Shown in pieces: positions 1-64,000 of a DNA stretch of 64,000 bases (its first letter is position 1; every line of letters begins with the position of its first letter). Made by a program: the position numbers and the translations under genes. Source of the stretch: Candidatus Nomurabacteria bacterium (GTDB lineage Bacteria > Patescibacteriota > Patescibacteriia > UBA1558 > GWA2-36-10); assembly GCA_020632415.1 (NCBI GenBank), contig JACKFO010000002.1, positions 711,918 to 775,917 on the forward strand, given 5' to 3'. The notes beneath the pieces were generated by a model that saw only the letters and a list, made by a program, of their open reading frames with translations, was not told the origin of the DNA and ran no database searches.

Positions 1-1
1 A

Positions 2-1000
2 GGTCACAATTCTTTGGTTAAATTAGGAACAGCAGTTGGCGTAGTTGCTGCGCAGAGTATTGGTGAGCCTGGTACTCAGCTAACCATGCGTACTTTCCAC
101 ACCGGCGGTGTAGCTTCCGAAGCGGACGTAACCCAAGGTTTGCCAAGAGTAGAAGAATTATTTGAAGCTCGTCCACCAAAGAAAAAGTCAATTTTGGCTC
201 CAGCTTCTGGAATTGTTGAAATCGGAGAAATGGGACAATTGGTCAGCAAGGACAATCGAATTATTAAGATCAAAACCCAAGATACCAGAATCGAAGAATA
301 TTTATTGGAAAAGAAAGCCCAACTAAAAGTAGAAGATGAGCAGGAAGTAAAACCAGGACAGACTTTATTTATCATCAACCAAAAAGAAGAGAAAACAGAG
401 CTAGGTGGTTTAGTGAAGATTGAAAAAGGAAAAATTAAAGTCATGCAAAAAGCTGGCGAAGAAATAGAAGTGATTATTCCGGCTGGCTATACTTTGTGGG
501 TCAAAGATCAAGAGATTGTTGAAGAAGGAAAAAATCTAACCGACGGTAGCGTTGATTTACACGAATTATTCCAACATCGAGGAATTTTAGAAACTCAAAA
601 ATACATCATCGCCGAAATTAAGCATATTTATTCTTCTCAAGGACAAAATTTAGACGACAAACACGTAGAATTAATTGTTAGACAAATGTTCTCTCGTATT
701 TTCATCAGAGACATTGGAGATACTGAATTATTGCCGGGTGAGATCATTACTCAAACTCAATTCAAAGAAGCAAATATAGAGAGCAAAGGAGATCAGGCAA
801 CTGGAGATATTTTACTTTTAGGTATTACCAAAGCCTCTTTAACCTCAGACTCTTTCTTGTCAGCAGCAAGTTTCCAAGAAACCGCTCGTGTCTTAATTGA
901 TGCTGCTATTACCGGCAAGGTAGATCACTTGAGAGGCTTGAAAGAAAATGTTATTATCGGACGTAAAATTCCAGCTGGTACTGGTTTTGAAGGAAGATAG
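2..1000 (+). CDS. rpoC: DNA-directed RNA polymerase subunit beta' (C-terminal part; 5' end lies outside the window)
   Basis: The frame is open from the window edge. It contains the conserved rpoC motif [28 protein letters not shown]. Confidence 0.9.
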
Positions 1001-1023
1001 TCAATAAAACAGCTTAAAAAGAA

Positions 1024-1058
1024 ACACCGTCAAGCACTTGATTTGACGGTGTTTTTTG
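1024..1058 (+). terminator. Rho-independent terminator after rpoC
   Basis: 10-bp stem acaccgtcaa/ttgacggtgt with a 9-nt loop, followed by TTTTTT. Confidence 0.6.
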
Positions 1059-1118
1059 GTTTCATTTTTCTTTTAGATATGTTAAAATATACTATATTTA
1101 GTGAAAGTTTATAAAAAT

Positions 1119-3389
1119 ATGGCAAGAAAAAGAAAAGTTGGTCGTCCTCGAAAAAGCAGGGTTTATGAAGAGGAAGAGTTTGCAAGTAGTTGGTCTTTGG
1201 ATCCGGAAACCAAAAAAGGAATAGTAATTGTGGTGATTTTTTTGATTGCTTTTTTGGGCATGCTATCAATGTTTAATTTAGCTGGGGCTTTTGGACACGC
1301 GCTTTCTTCGTCTTTATCTTATGTTTTTGGTTGGGGAGATTGGTTGTTTTTGTTAATTTTATTATTTTTAGGATATGTTTTATTAAATAGCGAAAGATAT
1401 TTAATAAAATTAAGTAATTATATCGGACTTTTTTTATTGGTCCTCGCTTATTCTGGTTTATTTGATTTTTTTAGCAAAAATCTTAGTTATCAAGAGATAA
1501 CTTCTTTAGGAAAAGGAGGCGGAGCTTTAGGTTATGCGGTTGGCAGTATTTTAGAGAACTTTTTAGGTCTTTGGGGAGCAATAGTTTTACTTTTAGCTTT
1601 ATTGATCGTTGGAATTCTTTTAGGATTTAATACATCTTTTCGAGCAATGGTTGATCGAGCAAAAGCTTTGGGAATTTTAAAAGAAAAAATATTACCATTA
1701 GAAAGCGAAGAAGAAGAGGACGATGAAGAATACTTTGAGTACGAAGAAGAATCTGCAGAAGAGTCAGAAGAAGACGAAGATGCTGAAGATGCGGAGCCTG
1801 AAGAAGAGGATGATGAAGAAATTGAAACAGAAGCAGACGAAGAAACAGAGCCCAAACCAGCGCGAAAACCAAGAAAAATAATCATTCCTCTTGAATTATT
1901 AACTCACTCTAATTCAAAACCAAACTCAGGAGACATCGAAGCTAACATGACTAAGATCCAAAAGACCCTAGAGAACTTTGGTATTGAAGTCACTATGGGC
2001 GATGTGAATGTTGGGCCAACGGTGACGCAGTATACTTTGCGTCCAGCAGAAGGCGTAAAATTATCACACATTTTGACTTTGCAAAATGATTTAGCTTTAG
2101 CTCTTGCTGCTCATCCGCTTCGTATTGAAGCGCCGATTCCAGGAAAATCTTTAGTTGGCATTGAAGTGCCAAATCAAACGGTCTCCATTGTAAAATTAAG
2201 AGAAATTTTGGAAGGCGAGGAATATAAGAAGCGCAAAAATAATCTGTTTATCGCTTTAGGAAAAGACGTTGCTGGATCTTCGCGAATGGCTAATTTAGCA
2301 GCCATGCCTCATTTGTTGATTGCTGGAGCAACTGGTTCCGGTAAATCAGTTTGCGTGAACAATATTATTTTAAGCTTGATTTATCAGAACTCTCCTGATG
2401 AATTAAAGTTCATCATGGTTGATCCAAAGCGCGTGGAACTTTCTGTTTACAATGATATTCCTCATCTTTTAACGCCAGTAATCAATGAGTCAGATAAGAC
2501 TATTAATGCTTTGAGGTGGGTAGTCAAAGAAATGGATGAGCGTTATAAACTTTTGCAAGCTGCTGGTAAAAGAAATATTGAAAGTTATAATTCATCGGTC
2601 ATTGTCAATAAAATGCCTTATATTATTGTGATTATCGATGAATTAGCGGACTTGATGCAGGTAGCTGCTAAAGAAGTTGAGGGGGCAATTATTCGTTTGG
2701 CTCAAATGGCTCGAGCCGTTGGCATTCATTTAGTTCTTGCCACTCAACGTCCTTCGACCAACGTTATTACCGGTTTAATTAAAGCGAACATTACTTCTCG
2801 TATTGCTTTTTCAGTCGCTTCAAATATTGACTCTAGAACAATCATTGATTCAGCTGGAGCTGAAAAGTTGTTGGGTAAAGGCGATATGTTGTTTATGACC
2901 TCTGAACTTCCACAGCCACGACGTATTCAAGGTGCTTATGTTTCAGACGAAGAAATTTCCGAGGTAGTAGAATACGTCAAGAGTCAAGCTGAGCCAGAAT
3001 ACAGAACAGAAATTACCGAAAAGGTTGGCGGAGCAAGTGTTTTGGGCGGAGCTTATTCTGGTGATGATTTTGGTGATGATTTAGCTCTTGATGCTAAAGA
3101 GATCGTGATTAAAGCCGGAAAAGCCTCAGCAACATTATTGCAACGTCGTTTACGCGTAGGCTATGCTCGAGCAGCAAGGCTTTTGGATATTTTAGAAGAA
3201 ATGGGAGTTGTTGGTCAGGCCGAAGGTTCAAAAGCAAGAGATGTTTTGATTTCCCAAGAAGAGCTTGAAGAAAACTTTTCTAGCGACTTAGATGAAGAAG
3301 AGCTTTCTGAGCTAGAAGAAGATGAAACGGAGGAAGAAAATCTTGAAGAAGACTTAGACGAAGAAGAGGAAGATGATGAAAGATTTTAA
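1119..3389 (+). CDS. ftsK: DNA translocase FtsK/SpoIIIE with an N-terminal TM domain, acidic linkers and a gamma winged helix
   Basis: Walker A GATGSGKSVCVNN, Walker B IIVIIDELADL and the gamma-domain motif LLQRRLRVGYARAARLLD. The ORF track starts at a GTG at 1101, but the ATG at 1119 (MARKRK) is preferred. Confidence 0.85.
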   Translation: MARKRKVGRPRKSRVYEEEEFASSWSLDPETKKGIVIVVIFLIAFLGMLSMFNLAGAFGHALSSSLSYVFGWGDWLFLLILLFLGYVLLNSERYLIKLSNYIGLFLLVLAYSGLFDFFSKNLSYQEITSLGKGGGALGYAVGSILENFLGLWGAIVLLLALLIVGILLGFNTSFRAMVDRAKALGILKEKILPLESEEEEDDEEYFEYEEESAEESEEDEDAEDAEPEEEDDEEIETEADEETEPKPARKPRKIIIPLELLTHSNSKPNSGDIEANMTKIQKTLENFGIEVTMGDVNVGPTVTQYTLRPAEGVKLSHILTLQNDLALALAAHPLRIEAPIPGKSLVGIEVPNQTVSIVKLREILEGEEYKKRKNNLFIALGKDVAGSSRMANLAAMPHLLIAGATGSGKSVCVNNIILSLIYQNSPDELKFIMVDPKRVELSVYNDIPHLLTPVINESDKTINALRWVVKEMDERYKLLQAAGKRNIESYNSSVIVNKMPYIIVIIDELADLMQVAAKEVEGAIIRLAQMARAVGIHLVLATQRPSTNVITGLIKANITSRIAFSVASNIDSRTIIDSAGAEKLLGKGDMLFMTSELPQPRRIQGAYVSDEEISEVVEYVKSQAEPEYRTEITEKVGGASVLGGAYSGDDFGDDLALDAKEIVIKAGKASATLLQRRLRVGYARAARLLDILEEMGVVGQAEGSKARDVLISQEELEENFSSDLDEEELSELEEDETEEENLEEDLDEEEEDDERF

Positions 3390-3391
3390 AG

Positions 3392-4060
3392 ATGTCCAAT
3401 TTTCAGAAAAAGACAATCAGCAAAGGGCAGACAGTTGCCAACCGTTTAAAAAATTCTAGATTAGAGAAGTCTTTGAGTTTAGATGATGTTAGTGAGCAGA
3501 TTAATGTTCAAAAAAAATATCTAGAAATTTTGGAAAGTGGAAATTATCAAGATTTGCCGGGAGATATTTATGTTCGTAATTGGATCAAGTTGTATGGAAA
3601 TTTTTTGTCAGTACCAGTCAATGAGCTTTTACTTGATTATAAGCTGGAAAAAACTTTAGGACAAAAGTTTACGGCAGTTCAAAATAAAAATAAAAAATAT
3701 CATTGGAAATTTTTAGGACCACATCTACTCAAACGCGCTCTTGTAGTTTTTGTCGTTTTGGTGGTTTTAGGTTATTTTGCTTGGGAGATTAATAACATTG
3801 TTAGTCCGCCACAGGTAAAAGTTTTTCAACCAGAAAATAATACCAAAACAACCGAAAGCGTGATTTTGATCTCTGGTCAAACAGAAAAAGAAATACAGTT
3901 GAGTATCAATGGCGAATTAATTTTACTTGATGCGGAAGGAAATTTTTCTAAGGAAGTAAATTTATCACTCGGCTTGAATAATTTAGTGATAAATGCTAAA
4001 AAGAAACATAGCAAGAAGCGAGTAATTGAGCTCAATATTTTGCGAGAATCAACAGAATAA
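3392..4060 (+). CDS. RodZ-like HTH (XRE) cytoskeleton/morphogenesis protein with one TM
   Basis: N-terminal HTH region LSLDDVSEQINVQKKYLEILESGNYQDLPGDIYVRNWIKLYGNFL, followed by a TM helix and an extracytoplasmic tail. Confidence 0.6.
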   Translation: MSNFQKKTISKGQTVANRLKNSRLEKSLSLDDVSEQINVQKKYLEILESGNYQDLPGDIYVRNWIKLYGNFLSVPVNELLLDYKLEKTLGQKFTAVQNKNKKYHWKFLGPHLLKRALVVFVVLVVLGYFAWEINNIVSPPQVKVFQPENNTKTTESVILISGQTEKEIQLSINGELILLDAEGNFSKEVNLSLGLNNLVINAKKKHSKKRVIELNILRESTE

Positions 4061-4119
4061 TTATTAAAGCAAACCTTAAACTTAAAATAGGCCGGGGATT
4101 GCTGTAAAAGGTAAATATT

Positions 4120-5133
4120 ATGGCAGAAAAAAAGAAATTGGAGGACAAATTTAGCGCAGAGACACTAAATGCGATTACTCAGATACGTAGCCGTTTTGGT
4201 GAAGGTTCGATTATGAAGTTGGGTGAGGCCAAGGCAATGAATGTTGGCGCGGTAACGACCGGCTGTCTATCTCTGGACATGGCTTTGGGTGTTGGTGGTG
4301 TGCCAAAAGGTAGAATTGTTGAAATTTATGGACCAGAATCTTCTGGAAAAACAACTCTTGCCCAGCATATTGCCGCTGAAGTTCAAAAAGAAGGTGGCGT
4401 TGCCGCCTTTGTGGACGCTGAGCATGCCCTTGATCCGGATTATGCTAAGAAAATCGGTGTTAATGTTGAAGAGCTTTTGATTTCTCAACCAGACACAGGT
4501 GAGCAAGCCTTAGAGATTGTTGAAGCTTTGGTTCGATCAAATGGCGTGGGAGTGGTTATTGTGGATTCAGTAGCAGCTTTGGTTCCCAAAGCAGAAATCG
4601 AAGGTGATATGGGTGATTCTCACATGGGCTTACAAGCTCGCTTAATGTCTCAAGCTCTAAGAAAACTTGCGGGCATTGTTCACAAGAGCAACACAATTGT
4701 AATTTTCATTAATCAGATTAGAATGAAAATAGGCGTTTTCTTTGGCAATCCAGAAACAACTTCTGGAGGAAATGCTTTGAAGTTTTATTCTTCAGTTAGA
4801 ATTGAAGTCAGACGTTCAGCGCAAATTAAACAAGGAGAAAAGATTATTGGTAATCAGGTCAAAGCTAAAATAGTAAAAAATAAAGTCGCAGCTCCATTTA
4901 AAGGCGCCACTTTTGACATTATGTATAACGAAGGAATTTCTATTTCTGGGGACACTTTGGATACAGGACTAGCCATGGGAGTGATTACTAAGGCTGGAAA
5001 CTCTTATAGTTATGGCGAGACAAAACTAGGTGTTGGCCGAGAGACAGTGAAAACCTTTTTGAAAGAAAATCCCAAATTAATTGCTGAAATCAAGAAAAAA
5101 GTTTGGCAGGAATATAAGGCTCAAGATATTTAA
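4120..5133 (+). CDS. recA: Recombinase RecA
   Basis: Walker [12 protein letters not shown] and full-length RecA-like sequence (337 aa). Confidence 0.95.
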
Positions 5134-5145
5134 ACCATTTTTAGT

Positions 5146-5179
5146 CCCCGCCTCGCTTAAGCGAGGCGGGGCTTTTTTT
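5146..5179 (+). terminator. Rho-independent terminator after recA
   Basis: GC stem ccccgcctcgc/gcgaggcgggg followed by a T-run. Confidence 0.7.
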
Positions 5180-5195
5180 ATCTGCTTTTTTCGGC

Positions 5196-5201
5196 TATAA
5201 T
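5196..5201 (+). promoter_or_regulatory. -10 box TATAAT six nt upstream of the ATG (leaderless-type promoter)
   Basis: ttttttcggcTATAATagacgcATG. The same ttttttcggctataat string recurs at 55844-55859. Confidence 0.4.
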
Positions 5202-5207
5202 AGACGC

Positions 5208-6635
5208 ATGTCTACGGCAAACAAAATTTTTTCCAACACAGTTTGGCAGATGGTTATTCGAGCTGTAAGTGTTTTGATTGGAGTTTTAAATTTGGCTTTA
5301 ATTACTCGTATTTTGGGAACAACAAATTTTGGTTTTTACACCACAATTTTTGCTTTTGTTCAGACTTTTATGATTTTTGCCGATCTTGGTTTGTATCTAA
5401 CTTTACTAAGAGAGGTTTCCGAAGCCAAAGATTGTAAGCAAGAATCAAGGGTAGTTAATAATATTTTTACAATTAGATTTTTTGCCTCATTATTTTTTTT
5501 AGGGCTCGCTCCTCTTTTGGTTTATTTTTTGCCTTATGACCAGGAAGTCAAAACACACATCACTTATTTCTTACTAGCCTTCTTTTTTCAAAGTTTAGTC
5601 TCAACTCTTTCTGCTGTCTTTGCTAAAAAACTAGAAATGCCAAAAGTAGCAATCGCTGATTTGGCCAATAAAGTAGTTTATTTTTTTGTTTTACTTTATT
5701 TATTTTTTGAATTTGGTAATTTAAAGCAGGTTTTATCTTGGCACTCAGCTACGCAAGCTTTTGGTTTTGTGATTTTGTTTTTCTTTTTAAGAAAACACGT
5801 ACATTTAAATTTTGCTTGGGATTTTAAATATTGGAAAAAAGTATTGATCGCCACTTGGCCACTAGCTTTGACCGTTGTTTTGAACCTGGTTTATTTTAAG
5901 GCAGACACTTTGATTTTATCCGCTTTTGCTAGCCCAGAAGACGTTGGTTTGTACGGCGCTCCTTATCGAATTTTAGAGGTTTTGGTGACTTTTCCGCACA
6001 TGTTTATGAGTTTGATCTTACCTTTATTTACAGCGGCTTATTTGACTGATAATTTAGGCAGACTAAAGGAAATTTGGCAAAATGTTCTTAATTTTTTTAT
6101 AGTTTTATCAGGAGCAATGCTTTTGGGGACTTGGCTGATCAGTAAACCCTTGATGATTTTATTAGCTGGATCGGACTTTGCTATTTCTGGACAAATTTTA
6201 AATATTTTAATTATTGCCACAGTAGCAATTTTTTTCGGCACCCTCTTTACTTACTTGGTTGTGGCGATTGCCGCTCAAAAAGAAATGGTCAAATATTTTT
6301 TGCTAGCCGCCATTTTTGGTTTGCTGGGCTATTTTCTTTTTATTCCATCTTTTGGCTATTGGGCCGCAGCTTGGATGACGGTTTTTGTAGAATTTTTGAT
6401 TGCCTTTTTTGCTTATTTAGTTTTAAGGAAACATCTTAAATTAAAAAGTGATTTAAATGTTTTATATAAAACTGCTGAAGCTTTTTTGCTAGCTTTTGCT
6501 TTTGGCTATTTGATTAGGAGTTGGCATTTTATTTTGGTCTTTGTTCTTTCTTTAACGGTTTACGCCTTGAGTTTATATTTATTAAAAGCTGTTGATTATA
6601 AAACCATTCAACAATTATTTAACAAGTCAGAATAA
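5208..6635 (+). CDS. Polysaccharide biosynthesis protein / oligosaccharide flippase (Wzx/MurJ-like MOP superfamily)
   Basis: 475 aa with about 12-14 TM helices; composition and topology are typical of the Polysacc_synt family. Confidence 0.6.
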   Translation: MSTANKIFSNTVWQMVIRAVSVLIGVLNLALITRILGTTNFGFYTTIFAFVQTFMIFADLGLYLTLLREVSEAKDCKQESRVVNNIFTIRFFASLFFLGLAPLLVYFLPYDQEVKTHITYFLLAFFFQSLVSTLSAVFAKKLEMPKVAIADLANKVVYFFVLLYLFFEFGNLKQVLSWHSATQAFGFVILFFFLRKHVHLNFAWDFKYWKKVLIATWPLALTVVLNLVYFKADTLILSAFASPEDVGLYGAPYRILEVLVTFPHMFMSLILPLFTAAYLTDNLGRLKEIWQNVLNFFIVLSGAMLLGTWLISKPLMILLAGSDFAISGQILNILIIATVAIFFGTLFTYLVVAIAAQKEMVKYFLLAAIFGLLGYFLFIPSFGYWAAAWMTVFVEFLIAFFAYLVLRKHLKLKSDLNVLYKTAEAFLLAFAFGYLIRSWHFILVFVLSLTVYALSLYLLKAVDYKTIQQLFNKSE

Positions 6636-7915
6636 TGTTAGAAATTTTAGCCATTTTTTTAGCCTTTTGTTTTGGAGCGCTAGCTTATCATAATTTGCTA
6701 AAAGCTTTAGCTCTATTGATTTTTTTATTGCCAAGCTACTTGTGGCGTTTAAGTTTTTTTGGCTTGCCCTCTAGCTTTTTAGAGTTATTAATTTTGGCTT
6801 TATTTTTGATTTTTTTAATTAAAGATCAAAACTGGCGTAAATTTAATTTTTTTCAGGCAAAGGAAAATTTGCTAAGTAAAAAATGGCAAGCTTTATTATT
6901 TTTGTGGCTATTGGCAAGTTTGTTTGCTTTGTTTGTTAATTTTAATTTTTCTAGCCTTGGTTTGTGGCGCGCTTATTTTTTGGAGCCGATGATGGTTTTT
7001 TTAGTTTTTATTTACGCTATCAATAAAGAAAAAGATTTAAAATTAATTTATTTATCCTTTTCTGCTTTATTATTTAGCCTTTTTGCTATTGCTCTATTTC
7101 AAGCTTTGACAGCTTGGAATTTACCGGCAGCTTATGACTTTCCTAATCCTAGAAGATTGACTACACTTTTTTCTTACCCCAATGCCCTGGCTCTATTTGT
7201 TGCTCCACTTGCTATTTTTTTATTGAGCTTAGCAAAAATAGTTCAAAATCAAAAAGAGAGAATTATTTATTTCATTTCAGCAATAATGGGTTTTTTATTG
7301 CTTATATTTGCTAGAAGTGAAGGGGCAATTTTAGCTTTAGTTATTGCTTTGTTTATTTTTATTTTTAAAAAATTAAGAAAAAATTTAGAACGGGCGATAA
7401 TATTTGCAGCCTCGGCATTTGTCTTATTTTTTACACCACTAAAAGTTTATTTTTACAAAATTTTTGGTGATTTACTTTGGCCAAACTCAGAATATTTTAC
7501 TAGTTCTTTGGCTGTACGTGGTTTGCAATGGCAGGAAACTTTTGCTCTGTTGCATGACCATTGGTTTTTTGGCGCAGGGATAAATGGCTATCAAAAAATG
7601 ATGGCAATTTACCATCAAATTACTTGGCTAGAAATCTTTTTGTACCCACATAATATCTTTTTAAATTTTTGGGTAGAATTAGGCCTCTTCGGCTTATTAA
7701 TTTTTATTGGTTTATTATTTTTTATTTTTAAAACTTGCTGGCAGTTAATTAAAAATCAAAATATTTTAGCCTGGCCCTTGACTTTAGCCTGGTTAACTAT
7801 TTTAATTCATGGTTTAGTTGATGTGCCTTATTTTAAAAATGATCTTAGTGTTTTATTTTTTATTTTTTTGGCTTTACTGATTATCGCGCAGAAGCAAGGC
7901 AAGGCTCAAGGCTAA
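6635..7915 (+). CDS. O-antigen ligase/polymerase-like (Wzy_C) membrane protein
   Basis: Multi-TM protein with a periplasmic-loop motif LHDHWFFGAGINGYQ and a later LTILIHGLVDVPYF. Confidence 0.55.
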   Translation: MLEILAIFLAFCFGALAYHNLLKALALLIFLLPSYLWRLSFFGLPSSFLELLILALFLIFLIKDQNWRKFNFFQAKENLLSKKWQALLFLWLLASLFALFVNFNFSSLGLWRAYFLEPMMVFLVFIYAINKEKDLKLIYLSFSALLFSLFAIALFQALTAWNLPAAYDFPNPRRLTTLFSYPNALALFVAPLAIFLLSLAKIVQNQKERIIYFISAIMGFLLLIFARSEGAILALVIALFIFIFKKLRKNLERAIIFAASAFVLFFTPLKVYFYKIFGDLLWPNSEYFTSSLAVRGLQWQETFALLHDHWFFGAGINGYQKMMAIYHQITWLEIFLYPHNIFLNFWVELGLFGLLIFIGLLFFIFKTCWQLIKNQNILAWPLTLAWLTILIHGLVDVPYFKNDLSVLFFIFLALLIIAQKQGKAQG

Positions 7916-9280
7916 ATAAACAATAATTAAAACGTGAAATAAGGCAGAGACAGTCAGATTTAATAAAAGCAAAGCTAGCAAAGAACTAAAAAGGCCTAAG
8001 TAAGCAGGTTCTTTTTTTATTTTTTGCCAAACTTTTTTTGTGAGCAAAAAGAAAAAGGTCAAAAAACTCAAAACACCAAAAATTCCCCATTTGATCCAGA
8101 TTTCAAAATAACCCCAATCAAAATAGCGTGTATTTTGTAAATTTCCTTGAGCATTGATCAGTTCCAGATTTTGTCCTAGGCCAGAGCCAAGCACAGGATT
8201 TTCCTTGATTAATTTTTTAATGGGTTTTAATAGCTCTAAACGATTAGTAGCACTTTGATCAGAGCTTGGTTCTTGCAAGCCATTGAGTCGTAGACCCAAA
8301 ATTGCTAAACCAGAGTCTTGTCCTTGGCTGGAAGCTAAATTTAGACCAACAAACAAACAGATAAAAATTAAAAGATTATAGAAAGCCAGTTTTAAGCAAG
8401 GTTTAAATTTGTCTCGAGAGAACAAAAATAAAAAACCAAAAATTAAACTTAAGAAATAAGCTCGAGAAACATTCAAGGCTAAAATTAGGTTTAAGAAAAC
8501 CAAAATTAAAAAATAAATTTTTTCTTTTTTGATTAAATAAAAGTTAGCTGCCAAAAAGAAGAAGGGAATGATTAAGATTTGTTCTGGAAAAACTACGCGC
8601 CAATAAAAAGGCGTGACTAGAGTAATTTTGGCCAAAGCAAAATCACGTAGCCAATTATAATAGGCTTGGTGAATAATCGTCGTTTCACTGACGAATAAAA
8701 AGAAATTTAGTAAAGCCCAGACAGCGCTACTTAATAAAAAAGCAATGATTAAATTTTTGAGGAAGGTTTTATTTTTTTCTGGTTTTAAAAATTCACTTGC
8801 TGGAATAAATAAAATTAAAAAAGCAAAAGGAATCAAATCTTGGTAAATATATTTTAGTTCATGACCAGCTTTGATTCCTAAAAAGGTGGCTAAAAATAAA
8901 AAGCAATAAAAAGTAATTAGAGAAAATAATATTTTTTTATCTATTTTAAAATTTTTGTATTTTTTATAAAATAAAAATTCGCTTAAATACAAAATTAAAA
9001 AAATAAGAGTCAGAGAGGTACGAAGGGAGAGACCGGAAAATTCAAAAAAATGTCCGGCGCCACCTAATAAATATTCACTAAGCAAAATCAACCAGGCTAA
9101 ATTTTTATTTTTTAAATAAATTAAAATAAAACCCAAGAGTAATAAAAAACTCAAAGTATTTGCTAGCAAAGAATGATTGATAAAAGCAAAAGAAAGTCCG
9201 CGGAGCAAAAAAAACCCCAGACTCAGTGATAAAATTTGTAGCCAAGAGATATTGGCTTTTGAGGTAGAAAATGATAACAT
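7874..9280 (-). CDS. O-antigen ligase/polymerase-like (Wzy_C) membrane protein, paralog
   Basis: Multi-TM protein with the motif NRLELLKPIKKLIKENPVLGSGLGQ. It is convergent with the previous gene and the 3' ends overlap by 42 bp. Confidence 0.5.
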   Translation of the reverse strand: MLSFSTSKANISWLQILSLSLGFFLLRGLSFAFINHSLLANTLSFLLLLGFILIYLKNKNLAWLILLSEYLLGGAGHFFEFSGLSLRTSLTLIFLILYLSEFLFYKKYKNFKIDKKILFSLITFYCFLFLATFLGIKAGHELKYIYQDLIPFAFLILFIPASEFLKPEKNKTFLKNLIIAFLLSSAVWALLNFFLFVSETTIIHQAYYNWLRDFALAKITLVTPFYWRVVFPEQILIIPFFFLAANFYLIKKEKIYFLILVFLNLILALNVSRAYFLSLIFGFLFLFSRDKFKPCLKLAFYNLLIFICLFVGLNLASSQGQDSGLAILGLRLNGLQEPSSDQSATNRLELLKPIKKLIKENPVLGSGLGQNLELINAQGNLQNTRYFDWGYFEIWIKWGIFGVLSFLTFFFLLTKKVWQKIKKEPAYLGLFSSLLALLLLNLTVSALFHVLIIVYLALSLALLLRDNQ

Positions 9281-9346
9281 AAGACTAGCTTATTTTAGCA
9301 TTTATTTGTGAATAAGGTAATATATTGGATTGTTTATTAAAAAGAC

Positions 9347-9589
9347 ATGGTTTTTGAGCAGGATTTTTTAGAACAAGCAGAGAGAAGAAGACAAGAAGAG
9401 ACCTTGTTTAATGAAAGAATTGGGGAGTTTAGCCCGGAAGATTTGGAATTAGATGATTCAAGTGCTCCTGATAATAGTGGAAATTATACCAAGTTTGATG
9501 AAAAAATAAGAAAAGTTTTTCCAGAAATTTCGGAAGATAGATTTCCTGCTATCAAAGCAGCTGTAACTATGCATCTTTGTGGTTTTTAG
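9347..9589 (+). CDS. Hypothetical small acidic protein
   Basis: ORF only; no recognisable motif. Confidence 0.25.
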   Translation: MVFEQDFLEQAERRRQEETLFNERIGEFSPEDLELDDSSAPDNSGNYTKFDEKIRKVFPEISEDRFPAIKAAVTMHLCGF

Positions 9590-9604
9590 ATTTATCAATT
9601 ACAC

Positions 9605-9692
9605 GGAGGCGTGCTAGAGTGGTTGAATAGGGCACTCTCGAAAAGTGTTGTCTCGCAAGGGACCGAAGGTTCGAATCCTTCCGCCTCCGCCA
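9605..9692 (+). tRNA. tRNA-Ser (anticodon CGA), type II with a long variable arm and encoded CCA
   Basis: Acceptor ggaggcg/cgcctcc, anticodon loop ctCGAaa, variable stem gtctc/gggac, T-arm gaagg-ttcgaat-ccttc. Confidence 0.8.
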
Positions 9693-9720
9693 ATGAGAAT
9701 TTATCATTAAATAAAAATAT

Positions 9721-10119
9721 ATGAAGGGATTTTTTGCAAACATCGAACAAGACACTCAAGATAATGATAATTTTCGCAAGGTTTTGTATACCGGAAAAAA
9801 TAGTCAGTTAGTTTTGATGTCTTTAAAACCAAAAGAAGAAATTGGAATGGAGATTCATGCTGAAAATGACCAGTTTTTTCGATTTGAAAAAGGAGTAGGT
9901 AAGTGTATTATCGATGGCAATGAGTACGAGCTTAAAGATGGCGTGGCGGTTGTTGTTCCGGCTGGAGCAGAGCACAACATTATCAATACTTCAGAAACTG
10001 AAAGCTTAAAATTATACACTATTTATTCACCGGCTCACCACAAAGATCAGATTGTGAGAGCTAGCAAAGAAGAAGCTGAGGCCAATGAAGAAGATTTTGA
10101 TGGACAGACTACGGAGTAA
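9721..10119 (+). CDS. Cupin domain protein
   Basis: Cupin-2-like motif VVPAGAEHNIINTSE with a beta-barrel sized core and an acidic tail. Confidence 0.55.
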   Translation: MKGFFANIEQDTQDNDNFRKVLYTGKNSQLVLMSLKPKEEIGMEIHAENDQFFRFEKGVGKCIIDGNEYELKDGVAVVVPAGAEHNIINTSETESLKLYTIYSPAHHKDQIVRASKEEAEANEEDFDGQTTE

Positions 10120-10140
10120 TTTTTAAAAAAAGCTTAAAAA

Positions 10141-10169
10141 GAAGCGAGTGTTTACTTGCTTCTTTTTTT
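10141..10169 (+). terminator. Rho-independent terminator after the cupin gene
   Basis: Stem gaagcgagt/acttgcttc (one G-U pair), loop gttt, then TTTTTTT. Confidence 0.55.
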
Positions 10170-10190
10170 GTTAAAGTTTAATATTTTAAT

Positions 10191-10703
10191 ATGCGTAAAA
10201 ATAAAATTAAAGTTGTTGTTAACGACAAAATGCAGAAAAAATATGTTTATTACTTAACTGAAGAGGAGGGTAAGAATTTTGATCCAGAATTTAAGCCAGA
10301 ATTAAGTCCACGAGAAATGTTGCGTCTAGGAGTATTTGGTGGAAAGTATCTATCAGATTGTCAAAAAGAATTTCCAGCTGCTTGGTTTAAAGATGTTCGT
10401 TTTTCAGAAAAATATCATCAAGCAGATTTAAATTTTTTTAAAGTCAATGCTTCTCAGTCTCTTTCGGTTTGGCAAAAAAATGGCTGGATTCATCCAGACG
10501 ATCCGCGCGGTTGGTTTCAGTGGTATTGTCGTTATTATCAAGGAAGGCGTCACCCTGATGATCAAAGACAAATCAAAAGATGGAAGGCCATCAGAAGGCA
10601 TATTGGGCAAGTTAAAAAAAATTGTTATTCTGGAGACCTAGCTTGTCGTCGAAAACAGCGGCAAGCAATTTTGCATTGGGCTTATGATTCAAGAAAGATT
10701 TAA
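10191..10703 (+). CDS. Conserved hypothetical protein (Trp/Arg-rich motif)
   Basis: ORF with the distinctive block GWIHPDDPRGWFQWYCRYYQGRRHPDDQRQIKRW. I could not assign a family. Confidence 0.4.
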   Translation: MRKNKIKVVVNDKMQKKYVYYLTEEEGKNFDPEFKPELSPREMLRLGVFGGKYLSDCQKEFPAAWFKDVRFSEKYHQADLNFFKVNASQSLSVWQKNGWIHPDDPRGWFQWYCRYYQGRRHPDDQRQIKRWKAIRRHIGQVKKNCYSGDLACRRKQRQAILHWAYDSRKI

Positions 10704-10730
10704 TTTTTTGTTTACGAAAAAAGCTATTTT

Positions 10731-10739
10731 TGTTATAAT
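10731..10739 (+). promoter_or_regulatory. Extended -10 (TGtTATAAT) six nt upstream of the galU ATG (leaderless)
   Basis: tgttataatatagttATG. Confidence 0.4.
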
Positions 10740-10745
10740 ATAGTT

Positions 10746-11606
10746 ATGAAAAAAATTCGTAAAGCAGTAATTGCTGTAGCTGGGTCTGGAACAAGGTTGT
10801 TGCCAGCTACCAAGTCTATGCCCAAAGAAATGTTGCCGGTTGTCGATAAGCCGATCATTCAATTAGTAGTCGAAGAGTTGGTTGCCGGAGGAATTGAAGA
10901 TATTATTTTGGTAACAAAATGGGACAAAAAGCCACTTGAAGATCATTTTGATCATTCTTGGGCCTTGGAGCACGATTTAGCAGAAAGCGGTAAAAAAGAA
11001 AAATTAGCCGAAATGAAAAGAATTTCAGAGATGGCTAATTTTATTTATGTCCGCCAGAAAGGACCATATGGTAATGGAACCCCAGTGTTATCAGCAGCTA
11101 GTTTAGTTCAAGACGAAGCATTTATGTATGTTTGGGGTGATGACTTGGTAAGATCAAAAGTTCCTTTTGCCAAGCAGATGATTGATGATTATCAAAAAAC
11201 AGGACATTTAATGATTGGTGTTCAGAAAGTTCCTCGTAACCAAGTTGATCGTTATGGAATTGTTAGTCTCAAAGATAAAAAAACAATGCAGTTAAATGGC
11301 ATTATTGAAAAACCAGAGATTAAATCTGCTCCTTCTCAGTTGGCAGATTTTGGACGAATGATTTTAAATCAAGAAATTGTCGATATTCTTAAAAAAACTA
11401 AACTTGGAAAAGGAAATGAACTTTGGATTGTTGACGCTATTCGTGATTACATCCAGGCCGGAGGAGAGTTTTATGCCAAGGAAGTAAAAGATGGCGAATG
11501 GCTCACCACCGGAGATCCTTGGAACTTGTTGAGAGCAAATTTAGAATACGCTCTTGAAAGAAAAGATTTAAAACAAGCTTTAAAAAAATATTTAAAAAAT
11601 ATTTAA
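10746..11606 (+). CDS. galU: UTP--glucose-1-phosphate uridylyltransferase
   Basis: Signature AVIAVAGSGTRLLPATKSMPKEMLPVVDKPIIQ. Confidence 0.85.
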   Translation: MKKIRKAVIAVAGSGTRLLPATKSMPKEMLPVVDKPIIQLVVEELVAGGIEDIILVTKWDKKPLEDHFDHSWALEHDLAESGKKEKLAEMKRISEMANFIYVRQKGPYGNGTPVLSAASLVQDEAFMYVWGDDLVRSKVPFAKQMIDDYQKTGHLMIGVQKVPRNQVDRYGIVSLKDKKTMQLNGIIEKPEIKSAPSQLADFGRMILNQEIVDILKKTKLGKGNELWIVDAIRDYIQAGGEFYAKEVKDGEWLTTGDPWNLLRANLEYALERKDLKQALKKYLKNI

Positions 11607-11608
11607 GT

Positions 11609-12973
11609 ATGAAAAGATTGCGTTTTTCTATTTTGATTATTTTGGCGATTTTTATAATCACCACTGGTTTTGGTTGTAAACAAAATATTATCAATCAAGC
11701 CCAGTTTGAACCGGTTGCTTTAGAATATTGGGGAGTTTGGGACACTCCGGAACAAATGCAAAAAATTATTGACGCTTATCAAGCTACTCACCCTACGATT
11801 AAAGTTAAATATCGCAATTTTCGTTATGATGAGTATGAACAAAAATTATTAGAAGCTGCTTGGGAAGATCGGGTACCGGATATTTTTATGATTCCGGCTA
11901 CTTGGCTCAAAAAATATCAAGACCGACTTTATCCAATGCCAGCGACAGTCAAGATTCCAGTCAAAGAAGTGCAAGGAACAATCAAACCAGAAGAGGTAAC
12001 AACCTTGAAGACTATCAATAGTTTAAGTAAGCAAGATGTCAAAGATCAATTTGTACAAGTTGTTTATGATGATGTGATTTTGGATGATCAGATTTACGGC
12101 CTGCCTTACTCAGTAGACACTTTAGTTACTTTTTATAATTTAGATTTATTAACTCAGAGTGGAATTCCTGAACCAATGGTAGATTTTCATGATTTAGTAG
12201 AGCATGTTCAGCAATATAAGTTATCAAAAATAGGGGCAGCTAATCAAGTTTTACAAGCAGGAGTTGCTTTGGGGACTGCTGATAATATTCCCCGTTTTTT
12301 CGATATTTTATCAAGCATCATGCTTCAAAATCAAGTCGAAGTTAAAGGAAAAAATTTCAGTCCACTACAAAGCAAAAGTTCAGCTACTAATTTAGCAGAA
12401 GTGTTTAATTTTTATACTGACTTTGCTGATCCGACCAAAGCAATTTATTCATGGAACGATGATCTGCCGAATGCCTTTGAAATGTTTACGCAAGGAAAGT
12501 TGGCTTATTTTTTTGGCTATAGTTATCATGCTGATGAATTACGCAAAAGAGGCGTTCAGTTTGATTGGGAGATTACTAATTTTCCAAAGACCAGAGGCTC
12601 AGAAGGAAGCGTCTATTATTCTAACTACTGGGTAAATGTAGTTCCGCAAAAATCAAAAAATAAGGATGCTGCTTGGAATTTTATTCAGAGCACAGTCAAT
12701 AAAAATATCGTGACAAATTATCTTAGTCCAAATAAAAAACCAACGGCCTTAAGATCTTTGATCAATGGCCAATTACAAGATGAAGATATTCGAATTTTCG
12801 CCTCACAAGTATTGACGGCTGATAATTGGTACGATGGTTATGATATTGATTTAGCTGAAAAATATACTGCGGATTTTATTAATTCTGTTTTAGCTGGAGA
12901 AATAGAAATAGACAATGAGGGTCTGGCATTTTTTGTCAGTCGAATCAATCAAACTTATAAAAAACAAGAATAA
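11609..12973 (+). CDS. ABC transporter extracellular solute-binding lipoprotein (family 1, sugar-type)
   Basis: Lipobox TTGFGC after the signal peptide; SBP-like length and composition. Confidence 0.55.
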   Translation: MKRLRFSILIILAIFIITTGFGCKQNIINQAQFEPVALEYWGVWDTPEQMQKIIDAYQATHPTIKVKYRNFRYDEYEQKLLEAAWEDRVPDIFMIPATWLKKYQDRLYPMPATVKIPVKEVQGTIKPEEVTTLKTINSLSKQDVKDQFVQVVYDDVILDDQIYGLPYSVDTLVTFYNLDLLTQSGIPEPMVDFHDLVEHVQQYKLSKIGAANQVLQAGVALGTADNIPRFFDILSSIMLQNQVEVKGKNFSPLQSKSSATNLAEVFNFYTDFADPTKAIYSWNDDLPNAFEMFTQGKLAYFFGYSYHADELRKRGVQFDWEITNFPKTRGSEGSVYYSNYWVNVVPQKSKNKDAAWNFIQSTVNKNIVTNYLSPNKKPTALRSLINGQLQDEDIRIFASQVLTADNWYDGYDIDLAEKYTADFINSVLAGEIEIDNEGLAFFVSRINQTYKKQE

Positions 12974-12981
12974 AGATAAGT

Positions 12982-13902
12982 ATGAAAAAATTTATTAGTT
13001 TGGCTTTTAGCTTTTCTTTACTGTTTGTGCCCTTTATTTCACATGCTGGCTTTTTAGATGACTTGAGCTGCATTCCTTCTGGTAACTGCGGCTTACTTGA
13101 TGTGGAGTTTGGCTTTGTTTTGCTGACTAAGTTTTTAATCGGCAGCGTTGGCGCTTTGGCCTTACTTTATTTTATTTGGGGCGGCATTCAGTGGCTAACC
13201 TCTTATGGAAACTTGGAAAAAGTCAGACACGGTAGAGAAATAATGTTGCAAACCATCGTAGCTATAGTGATTGCTTTTTTGAGTTTTATTTTGGTTGAAT
13301 TTTTTATCAACGATGTTTTGCAAGCCAGGCAGCCGGTAATTTCTACTGGTTGTGCTGGAAAAACAATGGGAGCTAGTTGCGGAGAAGACAAGCTTCATGT
13401 TTGTACTGGTCAAAAATTTACCGGAGAAGACTCAATTCATAATGAGCGTTGTGTGACAAAATGTGAGCTCAAAAATTTACAAGACAAGGCTAATGTTTGG
13501 ACTTGTTTAGCGCCAGAGATTGCCAGTCAGGCAGGAGTAGAAAAAGAATTGAATTTATGTCCAGGGACAGAAATTTGTGTCAATGCCAATACTATTCCTT
13601 TACGAAATATACCGGTTACCGAATTTAACGATCAAAATCGTTGTTGTGTTGGAGCACCGACTAACAGCGGTTCCGCTTGTCGATCAATTGGGATATTAGA
13701 CACTTGCTTGCCAGGAACAATTTTAAGTGAAAATACTTGTAGTTCTTTGGCGATGTGCGATAGTAATTGGCACACAGATCCAGGTTGCTGTATTGAGGTT
13801 GATCCTGATTCTTCTTTTACTTGTCAGCAACAAACCCCAGGGACTATTTGTGAGTTTAATTTTTCTGCTAATTTATTATGCAGTAGTGTTCCGGGGTGTT
13901 AA
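12982..13902 (+). CDS. VirB2/TrbC-like pilin-family protein fused to a large cysteine-rich C-terminal domain
   Basis: Signal peptide, then the pilin core LLYFIWGGIQWLTSYGNLEKVRHGREIMLQTIVAIVIAFLSFILVEF shared with the four downstream paralogs. This is followed by about 190 aa containing about 26 Cys. Confidence 0.6.
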   Translation: MKKFISLAFSFSLLFVPFISHAGFLDDLSCIPSGNCGLLDVEFGFVLLTKFLIGSVGALALLYFIWGGIQWLTSYGNLEKVRHGREIMLQTIVAIVIAFLSFILVEFFINDVLQARQPVISTGCAGKTMGASCGEDKLHVCTGQKFTGEDSIHNERCVTKCELKNLQDKANVWTCLAPEIASQAGVEKELNLCPGTEICVNANTIPLRNIPVTEFNDQNRCCVGAPTNSGSACRSIGILDTCLPGTILSENTCSSLAMCDSNWHTDPGCCIEVDPDSSFTCQQQTPGTICEFNFSANLLCSSVPGC

Positions 13903-13923
13903 TTAAATAGTTTTTTAAAGCTT

Positions 13924-14262
13924 ATGAAAAAAATAATTTTAGTATTTAGTATCTTATTGTTAGCGCCAATTCATTTCGCTTCAGCTGTCCAACTTTACAA
14001 TCCTTTGGGAAATGGTGTTAATAATTTTCCAGCTTTAGTTAACAATGTGATCAAAGGCGTCTTAGGGTTAACTGGCGCAGTTGCTTTGGTAATGATCGTC
14101 ATCGGTGGTGTGACCTGGATGACTTCTGCTGGTAATGCAGATCGAGTTAGACGTGGTAAAGATACTTTACTTTGGGCGATTTTAGGCTTGATTATCATTT
14201 TTATTAGTTACGCAGTAATTGATTTTGTTTTCAAGGCTTTGTTAAATGGTCAAGCTGCTTAA
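13924..14262 (+). CDS. VirB2/TrbC-like (T4SS-type) pilin family protein
   Basis: Signal peptide and two hydrophobic helices. The core VIGGVTWMTSAGNADRVRRGKDTLLWAILGLIIIFISYAV resembles the VirB2 ...IGISWMFGRAS... topology. Confidence 0.55.
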   Translation: MKKIILVFSILLLAPIHFASAVQLYNPLGNGVNNFPALVNNVIKGVLGLTGAVALVMIVIGGVTWMTSAGNADRVRRGKDTLLWAILGLIIIFISYAVIDFVFKALLNGQAA

Positions 14263-14342
14263 AGTTGATTGAAAAAAAACGTTCTTTGGTTTATAATGTA
14301 GCTATAATTATTAAAATATTTTAAATGAAAGGGGGTGGAAAA

Positions 14343-14690
14343 ATGAAAAAAATTTTGACAGCTTTATTACTAGTCGCTCCAATGATGGTTTCTGCTCAAG
14401 ATAATTTTGGTATTGATGATTTGACCAACACCGGTTTAGGTACTCGTGGTTTAAAATCAACAATTGCTCAATTACTTAACGTAGTTTTAAGTTTCTTAGG
14501 CATTATCGCCGTTTTAATCATCTTGTTAGGTGGTTTTAAATGGATGACTTCACAAGGCTCATCTGATAAAGTAGACGAAGCTAAAAAACTTATCGGCGCT
14601 GGCGTCGTTGGTTTAATCATCATCTTAGCTGCTTACGCTATTGTGCGTTTTGTCTTAACTGAGGTTTACTCTGCGACAACCGAGGCATAG
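14343..14690 (+). CDS. VirB2/TrbC-like pilin family protein (duplicate A)
   Basis: SD aaggggg lies 8 nt upstream of the ATG at 14343. The ORF-track start at 14325 merely translates the SD. Core LLGGFKWMTSQGSSDKVDEAKKLI. Confidence 0.55.
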   Translation: MKKILTALLLVAPMMVSAQDNFGIDDLTNTGLGTRGLKSTIAQLLNVVLSFLGIIAVLIILLGGFKWMTSQGSSDKVDEAKKLIGAGVVGLIIILAAYAIVRFVLTEVYSATTEA

Positions 14691-14797
14691 AGGCAGGGTA
14701 AGATGGGCTATTATAGTCTAGACTATAGTAGGCCAAAACTTGGCCTACTAAAGCGTAGATTATAAAAAATTGTTTTATAATGAAAGGGGGTGGAAAA

Positions 14798-15139
14798 ATG
14801 AAAAAAATTTTGACAGCTTTATTGCTAGTTGCTCCAATGGCCGCTTCTGCTCAAGCCAACTTTGGTATTAATGATTTAAATGGTACTGGTTTAGGTACCG
14901 CTGGTTTGAAGACAACAATCGGATCATTGCTTAATGTTGCTTTAAGTTTCTTAGGCATTATCGCCGTTTTAATCATCTTGTTAGGTGGTTTTAAATGGAT
15001 GACTTCACAAGGCTCATCTGATAAAGTAGACGAAGCTAAAAAACTTATCGGCGCTGGCGTCGTTGGTTTAATCATCATCTTAGCCGCTTACGCTATTGTT
15101 CGTTTCGTCTTAACCGAAGTTTATAACGCTACAACGTAG
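14798..15139 (+). CDS. VirB2/TrbC-like pilin family protein (duplicate B)
   Basis: The C-terminal half is near-identical to duplicate A at nucleotide level, while the N-terminal mature region has diverged. Same SD context. Confidence 0.55.
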   Translation: MKKILTALLLVAPMAASAQANFGINDLNGTGLGTAGLKTTIGSLLNVALSFLGIIAVLIILLGGFKWMTSQGSSDKVDEAKKLIGAGVVGLIIILAAYAIVRFVLTEVYNATT

Positions 15140-15226
15140 TTCGTAAACACAGCGTAACATAGGCTATTATAGTCTAGACTATAGTAGGCCAAGTTTTGGC
15201 CTACTAAAGCGTAGATTATAAATTTT

Positions 15227-15601
15227 ATGTATAAATTACTTTTTGCTTTTTTATTGTTAATGCCATTTCATTTTGCTTCAGCTTTGACCGCTGAAGAAGG
15301 CTTACGTAGCGCTGCTGAAGGTACTGGTTTGAGCATTGAAAAAAAGATTCCAGATTATATTGGAATGTTAATTCGCGGTGCTCTTGGTTTACTGGCTGCT
15401 ATTTTTTTGGTTTTGATTGTTTTGGCCGGATTTAAGTGGATGACCTCTGCTGGTAATTCTCAGAAGATAGAGAGCGCTAAAGAAACAATTCTTAACTCGG
15501 TTATTGGTTTGGTGATCGTTTTGGTTTCCTATGCGATTGTTGAGTTTGTTTTAAGAGCAATGAAAGGGGCAACTAATGCAGGTGGAGTAATTACGCAATA
15601 A
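15227..15601 (+). CDS. VirB2/TrbC-like pilin family protein
   Basis: Core VLAGFKWMTSAGNSQKIESAKETILNSVIGLVIVLVSYAIVEFV. Confidence 0.55.
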   Translation: MYKLLFAFLLLMPFHFASALTAEEGLRSAAEGTGLSIEKKIPDYIGMLIRGALGLLAAIFLVLIVLAGFKWMTSAGNSQKIESAKETILNSVIGLVIVLVSYAIVEFVLRAMKGATNAGGVITQ

Positions 15602-15616
15602 TTTTTTAAAAAATAG

Positions 15617-15653
15617 AGCCCTCTCGCAAGCTGATGCTGCGAGAGGGCTTTTG
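15617..15653. terminator. Bidirectional rho-independent terminator between convergent genes
   Basis: 12-bp stem agccctctcgca/tgcgagagggct flanked by T/A runs on both strands. Confidence 0.65.
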
Positions 15654-15668
15654 GTTCCAGAAGGATTA

Positions 15669-16280
15669 TCAGCGGAGCTCGACGTACCAGTCGACTGGCT
15701 TACCATTGAATTCCACCTTGTGACGATCGTCACGAATCGTCACCTTGGTGTAGTGGTTTTCTCCACGCGAAGTTTTCCAGTGAATGGTCATGGGGCCTGG
15801 GCTCAGGTAAAGCGCCTGACTAGCTTGACCGACTTCCAAGTGACCAACATTGCTGTAGCCACGGTAGGATACGATGTCAATTGGCTCTCGATAAGTATTG
15901 ATGAAGTAGCCTTCCAGTCGAGGCATGTTGTTTAGCAGGAAATCGTCTAGCTTAATTTCCTGAATTCCAGACCAGCGTCCGGTTCGCTGAATTGTGATCG
16001 CTTGTTCGTCTGAATATTGATCGATTTCGAGCCAGTACTTGACTCTCAGTCGAAGCTGGTCTTGGCGCGGCGTTTGAAAGCTGTGGCTTTGACCGGGCAG
16101 TAATTCAACGTAGGAGTTTCCCGAAGCTTCGGCCACGCTGAACATTACTCGCTCTCTGTCAGCTACGACTTTCCACTGACAAAACTCTTCGTTGTAATTC
16201 ATGCCACCATGGTAAGTGGCGCAGCCGGTCAGGAAGGCGACAAAGAGGATTGTCAGCCAGAGCAGTTTGTTGATCTTCAT
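15669..16280 (-). CDS. Hypothetical lipoprotein in a GC-rich island
   Basis: Signal peptide MKINKLLWLTILFVAFLTGC with lipobox. SD aggaaaag precedes the ATG at 16280. Local GC is about 50% against about 30% in the flanks. Confidence 0.55.
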   Translation of the reverse strand: MKINKLLWLTILFVAFLTGCATYHGGMNYNEEFCQWKVVADRERVMFSVAEASGNSYVELLPGQSHSFQTPRQDQLRLRVKYWLEIDQYSDEQAITIQRTGRWSGIQEIKLDDFLLNNMPRLEGYFINTYREPIDIVSYRGYSNVGHLEVGQASQALYLSPGPMTIHWKTSRGENHYTKVTIRDDRHKVEFNGKPVDWYVELR

Positions 16281-16392
16281 GGTCTTTTCCTTCTGCTTGT
16301 TTGATTGTCCAAGGTTCAAATCATTATATTATACTCTATTTTATCTATTTTGTCAATACACTTCGTCTTTTTGCATATGCTATAATTTAGCT

Positions 16393-18243
16393 ATGATTTT
16401 TTGGTCTAAAATGGGCTTATTTTTGGAAAAACACAGCAAGAAGCTATTAGTTCTGGCTATTGTCTTTTTTGCTCTATTTCTCGCCTTTTTGAGCCTCAGA
16501 AAGCTTGATTACTTTGCTTACAATGCCTTTGATTTGAGTATTTTTAATCAAGTTTTTTATAACACTCTGCATGGTCGTTGGTTTGAGATGACGATCAATC
16601 TTAATAGCTATTTAGCCGATCATTTTACACCAATCATTATTTTGTTTTTACCTTTTTATGCGCTGTGGCCCAAGGCCGAAGGATTGTTAATTTTGCAGTC
16701 TTTTATTTTAGCCTTTTCGGCTTGGCCGATTTACTTGATTAGCCGGCATGTTTTGGCTAACAAAAAAATTTCTTTTTTCATTGCCCTAGCTTGGCTATTC
16801 AATCCTTTTGTTCATAGCGCTCATTTTTATGAATTTCATCTATTGCCAATCGCAGTTTTATTTATTTTTTGGGCTTTTTATTTTTATCAAAAAGAAAAAT
16901 TTAAATATTTTATTTTATTTTTCATTTTAAGTTTATTAGTTAGAGAAGATGTTGCTTTGATTTTGTTAGGCTTCCCTTTTTTGGCTATTTTGGAACAGAG
17001 AAAAAAATTTTGGGTTATTCCAAGTTTGGTTTTGGCGCTATGTTATTTCTTTTTAAGTTTAAAAATTATTGGTCATTTTGATCCCAGCGGTTCTTATAAA
17101 TTTTTTATTTATTATTCTTGGCTAGGCGGACATAGTTTGGGCGAAATTATTTTTTCTTTTTTAATCCATCCTTTAAAAGTTTTACAACATATTTTTAGTT
17201 TGCAAAATATGTTTAATTTGGCAATAATTTTTTGGCCATTTTTATTTTTTCCATTTTTAAAACCAAAGTATTTTATCTTTTTTCTTTTACCATTGTTACA
17301 AATCATTATGACTGGTGGAGGATTTTCTTCAATGGTTTATCAGAGTCATTATATTTTATTTTTTTTACCTGGCTTATTTTTTGCTTTTATTTTTTCTTTT
17401 CAAAAAATCATTAAATTTAAGAATAAAAGTTTTATTTATTTACTCTTGTTTGTGACTGTAATTTATTTAGATTTATTTTTATCACCAGTTAAACAAGTTT
17501 TTCTTTATCCAAAACAGGAGAGCTTTATTACAGCAAAACAAGAAATGATCAAAACACTTGGCAGCGACAAAACATTGGCAGTGAGCGCTTCTTTTTTGCC
17601 GGCCTTAAGCACTAGAGAAAAAATTTACGCAGTTAATTATAGCTATTTTGCCAAAAGTCAGTTTGCTAAAAAAGATTTTATTTTACCAGATGTAGATTAT
17701 ATTTTGCTTGATTATAGCGACTTTATTGCTGATTTGCTAGAAAAGGAAACTAACAATCTTTTAGCTAGTCAAAGACCAAAGATGAATGATCGCTGGAAAG
17801 CCTTACTAGATAATTATCATTTAGAAAAAATAGATCATGATTTATTTTTATTCAGTAAAAAAACAGCAGAGGATCAAGAAAAATATCGGTTATTAGATTT
17901 CATTGAGCGTCCTGACAATCTACCAAATAAACTGATCTTAAATCAAGAATATATAGTAGATAAAGATGTTTTGAGCTTGGAGTTTAATCCTGATTTTTTT
18001 GCCGAAAATTATTTGATTCGTTTTTATGCTCAAGATTTTTTTTATGATTTACCGCTTGACTATGCTCTGATTTCCAAGGCTTTTCTAGACAAGCAGAAAG
18101 TGATTAAATTAAATTATTATCTCAGCTCAGAAATAAAAGCTTATCAGGTATTTTCTTGGAGCGGAGAAAACAAATTAGGATTGATTGGCGAGGTTGTTCC
18201 AGATTTGCAAATAAAAACTCTAAACGAAAAAATAAGCCTATGA
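16393..18243 (+). CDS. DUF2079-like polytopic membrane protein (putative envelope glycan-modifying enzyme)
   Basis: N-terminal motif AYNAFDLSIFNQVFYNT and many TM helices. TATAAT at 16381-16386 lies 6 nt before the ATG. The longer ORF from 16216 overlaps the convergent lipoprotein and was rejected. Confidence 0.5.
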   Translation: MIFWSKMGLFLEKHSKKLLVLAIVFFALFLAFLSLRKLDYFAYNAFDLSIFNQVFYNTLHGRWFEMTINLNSYLADHFTPIIILFLPFYALWPKAEGLLILQSFILAFSAWPIYLISRHVLANKKISFFIALAWLFNPFVHSAHFYEFHLLPIAVLFIFWAFYFYQKEKFKYFILFFILSLLVREDVALILLGFPFLAILEQRKKFWVIPSLVLALCYFFLSLKIIGHFDPSGSYKFFIYYSWLGGHSLGEIIFSFLIHPLKVLQHIFSLQNMFNLAIIFWPFLFFPFLKPKYFIFFLLPLLQIIMTGGGFSSMVYQSHYILFFLPGLFFAFIFSFQKIIKFKNKSFIYLLLFVTVIYLDLFLSPVKQVFLYPKQESFITAKQEMIKTLGSDKTLAVSASFLPALSTREKIYAVNYSYFAKSQFAKKDFILPDVDYILLDYSDFIADLLEKETNNLLASQRPKMNDRWKALLDNYHLEKIDHDLFLFSKKTAEDQEKYRLLDFIERPDNLPNKLILNQEYIVDKDVLSLEFNPDFFAENYLIRFYAQDFFYDLPLDYALISKAFLDKQKVIKLNYYLSSEIKAYQVFSWSGENKLGLIGEVVPDLQIKTLNEKISL

Positions 18244-19976
18244 CAAGTAATTTTAATTTTTTAAAAAAAGTTTTTGCAGCCAATATTTTTATTGTGTGTT
18301 TTTTTGGTTATTTAAGTCTTTATTTTTTGCTTTATCAGGGTAATTATTTTTTCTTTTTTGATCTTTTAAAAATAATCGCGATTTTATTTTTGTTTTTAGT
18401 GGGGGCCATCTTTGTCCCCCAAAGACACATCAAATATCTAGCCGCGCTATTAGCAGGGTTTTTTGTTTTAGATTTTGCTTTGCTTTTGTTTCATTTATTG
18501 CGACATGCATCTTTTAATTGGTTTTACTTTTGGTACAATCGACAAGAAGCTTGGCAGACCATTGATTTAGTTTTTCAGGGTGCGTGGTGGTATTTGTTGG
18601 CAGCTTTATTTTTTATTTTTACTTTTTTTTATTTTATTAAGCATTTGTTTGTGTTTTTTAAAAATAAGTTTAAGCTAAAGAGTGAAAAATATTTTTTTCT
18701 ATTTTTAGTGATACTGCTGCTGAGCCTTTCTTTTATCTCTACAAACAATCTTGAGCTGGTCAAAGTTATCAAGGAGGCATTTAGTAGTAATTCCGAGATT
18801 GTTAATCTGTATCAAGACTATTATCAAAAAATAATCAAAGATTATACTGTCAAGAATCAGAGAATTTTAGATAATTCAATCTTGAATTCGGAAGCTAATA
18901 TTTTTTTCTTGCATTTAGAAAGTTTAAATGGTGAATTTTTAAGTTCAGAAATTACGCCAAATTTTCAAGGGTTAGAAAACAAGGGCCTGGTTTTTAAAAA
19001 CATGCAGACCAACAATGTTCAGACAATTCGTGGTGAAGAAAATATCCTTTGCCCGGTTTTAGCCTCTATTGACCAAGACTTGCATCGCTCTGGCTTGAGC
19101 TCCCAGGCTCTTTGTTTGCCAAAAGTTTTAAAATCATTGGGCTACAAAACAATTTTTTTTAAAAGTCATGATTTATCTTTTGCGGACACCGGTGAATTTA
19201 TGAAAAACATCGGCTTTGATGAGGTTCATAGCTCAGATATCATGTCTCCAGAAGATCAAGAGTTGGCTTGGGGCTATCGAGAGGATCTTTTTTATCAAAG
19301 AGTTTTAGAGTATTTAAAGCAATATCAAGATCAAAAGATTTTTGCTTATATTGCTGTCAGCACCACTAATCACGTGCCTTTTGTTTTGGGTCAGAATTAT
19401 CAAGATTTAAATCTACAATTGCCATCCACTGGAGATAGTTTTTTGGCGCGTCTAAAAAATACTACTTTTGTTCAAGATTATTTTTTTGGAAACTTTTTAG
19501 AGCGATGGCAAGAAAAATATCAAAGCAATTCTCACCTTTTTGCTTTTGGTGATCAGGCTTGGCCAGTTGGCAAGCATGATAATTATTACAATGAAGCCTA
19601 TGCTTATCAAGAGAATTTTTTGTCCAGCTTGGCTGTGTTATCTCCAGAATTAAAAACTTTTGGCTTAAAAGAAAATTATCTTAGTCAAAATGATATTTTT
19701 CTTAGTATTTTGTCATTGCTTGGCCTAGATAGTTTTCAAAGTCCTGGCAAAAATATTTTTACTACAGATAATAAATGTATTATTGCTGTGCAGCCTTATT
19801 CGCGTCGTTATATCACGGCGATTAATTATCCAGAAAAATATATTTATAATATTTTAGATAATATTTTAGAAATTTATAATTTAGCAGATGATCCAGCAGA
19901 AAAAAATCCACTGTTTGTTGGAACAGCAGACGATTTGTCTTATTTAGAAAATTGTTTAGAAAATATCGCTAATTAA
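18240..19976 (+). CDS. LtaS/MdoB-like membrane-anchored sulfatase (alkaline phosphatase superfamily, phosphoglycerol-transferase-like)
   Basis: N-terminal TM helices plus a C-terminal sulfatase-like domain. Its start overlaps the upstream stop by 4 nt (ATGA), indicating translational coupling. Confidence 0.55.
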   Translation: MTSNFNFLKKVFAANIFIVCFFGYLSLYFLLYQGNYFFFFDLLKIIAILFLFLVGAIFVPQRHIKYLAALLAGFFVLDFALLLFHLLRHASFNWFYFWYNRQEAWQTIDLVFQGAWWYLLAALFFIFTFFYFIKHLFVFFKNKFKLKSEKYFFLFLVILLLSLSFISTNNLELVKVIKEAFSSNSEIVNLYQDYYQKIIKDYTVKNQRILDNSILNSEANIFFLHLESLNGEFLSSEITPNFQGLENKGLVFKNMQTNNVQTIRGEENILCPVLASIDQDLHRSGLSSQALCLPKVLKSLGYKTIFFKSHDLSFADTGEFMKNIGFDEVHSSDIMSPEDQELAWGYREDLFYQRVLEYLKQYQDQKIFAYIAVSTTNHVPFVLGQNYQDLNLQLPSTGDSFLARLKNTTFVQDYFFGNFLERWQEKYQSNSHLFAFGDQAWPVGKHDNYYNEAYAYQENFLSSLAVLSPELKTFGLKENYLSQNDIFLSILSLLGLDSFQSPGKNIFTTDNKCIIAVQPYSRRYITAINYPEKYIYNILDNILEIYNLADDPAEKNPLFVGTADDLSYLENCLENIAN

Positions 19977-21507
19977 TTTGATAAATTTCGACTTCCTGAT
20001 CTTCATAAACTAAAGAAATGTTTTGGTCAGCGACTAAAGCATTTTTTAATTCTTCTTTTTTATTTTCTTTTTCTAATAAAATATAATTACTATGAAATTT
20101 TTCTTTGATTGTCGTAGCCAAGTCATCGGTCTCTTGGCCAGAGCCCAAATCTAAATACAATTGATGTAGATCAAGGCTGTAATTATGCATAAAGGTTGGA
20201 TCCAGGCCAATGAGATAATAATTTTTTTGGTTGTGATAAAAAAGCATCGGCCACTGATCCCAGTCATCGTGAAAAACAATGCTTTGTTCTGGAGTATTAT
20301 TTTTAAGCCAAGCACTTGCAGCAGCAAATCTGTCGAAAGCTAGTCTTTGTGGCAGATTAAAAGTAAGCGCTTTGTTCAAAATCAAAGGGATGACCACGAT
20401 CAGCAAAATGCTCAAACTGATCGCAGTGTATGTTTTTAAATAAATATTTAATTTAAGCCAAAAATTTTTAATATTTTGGCGATTAAAAATACTTTTTAGA
20501 TCATTGGCGGCAAAGCTCACAAAAAGCAACAAGAAAGGTAAAAAATATTCAATATAACGACTAGATTTGATCGTTAATAACAAAAAACCAAAGCTTAACA
20601 AAAGACTAAAAGTTGTTTTTTGTGTTAATTTTTGGTAATTAAAGACCAATAAGATGATAAAAAGCCAACTTAAGATAAATAAATGTGGAGCAGAAGATAA
20701 GATTTTGAAAAAACTTGCCCCATACCATTCTCCGCCAACAGCAAACTGATTGCCAAGATTGATTAGTCCGATTTGGATCACTTGCTGCCAATAGAAATAA
20801 AGATTTTCTGGCCAATAAGGATGAGAAATTAGTCCAGCTAATATTCCTCCTAGGCTCCAGATTATTTTTTGCCAATGATAATGTATTTTGACTGAACTTA
20901 TTTTATTGTTGAGCCAAATACTGACAAAATAAGCCAAGAGGATTGGGAAAATAATTGGCCAGCCACCATAAAGCCAAACAAATAACCAGCTCAAAGCAAA
21001 GAGTAATTTATTTTTATTTTTTAAGAGAGCATAAATAAAAAATAAGCAAAGAATAAAGCTCAAAGAATTTGTTTTGATCAAGCTCCAGCGGAAGTTTAAA
21101 TTTGGCAGGGTCAGAATCAAGAGGCTAAAAAGCCAGGCAAAGGTTATGTTTAGTTTTTTTAGAAGCCAATAGAAGCTCAAAACTGCTAAAGTAGCAAATA
21201 AAACAGCAGCAATTTTGACGCCCCACAAAGGATCAGAAAATCTGACAAAAGGAATGAGAAAAATATGATACAAAAAGTGATGATCAGTAAAATTTTCAGC
21301 CAAAGTGCTGAATTGCATCCAAGGTAGTGCGTGTAAGATCTTTCCTTGGCCTAAAATTTGAGCTATTTTAGCATGATAAAAGCCATCAGGGTCACCGATG
21401 ACGGGATTTTTTTGCCAAAGCCAATAAAAGCTCAAAAAAATAAAAAACAAAGACCAGTAGTCAAATCGCCAGGCTTGAATTTTATTTTTTAGGGAGTCTG
21501 ATTTCAT
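19969..21507 (-). CDS. GT-C-like polytopic membrane glycosyltransferase candidate (ArnT/PMT-like)
   Basis: 512 aa, more than 10 TM helices, and a first-loop acidic motif GDPDGFYHAKIAQ. On the minus strand TGCTACAAT lies 9 nt upstream of the ATG. Confidence 0.4.
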   Translation of the reverse strand: MKSDSLKNKIQAWRFDYWSLFFIFLSFYWLWQKNPVIGDPDGFYHAKIAQILGQGKILHALPWMQFSTLAENFTDHHFLYHIFLIPFVRFSDPLWGVKIAAVLFATLAVLSFYWLLKKLNITFAWLFSLLILTLPNLNFRWSLIKTNSLSFILCLFFIYALLKNKNKLLFALSWLFVWLYGGWPIIFPILLAYFVSIWLNNKISSVKIHYHWQKIIWSLGGILAGLISHPYWPENLYFYWQQVIQIGLINLGNQFAVGGEWYGASFFKILSSAPHLFILSWLFIILLVFNYQKLTQKTTFSLLLSFGFLLLTIKSSRYIEYFLPFLLLFVSFAANDLKSIFNRQNIKNFWLKLNIYLKTYTAISLSILLIVVIPLILNKALTFNLPQRLAFDRFAAASAWLKNNTPEQSIVFHDDWDQWPMLFYHNQKNYYLIGLDPTFMHNYSLDLHQLYLDLGSGQETDDLATTIKEKFHSNYILLEKENKKEELKNALVADQNISLVYEDQEVEIYQIN

Positions 21508-21727
21508 CTATTTGGTATTGTAGCAAAACAAGAAATCTCCGCCAAGCATGGGGGCGGAGATTCAGATATTTTTCCTGTTGGTATCTTATTATGGAAAGAG
21601 AAAGTCGTCAAGTTTTCTCTGGCCTCAGAGCAATGATTTAGGTTGATTTTTGTCTGCATTTTTGCTACAATAGTTTTATCAACCGAGCATAAATATCTTT
21701 TATTTATGCTTTTTAAATAAAAAATAT

Positions 21728-22432
21728 ATGAGTGGACATTCCAAGTGGGCGACAACTAAACGAGCCAAAGAGGCCAAGGATTCAAAGCGGAGCAGTCTTT
21801 TTACCAAGCTTTCAAAAAACATTACCATCGCTGCTCGTGATGGGCAAGATCCAGATGCTAATTTTAAATTGAGAATGGCCGTTGATAAGGCCAAGGCTCT
21901 GAGTATGCCAAAAGATAATATCGAAAGAGCGATTAAGCGTGGCGGCGGAACTGGTGAGGGAGACAATATCGAAAGTCTGGTTTACGAAGCTTATGGACCA
22001 GAAGGCGTGGCGATTATCCTTGAGGTTTTGACTGATAATAAAAATCGAACCGTTGGCAATTTAAAACATGTTTTGAGTAAGGCCGGTGGAAATTTAGGTT
22101 CAAGCGGTAGTGTTTTGTGGATGTTTGAGATGAAAGGACAAATTATTTTAAAAAATTCTAGCCTTTCAGAAGAAGAGGAATTAAAAATTATCGAATCTGG
22201 TGCCGAAGACATTGTCCGAGATGAACAAATTCAAGTGCTTACCAATAAAGAAGACTTAGCGTTAGTCAGAGAAAATTTAGCTAAAAGTAATTTTGAAATT
22301 GAGGATTCGGACATCATTTATTTGGCCAAAGATAAAGTTTCAGTTAGCGATGAAGAAAAACTTTTACGCTTACTTGATGCCTTAGATGACGATGACGATG
22401 TAAACAATATTTATACTAACGCCGACATTTAA
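21728..22432 (+). CDS. yebC: YebC/PmpR family transcriptional regulator
   Basis: MSGHSKWATTKRAKEAKDSKRS...NIERAIKRG. Confidence 0.9.
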   Translation: MSGHSKWATTKRAKEAKDSKRSSLFTKLSKNITIAARDGQDPDANFKLRMAVDKAKALSMPKDNIERAIKRGGGTGEGDNIESLVYEAYGPEGVAIILEVLTDNKNRTVGNLKHVLSKAGGNLGSSGSVLWMFEMKGQIILKNSSLSEEEELKIIESGAEDIVRDEQIQVLTNKEDLALVRENLAKSNFEIEDSDIIYLAKDKVSVSDEEKLLRLLDALDDDDDVNNIYTNADI

Positions 22433-22935
22433 TGTCTAAACAAATTAAAAAACAAATTATTTTAGGCTTAGATCCAGGATTTGCTGATACCGGCTTTGGT
22501 GTTTTGGAAAAAAACGGCAATCAGCTGACTTTTTTGGAAGCAGGGAGCATCAAAACTAAGGCGAAGACTGATTTTAGTGAACGCTTGGAAATAATTTATC
22601 AAGAAATAAACAAACTAGTTCTTAAGTGGCAGCCAGATTTAGTGGCAATTGAGAAATTATATTTTGCTCGTAATGTGACCAATGCTCTAGACGTTGGTCA
22701 AGCTAGAGGAGTTGTCTTGTTGGCCTTGATTCAAAATCATTGTCAAATTTTGGAATTCACTCCTCTGCAAATTAAACAGGCTTTGACTGGCTCAGGAGCA
22801 GCTAGTAAACGTCAAGTTGGCCTGATGGTCAAGAGTTTATTGAAGATCAAAGAAGTGCCTAAACCAGATGACGCAGCTGACGCAGTTGCAACGGCAATTT
22901 GTGGCGCTTTTTTTAATAAGAGGTTATCATTATAG
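22432..22935 (+). CDS. ruvC: Crossover junction endodeoxyribonuclease RuvC
   Basis: IILGLDPGFADTGFGVL at the N-terminus; length is RuvC-like. Confidence 0.85.
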   Translation: MSKQIKKQIILGLDPGFADTGFGVLEKNGNQLTFLEAGSIKTKAKTDFSERLEIIYQEINKLVLKWQPDLVAIEKLYFARNVTNALDVGQARGVVLLALIQNHCQILEFTPLQIKQALTGSGAASKRQVGLMVKSLLKIKEVPKPDDAADAVATAICGAFFNKRLSL

Positions 22936-22955
22936 TATAATTAATATTTAGTGGA

Positions 22956-24443
22956 ATGAAATCTTTAAAAATTGTTTCCATTTCAGCAGAACTTGATCCT
23001 TTTTCTAAAACGGGTGGTCTAGCTGACGTCTCACGTTCTTTGGCTAGGAGTTTGCATCGTTTAGGACATGATATTATTGCGATTACGCCTTTGTATAGCA
23101 AAGTGATTGATCGTGATAAGTTTAAATTAAAAATAATTTATCGAGACGTTCAGTTAAATTTAGATAAAGAAAACACAGTTAAGGTTAGCTATTATCAGGG
23201 GGAGCTAATGCCTGGTTTGCCGGTTTATTTTGTTAGATGCGATAAATATTTTGGTCGTAAAAAATGGCCCTATGGATCGTCACGAGAAGGGGCGCGTTTT
23301 TATTTGTTTGACGTTGCTGCTTTAAAATTAATTTCTTTATTAAAATTTAAAGCGGACGTTATTCATTGTCATGATTGGCATACGGGCCTGATTCCTTATT
23401 TAAAGAAAAAACGTTTTTATCGTAGCAAAACCTTAGCTTCGGCTGCAACTGTATTTACTATCCATAATCTTACTTTTCAAGCAGGCATGAATTGGTGGGA
23501 AATACCAGTTAAATATCGAGATAAAGGTAAGGGTGTTTTGCCCTTATTTAAAGATGAAAAGATAAATTATATTAATTTTTCTAAAAGAGCCATTCTAAAC
23601 GCGGATGTTATTAATACAGTTTCCGAAACTTATGCCGATGAAATTATTAAGAAAAATTTTGGGCAAGATTTACATCGTATTTTAGTTAATCGCCGGCACA
23701 AACTTTTTGGAGTAGTCAATGGCATTGATTATAATGACTATAATCCAAGGACAGATCAGGGATTAAAAAAGAGATACTCGATTGAAACAATTCATCGTAA
23801 GATTGTCAACAAACGTCATTTGCAAAAAATGTTTAAATTACCCACTGATGATCGCATTCCAATCATTAGTTTTACTTCACGTATTGCTGAACAGAAAGGG
23901 TTTGATTTATTATTGGATATTTTACCTACGGTATTATTACGCGATGTTCAATTGATAATTATGGGTGATGGCGATAAGAATTTGATTGATAGAATTAACA
24001 AAATAAAAAAACTTTTTCCAGGAAAGATACATCAGTTTCCATTTTATGAAAATCGTAAAATGGAAACCCTACTTTATGCGGGTGGTGATTTGGTATTAGT
24101 CCCTTCTAGATTTGAGCCGTGTGGTATTACTCAAATGAAAGCTTTTCGTTATGGCTGTGTGCCGATCGTCAGATCAACAGGAGGCTTGTCTGATACGGTA
24201 GATAATTTCGATCCGGTAGATTATGATAATGGCAATGGCTTTACTTTTAAGAATTATAAATCACAAGAATTGTTAGTAGCAATTACTCGCGCTTTGGAAA
24301 CTTATAAATATAAAAATGTTTGGAAAGATTTAATGCGTCGAGGAATGCGCGCTTCTTTTTCTTGGGAGCTGCCAGCTAAAAAATATTTAGAATTATATAA
24401 AAAAGCCAAAAAATTTCAAAATGAAGAAAATAACTTGGATTAA
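22956..24443 (+). CDS. glgA: Glycogen/starch synthase-like GT5 glycosyltransferase
   Basis: KIVSISAELDPFSKTGGLADVSRSL (KxGGL motif) and a C-terminal GT-B fold. Confidence 0.75.
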   Translation: MKSLKIVSISAELDPFSKTGGLADVSRSLARSLHRLGHDIIAITPLYSKVIDRDKFKLKIIYRDVQLNLDKENTVKVSYYQGELMPGLPVYFVRCDKYFGRKKWPYGSSREGARFYLFDVAALKLISLLKFKADVIHCHDWHTGLIPYLKKKRFYRSKTLASAATVFTIHNLTFQAGMNWWEIPVKYRDKGKGVLPLFKDEKINYINFSKRAILNADVINTVSETYADEIIKKNFGQDLHRILVNRRHKLFGVVNGIDYNDYNPRTDQGLKKRYSIETIHRKIVNKRHLQKMFKLPTDDRIPIISFTSRIAEQKGFDLLLDILPTVLLRDVQLIIMGDGDKNLIDRINKIKKLFPGKIHQFPFYENRKMETLLYAGGDLVLVPSRFEPCGITQMKAFRYGCVPIVRSTGGLSDTVDNFDPVDYDNGNGFTFKNYKSQELLVAITRALETYKYKNVWKDLMRRGMRASFSWELPAKKYLELYKKAKKFQNEENNLD

Positions 24444-25578
24444 TTTTTTACATATTTATCAACCTCCTTGGCAAGAGCGAGGGATTATTGAACAAGCTGC
24501 TAATGAGAGCTATGAATATTTATTTCGTTTGTTCGAAAAACATAAAAAATTTAGAGCGACGATAAACATCAGCGGCTCTTTAGTTGATCAGTTAGCAGAA
24601 TTTCGTCCGGAGCTGTTAAAAAAATTACAAAATCTAGTCAAGAAAAACAAGCTTGAATTAACAGGTTCGGCTAAATATCACGCGCTCTTACCCCTTTTGT
24701 CTGTAAGTGAAATAAAAAGACAAATTATTTTAAATCAAGAGACTTTAAATAAATATTTTCCAGATGCTGAGATCAAAGGTTTTTATTTACCAGAAATGGC
24801 TTTTGCTCCTTTTTTAGGAAAAGTGATTAAAAACTTTGGCTATCAATATTTAATTGTTGATCCGATTATCTGTTCTGATAAAATAAACAATAAATTTAGT
24901 TATTTTTTAAAAGATTCTGGCTTGCAAATTATTTTTCGCAATCGAGAAATTTCAAAAGCTTATCCAGCGGAAATTATTTTTGAAAAATTAAAAGTAGCAG
25001 AAGACGAGAGAGAGCTCATTATCACTGGTACCGATGGTGAAATGTATGGCCATCGACATGAAGATTGGCAAGGACATTTGGAGCAGATTTTGCAAAATAA
25101 GAATTTGGAGGTTTTGCAAATTAGAGATTATTTAAGTTTATCAGAAGATAAAAAGATAATTAGTTTAAGTTCTGGTTCCTGGGAGAGTACTAAAAACGAA
25201 CTAAAAAAAGGCATTCCCTTTGCTTTGTGGAATGATCCTAAAAATGCAATCCATCAGTTTTTGTGGGATTTAGTCAATTTAAGCACGGAGCTGCTTACTA
25301 AGTATAAAAAAGATCCGAATTTTTATTGGGCTCGACAGCATTTGGATCGAGGTTTAGCTTCTTGTACTTTTTGGTGGGCCTCTGCCAAAAAACCGTCAGA
25401 TTTTTCTCCACTAACTTGGAATCCAGACATGATTGATAATGGTTCTGAGGAATTAGTGCGTAGCATTCGTTCTCTGAATCGCGCCTCAGTTCAAGAGAGG
25501 ATAAAAGCCGAACGTTTATACATTGAGATCAAAAAAAATACTTGGGAAAAACATTGGAAAAAATATCATAAACAATAA
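24421..25578 (+). CDS. Glycoside hydrolase family 57 protein (alpha-glucan branching / glucanotransferase-like)
   Basis: FLHIYQPPWQ (GH57 region I), LPEMAF (region III Glu nucleophile) and GTDGEMYGH (region IV Asp). Confidence 0.6.
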   Translation: MKKITWINFLHIYQPPWQERGIIEQAANESYEYLFRLFEKHKKFRATINISGSLVDQLAEFRPELLKKLQNLVKKNKLELTGSAKYHALLPLLSVSEIKRQIILNQETLNKYFPDAEIKGFYLPEMAFAPFLGKVIKNFGYQYLIVDPIICSDKINNKFSYFLKDSGLQIIFRNREISKAYPAEIIFEKLKVAEDERELIITGTDGEMYGHRHEDWQGHLEQILQNKNLEVLQIRDYLSLSEDKKIISLSSGSWESTKNELKKGIPFALWNDPKNAIHQFLWDLVNLSTELLTKYKKDPNFYWARQHLDRGLASCTFWWASAKKPSDFSPLTWNPDMIDNGSEELVRSIRSLNRASVQERIKAERLYIEIKKNTWEKHWKKYHKQ

Positions 25579-25582
25579 AATC

Positions 25583-26656
25583 ATGAATTCAAGATCAATT
25601 TTAGATGACAAAATAAAAGAACAAGTCGCTCAAGTGGCTAATCATGATTTTGTCAGAGAAATTTTGGACGCTAATTTAAACAAATATTATCCAGACTTTC
25701 AAAAAATAGAAGAATTGACACTTAAGGCCTACAAGAAACACATTGGTAAGACTAGTGCAGTTTTTGTAATTGGTTATAAAATAAAATATTTAAATACTGA
25801 TAACAAGATTGGTAAATTAGAGCTATTTGCCACAGCTCATTCTGATGACTCACGAAAAGCTGCTTTTGAGAAATTAAATTTTTTGTATCAAAATGGTTTT
25901 AATCAAGGAAAATTTCAAGTTACTCGACCATTATTTTTTTTGAGCGAGCAAAAAGGATTTTTTTATGAATCATCAGTTGGCCGTAGTTTGTTTAGTTTTT
26001 TTAAAGAAGATAGTTTTGTTGATTTGGGAAATGCTTTGGACTTAGCTGCTGGTTGGGTTAGAGAATTGCATTCTTTGAAGGACAAAAGTACATTTTCTTG
26101 GCCAAAATTTTCAGTGAGCAACATGATTCCTTCGCCACAGCAATTTTTACCAGACTTTATTGAGCATGATCAGCTTTTGGGCTCAAAAATAAAGAGAATA
26201 GTTTCTCAAATTCAAAATTGGGAAAAAGAATTAAAGAAAACTTTTCAAGAGACTTTAATTTATGGTGACTATCATCCAGAAAATATAATCATTACCGATT
26301 TGCAGGCCCAGAACTTAAAAATGATTGATTTTACAGATGTGGCCTTAGGTGATCCAATGACAGATTTAGGTACTTTTTTGCAGCAATTTGATTTCATGGG
26401 GCATCGTTTTTTCTCAAGAGAAAAAATAAATCAAGATAAAGAATATTTTTTTAATAGTTATTTTCAAAAAAGTTTGTCAGAAGTAGAAGAAAATTATTTT
26501 CAAAGAATAAATCTTTATCAAGCCTGGACAGCTTTGCGTACTGCGGTATTCTTATTTTATATGCATCGAGATGATTCAGTAAAAGAGTTGTTAAGAGAAG
26601 TTGAAAGTTATATTCTCTTGATAGACAATAAAGAAAAAAGAATTAACATACACTAG
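25583..26656 (+). CDS. APH/choline-kinase-fold putative sugar kinase
   Basis: Catalytic-loop motif GDYHPENIIITD (HGDxxxxN). The start was reassigned to the ATG at 25583, after the upstream stop. Confidence 0.5.
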   Translation: MNSRSILDDKIKEQVAQVANHDFVREILDANLNKYYPDFQKIEELTLKAYKKHIGKTSAVFVIGYKIKYLNTDNKIGKLELFATAHSDDSRKAAFEKLNFLYQNGFNQGKFQVTRPLFFLSEQKGFFYESSVGRSLFSFFKEDSFVDLGNALDLAAGWVRELHSLKDKSTFSWPKFSVSNMIPSPQQFLPDFIEHDQLLGSKIKRIVSQIQNWEKELKKTFQETLIYGDYHPENIIITDLQAQNLKMIDFTDVALGDPMTDLGTFLQQFDFMGHRFFSREKINQDKEYFFNSYFQKSLSEVEENYFQRINLYQAWTALRTAVFLFYMHRDDSVKELLREVESYILLIDNKEKRINIH

Positions 26657-26659
26657 TTT

Positions 26660-27232
26660 ATGAAAGCTCATAAAATTATTTTTGAAGGAGCAGAGTTAAC
26701 GGGTAAAAGTTGGTTGATGAGCCAGGTTTATGATTTTTTGGAACCAAAATATAATAGTGGCGGAAAAATTTTGGATGGCTGTCATTGGTTTAACTGCGAT
26801 GTTGGAATTTTTGGAACAAAGTATGGCAAAGTGGCAATAGAAAAATATTTGGAATTAGCAGAATCTTTGCCAAAATCAAATGTTATGTTAGAGAAATTTC
26901 ATTTGAGCGAAGCTGTTTATCAAAAATTGTATAATCAAAAAAATTTTAATTTTATAAAAATTGAAAAACGCTTAAAAAAACTTGGTGCCAAAATAGTCTT
27001 GGTCACTTTTCCAGAGGATAAAAAATTGATCAGCAAAAGAATTGAAGATCGCCTCCGGCTTTATCCTCATTATTCTCGAATCGTCCAAAAACCCGAAGAT
27101 TATATTAAACAACAAAGACTATTTATTAGCTTGTTAAAGAAAAGTAAACTAGAAAATATTATTATTGAAACAGAGCATTTGCCTGATGAAAAAAAAGTTC
27201 AAGAGATCCTGGACTTCTTAGAAGAAAAATAA
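26660..27232 (+). CDS. P-loop nucleoside/nucleotide kinase-like protein
   Basis: Walker A GAELTGKS; 190 aa. Confidence 0.45.
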   Translation: MKAHKIIFEGAELTGKSWLMSQVYDFLEPKYNSGGKILDGCHWFNCDVGIFGTKYGKVAIEKYLELAESLPKSNVMLEKFHLSEAVYQKLYNQKNFNFIKIEKRLKKLGAKIVLVTFPEDKKLISKRIEDRLRLYPHYSRIVQKPEDYIKQQRLFISLLKKSKLENIIIETEHLPDEKKVQEILDFLEEK

Positions 27233-27303
27233 AAACGCTCTCGATAAAAAGGGTGTTTTTTGTTATAATGATTCTATATTTTATAATAAAATAACAAATA
27301 AAA

Positions 27304-28779
27304 ATGATAAATAAAATGAAAGTTTTGTTCGTTGGCGCAGAACTTGCTCCCTTAGTTAAAGTGGGCGGGTTAGGAGACGTGATGGGTTCTTTGCCAAAAG
27401 CCTTGATAAGAAATAAAGTAGATTTGAAAATAATTATTCCTTTTTATGGAGCGATAGATAAGAAAAAATTTTTAATAAAATTATTTAAGAAAAATATAAA
27501 ATTAGAAATTGATCAGCAGAAATTAAATTTTGATCTCTACCAAACATATCTACCAGGAAGCAAGATTAAGGTTTTTTTAATAAAGCACAAATTATTTGAT
27601 CATAAAGAAATTTATGTAGGGCACCGTAAATATTTAAAGGGCAGGGTTTATTCTCGTTCCCTTGGCGACATTGAACGTTTTGTCTTTTTTTCCAAGGCTG
27701 TTGTCGAAACAATCAAACAATTAAATTGGCAATTAGACATTGTTCATTGTCATGATTGGCACACAGCTTTGATCCCAACCTTGATTGATGAATATAGTTT
27801 AGAAGATCAGAATTTTAAAAATATTAAAACTGTTTTTACCATTCACAATTTAGCTAATCAAGGAGTGGCTCCTTTAGACATTGTTGACTATGGAGGTTTA
27901 CACCATGATCTGACGCCTGCTTTGATGGAAGATTATTATGATCGCGATGGTGATAAGATTGACATGATGAAAGTTGGTATTTTGTCAGCAGATTTAGTTA
28001 ACACTGTTAGCCCAAATTATGCCAAAGAGATTTTAAGCAAAGAATACGGAGAAAAATTAGAAGCATATTTATTAAGGCGTAAGAAACATTTGTTTGGGAT
28101 TGTTAATGGCATTGATCTGGATTTTTTTAATCCTCAAAAAGATCAGTTGATTTACAAAAAATATAATTTAAAAAATTATAAAAGTGGCAAGCTAGCCAAT
28201 AAGCAAGCTTTGCAGAAAGAATTAAAATTACCGCTTGTTGACGTTCCTGTTTTTGGCTTGGTTTCTCGCTTGGTCAGACAAAAAGGATTAGACATTTTGA
28301 TTCCGACTCTCCAGAAGCTATTACACAAAACAGAAATGCAGATAATTATTTTAGGAACCGGCCAAGAAGAATACGAGGATGACTTCAAAGCTTTAGAAAA
28401 AAAATATCCAAGCAAAGTAAAAGCAAAAATTACTTTTGATATTAAATTAGCCCAAAAAATTTATGCTGCTTCCGATTTCTTTTTAATGCCTTCTAGTTTT
28501 GAGCCTTGCGGTTTAGGACAAATGATTGCGATGCGTTATGGAAGTTTGCCGATCGTTAGGGCAACCGGGGGCTTAAAAGACACGGTCAAGCATAAAAAAA
28601 CAGGCTTAGTATTCAAAAATTATAAAGCCTCAGAATTACACAAGGTGTTTTTACAAGCTTTAAAGCTTTATCGTCATAAATCAGCTTTTGATGTTATAAT
28701 AAAAGCAGCGATGAAAGAAGATTTTTCTTGGGCTAAATCGGCAGCAGATTATATAAAATTATATAAAAAATTGATTTAA
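27304..28779 (+). CDS. glgA: Glycogen/starch synthase-like GT5 glycosyltransferase (second copy)
   Basis: MKVLFVGAELAPLVKVGGLGDVMGSLPKAL. Confidence 0.75.
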   Translation: MINKMKVLFVGAELAPLVKVGGLGDVMGSLPKALIRNKVDLKIIIPFYGAIDKKKFLIKLFKKNIKLEIDQQKLNFDLYQTYLPGSKIKVFLIKHKLFDHKEIYVGHRKYLKGRVYSRSLGDIERFVFFSKAVVETIKQLNWQLDIVHCHDWHTALIPTLIDEYSLEDQNFKNIKTVFTIHNLANQGVAPLDIVDYGGLHHDLTPALMEDYYDRDGDKIDMMKVGILSADLVNTVSPNYAKEILSKEYGEKLEAYLLRRKKHLFGIVNGIDLDFFNPQKDQLIYKKYNLKNYKSGKLANKQALQKELKLPLVDVPVFGLVSRLVRQKGLDILIPTLQKLLHKTEMQIIILGTGQEEYEDDFKALEKKYPSKVKAKITFDIKLAQKIYAASDFFLMPSSFEPCGLGQMIAMRYGSLPIVRATGGLKDTVKHKKTGLVFKNYKASELHKVFLQALKLYRHKSAFDVIIKAAMKEDFSWAKSAADYIKLYKKLI

Positions 28780-28782
28780 ATT

Positions 28783-29718
28783 ATGTCTAAAAAAATACAA
28801 TCAGAAATTCGCAAAGACTATATTCAGGAAAAATACGTCATTATTGCCCCTAAGCGTGGTAAGCGACCACATGACACTATCAAGCCCAAGCAATATCATA
28901 AACCATTAGAGACTTGTGTTTTTTGTCCAGATAATTTAAAAAATACCAAAAGTTTGTACCAACAAGGAAAAGGGAATAACTGGAATATTAAAATAATTGC
29001 CAATAAATTTCCAGCTGTTTCTTTGGATAATCCCAAGGCCTACGGACAACAAGAAGTAGTAGTGGAAACTCCAGATCACACGAAAGAATTAGAGGATTTG
29101 TCAGTGACACACATTGCTAATTTATTAACTGCTTATCAAGAACGAACCAAGGCAATCTCTAAAAATAAAAAAATCGAATATATCTTGATTTTTAAAAATG
29201 ACGGCGGTGTTGCTGGCGCTAGTTTGCAACATTCTCACTCTCAGATTTTTGCTACTCAATTTTTACCACCGCATCTTTTTGATAAATCACAGCGTCAGCA
29301 AGCCTATAAATTAGAGCATGGTAATTGTGTTTATTGTGACGTGATCGCTAAAGAATCAAAAAACAAACGTTTGGTTTACAAAGATAAACATATTATTGCT
29401 TTTACACCTTATGCTTCAACTTTTAATTATGAGATTTGGATCATGCCCTTAAAGCACCGTGATAATATTACCGAGCTCACTGCCCCAGAAAAGACAGCCT
29501 GGGCAAAAATATTGAAACACATTCTTACGAAGATTAGCTTATTAGATTTACCGTATAATTTTTATTTTCATCAAGTAATCAATGACAATGACCAGCATTT
29601 ATACATGAAGGTTGTGCCTCGTGGTTCAGTTTGGGCCGGTGTTGAAATCGGATCTGGTTTGATTATTAATCCTATTTTACCAGAAGATGCAGCTGAGTTT
29701 TATCGTCAAGGTTTGTAG
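28783..29718 (+). CDS. GalT-like HIT-superfamily hexose-1-phosphate (or NDP-sugar) uridylyl/nucleotidyltransferase
   Basis: Zn-site CVFCPDN and active-site LQHSHSQIF (HxHxQ). Confidence 0.6.
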   Translation: MSKKIQSEIRKDYIQEKYVIIAPKRGKRPHDTIKPKQYHKPLETCVFCPDNLKNTKSLYQQGKGNNWNIKIIANKFPAVSLDNPKAYGQQEVVVETPDHTKELEDLSVTHIANLLTAYQERTKAISKNKKIEYILIFKNDGGVAGASLQHSHSQIFATQFLPPHLFDKSQRQQAYKLEHGNCVYCDVIAKESKNKRLVYKDKHIIAFTPYASTFNYEIWIMPLKHRDNITELTAPEKTAWAKILKHILTKISLLDLPYNFYFHQVINDNDQHLYMKVVPRGSVWAGVEIGSGLIINPILPEDAAEFYRQGL

Positions 29719-29736
29719 ATAAATTAAAATAATTTT

Positions 29737-30372
29737 ATGTTTAAAAAAATTGCATTTTATAACGCATTTGCACTCATAAATTTTATACTTTATGTGATTT
29801 ATTTTTCTGCTGGTTACAAAGGGCAAGCTTTAGAAATTTATTCTTATGTTGCGTTGGCAATTGGCGCTGTGTCTCTAGGCATCATATTTATTTTGGCTAG
29901 AAATTTTAGTCTGCTATCTTTTAAAAAAAAGATTTTATTAATAATATTTAATATATTAGCATATTTTCCTTTTATGTTTTTTGTATCTCATGTGTATGAC
30001 AGGATTGTCGGCCTAGAATCAATGACTTCAGATGAATCTGGCTTTGCTCTGCTTAGTACTTATTTTATAATAACAATGATCGCAGGAGCAACAACGGCTC
30101 TTTTTAATATTATTAGCATTATGAGAAACGATCAAATTAAATTTTTAACCGTTGTTGTTTTAGTAGTAATACCCATTGTGTTTGCGGCGTTGTATTATGG
30201 GTATGCGTATTTAGCAAGCGTTATTTTTAGTCAACAATATACTGCTTCTGCCTTTTTTATGATATTTTGTGTACCATTTATATCTGGAATTATCTTTGGA
30301 TTTATCGCTAGCTTTGTTTTAACTTGGTGTATATCACTATTAGTTAAGCTCGGAAGATATGTAGCTAAATAA
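29737..30372 (+). CDS. Hypothetical polytopic membrane protein
   Basis: ORF with 5-6 predicted TM helices. Confidence 0.4.
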   Translation: MFKKIAFYNAFALINFILYVIYFSAGYKGQALEIYSYVALAIGAVSLGIIFILARNFSLLSFKKKILLIIFNILAYFPFMFFVSHVYDRIVGLESMTSDESGFALLSTYFIITMIAGATTALFNIISIMRNDQIKFLTVVVLVVIPIVFAALYYGYAYLASVIFSQQYTASAFFMIFCVPFISGIIFGFIASFVLTWCISLLVKLGRYVAK

Positions 30373-30409
30373 AAAAACACCCTTTTAAAGTGGCGTTTTT
30401 TTATTTGAA

Positions 30410-31624
30410 TTATTTTATCTTAGCAAATTTTCTTTTACCGGCTTGAATGATATCATTAGGCTTGAGATTCAAGTCTTTTTCCCAGGACGAAACTTTTTCT
30501 TTGTTTAGTTTCATGCCATTGCCTTCGATTAAACGCCGAGCTTCATTTTTAGAATTAACAAATTTTAAAGTTATTAATAAATCAACTGGATTTATCTTTT
30601 TGTTTGTTAAATTAAATTCTTGAATTTGATCAGGATTTTTTTTGTTTTTAAAAATTTGTTCAAAATTTTCTCCAGCCTGTTTTGCCTGTTTTACTGAATA
30701 GTAAATAGAAACTATTTCTGTAGCTAGTCTAAATTTTAAATCACGTGGGTTTGTATCTTTTTCTAATTCTTTTTTTATTTCTTTTAATTCTCGATCATCT
30801 ATTTTTGTGCAAAGTTCAAATCCTGGTAAAATCATACCATCAGTCCAGGACATTACTTTGCCAAACATTTCATTTGCTGAATCAGAAAAGCTTAACATAT
30901 TGCCTTCTGATTTACCCATTTTTAGACCAGAGCTGTCAGTCAAAAGTTTCATGGTCAAGACAAATTTTTCTTGATTTAACAATTGCTTCATTAGAGTTCT
31001 GCCAGCCAGCATGTTAAAAGTTTGATCATTGCCACCGATTTCCCCATCTACTTTTAGCATTACTGAGTCATAAGCTTGCATCACAGGATACATTAGTTCG
31101 TGTAAGCTAATTGGCTTTTCTTCTTTAAGACGTTTTTGGAACATATCTCTTTCCAAAAGTTGTTGAGTAGTAAATTTTGATGACAAGTCTAAAATCTCAG
31201 CGAACTTCATTTTAGCAAACCATTTGCTGTTATAGCGGTACTCAGCTTTGTTTGAGCCGGTGAATTTGATAAATTTAGCCGCTTGGTTTTTATAGTCTTT
31301 AGCATTTTTTAAAACCTGCTGGCGAGTCAGTGGTTTGCGTGTGGCGTTTTTATCAGTCGGATCGCCAATTGTTGCTGTGAAATCACCGATTAAAATAATT
31401 ATTTTATGACCCAGTTCTTGCCATTGACGCAATTTTTCTAGTTCAATAGCATGTCCTAAATGTAGGCTTGGTCCGGTTGGGTCGATGCCATAGTAGATGC
31501 TTAGTTGTTTTCCAGATTTTAGTTGTTTTTCAAGGAAATCTCTTTTAGGGTAGATATTTTCTATTCCTCTTGACAAAAAGTGTTGAATTTTGTCTGAATC
31601 TGTATTAATCTTAGGCATAAACAA
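30410..31624 (-). CDS. tyrS: Tyrosine--tRNA ligase
   Basis: HIGH-motif region PTGPSLHLGHA, KMSKS-like KMGKSEGN and a C-terminal S4 domain. Confidence 0.9.
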   Translation of the reverse strand: MFMPKINTDSDKIQHFLSRGIENIYPKRDFLEKQLKSGKQLSIYYGIDPTGPSLHLGHAIELEKLRQWQELGHKIIILIGDFTATIGDPTDKNATRKPLTRQQVLKNAKDYKNQAAKFIKFTGSNKAEYRYNSKWFAKMKFAEILDLSSKFTTQQLLERDMFQKRLKEEKPISLHELMYPVMQAYDSVMLKVDGEIGGNDQTFNMLAGRTLMKQLLNQEKFVLTMKLLTDSSGLKMGKSEGNMLSFSDSANEMFGKVMSWTDGMILPGFELCTKIDDRELKEIKKELEKDTNPRDLKFRLATEIVSIYYSVKQAKQAGENFEQIFKNKKNPDQIQEFNLTNKKINPVDLLITLKFVNSKNEARRLIEGNGMKLNKEKVSSWEKDLNLKPNDIIQAGKRKFAKIK

Positions 31625-31667
31625 TAAATTTCTAATTTCTTATATTCAAATTATAGCGTATTTTTGC

Positions 31668-31673
31668 TATAAT
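31668..31673 (+). promoter_or_regulatory. -10 box TATAAT nine nt upstream of the PBP1A ATG (leaderless-type)
   Basis: tttttgcTATAATtcaaatactATG. Confidence 0.4.
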
Positions 31674-31682
31674 TCAAATACT

Positions 31683-34625
31683 ATGTCTACAAACTTTTCT
31701 CGTCGCAAAATCAATGAAAATTCGAGTTTTCAAAGACACAAAATTAGCGACATCAAACCAATAAAGATTTTGGTCAAAAAACCAAAATTTAAAAAAGAAA
31801 AAATCCAAGCTTTTTGGAAATTTTTTTCTTCTCGAAAAACAAATAGTGACCCCAAGGACTTTTGGCTCAAGAGATTGTTTAAGCGTTTTTGGCGCCAAGC
31901 TTTAGCATTATTTTTTATTGGTGGTATTTTTTTTGTTGGTTTGGTCGCTTGGTATTCAAAAGACTTACCAGATCCTTATAAAATCATGGATAGGTCAGTG
32001 CCATTGAGCACTAAAATTTATGACCGGACAGGAGAAGTTTTATTGTATGAAATTCATGGCCCAGAAAAAAGGACCTTGGTTAATTTAGAAGACATTCCAG
32101 ATTATGTAGTCAATGCTACGATCGCTGTAGAAGATAAAAATTTTTATAACCACGGAGGAGTTTCTATCTGGGGAATTTTGCGTGGGCAAATTGTTCCTCG
32201 TTTACAAGGCAAAAGATCACAAGGTGGTTCGACTTTGACTCAGCAGTTTGTCAAAAATGCTATTTTGACTAACGAGCGCGCTTTGTCTCGTAAGATTAAA
32301 GAATGGATCTTGTCTTTTCGTTTGGAACAAAAATTTACTAAGCAAGAAATTTTACAATTATATTTCAATGAAATTCCTTATGGTAGCTCTGCCTATGGAA
32401 TCGAATCAGCGGCTAATTATTATTTTGATAAATCAGCCAAAGATTTGACTTTAGCCGAAGCTGCGGTACTTGCTGCTTTGCCGCAAGCCCCTTCTTACTA
32501 CTCTCCTTATGGTTCTAATCTGGATGGTTTAATAGCCAGACAAAATGTCATCTTGGATTTGATGTTTGAACAGGGTTATATTACCGAGCTCGAGGCTGAA
32601 AACGCTAAGAGCGAGGAGTTAACTTTTAAAAAACGACAAGAAAATATTAAGGCGCCACATTTTGTGATGTATATCAGGCAGTTGTTGGCAGAAAAATATG
32701 GCGAAGCAGTTATTGAGCAGAGTGGTTGGAAAATCATCACTACTTTGGATTGGGATAAACAACAAAAAGCAGAAGAAATAATTTTGGAAGCAGCACCAGC
32801 TAATCAAGAAAGGTTTAATGCATCTAACGCCGCTGCTGTTGCCTTGGATACTCAAAATAGTGAAGTCTTGGTCATGGTCGGTTCGGCAGATTATTTTAAT
32901 GATGATATTGATGGCCAAGTAAACGTTGCTTTGGCGGAGCGTCAGCCAGGTAGTTCACTTAAGCCTTTGACTTATCTGACAGCTTTTAATCAAGGCTATC
33001 GACCAGAAACAATTTTGTTTGACTTGAGCACTAACTTTGCTGCTTCAGGACAAGCTTATCAGCCAAAAAATTATGACTTAGGGGAGCGCGGACCAATTAG
33101 CATGCGTCAGGCTTTAGCGGGTTCTTTAAATATTCCAGCAGTTAAGACTTTGTATTTAGCTGGGGTTTATAATGTTTTAGATTTAGCTGATGGTTTTGGC
33201 TATACAACCTTAAAAGATCGTGACCGTTATGGATTATCTTTGGTTTTGGGCGGTGGCGAAGTAAAGCTTTTGGATCACACCAATGCCTATGCTAGTTTTG
33301 CTCGCGAGGGTGTCTACAAAGAAGTAATGCCAATTTTAAGAATCGAAGATTCTAAGGGCAAAGAAATTGAAAATAATGAAAATAACAAAGGCCGCCGAGT
33401 TTTAGAAAAAGAGCCGGTTAGATTGCTAAACAATGTTTTGTCAGATAATGCTGCTCGTTCTTATGTTTTTGGTGAGAGCAATTATCTTACTCTGCCAGAT
33501 AGGTCAGTTGCTGCTAAAACCGGCACGACCAACGACTATCGCGATGCTTGGACCATGGGCTATACACCACAGGTTGCTTTGGGCGTTTGGGCTGGCAATA
33601 ATGACAACAGTGAAATGTCCGGTGCTGCTGGTGGCTCGGCAGTCGCTGCGCCGATTTGGAATAAAATCATGAGAGACTTGGTTAAGGATTTGCCTGTTGA
33701 GTCTTTTAAAACAACAGAATTAGAGCCCTGTACCAAGCCAATGGTTTGTGGTTCTTTGGGCGCAGAACAAATTGTAAAGATTGACAAAATGTCAGGTAAG
33801 TTAGCCACTGAGTACACGCCATATACTCAGATTGAAGAAAAGAAATTTTTACAAGTTCATAATATTTTACAATATGTAAATACTAATGATCCTTTGGGCG
33901 ATCCTTTGGCTGATCCGAATAATGATCCGCAGTATGCACTTTGGGAAGGGCCAGTTCGAGCTTGGGCGGAAAAAGAGGGTTATACCAATGATTTGGTGCC
34001 GACGGAATTTGACGATGTGCATTTAGCAAATTTACGACCAAGTATAAACTTTGTCTACCCACAAAGCAATCAGACAATCAGGGATAATAATTTTACTTTA
34101 CAAGTCCAAACTTCGGCACCACGGGGTGTACGTAGAGTGGAGTATTTTATTGACGGACAGAAGATTGGTCAAAGCACCAACGAGCCATTTTCTTTTTCTT
34201 ATCAAGTTAATCCTTTGTTAAATAACGGACGTCATGAGCTCAAAGCAATTGCCTTTGATGATCTTGATAACTTTCAAGAAAGCAAAATAAATTTTGATTT
34301 GCAAAGTGATCGTTCTTCTAGTAATTTTAATGTGATTTGGTTGAATCCGGAAAATGGTCAAAATTTAAATCTAAATAATTTACCATTAGAAACGAGATTA
34401 GCGATTACTAATCCAGGTAATATCAAAAAAATAGATTTTTATTATCTTGATCCAGCAGACTCTTCTAATTGGTTTGGTTTTTTAGAATACCCAGGAGAAA
34501 GTGTAGCGGTTAATTGGGGAAGCAATGTCTCTCAGCCCGGTGTTTATAAATTGTATTTAGTAATTAACGATATTTATAATAACGTGATTACTTCTCCTCC
34601 AGTGATTGTCAATATTAATCAATAA
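31683..34625 (+). CDS. Penicillin-binding protein 1A (bifunctional GT51 transglycosylase / transpeptidase) with a roughly 290-aa C-terminal extension
   Basis: GT51 motif EDKNFYNHGGV and TP motif SSLKP. The start was moved from the ORF-track 31590 (which overlaps tyrS) to the ATG at 31683. Confidence 0.85.
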   Translation: MSTNFSRRKINENSSFQRHKISDIKPIKILVKKPKFKKEKIQAFWKFFSSRKTNSDPKDFWLKRLFKRFWRQALALFFIGGIFFVGLVAWYSKDLPDPYKIMDRSVPLSTKIYDRTGEVLLYEIHGPEKRTLVNLEDIPDYVVNATIAVEDKNFYNHGGVSIWGILRGQIVPRLQGKRSQGGSTLTQQFVKNAILTNERALSRKIKEWILSFRLEQKFTKQEILQLYFNEIPYGSSAYGIESAANYYFDKSAKDLTLAEAAVLAALPQAPSYYSPYGSNLDGLIARQNVILDLMFEQGYITELEAENAKSEELTFKKRQENIKAPHFVMYIRQLLAEKYGEAVIEQSGWKIITTLDWDKQQKAEEIILEAAPANQERFNASNAAAVALDTQNSEVLVMVGSADYFNDDIDGQVNVALAERQPGSSLKPLTYLTAFNQGYRPETILFDLSTNFAASGQAYQPKNYDLGERGPISMRQALAGSLNIPAVKTLYLAGVYNVLDLADGFGYTTLKDRDRYGLSLVLGGGEVKLLDHTNAYASFAREGVYKEVMPILRIEDSKGKEIENNENNKGRRVLEKEPVRLLNNVLSDNAARSYVFGESNYLTLPDRSVAAKTGTTNDYRDAWTMGYTPQVALGVWAGNNDNSEMSGAAGGSAVAAPIWNKIMRDLVKDLPVESFKTTELEPCTKPMVCGSLGAEQIVKIDKMSGKLATEYTPYTQIEEKKFLQVHNILQYVNTNDPLGDPLADPNNDPQYALWEGPVRAWAEKEGYTNDLVPTEFDDVHLANLRPSINFVYPQSNQTIRDNNFTLQVQTSAPRGVRRVEYFIDGQKIGQSTNEPFSFSYQVNPLLNNGRHELKAIAFDDLDNFQESKINFDLQSDRSSSNFNVIWLNPENGQNLNLNNLPLETRLAITNPGNIKKIDFYYLDPADSSNWFGFLEYPGESVAVNWGSNVSQPGVYKLYLVINDIYNNVITSPPVIVNINQ

Positions 34626-34684
34626 AAAAACACCCCGCGCCTCTCTCGCTTTTTGCTGAGAATGATGATAGGGGTGTTTTTTAA
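34624..34684. terminator. Bidirectional terminator (long-loop hairpin acacccc...ggggtgt flanked by A- and T-runs)
   Basis: aaaaaaacaccccgcgcc...ataggggtgtttttt. Confidence 0.45.
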
Positions 34685-34932
34685 TAGCCTTCGTGAGCGT
34701 GTAGCCTAGCTGATTGCTCTTGATCTAAGTTTTTGGCTTCCAGATAGCCGTAGTTTAAGAGATTAAGGATGATTAATAATAAACCTAAAATTGCCGTGAT
34801 AATAATTAGCCAATTTGGCATGCTAACTGCAAATAATTTGAAGAGGGCACAAAATGAAAGTGCCAAAAGAAAGAAGCCGATAAAAATATTGAAATGTATT
34901 GGGCAAGAACAGCGTTTTTGCATAGTATCCAC
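34681..34932 (-). CDS. Hypothetical small membrane protein
   Basis: ORF with two TM helices. Confidence 0.3.
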   Translation of the reverse strand: MDTMQKRCSCPIHFNIFIGFFLLALSFCALFKLFAVSMPNWLIIITAILGLLLIILNLLNYGYLEAKNLDQEQSARLHAHEGY

Positions 34933-35048
34933 CTCCTTTCCTAGTTTGATTAAACTTAATTTTATTGTAGTTTTTTTTAGGAATTTTGTAAAATAGGGAT
35001 TTTAAAGAGAATTGATTTTTAAGGATTTTTTTGTTAAGATAGCTACTT

Positions 35049-37019
35049 ATGGATTTTCAATTAGTTTCAAAATTTAAACCAGCCGGTGACCAAGAACAGG
35101 CAATTAAAAAGCTCTATCAGGGCTTAAAAAATGGTCATCAGGCTCAGACTTTATTAGGGGTTACTGGTTCTGGTAAAACTTTTACGGCTGCAAATTTAAT
35201 TGCGCAAGTAAATAAGCCGACTTTGGTGATCTCGCACAATAAAACTTTGGCTGCGCAACTTGCTTCAGAATTTCAAGATTTTTTTCCGCATAATGCTGTG
35301 CACTATTTTGTTTCTTATTATGATTATTATCAACCAGAGGCTTATCTGCCAGCTTCGGACACTTATATTGAAAAAGAAACACAGATCAACGAAGAGATTG
35401 ATCGTTTGCGTCACGTTTCCACTCAAAGTTTACTTACTCGTTCTGATGTTTTGATCGTTGCTTCTGTTTCTTGCATTTATAACTTAGGTAGTCCAACAGA
35501 GTATCAGAATTATAAATTAGAATTAAAAGTTAATAATATTTATAATCGTCCGCAAATCTTAAAGCAACTAAATGATTTGCAATATCAACGTAATGATTTA
35601 AATCTAGTTCGTGGCACTTATGCAGTACGTGGTGAAATAGTAGAGATATTTGCTTCTGGACAAGAGGATCAATTTTATCGTTTAGTTTTTTTTGGTGATC
35701 ATTTAGAGATGATTGAATTAGTTGATTTATTAAATAAAAAAGTTCAAGAAAAATTAACGGAAATAGAAATTTATCCAGCAAAGCATTTCATGACCAACAA
35801 AGAGGATTTACTTGAAATAATCAAAGAAATTCGTCGGGACTTAAAAAAGGAGGTAGCTGCTTTTGAAAAACAAGGAAATTTAGTTGAGGCACAAAGACTT
35901 GATACTAGAGTTCGTCATGATTTAGAAATGATTTCAGAAACAGGGTATTGTAATGGCATTGAAAATTATTCCCGTTATTTTTCTAAAAGAAAAATTGGTG
36001 ATCCGCCAATTAGTTTGCTGGAGTATTTTCCAGATGATTTTTTAGTTTTTATCGATGAGTCACACATGACCATTCCACAGATCAGAGGAATGTACGCTGG
36101 TGATCGTGCTCGCAAAGAGAATTTAGTTAGATTTGGGTTTAGACTTAGCGCCGCTTTTGATAATAGGCCCTTGAAGTTTGCAGAATTTTCAAAGTATTTA
36201 AAAAAAGTCATCTACGTTTCAGCAACACCAGCTGATTATGAGTTTGAAAATTCTCAAGATGTAGTAGAGCAATTGATTCGTCCAACTTTTATTCTCGATC
36301 CAAAGATTGAGATTAGAAGCAGCGCTGGACAGCTAGACGATTTGAGTCAAGAAATTGTCAAAACCGTAGCCAAAAAACAAAGAGTTTTAGCAACAGTTTT
36401 GACTAAGCGTTTAGCAGAAGATTTGGCTGAGCTTTTGCAAGAACGAGGAATCAAAGTTCAGTATTTGCACTCAGAAGTAAAAACTTTGGATCGAATTCAA
36501 ATTTTACAAGATTTAAGAAGCGGTAAATATGATGTTTTGGTGGGGGTAAATTTATTAAGAGAAGGTTTAGATTTGCCGGAAGTCTCTCTAGTTGCTATTT
36601 TGGATGCTGACAAAGAGGGCTTTTTGCGCTCCAAATCAGCCTTTATTCAGCTAATGGGCCGTGCTGCTCGTCATCAAGATGGTAGGGTGATTATGTATGC
36701 TGATAAGACTACAGGCTCGATGAGTGAGGCGATCAAAGAAACTACTCGTCGTCGTAAAGCTCAAGAAAAATATAACCAAGAACACAAAGTTTCCCCGCTC
36801 TCAATTCAAAAAGACCTCAAAGAAAAAAGTCTAAAAGAGCTTGATCGTCAAAAGACTTTTGCTGAGCAGATTAAAGATTTTGATCAAAAAACTTTAAAAC
36901 TTTTAGAAAAAGAATTAAATCAAAAGATGAATTTGGCTGCCGAGAATTGGCAGTTTGAACAAGCGATACTTTATCGTGATCAATTAGCAGAAATTAGTAA
37001 ACAAAAAAATCGTGATTAA
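35049..37019 (+). CDS. uvrB: Excinuclease ABC subunit B
   Basis: Walker A GVTGSGKTFT, helicase motifs and a C-terminal UvrB-UvrC interaction region. Confidence 0.95.
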   Translation: MDFQLVSKFKPAGDQEQAIKKLYQGLKNGHQAQTLLGVTGSGKTFTAANLIAQVNKPTLVISHNKTLAAQLASEFQDFFPHNAVHYFVSYYDYYQPEAYLPASDTYIEKETQINEEIDRLRHVSTQSLLTRSDVLIVASVSCIYNLGSPTEYQNYKLELKVNNIYNRPQILKQLNDLQYQRNDLNLVRGTYAVRGEIVEIFASGQEDQFYRLVFFGDHLEMIELVDLLNKKVQEKLTEIEIYPAKHFMTNKEDLLEIIKEIRRDLKKEVAAFEKQGNLVEAQRLDTRVRHDLEMISETGYCNGIENYSRYFSKRKIGDPPISLLEYFPDDFLVFIDESHMTIPQIRGMYAGDRARKENLVRFGFRLSAAFDNRPLKFAEFSKYLKKVIYVSATPADYEFENSQDVVEQLIRPTFILDPKIEIRSSAGQLDDLSQEIVKTVAKKQRVLATVLTKRLAEDLAELLQERGIKVQYLHSEVKTLDRIQILQDLRSGKYDVLVGVNLLREGLDLPEVSLVAILDADKEGFLRSKSAFIQLMGRAARHQDGRVIMYADKTTGSMSEAIKETTRRRKAQEKYNQEHKVSPLSIQKDLKEKSLKELDRQKTFAEQIKDFDQKTLKLLEKELNQKMNLAAENWQFEQAILYRDQLAEISKQKNRD

Positions 37020-37770
37020 AAAATTAAGCTCAGAAAAAATAGCTAATATTTTAAATGATCCTCAAGCTGGGTTTTATCTTGTCGACAAAGAAAAAGATGT
37101 TAATTCTTTTCGGGCTGTTTCGACTTTTAGAAAGATTTTGAATCAGCAGAGCATTGGTTTTTCCGGGACTTTAGATCCTCTTGCCTCTGGATTATTGATC
37201 CTTGCTTCCGGCAAAGCAACGAAATTATTAGACGCCTTTCATCTTTTGCCAAAGACTTATCAGGCAGAAATTTTATTTGGCTATACTTCGGATACTTATG
37301 ACTTAGAAGGAGACTTGATAAAAAATAAAAAATCTTCTGAATTTTCAAAAGTTGAATTAGAGCAAGCTTTAAAATTTTTTTTAGGAAAAAGTTTACAAAC
37401 TGTACCAGCTTTTTCTGCAGTCAAGGTTAATGGTCAGAAGTTATACAAGCTGGCACGTCAAAAGAAAGAAATAGATTTACCGCAAAAGCCTATCGAGATA
37501 TTTTCTTTAAAAATAAAAAACTTTGCTTATCCAAAATTATTTCTGGAAGCAAAAGTTTCGGCTGGCACTTATATTCGTAGTTTAGTTTCTGATCTGGGAG
37601 AAAATTTAAAGACGGGAGCAGTTTTGACAGATTTAAGAAGAACAGCGATTGGTGAATTTTCCATTGAAAAAGCCCTGCCTTTAGCAGAGCTCAAACAAAG
37701 TAATTTAAAAAATTGCGCTTTGGATTTAGCAGAGACTACACGGTATCTAAATCAACTTCTTGACCAGTAA
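37012..37770 (+). CDS. truB: tRNA pseudouridine(55) synthase
   Basis: GFYLVDKEKDVNS and GTLDPLASGLLIL. Confidence 0.85.
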   Translation: MIKKLSSEKIANILNDPQAGFYLVDKEKDVNSFRAVSTFRKILNQQSIGFSGTLDPLASGLLILASGKATKLLDAFHLLPKTYQAEILFGYTSDTYDLEGDLIKNKKSSEFSKVELEQALKFFLGKSLQTVPAFSAVKVNGQKLYKLARQKKEIDLPQKPIEIFSLKIKNFAYPKLFLEAKVSAGTYIRSLVSDLGENLKTGAVLTDLRRTAIGEFSIEKALPLAELKQSNLKNCALDLAETTRYLNQLLDQ

Positions 37771-37981
37771 CTTCTTTGGTAAATCTCTCGACATAAAGAT
37801 CAGAAAAATCAGTTTGTCGCATTTTACGACAGAAATCACTCATTAGCATTTGATGATCGCCCATTTTCCCTATTTTATCTTGGTATTTTTCGTTAAATTT
37901 TTTAGTGGAAGACATAGCATCATAGGATCGATAAAGTTTCTTAATTATCTGCATTTGTTCTTCTCGAGAAATGTCGTACAT
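37736..37981 (-). CDS. Hypothetical small protein
   Basis: AT-rich ORF whose 3' end overlaps truB on the opposite strand. No SD. Confidence 0.2.
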   Translation of the reverse strand: MYDISREEQMQIIKKLYRSYDAMSSTKKFNEKYQDKIGKMGDHQMLMSDFCRKMRQTDFSDLYVERFTKEVTGQEVDLDTV

Positions 37982-38123
37982 ATTTCTTTATTTTTAGTTA
38001 ATTTTAGCCAAAATTTATTCTTGACAGTTAAGGTTCTTTATGTTAATATAAGCCTACTTTTTCCCAAGACTTTTGGGGATAGATAAAATCTGACACTTAT
38101 TATTTTAAACGAAATCATAGATT

Positions 38124-38429
38124 ATGCCAAATAAGAAAGCTGCAATTAAGTATTTGCGTCAAAGCGTAAAACGCCAGACAGCTAATAACTTGATGAAACG
38201 CAAAATCAAAGAACTTGTCAAACAAGGCAAAAAAGCCGTTGTTGATGGTACTATTGAAACTAAAGCTAAGGAATTAGCTCACGATTTACAAAAAGCTGTT
38301 GATAAAGCGGTTAATTCTGGTGTGCTAAAAGCTAATACTGCTAATCGTCGAAAATCGCGTTTTATGGCGATGATTCAAAAAACAGAAAAAGCTCCAGCTG
38401 CAGAAAAAACTGAAAAGAAGACAGAATAA
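38124..38429 (+). CDS. rpsT: 30S ribosomal protein S20
   Basis: MPNKKAAIKYLRQSVKRQTANNLMKRKIK. Confidence 0.85.
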   Translation: MPNKKAAIKYLRQSVKRQTANNLMKRKIKELVKQGKKAVVDGTIETKAKELAHDLQKAVDKAVNSGVLKANTANRRKSRFMAMIQKTEKAPAAEKTEKKTE

Positions 38430-38487
38430 TTTTTTTAAATTTTATTTTAATAAAACCTCGTTTTTGAATATAATCAAGAGCGAGGTT

Positions 38488-39441
38488 TTATAGTTGTTCA
38501 ATCATTTGTAGGAAAAGAATTTTTTCGTTTACGCTTTCTCTTTTTAGCTTAGCGTCAATTTGCAGGAGGAGTTGGTAAATTTTTTTCAAATCTTTTAGTT
38601 CATAGAATTTACTTTGCTCCAAGGTTTTTTTGGCGACAAAACTATGAATCTTAAGAGCTTGGGAAATAGCAAAAGAATTGTTTATTTTTTCGCTTAATAG
38701 CTTTACTTTGATTAAAATTCTAAACTGTCTAGTAATCATTGATAAAATATAAAGCGCATTAACTCCGCTATCTAGCTGTTGTTCTAATAAGAGTAAAGCA
38801 TTTTTTTTATCTTTTTTTCCGATTAGATCGACTAGCTTAAAAATATTATCATCAGTTTTTGCTTGGACCAATAGCCTGACTTCTGCAGCGGAAATTTCTT
38901 CAGCTTGAGTGAAGTTAATCAATTTGCTAAGCTCTTGTTCTAGCTGCCAGAGATTTTCCCCGACATAAGCCAAAAGTAAATTAAGGGCAGTGGGGTCAAT
39001 TTTTTTGTTTTTGTTACTTAGTTCTTTTTTGATCCAGTTGCTTACTTTGTCAGGAGTAAGTTTTTCAAACTCTTCGGTGTATTTGAATTTTTTTAAAGTT
39101 TTGTATAATTTATTTTTTAGATTTGGCTTTGAAGTTTGCCAAAAGATTAGGTAATTTTCTTCAGTAGTATCTTGTTGTTTTTCTAAATAATTAATCAAGG
39201 GTTCTTCCAGACTCTTTAGTTTTTTATTGTCAAAAATATTTTTGATTACTACTAGTTTTTTGCTAGCCAAAAAACCACCAGCAGTGACAGTTTGAAAAAA
39301 ATCATCCAAATTTAGATTTTCACCATCTAAACTTTCAATACTGTGTCCGCTAGGGTCAACTGTAGTTTTAAACTTTTCTTTGATCGCTGCTATTTTATTT
39401 TTAGCGCGAAAAGAATCTTCACCGTAAAAGAAAAAAATCAT
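38488..39441 (-). CDS. holA: DNA polymerase III subunit delta
   Basis: N-terminal MIFFFYGEDSF...; HolA-like length and helical C-terminus. It is adjacent to polA. Confidence 0.6.
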   Translation of the reverse strand: MIFFFYGEDSFRAKNKIAAIKEKFKTTVDPSGHSIESLDGENLNLDDFFQTVTAGGFLASKKLVVIKNIFDNKKLKSLEEPLINYLEKQQDTTEENYLIFWQTSKPNLKNKLYKTLKKFKYTEEFEKLTPDKVSNWIKKELSNKNKKIDPTALNLLLAYVGENLWQLEQELSKLINFTQAEEISAAEVRLLVQAKTDDNIFKLVDLIGKKDKKNALLLLEQQLDSGVNALYILSMITRQFRILIKVKLLSEKINNSFAISQALKIHSFVAKKTLEQSKFYELKDLKKIYQLLLQIDAKLKRESVNEKILFLQMIEQL

Positions 39442-39443
39442 AA

Positions 39444-42164
39444 TTAAATTTTTTCTAGACTATTCCAATTTTTACCAAGCTCAAGGTCAACGACCAAAGG
39501 AACGCTGAGTCGATAAACTTCCTCCATGGTTTTTTTGATGAATTTAGCTACTTTTTTTGCCTCAGCCTCTGGAACTTCCAAGACCAATTCATCGTGAACC
39601 TGTAAGACCATCTTAGAGTCTTTGCTAATCTTTGGCAAGTCACGACTTATTTTGATCATTGCTAATTTTAGTAAATCTGCTGCTGTGCCTTGCAAGGGCA
39701 TATTGATCGCCATTCTTTCCGCAGAAGCAACTAGCATGGGCATAGAGGAATTAATTTCCGGTAAATATCTACGTCGACCAAAGATGGTTTGGGCGTAGCC
39801 ATATTGATGAGCAAATTTTTTGGTTTTTTCGATATAGTCTTTAATTTTTTTGTAGATTGTAAAATATTTCTCGATAAAGTTTTTGGCCTCTTGGCGGTTC
39901 ATATCTGTTCGCTGGGAAAGTCCCAATGAGCCTAGGCCATAAAGGACGCCAAAATTTACTTCTTTAGCCGTGCGACGAATATCTTTGGTCACATCTTTTA
40001 GATCAATGTTGTGAATTTCGGCAGCGGTTCTAGCATGAATGTCTTCGCCATTTAAAAAACTTTCGGTCATTTTTGGATCTTTAGAAATTGCCGCAGCCAG
40101 TCTCAGTTCAATTTGCGAATAATCAGCAGCAAGTAATAAATAACCCTTTGGCGCCACAAAAGCTTGACGAATTTTGCGACCAAGTTCCGTACGGATTGGA
40201 ATATTTTGTAAATTTGGATCAGAAGAAGAAAGTCTACCAGTAGCGGTGATTGTTTGGTTGTAGCTGGTGTGGATTCTTTTGTCTTTCGGATTTACTAGTT
40301 CTGGCAAGGCTTTGATATAAGTTGATTGTAGTTTACTTAATTCTCTGAATTCGATAATCAAAGGAATGATCGGGTGCTCTTTTTTCATTTTTTCAAGTTC
40401 TGAGGCTGCGGTAGAGAGTCCGGTTTTAGTTTTTTTGATTCCTTTGCTTTGGATTGCTAGTTTTTCAAAAAGAATTTCTTTGAGCTGAAGAGGCGAGGCA
40501 ATATTAAATTCTTGGCCAGCAATCTGATAAATTTTTTTTGTTAACTTTTTAAGCTCTTGAGCAAATTCTTTTTCCATCTTTTTTAAAAATGGAATATCTA
40601 AGATAATTCCCTTTAGCTCCATTTCAGCCAAAATAGGAATCAAAGGAATTTCCATCTTAATCAACAGTTCATAATTTTTCTTTTCCTGACTTTCTGGTAA
40701 TAATTTTTGGTATAGACGCCAGGTAATGTCAGCGTCTTCAGCGGCATACCAGGCTAATTTTTCTTCAGGGATTTCGCTAATCTTAATTTCTTTTTTGCGA
40801 GATTTTTCTTCTTCTGGTAACAAGTCAGCGAGTTTTAATTTTTTATAACCCAAATAAGCAAAAGCTAATTCTTCTAACTTTAAGCCACGATCAGGATTGC
40901 TTAAATAAGCAGCCAACATTGTATCAAAGGCAATGCCGCGCAAGCTAATATTTAAAACTTTTAAGACTTTATAATCAAATTTTAAATTATGTCCAACTTT
41001 GGCAATTTTTTCGTTTTCTAAAATTGGCTTTAATTTCTCTAGAGCATATTTTTGAAAATCTTCATTTTCTAGTTGGACAAAATAAGCTTCTTCTGCCTGC
41101 CAGGAAAAAGAAAGGCCAATAATTTTTTCTTGCAGAACATCGAGTCCAGTGGTTTCGGAGTCTATGGCAAATATTTTTTGTTGAGCTAAAATTTTTAAAA
41201 ATTGATCAAAAGATTTTTTTTCTTTAATTTTTTGATATTTTTCTTTTGCGGTATTTATTGTTTGATGTTGTTGAATGGCTTGTTTTAGTGGGATTTTATT
41301 TAAGAGAGAATTAAATTCTAATTTTTGAAAAATTTGATAAACTTCTTCGGCATCAAAATCACCAAATTTTGCTTGTTCTAAATTCCAGTCAAGTTTCAAG
41401 TCATTGACAATTGTTACCAGCTCTTTACTGTCCAGAGCTGCTTGATGGTCGGCTTTTAGTAGTTCTCTAGTTCGATCTTTTATTTTTGGGCTATCGATAT
41501 TTTGATAAATATTTTCGACTGAGCCAAATTCTCGGATTAAATCACTAGCTCCTTTTTGGCCAATTCCCTTAACGCCTTTAATGTTATCAGAAGAGTCGCC
41601 CATCAAAGCCTTGAGATCGATAATTTGTTTTGGTTCTAGATTAAATCTTTCTCTGACAGCTTGAGGGTCATAAATCATTATTTCGTTGAAGCCTTTTTTT
41701 AAGGTTACTACTTTGACGCGGTCGTTGACTAGTTGTAGAGCATCTAAATCTCCAGTAACAATATAGACTTCGATATTTTTGTGTTTTTCATAGACTTCTT
41801 TGGCGATGCTGCCCAAGACATCATCAGCTTCAAAGCCGCCTTTAGATAAAACGGGGATTTTGAACGTAGCCAAAACATCTTCAGCTAGAGGAATTTGTTG
41901 ATAAAACTCATCAGCTTGTTTGACTCGCTGGGCCTTGTAAGTTTCGGTTTTTTTATGACGAAAAGTCTCCTCAGCCAAGTCAAAGGCAGCTAGCATATAA
42001 TCAGGCTTTGTTTCCTTGATAATGTTTAAGATCAAAGAACTGAAGCCAAAAACAGCATTGACCATCAAGCCTTCTTTATTATGTAAAGGAGGGACAGCGT
42101 GCCAGGCTCGATGCAAGAGCGCATGGGAGTCGATAATTACTAATTTTTCTTTTTTATTAGCCAT
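39444..42164 (-). CDS. polA: DNA polymerase I
   Basis: 5'-3' exonuclease N-terminus (IIDSHALLHRAWHA), a 3'-5' exo-like middle and polymerase motifs (RRTAKEVNFGVLYG, QVHDELVLE). Confidence 0.95.
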   Translation of the reverse strand: MANKKEKLVIIDSHALLHRAWHAVPPLHNKEGLMVNAVFGFSSLILNIIKETKPDYMLAAFDLAEETFRHKKTETYKAQRVKQADEFYQQIPLAEDVLATFKIPVLSKGGFEADDVLGSIAKEVYEKHKNIEVYIVTGDLDALQLVNDRVKVVTLKKGFNEIMIYDPQAVRERFNLEPKQIIDLKALMGDSSDNIKGVKGIGQKGASDLIREFGSVENIYQNIDSPKIKDRTRELLKADHQAALDSKELVTIVNDLKLDWNLEQAKFGDFDAEEVYQIFQKLEFNSLLNKIPLKQAIQQHQTINTAKEKYQKIKEKKSFDQFLKILAQQKIFAIDSETTGLDVLQEKIIGLSFSWQAEEAYFVQLENEDFQKYALEKLKPILENEKIAKVGHNLKFDYKVLKVLNISLRGIAFDTMLAAYLSNPDRGLKLEELAFAYLGYKKLKLADLLPEEEKSRKKEIKISEIPEEKLAWYAAEDADITWRLYQKLLPESQEKKNYELLIKMEIPLIPILAEMELKGIILDIPFLKKMEKEFAQELKKLTKKIYQIAGQEFNIASPLQLKEILFEKLAIQSKGIKKTKTGLSTAASELEKMKKEHPIIPLIIEFRELSKLQSTYIKALPELVNPKDKRIHTSYNQTITATGRLSSSDPNLQNIPIRTELGRKIRQAFVAPKGYLLLAADYSQIELRLAAAISKDPKMTESFLNGEDIHARTAAEIHNIDLKDVTKDIRRTAKEVNFGVLYGLGSLGLSQRTDMNRQEAKNFIEKYFTIYKKIKDYIEKTKKFAHQYGYAQTIFGRRRYLPEINSSMPMLVASAERMAINMPLQGTAADLLKLAMIKISRDLPKISKDSKMVLQVHDELVLEVPEAEAKKVAKFIKKTMEEVYRLSVPLVVDLELGKNWNSLEKI

Positions 42165-42264
42165 ATTTCTTCTTTGATTTTAGCATTTTTACCCAAGAAT
42201 TGAAAGTTGCTCTAGACTTGAAAAATATGTCAAAATCTGTTAAATTTTAGTAGTTATTTTTTAG

Positions 42265-42338
<74 letters not shown>

Positions 42339-42697
42339 GAGACTAGAGTTTTTTAAAAAGACTCTTTTTTTGTTAAAACAAAAACCCTGTCAGGGTTTCC
42401 AACAGAGCTTGCTATTTTAGTCCGTATTGTTTGAGATTGTGATTTTTGTTTGTATGCATTTTATTCCCCAGTGGTTTAATCAGAGAATGGTGAATAAAAT
42501 AGCTACTAACAATACCCAAGACAAAAGGACTGACCAAAATCATTTCTGGCATATTTTGTTTTTGCTTTTAATGATAACCTCCTTTAAATGTACGAGAGAA
42601 TCATTGTAGCACAAATGAAAAATTTTGTCAGGGTTAAATTTGTGGATAATTTTTTAAAAACAAAAAAACAGCGTTTTAAGCTGATCTTTTAATAATA

Positions 42698-42783
42698 TGG
42701 TACCGGCGATCGGACTTGAACCGATACGGCCAAAGGCCACAGGATTTTAAGTCCTGCGTGTCTACCAATTCCACCACGCCGGC
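42698..42783 (-). tRNA. tRNA-Leu (anticodon TAA), type II, CCA encoded
   Basis: Reverse-complement anticodon loop ctTAAaa and a long variable arm ggcc-ttt-ggcc. Confidence 0.75.
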
Positions 42784-42817
42784 ACAATAAACAACAATCC
42801 CGAAAATCGAGATAAAC

Positions 42818-42894
42818 TGGAGCGAGTGACCGGACTCGAACCGGCGACCTTTTCCTTGGCAAGGAAACGTTCTAGCCAACTGAACTACACTCGC
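42818..42894 (-). tRNA. tRNA-Gly (anticodon GCC), CCA encoded
   Basis: Reverse-complement anticodon loop ttGCCaa and acceptor gcgagtg/cactcgc. Confidence 0.75.
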
Positions 42895-42958
42895 ATTAAA
42901 TTAAAATGAACATAAGTATTATACTGAAAAATGACAAAAAGTCAAGGATGAGGAGCTC

Positions 42959-43762
42959 TTATATTTTTAGTTTGTTTAGTTGATTTTTGAGTGTCTGATG
43001 GATTTTTTTGTTAGCAGCTAATAAGGTTTTTGATTTTAAATTCCATTCTTTGCCTTGAAAGTCAGTGACCTTTCCACCGGCCTCACGAATTAAAATTATT
43101 CCTGCTGCAATATCCCAAATCTTTGCTTGCGCTACTATCAAGGCCTCGGTATTGCCGGCAGCCACCATGGCTAGTTCTAAAGTTGTGCTGCCAAAGTGTC
43201 GGCAATCACGCGCAACTTCATGAAAGTGTTCGTAAACTTTGTAAGCTTGTCGATGAGTCTTTAGGGTCTGTCCATGACAGTAAGTAATGAAACTTTTTTT
43301 CAGTAAATTAATTTCAGAAACTTTAATTTTTTTATTGTTTCTAAAGGCGCCAGCCCCAGAAACAGCATGGTACAACTCGTTTAAAACAGGCATGTAAGTC
43401 ACACCCAAGACAATTTGATCTTTATAAAGCAGACTAACCGAAACAGTAAACAGGGGATTGTGAATCGTAAAATTACTAGTGCCATCCATTGGATCGATAA
43501 CCCATGAATAGTCACTACTTTTATTATTCTTGCCACTTTCTTCAGACAAAACAGCGTAATCGGGAAAGTTTTTGTTTAGAATATTTAAAATAGTGCCTTC
43601 AGATTTTTTATCGCACCAAGTGACAATTTCATCGTGTTTTTTGTAAGTTGCCTTACCGCGTTGCCATTTCTTAAATTCTTTTTCCAAAGCTTCGCCAGCT
43701 TTGATTACGGCTTGTTTAACAATTTTTAATTCTTTTTGGTAGTTCATTTTTATGCTTGACAT
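42959..43762 (-). CDS. Inositol monophosphatase family protein (SuhB-like)
   Basis: WVIDPMDGTSNF and IMPase-like length. Confidence 0.75.
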   Translation of the reverse strand: MSSIKMNYQKELKIVKQAVIKAGEALEKEFKKWQRGKATYKKHDEIVTWCDKKSEGTILNILNKNFPDYAVLSEESGKNNKSSDYSWVIDPMDGTSNFTIHNPLFTVSVSLLYKDQIVLGVTYMPVLNELYHAVSGAGAFRNNKKIKVSEINLLKKSFITYCHGQTLKTHRQAYKVYEHFHEVARDCRHFGSTTLELAMVAAGNTEALIVAQAKIWDIAAGIILIREAGGKVTDFQGKEWNLKSKTLLAANKKIHQTLKNQLNKLKI

Positions 43763-44274
43763 TTATTACTTGTTCCACAATTATAGCTGCAGCAATCAGA
43801 ATCAGAGGAACATCCTGAATCATTTGCCACACAAGATTGACAAAAATCTACGCCATCGTTATGTTCAAAACATTTTTCATCGGTACAAACAATTAGTTCA
43901 TTTGGATTTGATGTTTTTTGAATTTCTAGACAAAATTTTTGTTTTTGGTAATTTGATCTTATTTTTCGATAAGAATAATTTTCTATAGTTGGCCAACGCC
44001 AATTATTCAAAAAATTATAGCAAAGAAATTCTGGAGGCGTCGGAACACTTAAAGAACATTGAAGCCCTGTGCATTGTAAATTTGCACCAGAGTCTAAACA
44101 CAAAATAGCTTCGGTTTGCAGAGCTTTGATCTCTCCTAGTGCAGCGGCATTTTTAGCATCTTCGCGTGCTGAATTTAAATTGATTACCGCCACAGAAGAT
44201 AGTATGCCAATAATTGAAATTACTACTAATAATTCCACTAAAGTAAAACCTTTTTTGTTTTTCTTTTTGATCAT
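43750..44274 (-). CDS. Type IV pilin (prepilin) with a Cys-rich C-terminal domain
   Basis: Class III leader MIKKKNKKG|FTLVELLVVISIIGIL. The start at 44274 abuts the upstream stop. About 13 Cys in the last 90 aa. Confidence 0.7.
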   Translation of the reverse strand: MIKKKNKKGFTLVELLVVISIIGILSSVAVINLNSAREDAKNAAALGEIKALQTEAILCLDSGANLQCTGLQCSLSVPTPPEFLCYNFLNNWRWPTIENYSYRKIRSNYQKQKFCLEIQKTSNPNELIVCTDEKCFEHNDGVDFCQSCVANDSGCSSDSDCCSYNCGTSNKCQA

Positions 44275-44780
44275 TTTATTTCGTTTAATAAAATTAACCT
44301 TGCTTTGAGAGTGGACATTTCTATTATAGCAAATGTTGGGGCACAACGGATATTGGCAACATTGCCAGAGTTTAAAATTTTGGTTTTTTCCCAAATTTGT
44401 TCCCAAGGTTGATGAGTGTGTCCGTGTAGAGCTAAATCGTATTTAATTTTTGATTTTGCAAATATTTTTTTTAAGGTTGTTGGGTAATGAGTGAAAATGA
44501 TTTTTTTATTCTCAATTTCTGCTGTGCCGACATTAGCAAATAGTTTTATATTTTTTAGTTGTTTTTGTAAATTTTCAAAACCTAAAATATCGTGGTCAAC
44601 ATTACCAAATACTGCCCAGGAAGGAATTTTTAATTCATCTAATAAAAGCCAAGCTTCTAAACTTTGAACGTCGCCAGTACAAATCAGATAATCTATTTTT
44701 TCTTTTTTGATTAGTGCCAGGGCTTTGTTTAGATTAGGAATGTTATCATGAATGTCAGAAATGACAGCGAGTTTTGACAT
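44271..44780 (-). CDS. Metallophosphoesterase (YfcE/MJ0936-like)
   Basis: DIHDN...GDV...GNVDH...HGHTH calcineurin-like motifs. Confidence 0.7.
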   Translation of the reverse strand: MSKLAVISDIHDNIPNLNKALALIKKEKIDYLICTGDVQSLEAWLLLDELKIPSWAVFGNVDHDILGFENLQKQLKNIKLFANVGTAEIENKKIIFTHYPTTLKKIFAKSKIKYDLALHGHTHQPWEQIWEKTKILNSGNVANIRCAPTFAIIEMSTLKARLILLNEIK

Positions 44781-44793
44781 AACTATATTATAG

Positions 44794-44836
44794 CAAAAAA
44801 AGTGAAAACCCCGCCATCCTTGTCGGACGACGGGGC
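44794..44836 (-). terminator. Rho-independent terminator of the GC-rich hypothetical gene
   Basis: ccccgcc...gacgggg hairpin followed on the minus strand by a T-run. Confidence 0.5.
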
Positions 44837-44846
44837 AAATTGCTGT

Positions 44847-45248
44847 TCAGCCTCTAAGTAGAGCCATGATCCTTCCCATTGCTGCGAGCTCGTCTTCTCC
44901 CTTGGCCTTGATCAAGGGGAAGAATGACCGACAAAAACGAGTATGGTTGTCGTTCCACCAAGAATCAACAAAGCCGTTGAGCATATTTCTCGCGCAAGAT
45001 GTTTTTTCTTGCTCGAATAAGCTAAGGCAATACAGGACTTCCAAGATGAGCAACTTATCGATTTCTTCGGCGCTGATTTCTACCCCTTCTTCTCGGAGCA
45101 CGTCTGCGCTTTTGAAGTACACAATTAACTGTAAAAAGCCGAGGACGTTTTCTCGATAGTTTAGAGCGCACCTTAAGCCGAAGTATTGCTCTTGGGTTTT
45201 TCTGTCAAAGGGATCGCTGATGACTAGCTCTATCTCGTTGATCTTCAT
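44847..45248 (-). CDS. Hypothetical protein in a GC-rich island
   Basis: 133 aa; SD GGAGG 8 nt before the ATG; GC about 48%. Confidence 0.45.
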   Translation of the reverse strand: MKINEIELVISDPFDRKTQEQYFGLRCALNYRENVLGFLQLIVYFKSADVLREEGVEISAEEIDKLLILEVLYCLSLFEQEKTSCARNMLNGFVDSWWNDNHTRFCRSFFPLIKAKGEDELAAMGRIMALLRG

Positions 45249-45322
45249 TGCTTTTTCCTCCCCTCAAAGGTGCTGTGTTTAGTCAAAAATTACCTTATCA
45301 TTTCTCAGATTTTTGGTCAAGA

Positions 45323-46531
45323 TTAGAAATATTGTTGAGGCTTTAAGTCATCTGGCCAGTGTTGCTGATTTTTAATGTCCTCAGATTTTGAGTCAGGAGC
45401 ATATTTATAGCCTTGTCCATAGCCTAGGTCTTTCATTAGTTTACTTGGGGCATTGCGTAAGACTAAGGGCACGCCTAAGTGACTGGTTTTTTGAGCATCT
45501 TGAGCGGCTCTTTGGTAAGCAGCGTACAAAGCGTTAGATTTTTTGGTTTTAGCAAGATAGATGACTGCTTCGGCTAGAGCAAGTTTACACTCTGGCAAGC
45601 CAACAAAATGAACCGCTTCCTTGGCAGCAACAGCAAGTAGTAAAGCATGGCTGTCAGCAATTCCGACATCTTCAGAGGCAAAGCGGATTAGACGTCGGGC
45701 AATGTACAGTGGATCTTCACCAGCCTCCAGCATTCGGGCTAGCCAATAAAGCGCTGCATCAGGATCAGAGTCGCGTAAGCATTTGTGTAGGGCCGAGATA
45801 ATATTGTAGTGTTCTTCACCATTTTTGTCGTAATACAAAATTGAACTATGAATCGCTTCTTTGATCACTTTTTCATTAATTGTTTTAGCGGTGGTATTGG
45901 TCGCTATTTCTAAGGCAGTTAATAATTTACGAGCATCACCTTGAGCAAAGTCTAATAAAATATTTTTTGCCTGATCGTTAATTTTTATTTTTTTAGAACC
46001 TAAGCCGCTTTCTTTATCTTGTAAAGTAAGATCCAGGATTTTTTCTAAATCTTTTTTCTTTAAATGTTCTAAAGTTAAAACTCGACAACGAGAAAGTAGA
46101 GCGGAATTAATACTAAAAGAAGGATTTTCAGTCGTTGCTCCGATCAAAATCAAAATGCCTTTTTCAACATAAGGCAACAAAACATCTTGTTGAGCTTTAT
46201 TGAAACGATGAATTTCATCCAAGAATAAAATTGTTTTAGTTTGAAAAAAGTTTAAGTCTTGTTCCGCGGTTTTGGCTAACACTTTAATTTCTGGTACACC
46301 AATTAAGACTGCGCTGCTTTCAATAAAATTTGCTTTGATATTTTGAGCGATAATTTTAGCTAGAGTAGTTTTTCCAACTCCTGGTGGTCCCCAAAAGATC
46401 AGAGAATTCAAAGCTTGATTGGCTAGCATTTGGCTTAAGATTTTTTTGGGGCCCAAAAGATGCTCTTGGCCAACGTATTGTTCAAGTTTGCTTGGGCGCA
46501 TTCGATCAGCTAGGGGCTGGTTATTACTCAT
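45323..46531 (-). CDS. rarA: Replication-associated recombination protein A (MgsA)
   Basis: AAA+ Walker A GPPGVGKTTLAKII. Confidence 0.9.
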   Translation of the reverse strand: MSNNQPLADRMRPSKLEQYVGQEHLLGPKKILSQMLANQALNSLIFWGPPGVGKTTLAKIIAQNIKANFIESSAVLIGVPEIKVLAKTAEQDLNFFQTKTILFLDEIHRFNKAQQDVLLPYVEKGILILIGATTENPSFSINSALLSRCRVLTLEHLKKKDLEKILDLTLQDKESGLGSKKIKINDQAKNILLDFAQGDARKLLTALEIATNTTAKTINEKVIKEAIHSSILYYDKNGEEHYNIISALHKCLRDSDPDAALYWLARMLEAGEDPLYIARRLIRFASEDVGIADSHALLLAVAAKEAVHFVGLPECKLALAEAVIYLAKTKKSNALYAAYQRAAQDAQKTSHLGVPLVLRNAPSKLMKDLGYGQGYKYAPDSKSEDIKNQQHWPDDLKPQQYF

Positions 46532-46559
46532 ATAGTTTATCTTAGCAGATTTTTAGCAA

Positions 46560-46592
46560 ACAAAAAATCCCCAATTTCTTGGGGATTTTGTG
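46560..46592. terminator. Bidirectional terminator after tig
   Basis: Stem aaatccccaa/ttggggattt, loop tttc, T/A runs on both sides. Confidence 0.6.
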
Positions 46593-46596
46593 GTTT

Positions 46597-47877
46597 TTAT
46601 TTAACGATTTTGTCAGTAATAAATTTAACGATTTTCTGGTTGGTTAAAAAGTTATTTAAATATTGACGGTAGTTAGGAGTTTTAATGTCTTTTAAGGCTT
46701 GAGGATTATCTTGGTAACTTAGTTCTTGTTTCTTGACTTCGGTATCAATTTCTTCTTCAGTGGTTTCTATTTTTTCAGTTTCAGCCAATTTTCTTAAAAC
46801 CAAAGAAGCTTTGATTCTTTCCTCAGCTTGTGGCTTGAATTCTTTTTCTAAGTCAGCGTGAGTTTTGTTGATTGACTTTAGGTAGCCGACAAAATCCATG
46901 CCTTGTTGTTGGACGCTGTGTTGTAATTCATGAATCATTTTATGAATTTCAGCATGAATCAAACCTTCAGGAAGATCTTCGACGGTACTTGCTTTGACCA
47001 CTGCTTCAATCGCTGCTCTTTCTAAACGTTGTTGTTCTTTTGCAGATTTTTCTTTTTCAATATTTTCAGTGATTTGTTTTTCTAAAGCTTTTAAATTTTC
47101 AAAACCAATATTTTTGGCAAATTCGTCATTGAGCTCTGGTAAAGTTCTTTCAAAAACTGTTAATACTTTTACTTTGAAAGTAGCTAGTTTTCCAGCTAAG
47201 TTAGTTTGAAAATATTTGTCAGGAAATTTTAAGTCAAATGTTAATTCATCGTTAGCTTTGCTACCAACAATTTTCTCTTCAAAGCCAGGAATCATTTTTC
47301 CTTCTCCCAAGACTATTGGATATTTAGAGCTTTTACCACCCTCAATAACTACCTTGTCAATTGAAACTTCAAAATCAAGCTCAACCTTATCGCCGTTATT
47401 TGCTACGCGGTCAACGACAGCTTCTTTGACCTGCATTTCTTGTAAATGTTTGTAAGTTTGCTCTAAGTCTTTTTTTTCAATTTTAACTTCATTTTTTTTG
47501 ACCTCAGCTTTTTGCCAGTCACCCAAAACAACTTCTGGTAATAAAGAGACAGTAGCTGTATAGACGATTGGGTTGCCAGGAGCAAGCTTTTCTACTTTGA
47601 TATCTGGTTGGCCAACTGTTTCTAATTTTTCTTTAGTCACTGCTTGATAAAAAGTTTGGCTTAAAATTTCGTTTAAAGCTTCTTGCCAAATAGTCATTTC
47701 TCCTAGTTTTGCTTTGATTAAGTCAAAAGGAGCCTTGCCGGGCCTAAATCCTGGAATAGAAGTTTTGCTGCTCAAGCGAGAAGCGGTTTTTTCTAGATGA
47801 GGCTTTATTTCTTCCAAAGAAACTTCAATTTTTAATTCCAGCTGATTTTTACTTAGTTCTTTTTTCTCAATTTTCAT
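46597..47877 (-). CDS. tig: Trigger factor
   Basis: N-terminal ribosome-binding region with GFRPGKAP, a central FKBP PPIase domain and a C-terminal arm. Confidence 0.9.
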   Translation of the reverse strand: MKIEKKELSKNQLELKIEVSLEEIKPHLEKTASRLSSKTSIPGFRPGKAPFDLIKAKLGEMTIWQEALNEILSQTFYQAVTKEKLETVGQPDIKVEKLAPGNPIVYTATVSLLPEVVLGDWQKAEVKKNEVKIEKKDLEQTYKHLQEMQVKEAVVDRVANNGDKVELDFEVSIDKVVIEGGKSSKYPIVLGEGKMIPGFEEKIVGSKANDELTFDLKFPDKYFQTNLAGKLATFKVKVLTVFERTLPELNDEFAKNIGFENLKALEKQITENIEKEKSAKEQQRLERAAIEAVVKASTVEDLPEGLIHAEIHKMIHELQHSVQQQGMDFVGYLKSINKTHADLEKEFKPQAEERIKASLVLRKLAETEKIETTEEEIDTEVKKQELSYQDNPQALKDIKTPNYRQYLNNFLTNQKIVKFITDKIVK

Positions 47878-47931
47878 GTGATTTTGATCAAGGATAAAGT
47901 AGGGGGATTATAGTCAAAATGTGCTTTTTTG

Positions 47932-47972
47932 TCAATGAAAAAGACCCGGACGCACCAAGTGGTGGCCGGGTC
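47932..47972 (-). terminator. Rho-independent terminator of the GC-rich island gene
   Basis: Stem gacccgg...ccgggtc followed on the minus strand by a T-run. Confidence 0.55.
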
Positions 47973-47994
47973 AAAGATTGTGCAATCAATGCAA

Positions 47995-48936
47995 TTAGGA
48001 AGTGATCGCTTCGGGTTTCGTTTTCGTGGGTTTCTTGAAGATGGCTTTCCACACCAGAAGCAGGAGCCAGGCGCTCAGCTTGCCACAGGCGATGTAGCTG
48101 ATGAGCAGGACGTTGAGGTGGAGGTAGTTGAGGTCTAGTTGTGGCAAGAGCAGACCTTTCATGATGACGCCATAGCAGGCAAAGAAAATTAGTAAATGGA
48201 ACGCAGAGATAATAAGTCTCCAGTCTTCGCTCCAACGTTTCTTTCCTCGCACGGGAGAGAAATGGCCAAGTAAGACAGAAGCAACTACTATCATGATCAT
48301 GTACGATAGAAAAAGTTTGTCATAAATGACCGTCAGATTGAGAAAGCCCAGAGCCAGCAGGTAGTAGCCGAAGCTAAACCAGCCAAAGGGATGAAACTTG
48401 TTTTCCTTCGCTTTCACTCGAATCAGCCAGAAGAACCAAAAGCCCAGAGCAAAGAGGGGCCAGAACAACCAAGCTATCACTGGCGCTTTTTGATTGGCTG
48501 GTGTTTTTCCGCTCTGGTCAACGAAAGATCGATTCAGATCGTCAATGGTGATGATGTGCGTTGTTCTCTCACCGTGGAGCAATGGCACTGACCAGGGAGG
48601 AAAGAGTTTGATGCCTTGCCAATGATTGGTTTCGATTTGGATCGTGTCTCGTTGGCCATTGGTCAGGCCATAGAGCCAGTATTGGTGAACCAAGTTTTGA
48701 TCTAGTAGCTTCTGAACGCTTTCCGGAATTTGATAGCTCGCCTTCCGTTGCATCGGCTTAACGATTTTGATTTCGATGATCTCCTGTTGGTCGATGACCA
48801 TCGACTGGCCGACGATGTTGAAGTCTTGTTCTGTTCTTGCGTTGTAGCTGCTATCTGCTTCGGCCATCGGATAAGCCAGGGCAGTGGCGCTGGCTAGCAG
48901 AAGGCTGAGCCAAAAGGCGCAAAAGAGGTTCTTCAT
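47995..48936 (-). CDS. Hypothetical secreted/membrane protein in a GC-rich island
   Basis: Signal peptide, a periplasmic domain of about 150 aa, then 4-5 TM helices. SD GGAGA; GC about 48%. Confidence 0.5.
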   Translation of the reverse strand: MKNLFCAFWLSLLLASATALAYPMAEADSSYNARTEQDFNIVGQSMVIDQQEIIEIKIVKPMQRKASYQIPESVQKLLDQNLVHQYWLYGLTNGQRDTIQIETNHWQGIKLFPPWSVPLLHGERTTHIITIDDLNRSFVDQSGKTPANQKAPVIAWLFWPLFALGFWFFWLIRVKAKENKFHPFGWFSFGYYLLALGFLNLTVIYDKLFLSYMIMIVVASVLLGHFSPVRGKKRWSEDWRLIISAFHLLIFFACYGVIMKGLLLPQLDLNYLHLNVLLISYIACGKLSAWLLLLVWKAIFKKPTKTKPEAITS

Positions 48937-49057
48937 GGGAATTTCTCCGGTCTGTGTGTGATGATTGCATTGTTGTTAAAAGAGCTTGGATTTTGTAGTT
49001 TTTAGGCTACAAAAAGCAATATTTTATATTAGCATATTCTAAGTATTTTGTCAAGGT

Positions 49058-49090
49058 TAAATAAAAAACACCCTAACTTAATAAGGTGTT
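49058..49090 (-). terminator. Candidate terminator downstream of hppA
   Basis: Stem aacacc/ggtgtt followed on the minus strand by a T-run. Confidence 0.35.
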
Positions 49091-49112
49091 TTTTGTATAC
49101 TAGAGAGTAATT

Positions 49113-51146
49113 TTACAATAAAGCAGCGATAAGTAATAAAGCAACGACATTCAAGATTTTGATCATTGGGTTGATCGCTGGGCCAGCAGTATCTTTGTAT
49201 GGATCGCCGACTGTATCACCGGTCACAGCTGCTTTGTGAGCATCTGAGCCCTTTCCGCCATGATGTCCGCTTTCGATATATTTTTTGGCATTGTCCCAAG
49301 CGCCACCACCAGTGGTCATAGAAATGGCGACGAAAATACCAGTAACAATACTGCCCATCAAAGTTCCTCCTAAGACTAACCAACCATTAGTTTTGCCAAA
49401 AACTAATAAGATTAAAATTGGCACGACTACTGGAATCAAAGCAGGAACAGTCATTTTTTTCAAAGCGCCCATTGTGACGATATCAACGGCTTTGTCGTAT
49501 TCTGGTTTTTCAGAACCATCCATAATGCCTGGTTTTTCTTTGAATTGACGACGAACTTCTTGAACAATGGCGCCAGCAGTTTTACCAACTGCTTCCATGG
49601 ACATCGCTCCAAAAATATAAGGCAAAAGTCCACCAATAAATAAACCACCGATGACATAAGGATTGTCTAAGGCAAAGATAATTTCTTTTCCAACAGCAGC
49701 CAAATCTTCAGTGTAAGCAGCAAACAAAACTAAAGCGGCAAGTCCAGCGGAGGCAATGGCATAGCCTTTGGTCACAGCTTTGGTGGTGTTTCCAACGGCG
49801 TCTAATTGATCAGTAATCTTACGAACATCTTCTGGCATTTGAGCCATTTCAGCAATTCCGCCAGCATTGTCAGTGATCGGACCATAAGCATCTATGGTGA
49901 CAATAATGCCAGCTAAAGAAAGCATGCTGACTGCAGCAATAGCAATGCCATAAAGACCAGCAAAACTGAAAGCGGCAATAATACCAGCAACAATGACGAC
50001 GATTGGCAAGGCAGTAGCTTTCATACTGATTGCTAGTCCTTGAATAATATTTGTACCATGACCAGTCTCAGAAGCTTTAGCAATACTTTTGACTGGACCG
50101 TATTTGGTAGAGGTATAGTATTCAGTGAGCCAGACAATACAAGCAGTAACAACTAAGCCGACTAAACTAGCATAGTAAATATTTAAATAACTATAATCGA
50201 TCAAGTCATTCATTAAATATTTTGTGACAAAGAAGAAAGCAATTGCTGATAAAATTCCGGCAGCAATTAAGCCTTTGTACAAAGCTTTCATGATGCCATC
50301 ATTTTTCTCAACTTGCTCTATGCTTTGTCCTTTTTTCAAACGGATAAAACTTAGGCCGATCAAAGAAGTGAAGATGGCTGCAGCACCTAAAGCAATTGGA
50401 TATAAAATTGCTGACTCCATATTAACAAAAGTTAAAGAGCCCAAAAGCATCGCAGCAACTAAAGTAACGGCATAAGTTTCGAATAAATCAGCGGCCATAC
50501 CAGCACAATCGCCAACATTATCACCAACATTGTCGGCAATCACAGCGGGGTTGCGAGGATCATCTTCGGGAATTCCAGCTTCTACTTTTCCGACTAAATC
50601 AGCGCCAACGTCAGCAGCTTTGGTAAAAATTCCACCACCTAAACGAGCGAATACAGAAATCAAAGACCCACCAAAACCCAAGCCGATTAAATGTTTGACC
50701 GTAAAGGCTGGGATAATATAAAGTCCGGCAACGCCTAGTAAGGCTAGACCAACTACTAGCATGCCCGTGACCGCTCCGCCTAAGACAGCAAGATTCATGG
50801 CTGGTTCGATGCCCTTGCTAGCTGCTTGAGCAGTACGGACATTGGTGCGAACAGAAATGTTCATGCCGATAATACCAGCGGCAGCTGAGAAAGCAGCGCC
50901 GATCACAAAGGCTAGGGCTGTCCACCAATCAATCAAGAAGCCCAAAATTAAAAATAAAGGTAAAGCCAAATAAGCAATAGTTTTGTATTGGCGAGTAAGA
51001 TAAGCTTTGGCGCCACTTTGAATGGCGTTGGCAATTTCTTTCATTTTGTCATTGCCGCGAGATTTTTTTAAAATCATTTGGATCATTACTGCTCCAGAGA
51101 TGATTGAGGCTAAAGCGGCAAGGATCGCAATTAATGTTACGTTCAT
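49113..51146 (-). CDS. hppA: K+/Na+-stimulated membrane-bound H+/Na+-translocating pyrophosphatase
   Basis: [22 protein letters not shown] and other V-PPase signature blocks. Confidence 0.95.
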
Positions 51147-51181
51147 AAGCTTTTGTTAATTATTTAGAATTTTATTAATTA

Positions 51182-52420
51182 TTATTCTTTTGTTTCTTCA
51201 CTTGGAGTTTCTTCAACAACTTCTTCGTTTGTTTCATTCAACTCTTCTTCGACTTCTTCGCTTTCTTCAAGATCTTCAGTTTTTTCAACTTTAGGTTTTG
51301 GATTGTTAGAAAGAATATCTATTTTCCAGCCCACAAGCTTAGCGGCTAAACGAACGTTCTGTCCGCTTTTGCCAATTGCTAAAGATAATTGATCATCAGC
51401 AACTGTTACTTCAGCAGTTTTATCGTCTTCATTTAACTCAATCTTTTCTACTTTAGCAGGAGACAAGGCATTGGCAATGAATTTTTTTGGATCTTCTTCC
51501 CATTCAATGATGTCAATTTTTTCTCCACCTAGTTCACTGATGATGGTTTGAATGCGAGCGCCTTTTTGACCAACGCAAGAACCAATTGGATCAATGCTTT
51601 CGTCTTCGGTATAGACAGCAATTTTTGAGCGACTTCCTGCTTCACGAGAAATGCCTTTGATCTCAACATTGCCAGAAGCAATTTCTGGTACTTCCATGGC
51701 AAATAATTCTTTGACAATATCTGGATGAGTACGAGAAAGGACAATCTCTGGTCCTTTGTTAGTCATGTGAACTTTAACGACATAGAAATTTAAACGAGCA
51801 CCAGCATTGTATCCTTCGCGGGGGATTTGTTCCTCTGGTGGCAAGACGGCAGTTGCTTGTCCTAGATCGATTAAATAACGGCGTCCTTCGCGACGAGAAA
51901 CGGTTCCCAAAACCAAAGTTCCTTCTTTGTCCTGGTATTCATTGAAGACATGATCGCGTTCAGCTTCACGAAGTCTTTGAATAATCACCTGTTTAGCGGT
52001 TTGAGCAGCCATGCGCCCATATTCTTCTGGTACTTCTAATTTAGTTTCAATTACATCACCAATTTTATAATCAGAATTTATTTCTCTTGCTTCAGAGAGC
52101 ATAATTTCAGAGCGAGGATTAAAGCGTTTAACTTCCTCGTCTTCATCTATTTCCTCGCCAGCTTCACGACGTTCACGTAAGGCTTCTAGCTCTTTTTCTT
52201 GTTCTTCTAAGTCAACATCCTCAACAACAGTTTTGACATCAAAAACTGCAGTGTGAGCATTGTCAGCATTGAAGACGACCTTAATATTTTGGTTTTTATC
52301 ACCAAAATCTTTACGATAGGCAGCAGCTAAGGCTGCTTCAATGGCACCGATCACAGCATCTAAAGGGAGGTTTTTTTCCTCACAAATATGCTTGATGGCG
52401 GCGTTAATTTCATTGGCCAT
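51182..52420 (-). CDS. nusA: Transcription termination/antitermination factor NusA
   Basis: N-terminal domain, S1 and tandem KH domains, and an acidic C-terminus. Confidence 0.9.
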   Translation of the reverse strand: MANEINAAIKHICEEKNLPLDAVIGAIEAALAAAYRKDFGDKNQNIKVVFNADNAHTAVFDVKTVVEDVDLEEQEKELEALRERREAGEEIDEDEEVKRFNPRSEIMLSEAREINSDYKIGDVIETKLEVPEEYGRMAAQTAKQVIIQRLREAERDHVFNEYQDKEGTLVLGTVSRREGRRYLIDLGQATAVLPPEEQIPREGYNAGARLNFYVVKVHMTNKGPEIVLSRTHPDIVKELFAMEVPEIASGNVEIKGISREAGSRSKIAVYTEDESIDPIGSCVGQKGARIQTIISELGGEKIDIIEWEEDPKKFIANALSPAKVEKIELNEDDKTAEVTVADDQLSLAIGKSGQNVRLAAKLVGWKIDILSNNPKPKVEKTEDLEESEEVEEELNETNEEVVEETPSEETKE

Positions 52421-52440
52421 TTATTTATGTTTAATAATAA

Positions 52441-52490
52441 TTTCTTAAAAAATAGGCTAGTCTACGATCAGTAAACTAGCCTTAACTATT
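52441..52490 (-). terminator. Candidate terminator after yraN
   Basis: Stem aggctagt/actagcct followed by a minus-strand T-run. Confidence 0.4.
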
Positions 52491-52555
52491 TTTAGTATAT
52501 TGTTTTTTGAGTTTTTTGTCAAGGTTGATCAAATCTTGGGTTTAAATATTTTATC

Positions 52556-52897
52556 TTAAAGATAAAAACGGTAAATTTTAGCTTTTTTATTTTTGATTTC
52601 AATCACGCAGATTTCTAAGTCACAATTAATTGTGATTTTATTTTTCATTTTAAAAATTTGCCAAGCAGCTTTCAAATTTTTTATTTTTTTATTTGAAACA
52701 CTTTCTTCGCCAAAACCAAAGTTAGTGTTATTTCTAGTTTTTACTTCAACGATGAGTATTTTTTGATTTTTTTCTAAAACTAAATCTAATTCGCCGTAAC
52801 GAGTGTAAAAATTTTGTATTAAAACTTTCCAGCCCAAGCTTTGATAATATTGACGAGCTATTTTTTCTCCTAATTTGCCAAGATTTTTTTTGAACAT
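52556..52897 (-). CDS. yraN: YraN family (UPF0102) endonuclease
   Basis: GEKIARQYYQSLGWKVLIQNFYTRYGELDLV...VEVKTR. Confidence 0.7.
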   Translation of the reverse strand: MFKKNLGKLGEKIARQYYQSLGWKVLIQNFYTRYGELDLVLEKNQKILIVEVKTRNNTNFGFGEESVSNKKIKNLKAAWQIFKMKNKITINCDLEICVIEIKNKKAKIYRFYL

Positions 52898-52962
52898 AAA
52901 ACAGACCTTTGGCCTGTTTTATTTTTTTAATTAGATCCTGAAATAAATTCGGGATAGCTACG

Positions 52963-53370
52963 CTATTTTTTAGCTTTTGGTAACCATTTTTCAAATTCTT
53001 CTTTTTCTTTTTGGGTCTGGATTTTTAATGGTAATTTAATTTTCCAATAATAGATAATAAATCCCAGCCAGATTAAGGCAATGATAATCCAAAGTAAAAG
53101 CCAGATTCTTGATCCCAAATAAACGGCTCGGACTTCTCTAAAAAACATTAGCAGTAAACCAATTGGGCCAACGGAAAATCCCCAAAGTTGTAATTTTTTC
53201 CAAGTACTTTTTGGGCCATGAATATTTTTTATTTTATTGATTGAAAGTAAGGCAATAAAAATACTTCCTAAAAATAAGATTAAGAGTGTAATTCTGATTG
53301 GCCAAGAAAAGCCATTTAAGGCGTAAGGGGCAACTAAATAGTGCCAGTCAAATAGTTTTGTTAAATTCAT
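52963..53370 (-). CDS. Hypothetical membrane protein
   Basis: ORF with 3-4 TM helices. Confidence 0.4.
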   Translation of the reverse strand: MNLTKLFDWHYLVAPYALNGFSWPIRITLLILFLGSIFIALLSINKIKNIHGPKSTWKKLQLWGFSVGPIGLLLMFFREVRAVYLGSRIWLLLWIIIALIWLGFIIYYWKIKLPLKIQTQKEKEEFEKWLPKAKK

Positions 53371-53465
53371 ATTTTGTCTAATTAAAACAGTAGTATCTTA
53401 AAAGAAAGAAGATTAAAAGTCAACCTTTTAATCTTATTCTAGACTTTGTCTTATGGGCAGTTAAA

Positions 53466-54044
53466 TTATTTGATGAAGATTAAACCAAAATGATAGTTTC
53501 CAGCTACGAACTCTTCTTCTAGACTGAGGCTTAAGTTTTGGGCAATTTGCAAGACCTCCTCTTTATTGACTTGTAGATTTTGCGGAGGAGCAAATCCAGG
53601 AGTATTATCTGACCAGTCAATAATCGTCAATTTTCCGCCTGGCTTCAAAAGACGAATTGCCTCAGTAATCATCTCAGATTTTTTTTGTGATTGAAATAAA
53701 ATATTTATTAGCATTGCATGATCTAAACTTGCTTCTGGAATTTTTGTTGCGCCCAAAATCTCTAAGTTGCTCCAAATAGTTTTGACATTATAAAGACCAG
53801 ACATTTTTGCCTTGGAATCAATGCTAGATAAAACATTTTTTACAACATCAACAGCATAAACCTGTCCTTGATCGCCGACAATTTTTGCTGCTTGCATTGT
53901 AAAATAAGCAGCACCACCAGCGCCTAAGTCAGCAACTACTTCTCCAGCTTGAATTTTTACTTTTTGAGTTAAAATATATTGAGCATCTAGAAGATTGTTG
54001 CCACCGGAAAATTTATTTATTTTCTGCGCTTCAATGTTTTCCAT
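53466..54044 (-). CDS. Class I SAM-dependent methyltransferase
   Basis: Motif I VADLGAGGAAYF. Confidence 0.65.
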   Translation of the reverse strand: MENIEAQKINKFSGGNNLLDAQYILTQKVKIQAGEVVADLGAGGAAYFTMQAAKIVGDQGQVYAVDVVKNVLSSIDSKAKMSGLYNVKTIWSNLEILGATKIPEASLDHAMLINILFQSQKKSEMITEAIRLLKPGGKLTIIDWSDNTPGFAPPQNLQVNKEEVLQIAQNLSLSLEEEFVAGNYHFGLIFIK

Positions 54045-54101
54045 ATTTTTATAATTACTTATTAAGTATACAAAAAAAATAGCTTTTGTGCTACTATTAG
54101 T

Positions 54102-55334
54102 TTGAAAAATAATAAAAATATGAATTTATTAAAAAAATTTTTTAGCAAAGAAGAAGAGTCAGATTTTGAAGAAATTTCAGAGAAAAAGACTTCAACAATG
54201 GGTTATGTTTTGTTGCTGTTGATGTTCTTTTTTATTTTGATTATTGGTAATACCATTATTAGTGATTTAAAAAGTATTCCCGACAGACCAAATAGACCAG
54301 CTAGTTGTTTGAGCTCTTTGATGAGAACCGATCTTGGATCTAGCTCATATCTAAAATCTTTTAGGTCTAACACTTGTCATTTTTCAGAAATTGATGCTAG
54401 ATTTGGTTTGGATTCTTTGCTGGCATCTTTACAAAATAATTTTGATAAATTAACAGAATTAAATAGTAAACTTTCTCAAATAGAAGTACAGATTAGGGAT
54501 AATAATAGTCAAATTAGTAAAGCTGAAAAAACCTTAGATAACTTGGCCAAGCAGTACAATTTAAGTTTGCAAGAAATCATGGCTGGTGTGCCAGTTATTT
54601 TGGACAATCAAAACATCGTTCAGCAAATTCAGACCAGCCGAAGTCAGCTTCAGAATTTTGAAAGCCAAGGTGATTCTTTGCAGAATCAAAAAAATTCTAA
54701 AAATGAGGAGATTAATCAAGAGATTAATCAGATTGCCTCAAGTAATAATTTTAGTAAACTAAAAAAAGCTTACGCAGATGCCAATGATTATTACAATCGT
54801 AAACATGCAATTTATAATTTCATTTTGTTTTTGCTAGAGCTGATATTTGTCTTACCATTCTTTTTGTTTGCTCTTTATTTTTATTTAAAATTAAAAAGAA
54901 AAAATAGTCCCCACACCATTATTTGGACTTCTATTTTTTCAGCTGCTTCCCTATTGTTTTTGGAAAGTGTCTTAAAATTTTTATACCATATTTTACCTTT
55001 TGAATGGCTTCAGAAGATATTTAAATTTTTATTAGAAATTCCTGCTTTGAGATATATCATTTATTATGGTAGCGTAATTTTGGTTATCATTATTTTTGGA
55101 GGGATCGTTTATTATTTGCAAAAGAAAGCTTTTAGTCCTAAAAAAATTGCTTTAAGAAGATTAAAAGATAATAAATGTCCCAACTGTTCTTTTCTTCTTA
55201 ATTCAGATCATAATTTTTGTCCAAAGTGTCGGCAACAATTAAAAACAAGATGTTCTAATTGTGGACAGGCTAGAATTATGTATTTAGACTATTGCCCGTC
55301 TTGTGGTAGCAAGGAGGCAGAAAAAGCAAGTTAA
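54102..55334 (+). CDS. Membrane protein with a coiled-coil region and a C-terminal double zinc ribbon
   Basis: TM1, a Q/N-rich coiled coil, three more TM helices, then CPNCSF...CPKCRQ and CSNCGQ...CPSCGS. Confidence 0.5.
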   Translation: MKNNKNMNLLKKFFSKEEESDFEEISEKKTSTMGYVLLLLMFFFILIIGNTIISDLKSIPDRPNRPASCLSSLMRTDLGSSSYLKSFRSNTCHFSEIDARFGLDSLLASLQNNFDKLTELNSKLSQIEVQIRDNNSQISKAEKTLDNLAKQYNLSLQEIMAGVPVILDNQNIVQQIQTSRSQLQNFESQGDSLQNQKNSKNEEINQEINQIASSNNFSKLKKAYADANDYYNRKHAIYNFILFLLELIFVLPFFLFALYFYLKLKRKNSPHTIIWTSIFSAASLLFLESVLKFLYHILPFEWLQKIFKFLLEIPALRYIIYYGSVILVIIIFGGIVYYLQKKAFSPKKIALRRLKDNKCPNCSFLLNSDHNFCPKCRQQLKTRCSNCGQARIMYLDYCPSCGSKEAEKAS

Positions 55335-55353
55335 TTTTAAAGTAAAATAGCTC

Positions 55354-55395
55354 AAATAAAAAACACTCCACAAGAAGTGGAGTGTTTTTTATTTT
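55354..55395. terminator. Bidirectional terminator between the zinc-ribbon gene and cspA
   Basis: Stem acactccac/gtggagtgt flanked by A- and T-runs. Confidence 0.6.
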
Positions 55396-55408
55396 TTAAC
55401 TTAAAGAA

Positions 55409-55606
55409 TTAAGCTAAAGTTACTTTTGTAGCAGCTTCACCCTTTGGGGTATCAGCGATTTCAAAAGTTACATTATCACCTTCACGAAGATCGTCAAAAT
55501 TAGCATCTACTAATTCGTTGGCGTGAAAGAATAAATCTTTACCGTCACCTTCAGGAGTGATAAAACCAAAATGTTTATTGGTTAATTTTTTGATTGTTCC
55601 TTGCAT
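55409..55606 (-). CDS. cspA: Cold-shock protein (CspA family)
   Basis: MQGTIKKLTNKHFGFITPEGDGKDLFFH. Confidence 0.9.
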   Translation of the reverse strand: MQGTIKKLTNKHFGFITPEGDGKDLFFHANELVDANFDDLREGDNVTFEIADTPKGEAATKVTLA

Positions 55607-55679
55607 AATATAGAAATCAAAGTTAATTAGATATAGAAGCTTGAAACCCGACTTTGATTTCTCTACTTGCTATATTGAT

Positions 55680-55754
55680 TGGTGACCCCACGGGGAATCG
55701 AACCCCGCTTGCCAGGATGAAAACCTGATGTCCTAACCACTAGACGATGGGGCC
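55680..55754 (-). tRNA. tRNA-Glu (anticodon TTC), CCA encoded
   Basis: Reverse complement ggccccatcgtctagtggttaggacatcaggttTTCatcctgg...ggggtcacca. Confidence 0.75.
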
Positions 55755-55892
55755 TTATTAAAAAGGCCTTTTTTCTTAATAACGCTCAGTATCATAGCCA
55801 AAATTTGATAAATTGTCAAGGTGAGCTTGATTTGTTTTTTTGTTTTTTTCGGCTATAATTAAGGCATTGTTAATTCATTAAAGAATAAAATC

Positions 55893-56126
55893 ATGAAAAA
55901 GCTAATTAAAATTCAATTTGCTGTCCTCTTGTTAGGCACTGTTTTTGCTTGGGGCAACTTTATTTGGGAGCTAGTTTACTATTTACAAGAAAAAGCTTGT
56001 CCAACCGGCTGCGTGGTTGGTTTGGTTAATCCATTTTTGACCCCTTGTTTTTATGGGGCTTGTTTTTTCTTAATTGCCTTTGTTTTAAGTGCAATGATTT
56101 TGAAAGAAAATAAAAAAGAAAATTAA
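55893..56126 (+). CDS. Hypothetical small Cys-containing membrane protein
   Basis: 77 aa with two TM helices; CPTGC...C...C. Confidence 0.35.
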   Translation: MKKLIKIQFAVLLLGTVFAWGNFIWELVYYLQEKACPTGCVVGLVNPFLTPCFYGACFFLIAFVLSAMILKENKKEN

Positions 56127-56710
56127 TGCAAATTGAATACGAAGCAACTTATTTAGATGTTGATAAAGACGAGGTAAGGAATCGATTAAAAAAAGCTCAT
56201 GCTAATTTAGTAAAACCAGAATTTTTGCAGCGACGTTGGGTTTGGCATCTACCTCAAGGACATGAAATTCCCGGCTCTTGGGTTAGAGTACGAGATGAAG
56301 GTGGTCAAATTACCATGAGCGTCAAAATTGTTGATGGCCGTGATCTAGAAGATCAAAAAGAAGTGATGATTAAAGTAGATGATTTTGAAAAAGCGCGAGA
56401 AATTTTAAATTTACTTGGTTGCCAAGAACGAGCTTATCAAGAAACTAAGAGGGAGTTATGGAATTTAAACGGTGTAGAAATCACTATTGATGAATGGCCG
56501 TTTTTAGAACCATTTGTGGAAATTGAAGGAAATTCAGAAAAACAAATCAAAGAAATTTCTGAAAAAATTGGCTTTGATTATAATCGAGCTCAATTTGGCT
56601 CAGCGGATTATTTTTATGCGGAGAAATATAATATTTCGATTGATGTTTTTAATAAAAAAACGCCTCGTTTAACTTTTGAAATGCAAAATCCTTTTATTAA
56701 AAAATCTTAG
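56126..56710 (+). CDS. CYTH-domain protein (triphosphate tunnel metalloenzyme / class IV adenylyl cyclase-like)
   Basis: N-terminal MQIEYEATYLDVD and size typical of standalone CYTH proteins. It is a paralog of the downstream convergent gene. Confidence 0.45.
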   Translation: MQIEYEATYLDVDKDEVRNRLKKAHANLVKPEFLQRRWVWHLPQGHEIPGSWVRVRDEGGQITMSVKIVDGRDLEDQKEVMIKVDDFEKAREILNLLGCQERAYQETKRELWNLNGVEITIDEWPFLEPFVEIEGNSEKQIKEISEKIGFDYNRAQFGSADYFYAEKYNISIDVFNKKTPRLTFEMQNPFIKKS

Positions 56711-56711
56711 G

Positions 56712-57290
56712 CTAAGGCCTAAGATTTTTTTCATCGTCAAAAGTAAAATATAATTTCGGCTGTTCAAAAGGTAATTGATTTTCTTTACAGTATTCCAAAA
56801 ATATTTCGGTACAATTTTTTTGTAAAGCTTGATTTAAATCAAGCTGATATTTTTGGCAAAATTGTTCAATCTCTTCTTCATTTCCTTCGATTTCTAAAAA
56901 GTCTTTGATAAATGGATATTGGTCAATCGTGATTTGTAGTTTTGGAAAGTATTTATTTTTTAAATAAATTCTAGTTTTTTCAGCTTTGGCTTGGGGGATA
57001 AAGCCTAAAGCCAAGATAAATTTTTCCGCGATCTCATCTTGGCTAATTGGAAATTCTAGCTCTTCGCGAACCAAAAGACTCTGGTGTTTTTCTCGGGGTC
57101 CTTTGTAGGTCAAAAAATATTGCGCATTTTCTTTTCTGAGACGCAATACTTTATCGTCTTTGGAAAAATCTAGTTTCGGATGATCAAAGTAAATGTCTAA
57201 GATTTTTTTCTTAGTCAAAATTTTAAAGTCAGAATTTTCCTGATAAAGATCAGGATCTTTAAGTTTAAATTTTGCTTCAATTTCTTTCAT
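56712..57290 (-). CDS. CYTH-domain protein (class IV adenylyl cyclase / triphosphatase-like)
   Basis: N-terminal MKEIEAKFKL (the EIExKF hallmark). Confidence 0.6.
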   Translation of the reverse strand: MKEIEAKFKLKDPDLYQENSDFKILTKKKILDIYFDHPKLDFSKDDKVLRLRKENAQYFLTYKGPREKHQSLLVREELEFPISQDEIAEKFILALGFIPQAKAEKTRIYLKNKYFPKLQITIDQYPFIKDFLEIEGNEEEIEQFCQKYQLDLNQALQKNCTEIFLEYCKENQLPFEQPKLYFTFDDEKNLRP

Positions 57291-57698
57291 TTATTTTTTG
57301 TATTTTCTTAAAAATTCTTTTTGATCATCATATTTGGTAAAATTTTTATGATGTTTTGGTGGAATAAAGTTTTGACCTGGCTTATGTTGGATACCACACC
57401 AATAGCTTTCTGTTTCGGCTGCGATCATAACCCAATAATTAAAAAGTCCATTAGCATAACCACAGTACATACAATTTATTTTCTGCCAGTTTTCTAAATA
57501 AGAAAGTTTTTGTCGATCAATTCGAATATATTGTTTGCGATCAACATATTCTAAGCCATACAGAGCAAAACAAGCATGATGATAAATTTCGATCACCACG
57601 TCTAGTATGAATAAAAATGGCAAAACTCCCCAAATAAAAGGCAGAGATAAAACGTGATACAAATCTTTAAATGATCTTTGGTCTTTAAAATATTCCAT
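57291..57698 (-). CDS. Hypothetical TM/Cys protein
   Basis: ORF with HHAC and CMYCGY motifs. Confidence 0.35.
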   Translation of the reverse strand: MEYFKDQRSFKDLYHVLSLPFIWGVLPFLFILDVVIEIYHHACFALYGLEYVDRKQYIRIDRQKLSYLENWQKINCMYCGYANGLFNYWVMIAAETESYWCGIQHKPGQNFIPPKHHKNFTKYDDQKEFLRKYKK

Positions 57699-57759
57699 AG
57701 CCTAAAATTTTTTAGTAATCAATAATTTAATGCTTTAATAATAACATATTTTTTTGCAG

Positions 57760-57800
57760 AAAAGAAAAAGCCCGCTACTCTCAAGAGAGAGCGCGGGCTA
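57760..57800 (-). terminator. Rho-independent terminator of the SemiSWEET-like gene
   Basis: agcccgc...gcgggct hairpin followed by a minus-strand T-run. Confidence 0.55.
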
Positions 57801-57819
57801 CGGGTGCGTGGAGATTTGT

Positions 57820-58107
57820 TCACGAGAAGTGTCGATAGTAGAAGATGAGCATGATCACGGTTGTGGTGACAAGCGCGCTCAATGTCATGCAGACCACAAG
57901 GACATTGCTTCTCTTGATGTAGCCCTCGAAAGCAAAGGCGATCTGAATGAGAAAATAGATCGCAAACATTTCGATGGCTAGTCCCTCGGTTTGCTTTGTC
58001 TGGATGAGGCGGATGAGCTGAGGAATCATTGCCATTACATTGACCAATCCCGCTATCCAGATGATGAATGACCAACGAATTTTGGCCGCGAATTCTTCGC
58101 GTGTCAT
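57820..58107 (-). CDS. PQ-loop / SemiSWEET-like three-TM protein (GC-rich island)
   Basis: AMIPQLIRLIQTK PQ-loop motif in 95 aa with three TM helices. SD AGGAGAAGG precedes the ATG at 58107. Confidence 0.55.
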   Translation of the reverse strand: MTREEFAAKIRWSFIIWIAGLVNVMAMIPQLIRLIQTKQTEGLAIEMFAIYFLIQIAFAFEGYIKRSNVLVVCMTLSALVTTTVIMLIFYYRHFS

Positions 58108-58127
58108 GGCCTTCTCCTGTCCGTGGA

Positions 58128-58736
58128 TTATACCCATTCAGTAATAGGCAATCGGTTCCTGATGCGATAAACGCACAGAACGCCACATATCATACTTGCG
58201 GCAATGAGCATGTACACTGGCAGTGCGTAGTTAGCGAAAGTGTGCTCAGTGATGGCGAGGATCGACAGGCCATAGCCGATGCCGAACATGCCCCAGGCGA
58301 ATGGACGATCTTCATGTGGGTTTTTCCAAACAAACTTAAGTATTGGAATTCCAGCACAGGCATCGGCTATAATTGCTAAGTATAGTGCGAATTGGACTTT
58401 TGATGGCTCGTTGCGCACTAAGATCCATGATGCGATTGCGATGATGCCGATTAACCCGCAAGCGATGTCCCAGCCGTCAATCTTTTTACTTGATCCGCGC
58501 CACCACGCAAGTACGGTGATGATTGTGGGGTTTGCCGCTCCCAGTATTGCGGGCCAGATATTGCTAGTTGCACCGGAGGCATCATAAGTGGCTAGTAGCG
58601 CCCAACCAATAATTGACCAGATGATCCAACTGATTAAGTTCAGCGTAATTTTTCTCTGATACACTCTGATTGCGTATGGCATTGCACTTACCATAACAAT
58701 CAGGCCAGAGATTTGACCGATCGTCTCTGCTTTCAA
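58128..58736 (-). CDS. Hypothetical polytopic membrane protein (internally repeated; possibly PnuC/SWEET-fold-like), GC-rich island
   Basis: TTG start with SD AGGAG. Two similar halves (AMPYAIRVYQRK... and AGIPILKFVWKNP...) and Trp-rich helices. Confidence 0.45.
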   Translation of the reverse strand: MKAETIGQISGLIVMVSAMPYAIRVYQRKITLNLISWIIWSIIGWALLATYDASGATSNIWPAILGAANPTIITVLAWWRGSSKKIDGWDIACGLIGIIAIASWILVRNEPSKVQFALYLAIIADACAGIPILKFVWKNPHEDRPFAWGMFGIGYGLSILAITEHTFANYALPVYMLIAASMICGVLCVYRIRNRLPITEWV

Positions 58737-58915
58737 GGTGGTTCTCCTCGTTTTATTCTCAATGTTCCATTAAGCTTTGTTAGCCTAAATATCATATTAT
58801 AATATCATATTTCTAGAATTTTGTCAATATTAAGTAAAACCTGTTTATTATTGACATTTTAGCTATTTTTCTTTATATTTATTAATCTTTTCTTAAGTAT
58901 GTTATAATAAAAAAG

Positions 58916-59962
58916 ATGCGAATTTTAGCCCTAGAATCCTCTTGTGACGAAACAGCCTTGGCCATTATTTCTGGCTCTGGTTCAGATTGGGTTTTGGAAA
59001 AAGATATTGTTTACTCGCAAATTGCTATACATCAAAAATACGGTGGCGTTGTCCCAGAAGTAGCAGCTCGCAAACACGCGGAAACTATTTTTCCTTTACT
59101 TACAGAAACTCTAGGTGAAGAAAAATTGGCAACAATAGATTATTTAGCAGTGACTGCTGGCCCAGGTTTAGTTGCTTCTTTGCTTTTGGGAGTAACTGCG
59201 GCTAGAAGTTTAGCTTACGCTGCCGCTAAACCTCTTTTACCGGTAAATCATATGGAAGGTCATATTTATTCTAACTGGCTTTCTAATTCAGAGCTTAAGA
59301 ATAATGATCAAAAATATTTTCCTAGTCTAGCCTTAGTTGTTTCCGGTGGGCATACTGAATTAGTGTTAATGAAAAATCATGGTGATTATCAGCTGCTAGG
59401 CACAACTCAAGATGATGCAGTCGGTGAGGCTTTTGATAAAGTGGCAAAAATTTTGAATCTTGGCTATCCAGGCGGACCAATAGTTTCTAAGGAAGCTTTA
59501 GAAGGTGATGATCAGGCCTATAAATTGCCACGTCCAATGTTAAATTCCGGAGATTATAATTTTTCTTTTTCCGGATTAAAAACTGCGGTGCTTTATACTT
59601 TGGAACGAGAGAAAAATATTTCCCAAGCCGCAGTCAAAAATATCTGTGCCAGCTTTCAAGCAGCAGCAGTTGAATTATTAGTTAAAAAAACTATCAAAGC
59701 AGCGCAAGAGTTTCAAGTAAAATCAATCATGATCGCTGGCGGAGTCTCAGCTAATCAACTTTTACGTGAAGAATTAAAAAAAGAAAGCACAAAAATATCT
59801 TTGCCCTTATTTTATCCAGAATTAAAATATACCGGAGACAACGCGGCAATGATTGCAGTAGCAGCTTATTATGGTTTACAGAACAAAAATAAAAAAATAT
59901 TAAAAGGAGAAGAAATTTTTAGCGCTAAACCTCTTTCTAATTGGCAAATTTTTTTAAAATAA
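58916..59962 (+). CDS. tsaD: tRNA N6-adenosine threonylcarbamoyltransferase
   Basis: MRILALESSCDETALAII and HMEGHI. Confidence 0.9.
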   Translation: MRILALESSCDETALAIISGSGSDWVLEKDIVYSQIAIHQKYGGVVPEVAARKHAETIFPLLTETLGEEKLATIDYLAVTAGPGLVASLLLGVTAARSLAYAAAKPLLPVNHMEGHIYSNWLSNSELKNNDQKYFPSLALVVSGGHTELVLMKNHGDYQLLGTTQDDAVGEAFDKVAKILNLGYPGGPIVSKEALEGDDQAYKLPRPMLNSGDYNFSFSGLKTAVLYTLEREKNISQAAVKNICASFQAAAVELLVKKTIKAAQEFQVKSIMIAGGVSANQLLREELKKESTKISLPLFYPELKYTGDNAAMIAVAAYYGLQNKNKKILKGEEIFSAKPLSNWQIFLK

Positions 59963-59978
59963 AAAGCGATTTAAATTT

Positions 59979-60404
59979 ATGAGAGAATATATTTCTAATA
60001 ATCTTCAAGAGACAAATGAATTGGCAAAAAAAATTATTGCTGATTTACAAGATAAGCGTTTGATTGCTTTATCGGGTAATCTTGGTGCTGGTAAAACTGC
60101 CCTGGTTAAAGCGATTGCTGAAAATCTAGGAATCAAAGAAGCGATCACTAGTCCGACTTTTGTTTTGTTAAAAGTTTATAATTTAAATTTTAAAAATTTA
60201 AAAAAATTGGTCCACATTGATTGTTATCGTTTGGATGGCGAGGAAGATTTGCAGGATTTGGGGCTAGAGGATTATATCGCTGATCCAGAAGCTTTGGTTT
60301 TGATCGAGTGGGCAGAAAAGATCAAGAATTTACCAGAAGCTAATTTGTTAAAAATAAAGATTGAAATTTTAGGAAATAAGGAAAGAAAAATAATAATTTC
60401 ATAA
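59979..60404 (+). CDS. tsaE: tRNA threonylcarbamoyladenosine biosynthesis ATPase
   Basis: LSGNLGAGKTALVK...SPTFVLLKVY. Confidence 0.85.
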   Translation: MREYISNNLQETNELAKKIIADLQDKRLIALSGNLGAGKTALVKAIAENLGIKEAITSPTFVLLKVYNLNFKNLKKLVHIDCYRLDGEEDLQDLGLEDYIADPEALVLIEWAEKIKNLPEANLLKIKIEILGNKERKIIIS

Positions 60405-60417
60405 TATATCATATTAT

Positions 60418-60452
60418 TGACTTTTTTATCTTTTTGGTGTATAGTATCAAAA
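60418..60452 (+). promoter_or_regulatory. Near-consensus sigma-70-type promoter (TTGACT, 17 nt spacer, TATAGT)
   Basis: ttgacttttttatctttttggtgtatagtat. Confidence 0.45.
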
Positions 60453-60555
60453 TCGTCGGGTACATTGATGAAACCAAGTAAACTGACAAGGGGTCAGTTT
60501 TTGGTTTAAAGTAACGTGAGAAAGATTGACTCACGTTAGCACGGAGGGAAGTTTC

Positions 60556-60816
60556 GTGAGTGCAGCAGCAGGCAAACAGAAGAAGCCGACAGCCTTCGAG
60601 AGACGGTCGCAGTTTCGCAAGGGCAAGACCTTGGATCAACTGAGCGAGGAGCAGATTTCGAACTTGCTCAGGGATTCCAAGACTTGCACCAACGCTCATC
60701 TGCGCGTCGACGGAAAGTGTATCTGGATTTCGTCAATCAACGGCACGGTCACCGGCTACGATTGTCGACGTCAGACACGTCAGTTCCGTCGGGAAGAATG
60801 CGAAGTCCTGATCTGA
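60556..60816 (+). CDS. Small basic Cys-containing protein encoded in a GC-rich island (GTG start)
   Basis: GGAGGG lies 7 nt before the GTG. The ORF is 87 codons at about 55% GC with GC3-rich codon usage, and a strong terminator follows. Confidence 0.35.
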   Translation: MSAAAGKQKKPTAFERRSQFRKGKTLDQLSEEQISNLLRDSKTCTNAHLRVDGKCIWISSINGTVTGYDCRRQTRQFRREECEVLI

Positions 60817-60841
60817 ACTTCTGGCCTCACGAGCGCGTCAC

Positions 60842-60878
60842 ACACTGTCGATCTTCGGGTCGACAGTGTCTTTTTTTT
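60842..60878 (+). terminator. Strong rho-independent terminator (UUCG tetraloop hairpin followed by T8)
   Basis: acactgtcgatc-ttcg-gggtcgacagtgt then tttttttt. Confidence 0.75.
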
Positions 60879-60934
60879 GACAAAATGAAGAAAATAGATT
60901 ACTTTTATAGTACAAGTAAATAAAAAACATTTGA

Positions 60935-61112
60935 TCCAAGATTTAATGTCCCTTGGAGAGTTGCTGAAAGAAATCTAAAGTTTAGAAAGTAGACTCAGTC
61001 GGGGTGCGCCCGTTATTGCGCTAAAATTAAGTGTCTCTTAGTTCAAGAGAAATTAAGGTGGTACCGTCAAGTTTTGACTTGACCCTTAAACGCAAATTAA
61101 TGCGTTTTTTAT
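60935..61112 (+). promoter_or_regulatory. T-box riboswitch leader of valS
   Basis: T-box core aaattaaGGTGGTACCGtc at 61051-61070, against the consensus AAUUAGGGUGGUACCGCG. A downstream terminator aaacgcaaattaatgcgtttttt sits at 61088-61110. Stem-I-like agagttgctgaaag and a candidate GUA specifier lie upstream. Confidence 0.5.
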
Positions 61113-61126
61113 TTTAAATAAAATTT

Positions 61127-63667
61127 ATGGATAAACAAGATAATTTTAATTTAGCCAAAGCTTACGAGCCACAAGAGTATGAGGCAGAGATTTATCGTCT
61201 TTGGGAGGAGTCAGGATTTTTTAATCCAGACAATTTATCTGAAGGCAAAGAGTCTTTTACTATTTCTATGCCACCACCAAATGCAACTGGAATTTTGCAC
61301 TTGGGTCATGCTTCGACCTTGGCTTATCAAGATTTAATGATTCGTTATCAGCGTTTACGTGGTAAAAAAACCTTGTGGCTACCAGGCACTGATCACGCGG
61401 CCATTGCTACACAAACTAAGGTTGAAAAAATTTTGGCTGAAAAAGGGGTGGATCGACATAGTTTAGGTCGCGAAAAATTTTTGGAAAAAGTCAAAGAGTA
61501 CGTGGCAGACTCTCAAGGCACCATTCGTAATCAAATTAGAAAAATAGGGTCTAGTTGCGATTGGTCTCGTGAGGCCTATACTTTTTCAGATAGTTTGTCT
61601 GTCGCGGTTAACGAAGCTTTTGTGCGCATGTATAACGATGGCTTGATTTATCGTGGCTATCGGATAGTAAATTGGTGTCCACGTTGCGCTTCGACTTTAG
61701 CTGATGATGAAGTGGAATACCAAGAACAGCTTGGTAAATTATATTACATCAAATACGGACCATTTGTTGTGGCAACAACTAGACCAGAAACAAAATTAGC
61801 CGATACTGGCGTAGCTGTAAATCCCGAAGACACTCGTTATCAAGATTATCTAGGACAAGTTTTAGAAATTGATCTAGCTGGTCATAAAATCAAAGTCAAA
61901 GTTTTTGCCGATGCGCAGGTAGATTCAGAATTTGGCAGCGGTGTAGTTGGAGTTACGCCAGCTCATAGCGCTGTTGACTATGATTTCGCTCAAAAAAATG
62001 ATTTAGAGATTATCAAATTAATTGATGAACAAGGAAAAATAATGTCTACTGGCGGTAAATATGCTGGTTTGACAGTTTTAGAAGCTCGTGAAAAATTTGT
62101 CAAAGATTTGGAAGCAGCAGGACAAATTGAAAAGATTGAAGATTTAGAAAATAATTTGTCCATTTGTTATCGTTGTGATACTCCGATCGAGCCTCTGACT
62201 TCTGAGCAATGGTTTGTGGCGGTAGACAAAAAAATTCCCGGTCGCGATCAGACTTTGAAAGAGTTGGCTATTCAAGCGGTTAAAAATAAAGAAATAAAAA
62301 TTGTTCCTGATCGTTTTTCCAAAGTTTATTATCATTGGATGGAAAATTTACACGACTGGTGTATTTCTCGACAAATTTGGTGGGGTCATCAGATTCCAGT
62401 TTGGTACAGCGAAGATCAAAAAATGATCGTGGCTATTTCTGAAGAAGATGCCTTAAAAAAAGCAGGTGGCCAAAAGATTGCTCGCGATCCAGATACTTTG
62501 GATACTTGGTTTTCTTCTTCTTTGTGGACTTTTTCAACTCTTGGTTGGCCAGAAAAAACAAAAGATTTAGATTTATTTCATCCGACAAGTGTGATGGAAA
62601 CGGGTTATGATATTTTATTTTTTTGGGTAGCACGCATGATTTTGATGTCAGAGTATTTACTTGAAAGTAAGCCTTTTGAAACTGTTTATCTTCATGGCAT
62701 GATCAGAGATAAAGAAGGTAAGAAAATGTCTAAGTCTTTGGGCAACGGCATTGATCCGATTGAGATGATCGAAAAATTTGGCACCGATGCCTTACGTCTT
62801 TCTTTGATTATCGGTTCAAGCCCTGGGGCAGATTTAAGGCTTTACGAAGAGAAAATTGAAGGCTACCGTAATTTTGTAAATAAACTTTGGAATATTTCTC
62901 GTTTTGTTTTTTCACAAGTTGGAGAAATAAAAATAACTGAAAATTTACCAAAAACAGAGACTCTAGCGGACGCTTGGATTTTAGCGGAGTTTAATTTATT
63001 GATTAAAGAAGTGACTGAAAATCTAGAAACATTCAAGTTTTCTTTAGCTGGTGAAAAACTTTATGAATTTACTTGGTCAAAATTCGCTGATTGGTATTTA
63101 GAGGTTGCTAAAATAGAAAAAAATAAAGATGAGATTTTGTTGTATATTTTGCCAAGGCTGTTAACTATTTGGCATCCTTTTACGCCATTTGTAACAGAAG
63201 TAATTTGGGAGCAATTTAAGTCTGATAAATTTTTGATGATTAATCAATGGCCAAAAGCAGATGAGTCAAATCAAGAAGCTCAGGAAAATTTTAAAGATTT
63301 TATTGACTTAGTAACTCAAATTAGAAATATTAAGGCGGAAAATAAGATTCCACCAGTTGAGTTTGTAGATTGTTATCTAGAAAGTCAAGTTTTGAGCTCT
63401 GCTGACTTAGAGGTTGTAGCAAAATTAGGACGAGTTAATTTAAAAACAGAAGAAATAACAGGGGAGAACTTTGCTTCTTTTAAGTCCCGTGGTCAAATCA
63501 AGGCTGCAAAGGCGATGACTGAAAAGGAGAAAGAGGATTTAGAAAAATATATTAAGTCCCTGGAAGCAAAGCTTGGTAACAAGGCTTTTGTTGAAAATGC
63601 TCCGCCAGAGGTAGTAGCAGATAATCAAAAGCGTCTTGAAGAAGCAAAACAAAAATTAGCGAATTAA
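61127..63667 (+). CDS. valS: Valine--tRNA ligase
   Basis: HIGH region PPPNATGILHLGHA, KMSKS, and a C-terminal coiled coil. Confidence 0.95.
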   Translation: MDKQDNFNLAKAYEPQEYEAEIYRLWEESGFFNPDNLSEGKESFTISMPPPNATGILHLGHASTLAYQDLMIRYQRLRGKKTLWLPGTDHAAIATQTKVEKILAEKGVDRHSLGREKFLEKVKEYVADSQGTIRNQIRKIGSSCDWSREAYTFSDSLSVAVNEAFVRMYNDGLIYRGYRIVNWCPRCASTLADDEVEYQEQLGKLYYIKYGPFVVATTRPETKLADTGVAVNPEDTRYQDYLGQVLEIDLAGHKIKVKVFADAQVDSEFGSGVVGVTPAHSAVDYDFAQKNDLEIIKLIDEQGKIMSTGGKYAGLTVLEAREKFVKDLEAAGQIEKIEDLENNLSICYRCDTPIEPLTSEQWFVAVDKKIPGRDQTLKELAIQAVKNKEIKIVPDRFSKVYYHWMENLHDWCISRQIWWGHQIPVWYSEDQKMIVAISEEDALKKAGGQKIARDPDTLDTWFSSSLWTFSTLGWPEKTKDLDLFHPTSVMETGYDILFFWVARMILMSEYLLESKPFETVYLHGMIRDKEGKKMSKSLGNGIDPIEMIEKFGTDALRLSLIIGSSPGADLRLYEEKIEGYRNFVNKLWNISRFVFSQVGEIKITENLPKTETLADAWILAEFNLLIKEVTENLETFKFSLAGEKLYEFTWSKFADWYLEVAKIEKNKDEILLYILPRLLTIWHPFTPFVTEVIWEQFKSDKFLMINQWPKADESNQEAQENFKDFIDLVTQIRNIKAENKIPPVEFVDCYLESQVLSSADLEVVAKLGRVNLKTEEITGENFASFKSRGQIKAAKAMTEKEKEDLEKYIKSLEAKLGNKAFVENAPPEVVADNQKRLEEAKQKLAN

Positions 63668-63671
63668 AAAA

Positions 63672-63701
63672 ATCACTCCTCAATTCGGGGAGTGATTTTT
63701 T
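63672..63701. terminator. Bidirectional terminator between valS and pilB
   Basis: Stem atcactcc/ggagtgat with flanking A- and T-runs. Confidence 0.65.
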
Positions 63702-63713
63702 ATTTTTTTAAGT

Positions 63714-64000
63714 TTACTCGGCGGCTTTATCAAAAACTTCTTCCAAAGAAGTCAGTCCGTCCATAGCTTTTAATACGCCATCTTGGAACATTGTCACCAT
63801 GCCTTCTTCGATCGCTATTTTTTCAATATCGTATTCTGAAACATCACCAGATAAAATAATTTTTTCAATGCTTGGACTCATGGTCATGATTTCATAAATT
63901 CCCAGTCTTCCTTTGTAGCCCAAATCATTACATTCAGGGCAACCAACAGCTTTATAAAATTTTAGATTAGCTAAATTATCTACTTTAGCTCCCGATTTAG
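63714..64000 (-). CDS. pilB: Type IV pilus / type II secretion assembly ATPase (PilB/GspE family), C-terminal fragment; continues beyond the window
   Basis: Manual translation upstream of the ORF-track start gives ...KFYKAVGCPECNDLGYKGRLGIYEIM..., the GspE zinc-finger/C-terminal signature. The frame is open to position 64000. Confidence 0.7.
   Translation of the reverse strand, partial: KSGAKVDNLANLKFYKAVGCPECNDLGYKGRLGIYEIMTMSPSIEKIILSGDVSEYDIEKIAIEEGMVTMFQDGVLKAMDGLTSLEEVFDKAAE

Follow-up and report, generated by a model that had tools for sequence, protein, structure and literature searches.

A tandem pair of VirB2-like pilin genes with a homogenized core and a conserved 3' stem-loop in Candidatus Nomurabacteria

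The window, i.e., the whole stretch of 64 kb that was analyzed, is a piece of the chromosome of Candidatus Nomurabacteria (Patescibacteria/CPR) and carries five VirB2/TrbC-like type IV secretion pilin genes in a syntenic cluster. All five exceed the PF18895 gathering threshold in an HMM search, and relatives keep the gene order NTP_transferase, SBP, pilins, DUF2079. The genes of the cluster and the signals that frame them are the following:

12982..13902, + strand: pilin gene 1, 306 aa (PF18895 26.9 bits against a cut-off of 26.6)
13924..14262, + strand: pilin paralogue 2, 112 aa (PF18895 40.8 bits, TrbC 28.4 bits; synteny conserved)
14269..14297, + strand: sigma-70-like promoter TTGAAA-17-TATAAT (11 of 12 consensus positions matched)
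14327..14338, + strand: extended Shine-Dalgarno (SD) sequence GAAAGGGGGTGG of copy A, a 12-nt string repeated at 14782-14793 for copy B
14343..14690, + strand: copy A, presumed major VirB2-like T4SS pilin, 115 aa (PF18895 33.9 bits, cut-off 26.6)
14798..15139, + strand: copy B, presumed major pilin, 113 aa (PF18895 33.7 bits)
15227..15601, + strand: last pilin paralogue, 124 aa (PF18895 40.0 bits; position conserved in relatives)
15617..15649, - strand: canonical GC-rich terminator hairpin with a T-run (terminator scan)

The 306-aa product of the first gene combines a T4SS_pilin-like N-terminal domain with a C-terminal extension carrying 22 cysteines, and the gene holds its syntenic place in relatives. 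Copies A and B correspond to H6761_03775 (MCB9803097.1, for which the NCBI start is placed 18 nt more upstream) and H6761_03780 (MCB9803098.1), respectively. The last paralogue lacks an SD and starts 5 nt past the second of the two hairpins described below. The terminator separates the pilin operon from the convergent gene 15669-16319.

Judged by their profile matches, A and B are VirB2/TrbC-like T4SS pilins (PF18895), while TrbC PF04956 scores only 22.9 bits on A and 21.4 bits on B, under the cut-off of 27.9. The original prediction had simply called them pilins. The family holds, yet they are not pilins of type IV pili (T4P): an HMM search for the type IV pilin N-methylation motif PF07963 found no match in A or B, and the T4P assignment was rejected on that ground. 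A separate N_methyl protein is encoded at 43750-44406. Both products have a Sec-type signal peptide with an AXA cleavage site (by inspection, VSA|Q and ASA|Q), followed by two hydrophobic helices with a short polar loop. The AF2 model of copy A comprises a signal helix (residues 2-17), an unstructured segment (18-36) and helices 37-68 and 74-114 at a mean pLDDT of 76.6. Its shape is that of a generic helical hairpin; fold searches, meant to test a likeness to solved conjugative pilins (TraA, VirB2), gave non-specific matches. By analogy with F and T pili, the mature N-terminal segments and the C-terminal tails of A and B should probably face outward. Among the scanned ORFs of at least 100 aa in the 64-kb window, no VirB4, VirD4, VirB6 or VirB8 domain was detected; in CPR, about 40% of the pilin genes lie away from virB4 (PMC12102498).

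The sigma-70-like promoter precedes copy A only, and the orthologous gene of four related loci (L002, L004, L100, L101) has equivalent TTGAAA/TTGAAT...TATAAT boxes in front of it. Pairing of the extended SD with a generic anti-SD is predicted at -18.5 kcal/mol, the strongest among the 44 window genes scored, of which those other than the pilin copies are almost devoid of SDs; the string is kept in relatives. A gene with a strong promoter of its own and an exceptional 12-nt SD is presumed to encode the major subunit, and such an SD in a genome that hardly uses SDs flags this gene as exceptionally expressed.

Each copy is followed by one 61-nt element, as had been predicted:

14706..14766, + strand: hairpin copy 1, arms 14711-14736 and 14740-14765, loop AAC at 14737-14739 (covariance model 80.8 bits)
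15162..15222, + strand: hairpin copy 2, arms 15167-15192 and 15196-15221, loop GTT at 15193-15195 (covariance model 82.1 bits)

The perfect 16-bp palindrome claimed for this element, TATAGTCTAGACTATA, is indeed present in both copies (14712-14727 and 15168-15183). The hairpin is equally real, but its described 9-bp stem is merely the apical end of an imperfect hairpin that extends further, with arms of 26 nt. Predicted energies are -33.6 and -33.0 kcal/mol (z about -6), and none of 200 shuffles folds as well. The element was searched for in the 64-kb window and in 100 related loci. In the window, a 25-mer of the element, expected 0.00 times in window shuffles, occurs at the two copies only, and a 12-nt query allowing up to two mismatches found no other exact copy of the palindrome in the 64 kb, with four two-mismatch matches elsewhere where 1.4 are expected by chance. 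A 21-mer search recovered the element in 14 loci of 13 MAGs, and protein-first sampling added about 14 more loci, together about 25 related genomes. In these relatives it occurs once per locus and always 6-28 nt past the stop codon of the major pilin. The description as an intergenic repeat was consequently abandoned, and a dispersed palindromic repeat of REP/BIME/MITE-like type was rejected because only the two duplicated copies exist in 64 kb and one per locus in relatives. On its sequence distribution, the element is a single-copy, locus-specific stem-loop that was duplicated along with its gene.

Across species, 94.5% of the cells of the 23 stem pairs are paired, and five pairs have changes on both sides. 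This pairing score was reached by none of 500 shuffles, and slid controls are just 34-41% paired. In addition, 40 G·U cells fit the + strand, against eight that fit the - strand only. The compensatory stem changes together with the sense-strand G·U pairs demonstrate, at the level of covariation, a conserved stem-loop in the sense-strand mRNA. Neither gathering nor permissive thresholds gave an Rfam match to the hairpin, the search returning just tRNAs and sub-threshold miRNA/snoRNA noise. Downstream of the stem, the next pilin gene starts within 0-30 nt and has no promoter of its own; in five loci of one subclade (L007, L013, L014, L017, L018) its ATG even lies inside the stem base.

Copies A and B are tandem copies with a repeat unit of 455-456 nt and 89% identity. 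This identity is distributed as a mosaic, for which two features are of importance:

14486..14629, + strand: gene-conversion tract of 144 nt, identical to 14941-15084 in copy B and covering helix 1, the loop and most of helix 2
14759..14781, + strand: duplication junction, where the hairpin 3' end GATTATAAA merges into a diverged copy of the post--10-box sequence upstream of A, AATTATTAAAA... (defined by pairwise alignment with 14280-14345)

The copies are identical over 14324-14368, a run that spans the ribosome-binding site and reaches 26 nt into the CDS; the common upstream string noticed earlier is confirmed as well, with the SD string at both 14327-14338 and 14782-14793. CDS nucleotides 27-143 then hold 30 differences, and 3' of the 144-nt tract follow scattered, mostly synonymous differences and finally a diverged C-terminal tail and 3' UTR. 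The near-identical 3' halves and differing 5' halves of the original prediction are therefore found where they had been placed. Between A and B, pS (Nei-Gojobori) amounts to 0.60 in codons 14-47 (15 of about 24 synonymous sites of the variable part differ), drops to 0.03 in codons 48-97 and rises again to 0.64 in codons 98-110, the end of helix 2, where almost no amino acid is changed. Between species, pS is 0.5-0.7 in every segment (core 0.53-0.74). The 144-nt identical run is longer than in all 200,000 permutations (P<5e-6), also when only family-variable sites are used. Since the synonymous divergence of the unconverted segments (pS about 0.6) equals the between-species level, the identical core is established on statistical grounds as a gene-conversion tract in the sequence record, and the conversion proposed for the homogenized part gains support from both the pS contrast and the permutations. 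By the same comparison, the duplication is old: the unconverted segments have diverged like orthologues of different species. Of the predicted recent tandem duplication, the tandem arrangement thus stands and the recent date does not, about 60% of the synonymous sites outside the tract being different and the variable region of B being nearer to a protein of another organism than to A. Nor is positive selection borne out as the meaning of a half that diversifies, with a pN/pS of about 0.3 and a dN/dS of about 0.18-0.3 in the variable part.

The two element copies are identical at 58 of 61 positions, and the three loop bases are exact reverse complements, as originally noticed: GTAGGCCAA-AAC-TTGGCCTAC (loop at 14737-14739) stands against GTAGGCCAA-GTT-TTGGCCTAC (loop at 15193-15195), with the same length and an unchanged stem. 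Among the loops of 26 distinct elements, no second reverse-complement pair on the same stem was found. The flip fits the known template-switch loop inversion. By parsimony, a single such event at the perfect 9-bp palindromic stem, after the last homogenization, would suffice, while an inter-copy event in inverted register between two near-palindromic copies 456 nt apart is possible as well.

Taken together, we propose the following history, for which the probability of the account as a whole is roughly 60%. The duplicated unit of 456 nt starts just past the -10 box and ends at the 3' end of the hairpin, bounds which imply that the ribosome-binding site, gene and hairpin were included and the promoter was left out. 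As the junction suggests, the duplication may have been mediated by the short similarity ATTAT[A/T]AAA. A RecA gene lies at 4120-5133, and RecA-type conversion would later have copied the 144-nt core from one copy onto the other, probably together with the hairpin and with the 5' leader that includes the signal peptide. The outcome would be two pilins with an identical helix-loop-helix core and differing mature N-terminal segments and C-terminal tails. The account further comprises a template-switch flip of one hairpin loop, and a sense-strand mRNA stem-loop that would act as stabilizer or attenuator. For the latter role, we envisage a mode of action like that of the intercistronic stem-loops in SRPS (selective processing and stabilization of RNA). 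The stem-loop would shield the major-pilin mRNA against 3' exonucleases, dampen read-through in part, or do both. In that case, mRNA of the major pilin would be more abundant than mRNA of the pilin co-transcribed downstream, which here includes copy B. From its position and by analogy, stabilization or attenuation of the major-pilin transcript is the most likely role: the element lies at the 3' end of a presumed highly expressed cistron, has no U-run and is followed by a gene without its own promoter, as in SRPS.

Other histories of the A/B pair have to be weighed against this account. If the duplication were recent, with a fast adaptive diversification of the exposed N-terminal half and a 3' half that is identical owing to its youth, the long identical stretches, which include the non-coding leader and the hairpin, would follow directly, and the N-terminal region is indeed the most variable part of the whole pilin family; with pS at between-species divergence in the variable part (0.60) and at the end of helix 2 (0.64) and a dN/dS of about 0.18, we consider such a course highly improbable. 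The relationship of B to another organism speaks against it too, and is at the same time an argument for an import mosaic, in which the duplication or one copy is young, the tips were replaced by DNA of a related lineage and no intragenomic core conversion occurred. The variable region of B shares 80% amino acid identity with P0006 (L100) versus 68% with A, competence and recombination genes are carried by Patescibacteria (RecA is present here), and homologous recombination with a foreign allele segment yields the same mosaic as intragenomic conversion. The variable regions of B and L100 are, however, still saturated at the nucleotide level (pS 0.56), so that no recent donor is in hand, and import requires two patches (the N-terminus, and the helix-2 end, tail and 3' UTR) around an untouched core where one conversion tract is sufficient. 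Moreover, the paralogue pair of locus L015 independently combines identical tracts with diverged tips in a like mosaic. Import is therefore unlikely in our view. An assembly artefact is conceivable because a 1,428-nt short-read contig from another assembly (L001, ENA ERZ28655857 scaffold_57018) is 100% identical to the window and yet holds a single chimeric gene, consisting of the 5' part of A and the 3' part of B. Two strain alleles of a single-copy gene might then have been concatenated here, or the chimera might be the true state. Concatenated alleles predict contigs of the type A5'+A3' or B5'+B3', whereas A5'+B3' fits a collapse across the 144-nt identical tract; the chimera itself stems either from such a collapse during assembly or from a genuine crossover. 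The A-B junction (14759-14797), with its second SD copy, is a unique stretch of sequence that concatenation of alleles does not create, both diverged tails are unique sequence beyond the invention of an assembler, the source contig measures 842 kb, and tandem duplicates of the major pilin gene are present in six other loci (L008, L015, L016, L019, L020, L068). An artefact behind the duplication is accordingly very unlikely.

In the case of the hairpin, the stable stem-loop directly past the stop codon, with some T residues 9-14 nt downstream of it in copy A, could be a plain Rho-independent terminator of the major pilin gene. There is, however, no U-tract after the stem in the window or in relatives (tails AAAAAATTG, ATTTTATGT, ACTACATATG and similar), and the terminator scan did not call the element, unlike the T-run terminator that closes the operon. 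Since the downstream pilin gene is promoterless and begins immediately after the stem or within its base, full termination would silence a conserved gene, which makes plain termination unlikely. The sequence of the 5' arm raises a different question. Its 19 nt TAGTCTAGACTATAGTAGG are invariant across species in the protein-ascertained loci, while the 3' arm drifts, and three loci (L032, L034, L095) keep the core AGTCTAG[A/G]C with the apical stem swapped for unrelated sequence. Both observations would suit a site at the DNA level, where the palindrome AGTCTAGACT within TATAGTCTAGACTATA serves as operator of a dimeric regulator or as recombination site and the hairpin is secondary. The apical stem pairing is nevertheless upheld by compensatory changes, and where the 3' arm varies, it does so in a G·U-compatible way on the sense strand only (40 versus 8 cells), which is unexpected for duplex DNA. 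The lack of further palindrome copies in 64 kb and of an adjacent recombinase or regulator gene also argues against a DNA site, which we regard as rather unlikely, slightly more so than plain termination. Among specific site types, an integron attC was rejected (by inspection, no RYYYAAC/GTTRRRY core sites at the element ends, and no integrase among the scanned window ORFs), as were a dif/Xer site, a shufflon and an invertible switch, whose core motifs and recombinase were absent in a window scan. An internal promoter in the 5' arm was judged weak, as its two TATAGT boxes come with no conserved -35 and no TG extension. Translational coupling of the SD-less downstream gene via the hairpin was given no weight, because nearly all genes here are without an SD.

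An mRNA stem-loop that stabilizes or attenuates hence remains our preferred reading of the element, yet pairing alone fails to account for the invariant 5' arm, so some sequence-specific recognition is absent from the model. One speculative extension, which we hold to be improbable, is that the 19-nt arm with AGTCTAGACT may be the recognition site of a protein or RNase that sets the ratio of pilin variants in an essential pilus-like apparatus of CPR, and that the A/B unit may serve recombination, with conversion and unequal crossover (as in the L001 chimera) shuffling exposed tips among the members of a population and adapting attachment to different host strains.

The locus is well documented and its phenomena are of familiar kinds, so that current understanding is not overturned. 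Its value lies elsewhere. For only a few gene sets has it been shown that Patescibacteria cannot live as epibionts without them, and VirB2-like pilin arrays belong to these; to our knowledge nothing is known of the control of pilin array expression or variation in this group. Concerted evolution at this locus would keep the pilus-wall core identical while two probably exposed sets of tips persist, a pattern expected if both subunits must co-assemble and yet present different surfaces. The hairpin is a candidate cis-regulatory RNA motif, absent from Rfam and conserved in a subclade of Parcubacteria-like genomes, and, as it marks the presumed major pilin gene, it is usable for annotation. For the first genetically tractable CPR systems, the locus supplies testable elements.

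The closest known systems are the VirB2-like arrays of Patescibacteria, tandem sets of 2-11 small PF18895/PF04956 genes on CPR chromosomes with Nomurabacteria among the listed phyla (Quinonero-Coronel et al. 2025, PMC12102498). An essential array of six genes belongs to Ca. Southlakia epibionticum (Wang et al. 2023, cited in PMC12857230). Within-array identity in the published set has a mean of 25% and a maximum of 54% (PMC12102498). The A/B pair, with 89% identity and a 144-nt identical tract, refines this view of uniformly divergent arrays. A conserved 3' hairpin and an extended SD are not mentioned in the available portions of the array accounts (PMC12102498; PMC12857230). The cluster described here also differs from such arrays in having no virB4 neighbor within 64 kb.

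Pilin variation by gene conversion is classically found in pilE/pilS of Neisseria. For virB2 paralogues, concerted evolution along with antigenic variation is reported from Bartonella and Anaplasma (cited in PMC12102498). All of these systems resemble the A/B pair in their conserved core, variable exposed parts and recombination of segments between copies. Here, however, only two expressed-looking copies exist and a silent cassette library is absent, conversion homogenized the conserved core and did not shuffle the variable part, and the locus gives no sign of a programmed mechanism (dN/dS<1).

Template-switch events of the "loop inversion only" type at perfectly paired hairpins are documented, bacteria included (Monttinen and Loytynoja 2022, PMC8794818; PMC8604942). 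They are similar to the loop flip described here with regard to the perfect stem, the reverse-complement loop, the kept length and a stem without footprint; the published cases were inferred on a phylogeny, whereas here both states stand side by side in one genome.

With Rho-independent terminators, the element shares a GC-containing stem-loop after the stop codon, but it differs in having no U-tract and in the co-transcribed gene that follows at once. SRPS elements are stem-loops without U-run. In operons that code for complexes, they sit at the 3' ends of those cistrons that are most abundant, e.g., in the cip-cel operon of C. cellulolyticum and the pap and unc operons of E. coli; co-transcription still reaches the genes downstream, and related species keep orthologous stem-loops (PMC4423207). 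The likeness to the pilin hairpin, which is known here from its sequence, comprises the stable intergenic stem-loop without U-run, the operon devoted to one assembly and the conservation across species. Compared to SRPS elements, the primary sequence is unusually conserved (19 nt are invariant and contain a perfect palindrome) and the 26-nt arms are long, and such a long, conserved stem would also suit a double-strand-specific RNase or binding protein.

The two pilin genes A and B, each followed by a 61-nt hairpin element, lie within a tandem repeat with a unit of 455/456 nt, on an 842-kb contig. The original prediction described the sequence of both genes and of the element correctly, at the following window coordinates:

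14327-14338 (+), Shine-Dalgarno (SD) sequence of copy A
14343-14690 (+), copy A, pilin gene H6761_03775, 115 aa
14706-14766, first copy of the element, 3′ of A
14782-14793 (+), SD sequence of copy B
14798-15139 (+), copy B, pilin gene H6761_03780, 113 aa
15162-15222, second copy of the element, 3′ of B

The deposited products of A and B are 121 and 119 aa long (MKGGGKMKK..., ATG at 14325-14327 and 14780-14782); these NCBI starts overlap the SD and have probably been placed 18 nt upstream of the real ones, 14343 and 14798.

Both copies and three further genes of the cluster (12982-13902, 13924-14262 and 15227-15601) score above the threshold for Pfam PF18895 (T4SS_pilin; T4SS, type IV secretion system) and match TrbC/VirB2 more weakly, and none of the five carries the type IV pilin N-methylation motif. 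The genes thus encode pilins as predicted, though of the T4SS type and not type IV pilins. In the AF2 model (mean pLDDT 76.6), a signal helix is followed by residues 18-36 without structure and by long helices at 37-68 and 74-114. Since fold searches and PDB sequence searches gave non-specific matches, the family assignment is based on HMM and architecture. The neighbors are housekeeping and envelope genes (rpoC, ftsK, recA; Wzy_C proteins, an NTP-transferase, a solute-binding protein, DUF2079, a sulfatase-like protein; glycogen genes, PBP1, uvrB, polA, H+-PPase, nusA), and virB4, virD4 and virB6 are absent from the 64-kb window. Related MAGs keep the order NTP-transferase, solute-binding protein, large pilin-domain protein, 112-aa pilin, major pilin, last pilin, convergent 216-aa gene and DUF2079.

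Several features of the surroundings deserve mention. The gene at 12982-13902 (+), whose first position in the cluster is kept among relatives, encodes a 306-aa protein whose N-terminal domain resembles T4SS_pilin and whose C-terminal extension has 22 cysteines; it is a candidate subunit of a pilus tip or an adhesin. Around the cluster (5208-9280, 16216-21507) lie two Wzy_C (O-antigen-ligase/PglL-like) genes, a polysaccharide flippase, DUF2079, an LtaS/sulfatase-like protein and a large membrane protein without assigned function. The pilin tails (14670-14690, 15125-15139) are Thr/Ser-rich, with N-A-T or N-E-T motifs family-wide; pilin glycosylation is a possibility. Apart from the T4SS-type cluster, the organism also encodes type IV pilus-type pilins, as indicated by a type IV pilin-like protein with a prokaryotic N-terminal methylation motif (43750-44406, -).

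Copies A and B are mosaics of each other. Their leader and CDS nt 1-26 are fully identical (14324-14368), 30 differences fall within CDS nt 27-143, and an unbroken identical run of 144 nt follows (14486-14629 = 14941-15084), after which differences are scattered and mainly synonymous; the C-terminal tails (SATTEA vs NATT) and the 3′ UTRs have diverged. Another assembly contains a short-read contig of 1,428 nt (ENA ERZ28655857, scaffold_57018) that is 100% identical to window 13542-15424 once A and B are collapsed into one gene. The single pilin gene of this contig is a chimera with its 5′ part from A, its 3′ part from B and the GTT loop. Collapse of a tandem repeat across the 144-nt identical tract yields exactly such an A5′/B3′ chimera, and unequal crossover predicts it equally, so that the contig represents either an assembler collapse or a real crossover variant. 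Concatenation of two strain alleles, the rival origin of the window pair, would not predict this chimera, and the A-B junction, which includes the second SD copy, is unique in sequence, which argues against an artefact. We estimate the probability that the duplication is real at about 0.9.

Substitutions between A and B by codon segment (Nei-Gojobori)
Codons 14-47: pS 0.60, pN 0.18
Codons 48-97: pS 0.03
Codons 98-110: pS 0.64, pN 0.07

When A or B is compared with orthologues of other organisms (loci L100, L101, L002 and L016b), pS reaches 0.5-0.7 in every segment, including the core. The unconverted segments of A and B are thus as old as species-level splits, and the duplication is not recent as had been proposed. 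Equally, the core is without constraint at synonymous sites, and its identity between A and B must therefore come from recent recombination. Indeed, the 144-nt run beats all 200,000 permutations, over all sites or family-variable sites only (P<5e-6), in agreement with the predicted gene conversion. The tips evolve faster than the core, yet the variable part has a dN/dS of about 0.2-0.3 and positive selection is not demonstrated, so that the proposed diversification by selection is unsupported. The variable region of B shares 80% amino acid identity with P0006, the L100 pilin of another organism, and only 68% with A, which speaks against recent divergence in place. The same similarity would suit import of the tips from elsewhere instead of conversion of the core, which is a possible reading; a near-identical donor was not found, and B and L100 are still saturated at synonymous sites.

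The junction at 14759-14781 aligns with the sequence directly downstream of the -10 box ahead of A, and the breakpoint, at the hairpin's 3′ end, falls within a short stretch of similarity, ATTAT(A/T)AAA. The duplicated unit hence held SD, gene and hairpin, without the promoter at 14269-14297. Tandem duplication is recurrent, as each of five related loci (L008, L015, L016, L019, L020) has two copies of the major pilin gene, and the L015 pair is a mosaic of identical tracts and diverged tips as in the window. In the case of the distant relative L068 (metagenome contig Ga0156801_113, 2400-4071), amplification is very recent: three tandem copies of a 557-nt unit (130-aa pilin gene plus downstream hairpins) are present, copies 1 and 2 being 100% identical and copy 3 about 95% over the gene. 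The 'a' copies of L016 and L019 (DSGKVD loop, GG-rich tails) group across both genomes, as do the 'b' copies, which indicates one older shared duplication whose core, unlike that in the window, was not homogenised.

The upstream string shared by both copies, GAAAGGGGGTGG, is present as predicted and is an extended SD with a predicted pairing energy of -18.5 kcal/mol to a generic anti-SD. It is kept ahead of the orthologous gene in relatives, and a strong SD occurs in 3 of the 44 likely window genes (A, B and a 133-aa gene of no assigned function, 44847-45248, -). Together with the strong promoter, this suggests that the duplicated gene is highly expressed and presumably encodes the major subunit. 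In about 10 of the 44 genes a TAnAAT box ends 4-14 nt ahead of the start codon, suggesting leaderless or very short-leader mRNAs.

The element is a new conserved RNA motif, absent from Rfam and tied to the major pilin gene. Its 25-mer occurs at two places only in the window (expectation 0). A scan of 185,579 species-representative genomes with the 21-mer TATAGTCTAGACTATAGTAGG gave 14 loci in 13 Patescibacteria MAGs; in 14/14 the element sits 6-28 nt past the stop codon of a GGFKWMTSQG-type pilin gene, and the next pilin gene starts shortly after. In loci sampled by protein, which carry no ascertainment by motif, the element is present at a constant position once the identity of the pilin to A reaches roughly 55-60%, and more distant pilin genes usually have other strong hairpins downstream. 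A covariance model built on 23 distinct copies finds the two duplicated copies and no others within the window, and a single copy at each locus outside it. Of the original interpretation, gene conversion and the pilin assignment (T4SS type) survive; a recent duplication, diversifying selection and a repeat family do not. Several MAGs with this Patescibacteria-type locus (among L006, L007, L010-L012, L017 and L018) are titled 'uncultured Gammaproteobacteria bacterium', probably a taxonomic mislabel, and two contigs of MAG CAZILH01 bear differing versions of the locus, suggesting that the bin is mixed.

The 9-bp stem noted originally forms the apex of a longer, imperfect hairpin whose arms extend over 26 nt (predicted -33.6 and -33.0 kcal/mol; 0/200 shuffles fold as well). 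Across 23 aligned sequences 94.5% of cells are paired, against 34-41% in slid controls; five pairs have changed on both sides (e.g., GGCCAA/TTGGCC, GGTCAA/TTGACC, GGCTAT/ATAGCC, GGCAAA/TTTGCC), and 0/500 shuffles attain the observed covariation. Three pairs alternate between Watson-Crick and G·U, and 40 G·U cells on the + strand vs 8 cells pairing only on the - strand favor a structure of the sense-strand RNA. A simple terminator, as the original prediction had considered, is unlikely: a T-run is absent 3′ of the stem, the terminator scan makes no call on the element, and the next pilin gene lacks a separate promoter and starts 0-30 nt past the stem (in L007, L013, L014, L017 and L018 its ATG is inside the stem base). 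A canonical terminator with T-run ends the operon at 15617-15649.

Selective RNA processing and stabilisation (SRPS) would be the best-fitting known mechanism. In SRPS, subunit stoichiometry is set by stem-loops without a U-run that lie at the 3′ end of whichever cistrons are most abundant and are kept among related species (PMC4423207); similarly, the element is U-less, 3′ of a cistron and conserved in relatives. SRPS leaves unexplained why 19 nt in the 5′ arm (TAGTCTAGACTATAGTAGG, with the perfect palindrome AGTCTAGACT inside it) do not vary between species with saturated synonymous sites while the 3′ arm drifts. Variants in L032 (591-668), L034 (2386-2462) and L095 (2856-2929) keep the AGTCTAG(A/G)C core below an unrelated, GC-rich apical stem, holding only the AGTCTAG(A/G)C...GC(K)TAGAC(T) basal stem, or TATAGTCTAGGCTATA; the palindromic base is thus the most conserved module. 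A sequence-specific reader of the 5′ arm (protein, RNase or alternative pairing) appears likely from this pattern. The main alternative, a DNA operator, is disfavored by the lack of another exact copy of the palindrome within the window.

The loop flip is as originally described: 58/61 positions are identical between the copies and the other three, AAC vs GTT, are exact reverse complements, a difference that one inversion explains with far greater parsimony than three neighboring substitutions would. Template switching in replication has been documented to invert the loop alone in perfectly paired hairpins, bacterial RNAs included (PMC8794818; PMC8604942), and the perfect 9-bp stem is the expected substrate. 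The near-palindromic copies moreover form inverted repeats with one another (85% over 55 nt), so that an event between them in inverted register is a possible alternative. No second reverse-complement loop pair occurs among 26 distinct elements, and there is no reason to assign the flip a function.

In summary, the pieces are of known kinds, namely pilin arrays of CPR bacteria, concerted evolution of tandem paralogues, intercistronic stabiliser stem-loops and template-switch loop inversion. VirB2-like pilin arrays of Patescibacteria have already been described, as 441 arrays of 2-11 genes in which identity within an array averages 25% and reaches 54% at most (PMC12102498), and one such array is reported as essential in Ca. 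Southlakia (PMC12857230). What is new here is an unusually similar, converted paralogue pair in an array class described as uniformly divergent, together with an extended SD within a nearly SD-less genome.

Follow-up and report, generated by a model that had tools for sequence, protein, structure and literature searches.

How might a bacterium build and recover an alpha-glucan where its glycogen synthases are flanked by enzymes other than the classical ones? The question arises in the Patescibacteria, a group that accounts for a large share of bacterial diversity, has tiny genomes and remains poorly understood in how it stores and recovers carbon. Here, we consider a window of 64,000 nt (the whole stretch of DNA analysed, ~64 kb out of an 842,326-bp contig) from a Candidatus Nomurabacteria bacterium (GCA_020632415.1, JACKFO010000002.1:711918-775917), in which six genes occupy positions 22956-29718. 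We conclude that they form an operon for a glycogen-like polymer that is conserved across the Patescibacteria, and the combination of synthases, a kinase and a relative of ADP-glucose phosphorylase suggests that this polymer may be made or broken down without the classical enzymes. The reading that we favour, with a probability of roughly one half, is that of a native two-module operon for an intracellular alpha-1,4-glucan resembling glycogen or amylose, found throughout the Patescibacteria. Module A, which is nearly universal, would comprise the synthase GT5a, a GH57 enzyme and an APH-fold kinase, while module B would comprise a second synthase, GT5b, and a HIT-superfamily enzyme, translationally coupled and perhaps expressed from their own promoter.

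The cluster and its surroundings

The six genes are all on the + strand, in the order GT5a, GH57, APH-fold kinase, P-loop kinase, GT5b and HIT, with intergenic distances from 5' to 3' of -23, +4, +3, +71 and +3 nt; an ORF check found each of them in place, and the co-directional, tightly packed arrangement described in the original prediction is correct. Catalytic motifs are intact in all six proteins. As the GC content of the cluster is that of its surroundings, it is not an island. Immediately upstream on the same strand (21728..22935) are yebC (21728-22432) and ruvC (22432-22935), identified by the Pfam assignments of their counterparts in related loci; being kept upstream neighbours, they are best regarded as synteny with no functional role in the pathway.

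The predicted pathway resembles the classical GlgC-GlgA-GlgB/GlgP-GlgX system in using a GlgA-type GT5 enzyme with every canonical motif to act on a cytoplasmic alpha-1,4-glucan, but it differs in lacking GlgC, a GH13 GlgB, GlgP and GlgX in the cluster and window, and in having instead a compact GH57 enzyme, two kinases, a HIT enzyme and two anciently diverged GlgA paralogues. The reported absence of glgC, glgB and glgP stands for the ~64-kb window, which has no gene for GlgC, a GH13 branching enzyme or a GT35 phosphorylase and in which every ORF of at least 300 aa had another function or matched no family. It counts against the two-module reading that classical glgC, glgB and glgP genes may be encoded in other parts of the 842-kb genome, and that the galU-like gene, which is indeed present at 10746 as predicted, could provide UDP-glucose in the conventional way.

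Two synthases and a compact GH57 enzyme

The first gene (22956..24443, + strand) encodes GT5a, a GlgA-type glycogen/starch synthase of 495 aa that matches PF08323 (200 bits, Pfam) and TIGR02095 glgA (465 bits against a cut-off of 328, NCBIfam), while the fifth (27304..28779, + strand) encodes GT5b, a second GlgA-type synthase of 491 aa that reaches 526 bits against the same NCBIfam cut-off of 328. Among solved structures, GT5a is closest to Arabidopsis SS4 (1e-69) and to E. coli GlgA (5e-68), and GT5b to SS4 (3e-71), to rice GBSS and to E. coli GlgA. The donor-binding and catalytic motifs KxGGL, HDWH, SRxxxQKG (with its R/K pair) and EPCG (with the catalytic Glu) are retained in both, as KTGGL (nt 23007-23021), HDWH (23370-23381), SRIAEQKG (23877-23900) and EPCG (24114-24125) in GT5a and as KVGGL (nt 27358-27372), HDWH (27751-27762), SRLVRQKG (28264-28287) and EPCG (28501-28512) in GT5b, so that the donor-binding residues on which the original prediction depended are in place. 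Judged by profile and motif, both proteins are canonical GlgA-type synthases. They share 36% identity and fall into separate, consistent orthogroups across loci; they are paralogues of ancient divergence, and the description of two divergent GT5 genes was accurate. Since both exceed the cut-off of TIGR02095, a family named 'ADP-glucose type', ADP-glucose is a plausible shared metabolite, the family name by itself being no evidence for ADP-glucose over UDP-glucose as the donor. Upstream of GT5b, two overlapping sigma-70-like matches (27241..27287, + strand), each agreeing at 10/12 positions and one with an extended -10 TG, sit in the 71-nt gap that is the sole sizeable intergenic space of the cluster. 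In an AT-rich region with 49 such matches observed against 35.5 expected, they may at most hint at a promoter inside the operon from which GT5b and HIT would be expressed.

The compact GH57 enzyme (24421..25578, + strand; 385 aa; PF03065, 108 bits, Pfam), whose gene shares its first 23 nt with the end of GT5a, has all five conserved regions of its family: HIYQP (aa 11-15), KLELTG, LPEMAF (aa 123-128), GTDGE (aa 203-207) and SCTFWW (aa 314-319). The nucleophile Glu125 (LPEMAF, region III; nt 24793-24795) and the acid/base Asp205 (GTDGE, region IV; nt 25033-25035), both said to be intact, do not vary among 20 homologues and line up with the catalytic pair of 1k1w. This Thermococcus-type structure, the T. 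litoralis 4-alpha-glucanotransferase, is the best match of the family profile (2.5e-20), and the alignment runs contiguously over the nucleophile and acid/base regions with a similar Glu-to-Asp spacing (91 aa in 1K1W, 80 aa here); unlike the 659-aa 1K1W, however, the cluster protein has 385 aa and is without a C-terminal beta-sandwich domain. Of the features that define the T. litoralis type, namely a (beta/alpha)7 catalytic domain, that beta-sandwich and disproportionating activity, the catalytic domain is the part that matches best. A GH57 branching enzyme consists of three domains in at least 418 aa, with a DUF1957 C-domain and with a flexible loop and a beta5-beta6 insertion between regions III and IV, and most of its so-called branching-enzyme homologues are without these features and could act in other pathways (PMC9291813). 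We rejected that assignment here: the protein is short, has no DUF1957 match in Pfam and neither loop nor insertion within the 80 aa between Glu and Asp, and branching enzymes align with its profile in fragments only. The predicted role in remodelling thus appears sound for an enzyme with an intact catalytic pair and not of the branching type. Across the 80 loci examined, every homologue in its subfamily comes from a Patescibacteria-type genome.

Two kinases and a HIT-family nucleotidyltransferase

The ORF of the third gene opens at 25523, and translation probably begins at the ATG at 25583; the resulting kinase (25583..26656, + strand; PF01636, 49 bits, Pfam) has 357 aa, as does the database protein P0001. 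It combines the bilobal APH/eukaryotic-like kinase fold with an ATP-binding Lys (Lys51), the D-x-x-x-x-N catalytic loop (GDYHPEN, nt 26264-26284) and a DFG-like metal-binding Asp (IDFTD, nt 26324-26338); the active site is intact and the fold is that of a small-molecule kinase. Identification as NahK or as maltokinase (Mak/Pep2) was considered and found no support, the protein having no specific affinity to either. Maltokinase acts next to TreS and is often fused to it. The cluster is like TreS-Mak (Pep2) of the GlgE pathway in that a retaining alpha-glucan-active enzyme adjoins, and is sometimes fused to, an APH-fold kinase, but the enzyme is a GH57 rather than a GH13 protein, the sequence of the kinase falls outside the maltokinase family, and neither the window nor any of 88 fetched loci yielded a GlgE; no GH13 gene turned up in the window or the loci examined either. 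In-frame GH57-kinase fusions occur in two clades (65% and 52% identity within clades, 36-39% between them), a recurrence that points to a new kinase specificity, and a kinase-PHP fusion also exists among the relatives.

The P-loop kinase (26660..27232, + strand; 190 aa) has a thymidylate-kinase/deoxynucleoside-kinase-like fold and the features of thymidylate and NMP kinases, namely a Walker A motif (GAELTGKS, nt 26687-26710), an Arg-bearing lid (R127, D130, R131) and the NMP-kinase fold, and its family has an invariant motif of its own, DGCHWFNCD (nt 26774-26800). It has no Pfam or NCBIfam match, and assignment to the thymidylate kinases of PF02223 was discarded on that ground and because EKFH stands where D-R-[YFH] is expected after strand 3.

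The last gene (28783..29718, + strand) starts 3 nt past the GT5b stop and encodes a class I GalT-family nucleotidyltransferase of the HIT superfamily. This 311-aa protein, at 1.80 bits per residue the most conserved of the cluster, matches PF01087 (65 bits) and PF02744 in Pfam and TIGR00209 galT (112.7 bits against a cut-off of 102.1), and contains the H-x-H-x-Q nucleophile motif (HSHSQ, aa 150-154, nt 29230-29244), a structural Zn site (CVFC, aa 45-48, nt 28915-28926) and two HIT-like half domains. Its closest PDB match is Arabidopsis At5g18200 (1z84/2h39), aligned over the full length (E 7e-47, 163 bits) and sharing the HSHSQ motif, the Zn-binding CxxC and N-x-[FY]-P, followed by the GalT of P. 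aerophilum (125 bits) and that of E. coli (1e-22, 83 bits). In the literature, At5g18200 is an ADP-glucose phosphorylase. The original identification as a GalT gives way to this closer relationship, and we propose from the homology that the cluster enzyme is an NDP-glucose (ADP-glucose) phosphorylase, although it speaks against the two-module reading that the protein passes the galT cut-off and has a confirmed archaeal GalT as its second-best relative. No physiological role or operon context is known for the plant enzyme, whereas the cluster enzyme is translationally coupled to a glycogen synthase.

Two modules and the alternatives

Relatives of the kinase were found in at least 260 species-representative genomes, and 80 related loci were examined, with neighbours counted at 72 loci upstream and 52 downstream. 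The order GT5a-GH57-kinase, downstream of yebC-ruvC, is nearly invariant in the 80 loci: GT5a precedes the kinase in 71/72, GH57 in 68/72 and ruvC in 68/72. Downstream, GT5b is present in 40/52 loci and HIT in 23/52, and in 22 of the 23 loci with HIT it directly follows GT5b; in one locus (L086), a GT5b-type gene and HIT stand alone as a pair. HIT and the P-loop gene are absent from many loci that retain module A and are therefore not obligatory. The kinase follows the occurrence of GH57 rather than that of HIT, and kinase and HIT each occur without the other. Among accessory genes of related loci, GDE/GH100-like, GH15 and ROK glucokinase genes are glucan-related, and PGM lies nearby. A PHP phosphatase gene is found right after the kinase in 20/52 loci, and this frequent neighbour, like the kinase-PHP fusion, is unexplained by simple sugar phosphorylation and counts against the two-module reading. 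The predicted alpha-glucan cluster is genuine and self-consistent.

The substrates and the direction of flux in the two-module reading are ones that we infer from gene order, families, catalytic residues, conservation, co-occurrence and fusions. In module A, GT5a would extend alpha-1,4 chains from NDP-glucose; GH57, as a retaining transglycosylase or hydrolase like the catalytic domain of 4-alpha-glucanotransferase, would cut or disproportionate them; and the APH kinase, beside GH57 as maltokinase is beside TreS, would phosphorylate a small sugar released or used by GH57, be it glucose, maltose or a malto-oligosaccharide. In module B, HIT would interconvert NDP-glucose + Pi and Glc-1-P + NDP via a covalent enzyme-NMP intermediate, so that with GT5b it would tie Glc-1-P to the polymer without GlgC, PPi release or net ATP cost. 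The overall reaction, glucan(n) + Glc-1-P <-> glucan(n+1) + Pi, has the stoichiometry of glycogen phosphorylase, and GT5b-HIT could thus run towards synthesis or phosphorolytic mobilisation depending on the levels of Pi and Glc-1-P. The thymidylate-kinase-like P-loop protein would be an accessory kinase, perhaps converting NMP to NDP. A bolder and tentative proposal, which we think doubtful as a whole, is that of a third, so far undescribed bacterial storage alpha-glucan route in the Patescibacteria, in which a GlgA paralogue and HIT form a reversible GlgC- and GlgP-free link to Glc-1-P with ADP acting catalytically, and a GH57-kinase couple (sometimes fused, sometimes with PHP) feeds phosphosugar back or phosphorylates an unbranched glucan for mobilisation.

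Other readings of the locus have to be weighed against these. It might be an ordinary glycogen locus, with both GT5s plain GlgA copies served by GlgC or GalU, GlgB and GlgP encoded elsewhere, and the kinases and HIT mere syntenic bystanders. The canonical GT5s, the conserved synteny of the block with the unrelated yebC, ruvC, tyrS and PBP, and the extent of the inspection (64 kb of the genome) are all compatible with this, but bystanders would not be expected to give in-frame fusions of the kinase to GH57 and to PHP, genes that overlap or lie 3-4 nt apart, a module A kept while its flanks vary, a HIT gene that moves with a GT5b-type gene in another context, or insertions into the block that in other genomes are glucan enzymes, and we consider it rather unlikely. 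A salvage route of the NahK/GalT kind, in which the APH kinase makes a hexose-1-phosphate that HIT swaps onto UDP from the UDP-glucose of GalU before the GT5s polymerise and GH57 remodels, is unlikely too. It draws on the bifidobacterial GNB/LNB pathway, which pairs an APH-fold anomeric kinase (NahK) with a HIT-family hexose-1-phosphate nucleotidyltransferase (a class II GalT) in the literature, on the TIGR00209 score and the galU-like gene of the window, and on the 21/21 close-group loci in which kinase and HIT share one operon. Unlike in GNB/LNB, the HIT here is class I and ADP-glucose-phosphorylase-like, there is no phosphorylase or epimerase, and kinase and HIT are not co-inherited; the link between an anomeric kinase and a uridylyltransferase in the original prediction finds no support on the same ground, the kinase going with GT5a and GH57, and being fused to GH57 in two clades, while HIT is present in 23/52 loci.

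Two further schemes change the role of the kinase. Reversible phosphorylation of the glucan itself is improbable: the APH kinase, perhaps together with the P-loop kinase, would phosphorylate the polymer, GH57 would degrade the loosened chains and PHP would dephosphorylate them, a cycle likened to that of plant glucan dikinases, phosphoglucan phosphatases and amylases, and needed because a polymer made with no branching enzyme would be poorly soluble. Pairwise fusions do join kinase, glucan hydrolase and phosphatase, PHP lies directly 3' of the kinase where it occurs, and GH57 is without branching features, with no GH13 branching enzyme in the window or examined loci; that absence covers these loci and not the genome, however, all the proteins lack a carbohydrate-binding module, PHP most resembles nucleotide 3'-phosphatases, and the window has no PHP gene. 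No APH-fold enzyme is known to phosphorylate polysaccharides, which also counts against the scheme. Most improbable of all is that the product is something other than storage glycogen, either a glucosylated small molecule or an alpha-glucan of a modified envelope or polymethylated type, for which the kinase would make a phosphorylated acceptor, GT5 would glucosylate it and a phosphatase would act last (as in OtsA/OtsB and GpgS/GpgP), with GH57 as in the mycobacterial methylglucose-lipopolysaccharide locus. Methyltransferase (6/52), GT4, pyruvyl transferase and PHP phosphatase genes in related loci would fit, as would the other pathways open to non-branching GH57 homologues (PMC9291813), but the GT5s score as full-length GlgA-type polymerases, the accessory GH15, GDE-like and ROK genes point to breakdown of glucan to glucose, and the modifying genes are absent from the window.

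The cluster belongs to the conserved metabolic operons of the Patescibacteria, and in it textbook glycogen synthases are joined with three enzymes outside any described alpha-glucan pathway. We know of no role found for plant ADP-glucose phosphorylase since 2006. If HIT truly interconverts ADP-glucose and Glc-1-P beside a synthase, glycogen could be made or phosphorolysed in these organisms without ADP-glucose pyrophosphorylase or glycogen phosphorylase and with less ATP, and the plant enzyme would gain a testable function and its first physiological context.

Layout and conservation of the gene cluster

The six co-directional forward-strand genes at 22956-29718 lie exactly where the original prediction placed them and are accurately described by it. 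On the basis of Pfam and NCBIfam searches, they encode, in order, a GlgA-type synthase, GT5a (22956-24443; PF08323, and TIGR02095 'glgA' at 465 bits against a cut-off of 328), a GH57 enzyme (24421-25578; PF03065, 108 bits), an APH-fold kinase (25583-26656; PF01636), a 190-aa P-loop protein with a Walker A motif (26660-27232), a second synthase, GT5b (27304-28779; TIGR02095, 526 bits), and a GalT-family nucleotidyltransferase, the HIT enzyme (28783-29718; PF01087 and PF02744, and TIGR00209 at 112.7 bits against a cut-off of 102.1). The kinase reading frame is listed from 25523, and the ATG at 25583 gives 357 aa, the length of an identical database protein (P0001). Successive genes are joined at distances of -23, +4, +3, +71 and +3 nt, the expected active-site motifs are present in all six proteins, and the GC content of the cluster is that of its flanks. 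The reported lack of classical glycogen genes holds within the window, which covers less than 8% of this Candidatus Nomurabacteria (Patescibacteria) genome and has no GlgC, GH13 enzyme or GT35 phosphorylase among its ORFs of at least 300 aa.

A promoter and terminator scan of the window gave matches that barely exceed background in this AT-rich DNA, and the operon boundaries of the cluster are thus drawn from gene spacing. Only one of the spaces between the genes is of any size (71 nt, 27233-27303), and it holds TGTTATAAT and TATAAT elements which, in a scan so close to the AT-rich background, suggest a possible internal promoter of GT5b and the HIT gene. A membrane ORF at 29737-30372 was not counted in the cluster, as it has no homologue among the related loci. 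Elsewhere in the window, a small protein (3392-4060, forward strand) oddly combines a RodZ-like HTH_25 domain and a module resembling glucodextranase domain B (PF09136, 35 bits). A series of genes for large membrane proteins just 5' of yebC (16216-21507) encodes one protein with DUF2079 (675 aa), one of the sulfatase family (606 aa) and a polytopic one without a family (512 aa); a DUF2079 gene and large unassigned membrane genes again lie upstream of yebC in two related loci (L001 and L003).

The kinase family does not occur sporadically: at least 260 species-representative genomes have confirmed relatives, and of 1.84 billion cluster representatives searched, 147 clusters matched at E ≤ 1e-30. 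ORFs were called in all 80 loci fetched around kinase homologues and then matched to the window proteins, with upstream neighbours counted in the 72 loci having at least 3 kb 5' of the kinase and downstream neighbours in the 52 having at least 5.5 kb 3' of it. These data divide the cluster into two modules, one of GT5a, GH57 and the kinase, the other of GT5b and the HIT enzyme. Upstream of the kinase, GT5a is found in 71/72 loci, GH57 in 68/72 and ruvC in 68/72, and ten loci have the GT5a-GH57-kinase core alone. Downstream, GT5b occurs in 40 of the 52 loci, the HIT gene in 23 and the P-loop gene in 17, with rarer genes for a methyltransferase (six loci), a GDE/GH100-like enzyme (three) and a ROK kinase (three). 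GT5b immediately precedes the HIT gene in 22 of the 23 loci bearing the latter, and one locus (L086) pairs a GT5b-type gene with a HIT gene in the absence of both GH57 and kinase.

Named lineages with related loci include Komeilibacteria, Falkowbacteria, Parcubacteria and Paceibacterota. The cluster is also carried by numerous MAG records under the title 'uncultured Gammaproteobacteria bacterium' (L006, L013, L015, L017, L025-L027 and many more), which have Patescibacteria-type synteny and kinases up to 66% identical to that of the Nomurabacteria; these titles look like generic mislabels. In some loci a GH15 glucoamylase-like, ROK glucokinase or GDE/GH100-like gene is inserted in the block (L087, 534-1607 and 10002-10901; L012, L021 and L023; L019, 11716-12879), suggesting that these lineages break the glucan down to glucose.

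The synthases, the GH57 enzyme and the HIT protein

GT5a and GT5b share 36% identity, both contain the KxGGL, HDWH, SRxxxQKG and EPCG motifs, and the best solved relatives of both are plant SS4 and E. coli GlgA rather than the archaeal type. They form two consistent orthogroups across the loci, and the duplication is thus old. The GH57 motifs that had been read from the sequence are present in the window protein, as are all five conserved regions of the family, and Glu125 and Asp205 are invariant among homologues. A profile of its family matches the Thermococcus litoralis 4-alpha-glucanotransferase in one unbroken alignment across the catalytic domain (2.5e-20), while GH57 branching enzymes match that profile only piecewise. 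Active GH57 branching enzymes are defined by a C-domain and loop/beta5-beta6 elements (PMC9291813); the cluster protein, at 385 aa, with no DUF1957 and with 80 residues between nucleophile and acid/base, is without these, and its architecture rules out a branching enzyme.

Of the proteins in the cluster, the HIT enzyme shows the strongest conservation (1.80 bits per residue, against 1.06 for the kinase), and it has at least 120 homologues, all of them, among the matches listed, from close Patescibacteria relatives. Its alignment with Arabidopsis At5g18200, with which it shares an HSHSQ motif, spans the whole protein (7e-47, 163 bits) and ranks ahead of those with Pyrobaculum aerophilum GalT (125 bits) and E. 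coli GalT (83 bits). The Arabidopsis protein is an ADP-glucose phosphorylase with no known role in the physiology of the plant, and catalysis by HIT/GalT enzymes runs via a covalent enzyme-NMP intermediate.

Other genes may bear on the supply of NDP-glucose. A galU-like nucleotidyltransferase gene (TIGR01099 at 276 bits, under the cut-off of 326.8, with glgC models at only about 40 bits) is directly followed by one for a sugar-type ABC solute-binding protein (10746-12973, forward strand), and three related loci (L006, L008 and L065) have GalU-like genes no more than 10 kb 5' of the cluster. The window also encodes a membrane H+-translocating pyrophosphatase (49113-51146, reverse strand; PF03030, 888 bits), a predicted function through which the organism can conserve the energy of PPi, a point relevant to whether a PPi-releasing (GlgC or GalU) or a PPi-free route to NDP-glucose is the advantageous one.

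The kinase and its partners

In one related locus (L067, 8834-11032), a single 732-aa protein joins GH57 (residues 2-385) to the kinase (391-726), and neither a stop nor a start codon intervenes. A 745-aa fusion (L087, 3105-5342) lies in a different context, ordered yebC-ruvC-GH15-GT5a-[GH57-kinase]-GT4-GT4-...-HIT-ROK, and two more are found among the cluster representatives (P0350 and P0389). The four form two clades, with identities of 65% and 52% within and 36-39% between them, a divergence that rules out an assembly artefact.

The P-loop protein, for which Pfam, NCBIfam and PDB sequence searches gave no match, is placed by fold search alone in the thymidylate-kinase/deoxynucleoside-kinase-like group. 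A DGCHWFNCD motif (26774-26800; residues 39-47) is near-invariant in 29 homologues: seven of its residues never vary, while D39 and H42 are kept in at least 90%. The motif occupies the position of the nucleotide-substrate binding site of thymidylate kinases and, with two Cys and a single His, may form a metal site or an unusual site for the substrate.

Every substrate assignment in the cluster is inferred. The closest known precedent for such a fusion, of an APH-fold kinase with an enzyme from a glycoside-hydrolase family, is TreS-maltokinase, and by this analogy we favour a kinase that would act on a small sugar handled by GH57. This reading does not account for the TrpH-like PHP phosphatase (about 288 aa) encoded immediately 3' of the kinase or P-loop gene in 20/52 loci (for example L033, 3108-3974, L041 and L013), nor for a kinase-PHP fusion (P0489), and these keep alive two alternatives: a cycle of glucan phosphorylation and dephosphorylation, and a scheme in which a phosphorylated acceptor passes to a transferase and then to the phosphatase. 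The best NCBIfam match of the PHP protein is a 3',5'-nucleoside bisphosphate phosphatase (147 bits, under cut-off), and its gene is absent from the window.

A proposed route to alpha-glucan

The synthases and the GH57 family are already known; what is new is the kinase family with its fusion to GH57, the P-loop protein, and the pairing of a synthase with a HIT enzyme. Full-text searches found no description of the cluster, and the literature gave passing mentions only of glycogen genes in CPR/Patescibacteria and of bacterial ADP-glucose phosphorylase; the accessible part of a comprehensive review from 2024 on the alpha-glucan enzymes of prokaryotes mentions neither Patescibacteria nor HIT-family enzymes.

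The original prediction had the kinase feed a uridylyltransferase to activate the sugar, a step contradicted by the co-occurrence pattern, the fusions and the affinities of the HIT protein. The pairing of GT5b with the HIT enzyme is best accounted for by NDP-glucose as a metabolite common to both. Acting as a phosphorylase, the latter would swap one phosphoanhydride for another and should, we infer, be readily reversible. Together with the synthase, which would allow the NDP to be recycled, the net reaction would be glucan(n) + Glc-1-P <-> glucan(n+1) + Pi, and neither GlgC nor GlgP would be needed. The self-contained, non-classical route put forward in the original prediction is a reasonable idea.

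Follow-up and report, generated by a model that had tools for sequence, protein, structure and literature searches.

How should a compact, GC-rich unit with strong expression signals be explained when it lies between two housekeeping genes of an AT-rich genome? For this island (positions 60409-60880 of the window, the whole stretch of 64,000 nucleotides that was analysed) the earlier note had offered two answers: either a small gene, for instance for a toxin or regulator, had arrived there recently, or the unit specifies a non-coding RNA with a defined structure. The answer that we consider probable is that the island is the expression unit of a single gene, which encodes a small, soluble 86-aa protein from a recombining and clade-restricted family.

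The expression unit and its leader

The source genome belongs to the Patescibacteria (CPR). With the N-terminus of its ValS as query, MAGs of the Patescibacteria/Parcubacteria type are retrieved, with identities reaching 80% for genome contigs and 82% for metagenome contigs. Just upstream of the island ends tsaE (Pfam TsaE, last position 60404). The island itself holds the following features:

60417-60445, + strand: promoter P1, TTGACT-17-TATAGT, matching 10 of 12 consensus positions
60471-60507, + strand: leader stem-loop with an 8-bp core at 60480-60500 (aaactgac/gtcagttt), extended by AAACCAA/UUGGUUU and then followed by U5
60483-60512, + strand: candidate second promoter P2, CTGACA-18-TAAAGT, matching 9 of 12 consensus positions, its -10 being a direct repeat of that of P1
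60512-60538, + strand: third leader hairpin (predicted fold), a 9-bp stem AACGUGAG.../...CUCACGUU, with aacgtgag/ctcacgtt within 60513-60538
60540-60558, + strand: weak hairpin CACGGAG/UUUCGUG, pairing the Shine-Dalgarno sequence with the GTG start (in both the MFE and the centroid structure)
60556-60816, + strand: CDS of an 86-aa basic protein with four Cys, GTG start, TGA stop at 60814-60816, with homology to the related locus L084
60842-60878, + strand: intrinsic terminator, a 12-bp stem with C(UUCG)G loop (stem-loop 60842-60869) and T8 (60871-60878)

P1 is the top promoter-like match within 59500-61500, and its transcripts are predicted to start near 60452. Promoter-like sites are not enriched in the region over shuffled sequence (6 against 4.9); terminator-like sites are (4 against 1.4). 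The Shine-Dalgarno sequence GGAGGG (60543-60548) is followed after a 7-nt spacer by the GTG start codon (60556-60558), and between promoter and terminator only one ORF is preceded by such a sequence. The layout described in the earlier note is thus recovered throughout: a near-consensus promoter directly after tsaE, two leader hairpins (60480-60500 and 60513-60538), the GGAGGG-7nt-GTG start, an 87-codon, GC-rich ORF for a basic four-Cys protein (86 aa plus stop) and a very strong UUCG terminator.

The adjacency of tsaE and valS is conserved in relatives and the gap length is variable. In many relatives the gap measures 0-7 nt, and in some others it is about 210-340 nt long and contains a T-box only. 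In the window, too, a T-box leader lies ahead of valS, downstream of the island; it is the sole real Rfam signal in 60300-61200. Gaps of 520-800 nt are found in L002, L004, L012 (= L088), L083 (= L082), L084 and the window. Homologues of the island gene are outside the reach of nucleotide searches (when the island was compared with 81 related loci by blastn and nhmmer, an identical Logan contig alone was returned) and were found by direct reading of the syntenic gaps. The large gaps of the relatives all share the architecture of the window, consisting in their case of a near-consensus promoter, a hairpin leader, GGAGG, ATG, an ORF and a strong terminator. The promoter of the relatives sits at the same relative position as a conserved TTGACT-N16-TATAAT with TGn, their ORFs comprise 74-128 codons and often start with MSAAA, MSQQ or MAAGQ, and all homologous units close with a strong terminator, the sequences of which are unrelated. 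The order tsaD-tsaE-X-valS is present in L002, L004, L012, L083, L084, L163 and L164. Further copies (L162, L163, L164 and L165) occur in matching context, with L162 and L165 too short to hold all neighbours. Taken together, the comparison shows a unit in which the near-consensus promoter and the structure of the 5' stem-loop are conserved and both Shine-Dalgarno sequence and terminator are strong, signals which would imply high and constitutive expression.

In the leader (60452-60580) four hairpins are predicted (z = -3.76). One of these, of about 8 bp, lies roughly 20-30 nt past the predicted transcription start in every homologous unit, and its pairing is kept by compensatory changes: for hairpin segments chosen by eye, with the window copy one column off register, 85.9% of the cells are paired across the homologous leaders. 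All 8 pairs are altered on both sides, none of 500 shuffles did equally well, and registers slid by 1-3 columns gave only 12-47% paired cells. For the third leader hairpin a counterpart was sought in the leaders of the relatives and none was found, so that this element is specific to the present genome. The type of the conserved hairpin does not follow the protein allele, which makes an allele-specific autoregulatory site unlikely.

Several roles are conceivable for the leader stem-loop: it could give structure or stability to the 5' end, terminate transcripts in part, or serve as terminator of the tsaD-tsaE transcript. Leaders such as those of ompA and aprE are examples of mRNA-stabilising 5' stem-loops. 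The island leader resembles these in carrying a short stable hairpin about 20-30 nt from the predicted 5' end, conserved in structure and not in sequence. Unlike them, the hairpin of the window and L012 precedes a U-run and could terminate transcription, and its stabilising role is putative. The window and L012 are both without a visible separate terminator after tsaE; in these two loci, hairpin and U-run may act as the tsaD-tsaE terminator or as an attenuator of P1. The hairpin of L083 and L004 has no U-run and the L002/L084 type shows a short, interrupted one.

Given this arrangement, it might be argued that the leader is an independent element, which serves in regulation or yields an RNA. 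Transcripts from P1, together with read-through from tsaD-tsaE, would then stop at the hairpin and U5 (60480-60505); the product would be an RNA of about 55 nt, or attenuation, and the ORF would be reached via read-through or P2. Several observations fit: the hairpin scores terminator-like and is conserved with covariation, the loci that carry the U-run are the very ones in which no terminator was seen after tsaE, and a further hairpin occludes the Shine-Dalgarno sequence and the start codon. The -10 region of P1 is moreover duplicated (direct repeat 60431-60446 / 60498-60513, 88% identical), which makes P2 a candidate second promoter inside the leader and also favours this reading. Against it, attenuation cannot be family-wide with the U-run missing or interrupted in the other types, P2 is the weaker consensus match, and the leader matches no known riboswitch or leader family in Rfam. 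We regard such an element as possible, though on balance doubtful; it would be compatible with the single-gene unit that we propose. A U5 that terminates most P1 transcripts would undercut the claim of high expression.

Coding gene or structured RNA

By itself the ORF does not settle whether the island is coding. An open run of 86 codons arises in a shuffled GC-rich segment of the same length with P of about 0.12, so that ORF length alone is not significant and comparative data were needed for a decision. A 96-aa antisense ORF is also present at the island. The small ORF has 54% GC, and its GC3 of 0.66 peaks in the proposed frame only.

The comparative data were provided by the syntenic protein of L084 (P0008, 105 aa), which aligns with the window protein over the full length (BLASTP E=1e-10, 34% identity) and shares the segments GKTLxxLSxEQIxxL, RQxR and CEV(L/I). 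The two genes encode 21 of 32 identical residues by different codons, and their differences at codon positions 1/2/3 amount to 42/28/55. For L083 and L162 the corresponding numbers are 25/15/53, with dN 0.18, dS 1.24 and dN/dS 0.15; other pairs within the L083 allele type yield dN/dS values of 0.15-0.37. The chance of such open runs occurring jointly in six diverged syntenic loci is about 7e-10. Amino-acid homology, synonymous changes and dN/dS well below 1 indicate that the island ORF is a protein-coding gene, and within an allele type they show the protein to be under purifying selection.

Searches for RNA families gave a consistent picture. Over the whole window, Rfam 15 at the gathering score returned five tRNAs only, none of which lies in the island, and a scan of 60300-61200 at E<10 revealed no credible match inside it. 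The weak signals in that interval are PhrS (11.8 bits, E=2.4), located mainly inside the island, and AgvB (14.7 bits, E=7.4), which overlaps its first 19 nt. ARAGORN found no tmRNA, and no member of the RNase P RNA, tmRNA, SRP RNA, 6S or other Rfam 15 families was recognised, in agreement with the earlier note, which had seen no signs of tmRNA, RNase P RNA or SRP RNA. The same note had named a confident Rfam hit as an outcome that would speak against its reading; the scan that was run yields no confident family.

The idea that the island specifies an RNA of about 400 nt, structured and non-coding, in which the ORF is a mere by-product of stop-poor, GC-rich sequence, nevertheless has observations on its side. 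It would account for a GC-rich island within an AT-rich genome, for the folding of the whole transcript (z = -4.04) and of the leader, for the unremarkable ORF length and the antisense ORF, and for the outcome of gene calling: in the Logan contig identical to the island (SRR12358675) the gene caller placed no gene between tsaE and valS. What decides against it is the manner of conservation. The relatives show clear conservation of the protein with synonymous codons and none at the nucleotide level across the CDS (blastn, nhmmer, 81 related loci), which is the opposite of what a structured RNA is expected to show. In addition, dN/dS within the family is as low as 0.15, and the layout of Shine-Dalgarno sequence, start, ORF and terminator is retained in six loci. 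Folding in excess of coding constraint (z = -2.66) is of a size also seen in the host control genes (+0.2 to -3.0). Similar to other GC-rich RNA-gene islands of AT-rich genomes, the present one is compact, has its own promoter and terminator and shows significant predicted folding; it differs from them in being conserved as protein, not as RNA, and in having no RNA family match. Consequently, we hold a non-coding RNA as the main product, which the earlier note had proposed as one of its alternatives, to be very unlikely indeed.

Selection on mRNA structure was also considered as a cause of the GC-richness. Synonymous-codon shuffles of the GC-rich alleles give z values of -0.6 to -4.3, which are not distinctive against the host control genes, and the explanation was rejected.

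Divergent alleles and persistent GC-richness

Among the relatives, pairwise identity is 80-92% across tsaE, the promoter, the leader, the valS promoter and valS, and drops to background exactly from the start codon to the terminator. Between L004 and L083, ValS is 91.6% and TsaE 91.5% identical, against 25% for the small protein; in the flanks dN is about 0.05 and dS about 0.6, against a dN of about 1.0 and saturated synonymous sites in the small gene. The same holds for L004 and L162 (97% for TsaE, 24% for the small proteins). These values show CDS and terminator to be hyperdivergent with respect to all their surroundings. Since synonymous sites, non-synonymous sites and the terminator have all diverged, positive selection on amino acids alone would be insufficient as an explanation.

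A different process is suggested by the pair L083 and L164, where dS is 0.005 in valS and 0.134 in the small gene (dN 0.05): this contrast points to local import of a diverged allele by recombination. Furthermore, leader and CDS types are incongruent, as L084 has the leader type of L002 together with a CDS that is nearest to that of the window. The simplest reading is that old alleles are probably replaced through homologous recombination in the conserved flanks. Deeply diverged alleles would then be swapped between lineages by recombination in these flanks, with tsaE, the promoter and the leader upstream of the small CDS, and valS with its promoter downstream. The pattern of allele replacement is demonstrated by sequence comparison among the relatives; the window genome is informed by the comparison with L084 only, in which the small gene (dN 0.66) evolves 2-4 times faster than tsaE (0.35) and valS (0.16). 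In relatives, GC-richness and variability are also seen in the slot upstream of tsaD.

Two special mechanisms of diversification or capture were rejected. A diversity-generating retroelement target does not fit, as no stretch of the island recurs in the 64-kb window or locally, and the divergence spans the whole CDS and the terminator, including indels. An integron cassette was discarded on architecture only: the unit has a conserved promoter of its own and is a single unit between housekeeping genes.

The proposed turnover has parallels in known systems. The comC, comQXP, agr and bacteriocin-immunity loci carry polymorphism that is kept by recombination and balancing selection. The island is like these pherotype and immunity loci in that near-unrecognisable alleles sit between highly conserved flanking genes, the genealogies of allele and flanks disagree, and each allele is under purifying selection. 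It is unlike them in having no adjacent co-varying receptor, processing or export gene, and in encoding a protein that lacks a signal or leader cleavage motif and looks folded and cytoplasmic. Streamlined bacteria are also known for hypervariable islets between core genes, such as the flexible islands of Prochlorococcus and SAR11. Atypical composition, orphan content, strain variability and a fixed position are common to both cases. Here, unlike in those islands, the slot is invariably occupied by a single small gene, always from the same family of distant relatives, and promoter and leader are conserved so that CDS and terminator alone turn over.

The GC-richness of the gene raises the matter of recent acquisition. 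With 0.66, its GC3 is the highest among 58 ORFs of the window (host genes 0.21-0.35), and four other orphan genes in the window reach 0.52-0.61. The other GC3-rich islands are located at:

15669-16319: GC3-rich island
44847-45248: GC3-rich island
47995-48936: GC3-rich island
58128-58736: GC3-rich island

At least three of the four other GC3-rich orphan sequences inspected have a GC-rich, terminator-like hairpin of their own. These findings, together with the gene being missing in several relatives (where tsaE abuts valS), are what one would expect if a foreign toxin or regulator had recently arrived from a donor of about 50-55% GC, along with the other GC-rich islands. Nonetheless, homologues occupy the same gap behind a homologous promoter and leader in lineages whose flanks differ by dS 0.6-2.5. 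No homologue was found outside the clade among 5.8 billion clusters, 1.84 billion representatives, phages, plasmids and viral contigs, nor did any database searched contain a visible GC-rich donor. Flanking repeats, an integrase and a second copy are likewise missing; among the marks of a recently transferred genomic island, atypical GC3 is the only one present.

GC3 is 0.53-0.66 in six of eight alleles (L004 has 0.47 and L012 0.29), and a long stay in an AT-rich genome should have erased the signature of an import. As high GC3 is common to most alleles in long-diverged lineages, a recent acquisition is not supported, and we consider it improbable. Of the 'recently acquired small gene' in the earlier note, the small gene therefore stands (the L084 match at E=1e-10, synonymous codons and dN/dS of 0.15-0.37), and its recency does not, given the same gap in at least six diverged, mostly GC3-rich lineages and the lack of an outside homologue.

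In the recombining-family explanation, high GC3 would instead be a maintained property of the locus, and it appears that some force maintains the bias there. GC-biased gene conversion at a recombination hotspot, or selection, might provide it. For bacteria, a link between recombination and GC3 has been published (PMC4450053), as has GC-biased gene conversion at a recombining locus as a possibility.

The protein family and its possible role

The 86-aa protein has a net charge of about +7 and cysteines at positions 44, 55, 70 and 82. Its helix motif GKTLxxLSxEQIxxL, ahead of Cys55, is the best-conserved segment of the family, and Cys55 is the sole invariant residue in the nine-sequence family alignment. 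Within the family, the window gene has one clear homologue only (L084). Sequence similarity connects the window/L084 type only weakly to the L083/L002/L004 type (hhalign E=0.0075, probability 5%; BLASTP E of about 0.01), and placing both in one family, which draws mainly on synteny and shared architecture, is tentative. Some of the cassettes could conceivably have an independent origin.

The earlier note had suggested both a homology search with the protein and a covariation analysis. The latter succeeded for the leader hairpin, as described above; the former matched the syntenic L084 protein and gave no credible match outside the clade. In a word-indexed search of 5.8 billion clusters, the window protein found no candidate sharing a word, and the family alignments found the syntenic proteins themselves only, one of them annotated as 'hypothetical protein'. 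A phmmer search against 1.84 billion representatives gave no credible match: its three weak matches are all repeat proteins (a beta-propeller, a multi-PAS protein and a LSELTEEQI...VDGYNI-repeat protein) and were judged to be inflated by summing over repeats. No significant match was obtained in Pfam-A, PHROGs, PADLOC or the PDB sequences (best phrog_35085, E=0.053), and phages, plasmids and viral contigs contained no homologue of the family. Within the reach of these searches, the small protein is a clade-restricted orphan family, and the loci read show it confined to a narrow clade and always located in the tsaE-valS gap. A literature search for Patescibacteria with hypervariable small proteins retrieved nothing relevant.

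Some resemblance to PAS domains was noticed, in particular to their N-terminal third (N-cap helix, A-beta, B-beta). Residues 27-69 of the window protein align with multi-PAS repeats (BLASTP E=4e-4) in the pattern DxLxE...LL...DGxCIWIS....VTGxD. The PAS fold is five-stranded and about 100 aa long. The window protein is too short for it, with only about 60 residues past its disordered tail, and DGxCIWIS...VTGxD is not conserved in the other family members. As Pfam gave no PAS match and hhalign probabilities were 0.6% and 0.4%, the assignment was rejected. A type II toxin-antitoxin system was also dismissed: the unit has only one ORF with a Shine-Dalgarno sequence, and no TA-related match was seen in Pfam or in PADLOC, the search of which covers some TA-type defence modules. 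The twin-arginine-like stretch ERRSQFRK is not followed by a hydrophobic region, and a Tat signal was rejected.

Structural models of the protein are of low confidence: AlphaFold2 reached a pLDDT of 55.7 for the single sequence and 53.5 with the nine-sequence alignment. The elements that they predict are one or two helices, three or four strands and a disordered tail. Foldseek of the predicted model against the PDB found nothing at E<=0.001, so that no fold was assigned. The protein might be located in the cytoplasm and consist of a domain of helix and beta-sheet, with an N-terminal tail that is variable and disordered, and a single Cys that is essential.

The conserved helix could also be viewed as the leader of a precursor of a ribosomally made or signalling peptide (Nif11/NHLP, double-glycine leader or pherotype-like), with LSxEQ(I/L) in the leader and the variable, Cys-containing C-terminus as the core. 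LSxxELxxIxGG-type leader motifs are known for such precursor peptides, and GKTLxxLSxEQIxxL resembles them; the C-terminal part is indeed variable and contains Cys, and closely related genomes differ deeply in their alleles of the locus. On the other hand, Pfam (including its leader-peptide families) provides no match, a GG cleavage motif is not conserved in the family alignment, the helix motif lies away from the N-terminus and the region past it is predicted to form beta-strands. The neighbouring genes are tsaD, tsaE and valS, with no modifying enzyme, C39-peptidase transporter or receptor adjacent. A precursor peptide is consequently a most improbable reading.

With regard to the role of this protein, our best guess, offered with due reserve, is that it acts strain-specifically in antagonism or recognition, the other party being a phage, a host cell or another strain; we make it because such interactions usually maintain divergent alleles. 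A wider proposal can be formulated, which is speculative and to our mind rather unlikely as a whole. The tsaE-valS gap would be a dedicated allele-exchange locus, where the conserved promoter, hairpin and core genes serve as a fixed frame for expression and recombination. Ancient, mutually unrecognisable alleles of one small Cys protein would be swapped within it and kept by balancing selection, as recognition, immunity or anti-phage factors of episymbiotic bacteria, and the GC-richness of all the islands would be the footprint of GC-biased gene conversion.

Two results appear to be new: an unannotated member of an uncharacterised, clade-restricted family of small proteins that is held in a fixed expression frame, and a CDS with terminator that are hyperdivergent inside this conserved frame. 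The case indicates that strong expression signals on a GC-rich island of an AT-rich genome do not necessarily mark a non-coding RNA, and that genes of this sort can escape gene callers. Its persistently high GC3, for which no donor is visible, makes the locus a test case for recombination-linked GC bias in AT-rich genomes. Genomes of CPR/Patescibacteria are small and rich in unannotated genes, and little is understood of what underlies the strain-specific dealings of these bacteria with hosts and phages. The present locus is a compact and recognisable case (tsaE, a conserved promoter and hairpin, a variable CDS, valS); as the CDS turns over while signals and neighbours are conserved, it may be used as a practical marker for strain typing and for the study of recombination in uncultivated bacteria.

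Compositional class of GC3-rich genes

The GC content at third codon positions is bimodal in the window: it lies between 0.52 and 0.61 in four ORFs besides the small gene, against 0.21-0.35 in all other genes. These four ORFs and the small gene therefore form one compositional class.

GC3-rich ORFs in the window (each with GC3 within 0.52-0.61)
15669-16319, minus strand
44847-45248, minus strand
47995-48936, minus strand
58128-58736, minus strand

Upon scanning three of them (15669-16319, 47995-48936 and 58128-58736), none gave a Pfam match above the curated cut-off. Among the four inspected sequences, at least three have their own GC-rich, terminator-like hairpin.

Leader elements and a distant match of the small gene

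The -10 region of the small-gene promoter P1 is duplicated by a 16-nt direct repeat, with copies TTTTTGGTGTATAGTA at 60431-60446 and TTTTTGGTTTAAAGTA at 60498-60513. The second copy is located just 3' of the leader hairpin, and the repeat thereby creates a second promoter-like site (60483-60512). A further recurrent element, GCAGCAG(CAG) followed by AAAC(A/C)G, is found in leaders or 5' coding ends of the window and of the related loci L002, L084, L004 and L083. In most relatives its GCAGCAG(CAG) part lies within the leader; in the window (60562-60578) and L002 it lies shortly behind the start codon, where it codes for SAAA.

The weak phmmer match P0006 is a Lys/Asn/Ile-rich protein of 705 aa in which a 35-aa module (LSELTEEQIxNVEKNxKRFENLWIEVDGYNI) is repeated about ten times. 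This module is 39-40% identical to residues 26-60 of the window small protein (LDQLSEEQISNLL...HLRVDGKCI). The whole-library E-value of P0006 (8e-4) is inflated by these repeats; the module could be distantly related to the conserved core, or the resemblance could be accidental.

Transcript ends and the valS leader

The small-gene promoter begins 13 nt past the tsaE stop in the window, and no tsaE-specific terminator is seen in the interval between them. At the corresponding position, L083, L084 and L162 have a GC-rich hairpin with a T-run behind it. In the window, tsaD-tsaE transcription probably stops at the leader hairpin or continues into the small gene.

Positions compared between tsaE and the promoter
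Window, 60404-60417
L084, about 1925-1950
L083, about 1840-1865

Upstream of valS we find a T-box leader, which carries the T-box sequence GGUGGUACCG.

Features upstream of valS
60921-61090, T-box leader
61088-61107, terminator of the T-box leader

The match scores 51.9 bits, well under the Rfam gathering score of 93, and its Stem I region is much reduced (12 nt against 75 in the model). The specifier could be the GUA (Val) triplet at AAAGUAGAC, as read by eye. Relatives L012, L015, L010 and L086 also have the T-box; in L002, L004, L083 and L084 valS is preceded by a promoter only.

GC-rich slot upstream of tsaD

Immediately upstream of tsaD lies a slot with high GC content, in several relatives as well as in the window.

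GC-rich slot upstream of tsaD
Window, 57719-58736
L004, 1401-1800
L012, 601-1200
L164, 201-600
L015, 1601-2000

With tblastn, the window proteins predicted here (202 aa and 155 aa) matched nothing in any relative's flank. On the identical public contig (L001) a 75-aa plus-strand ORF is called at 776-1003 (window 57754-57981); the longest window ORF at 57719-58186 (155 aa) lies on the opposite, minus strand, and its composition (GC1 0.57, GC2 0.46, GC3 0.35) differs from the other islands. The slot appears to be a second GC-rich, variable island adjoining the same core operon.
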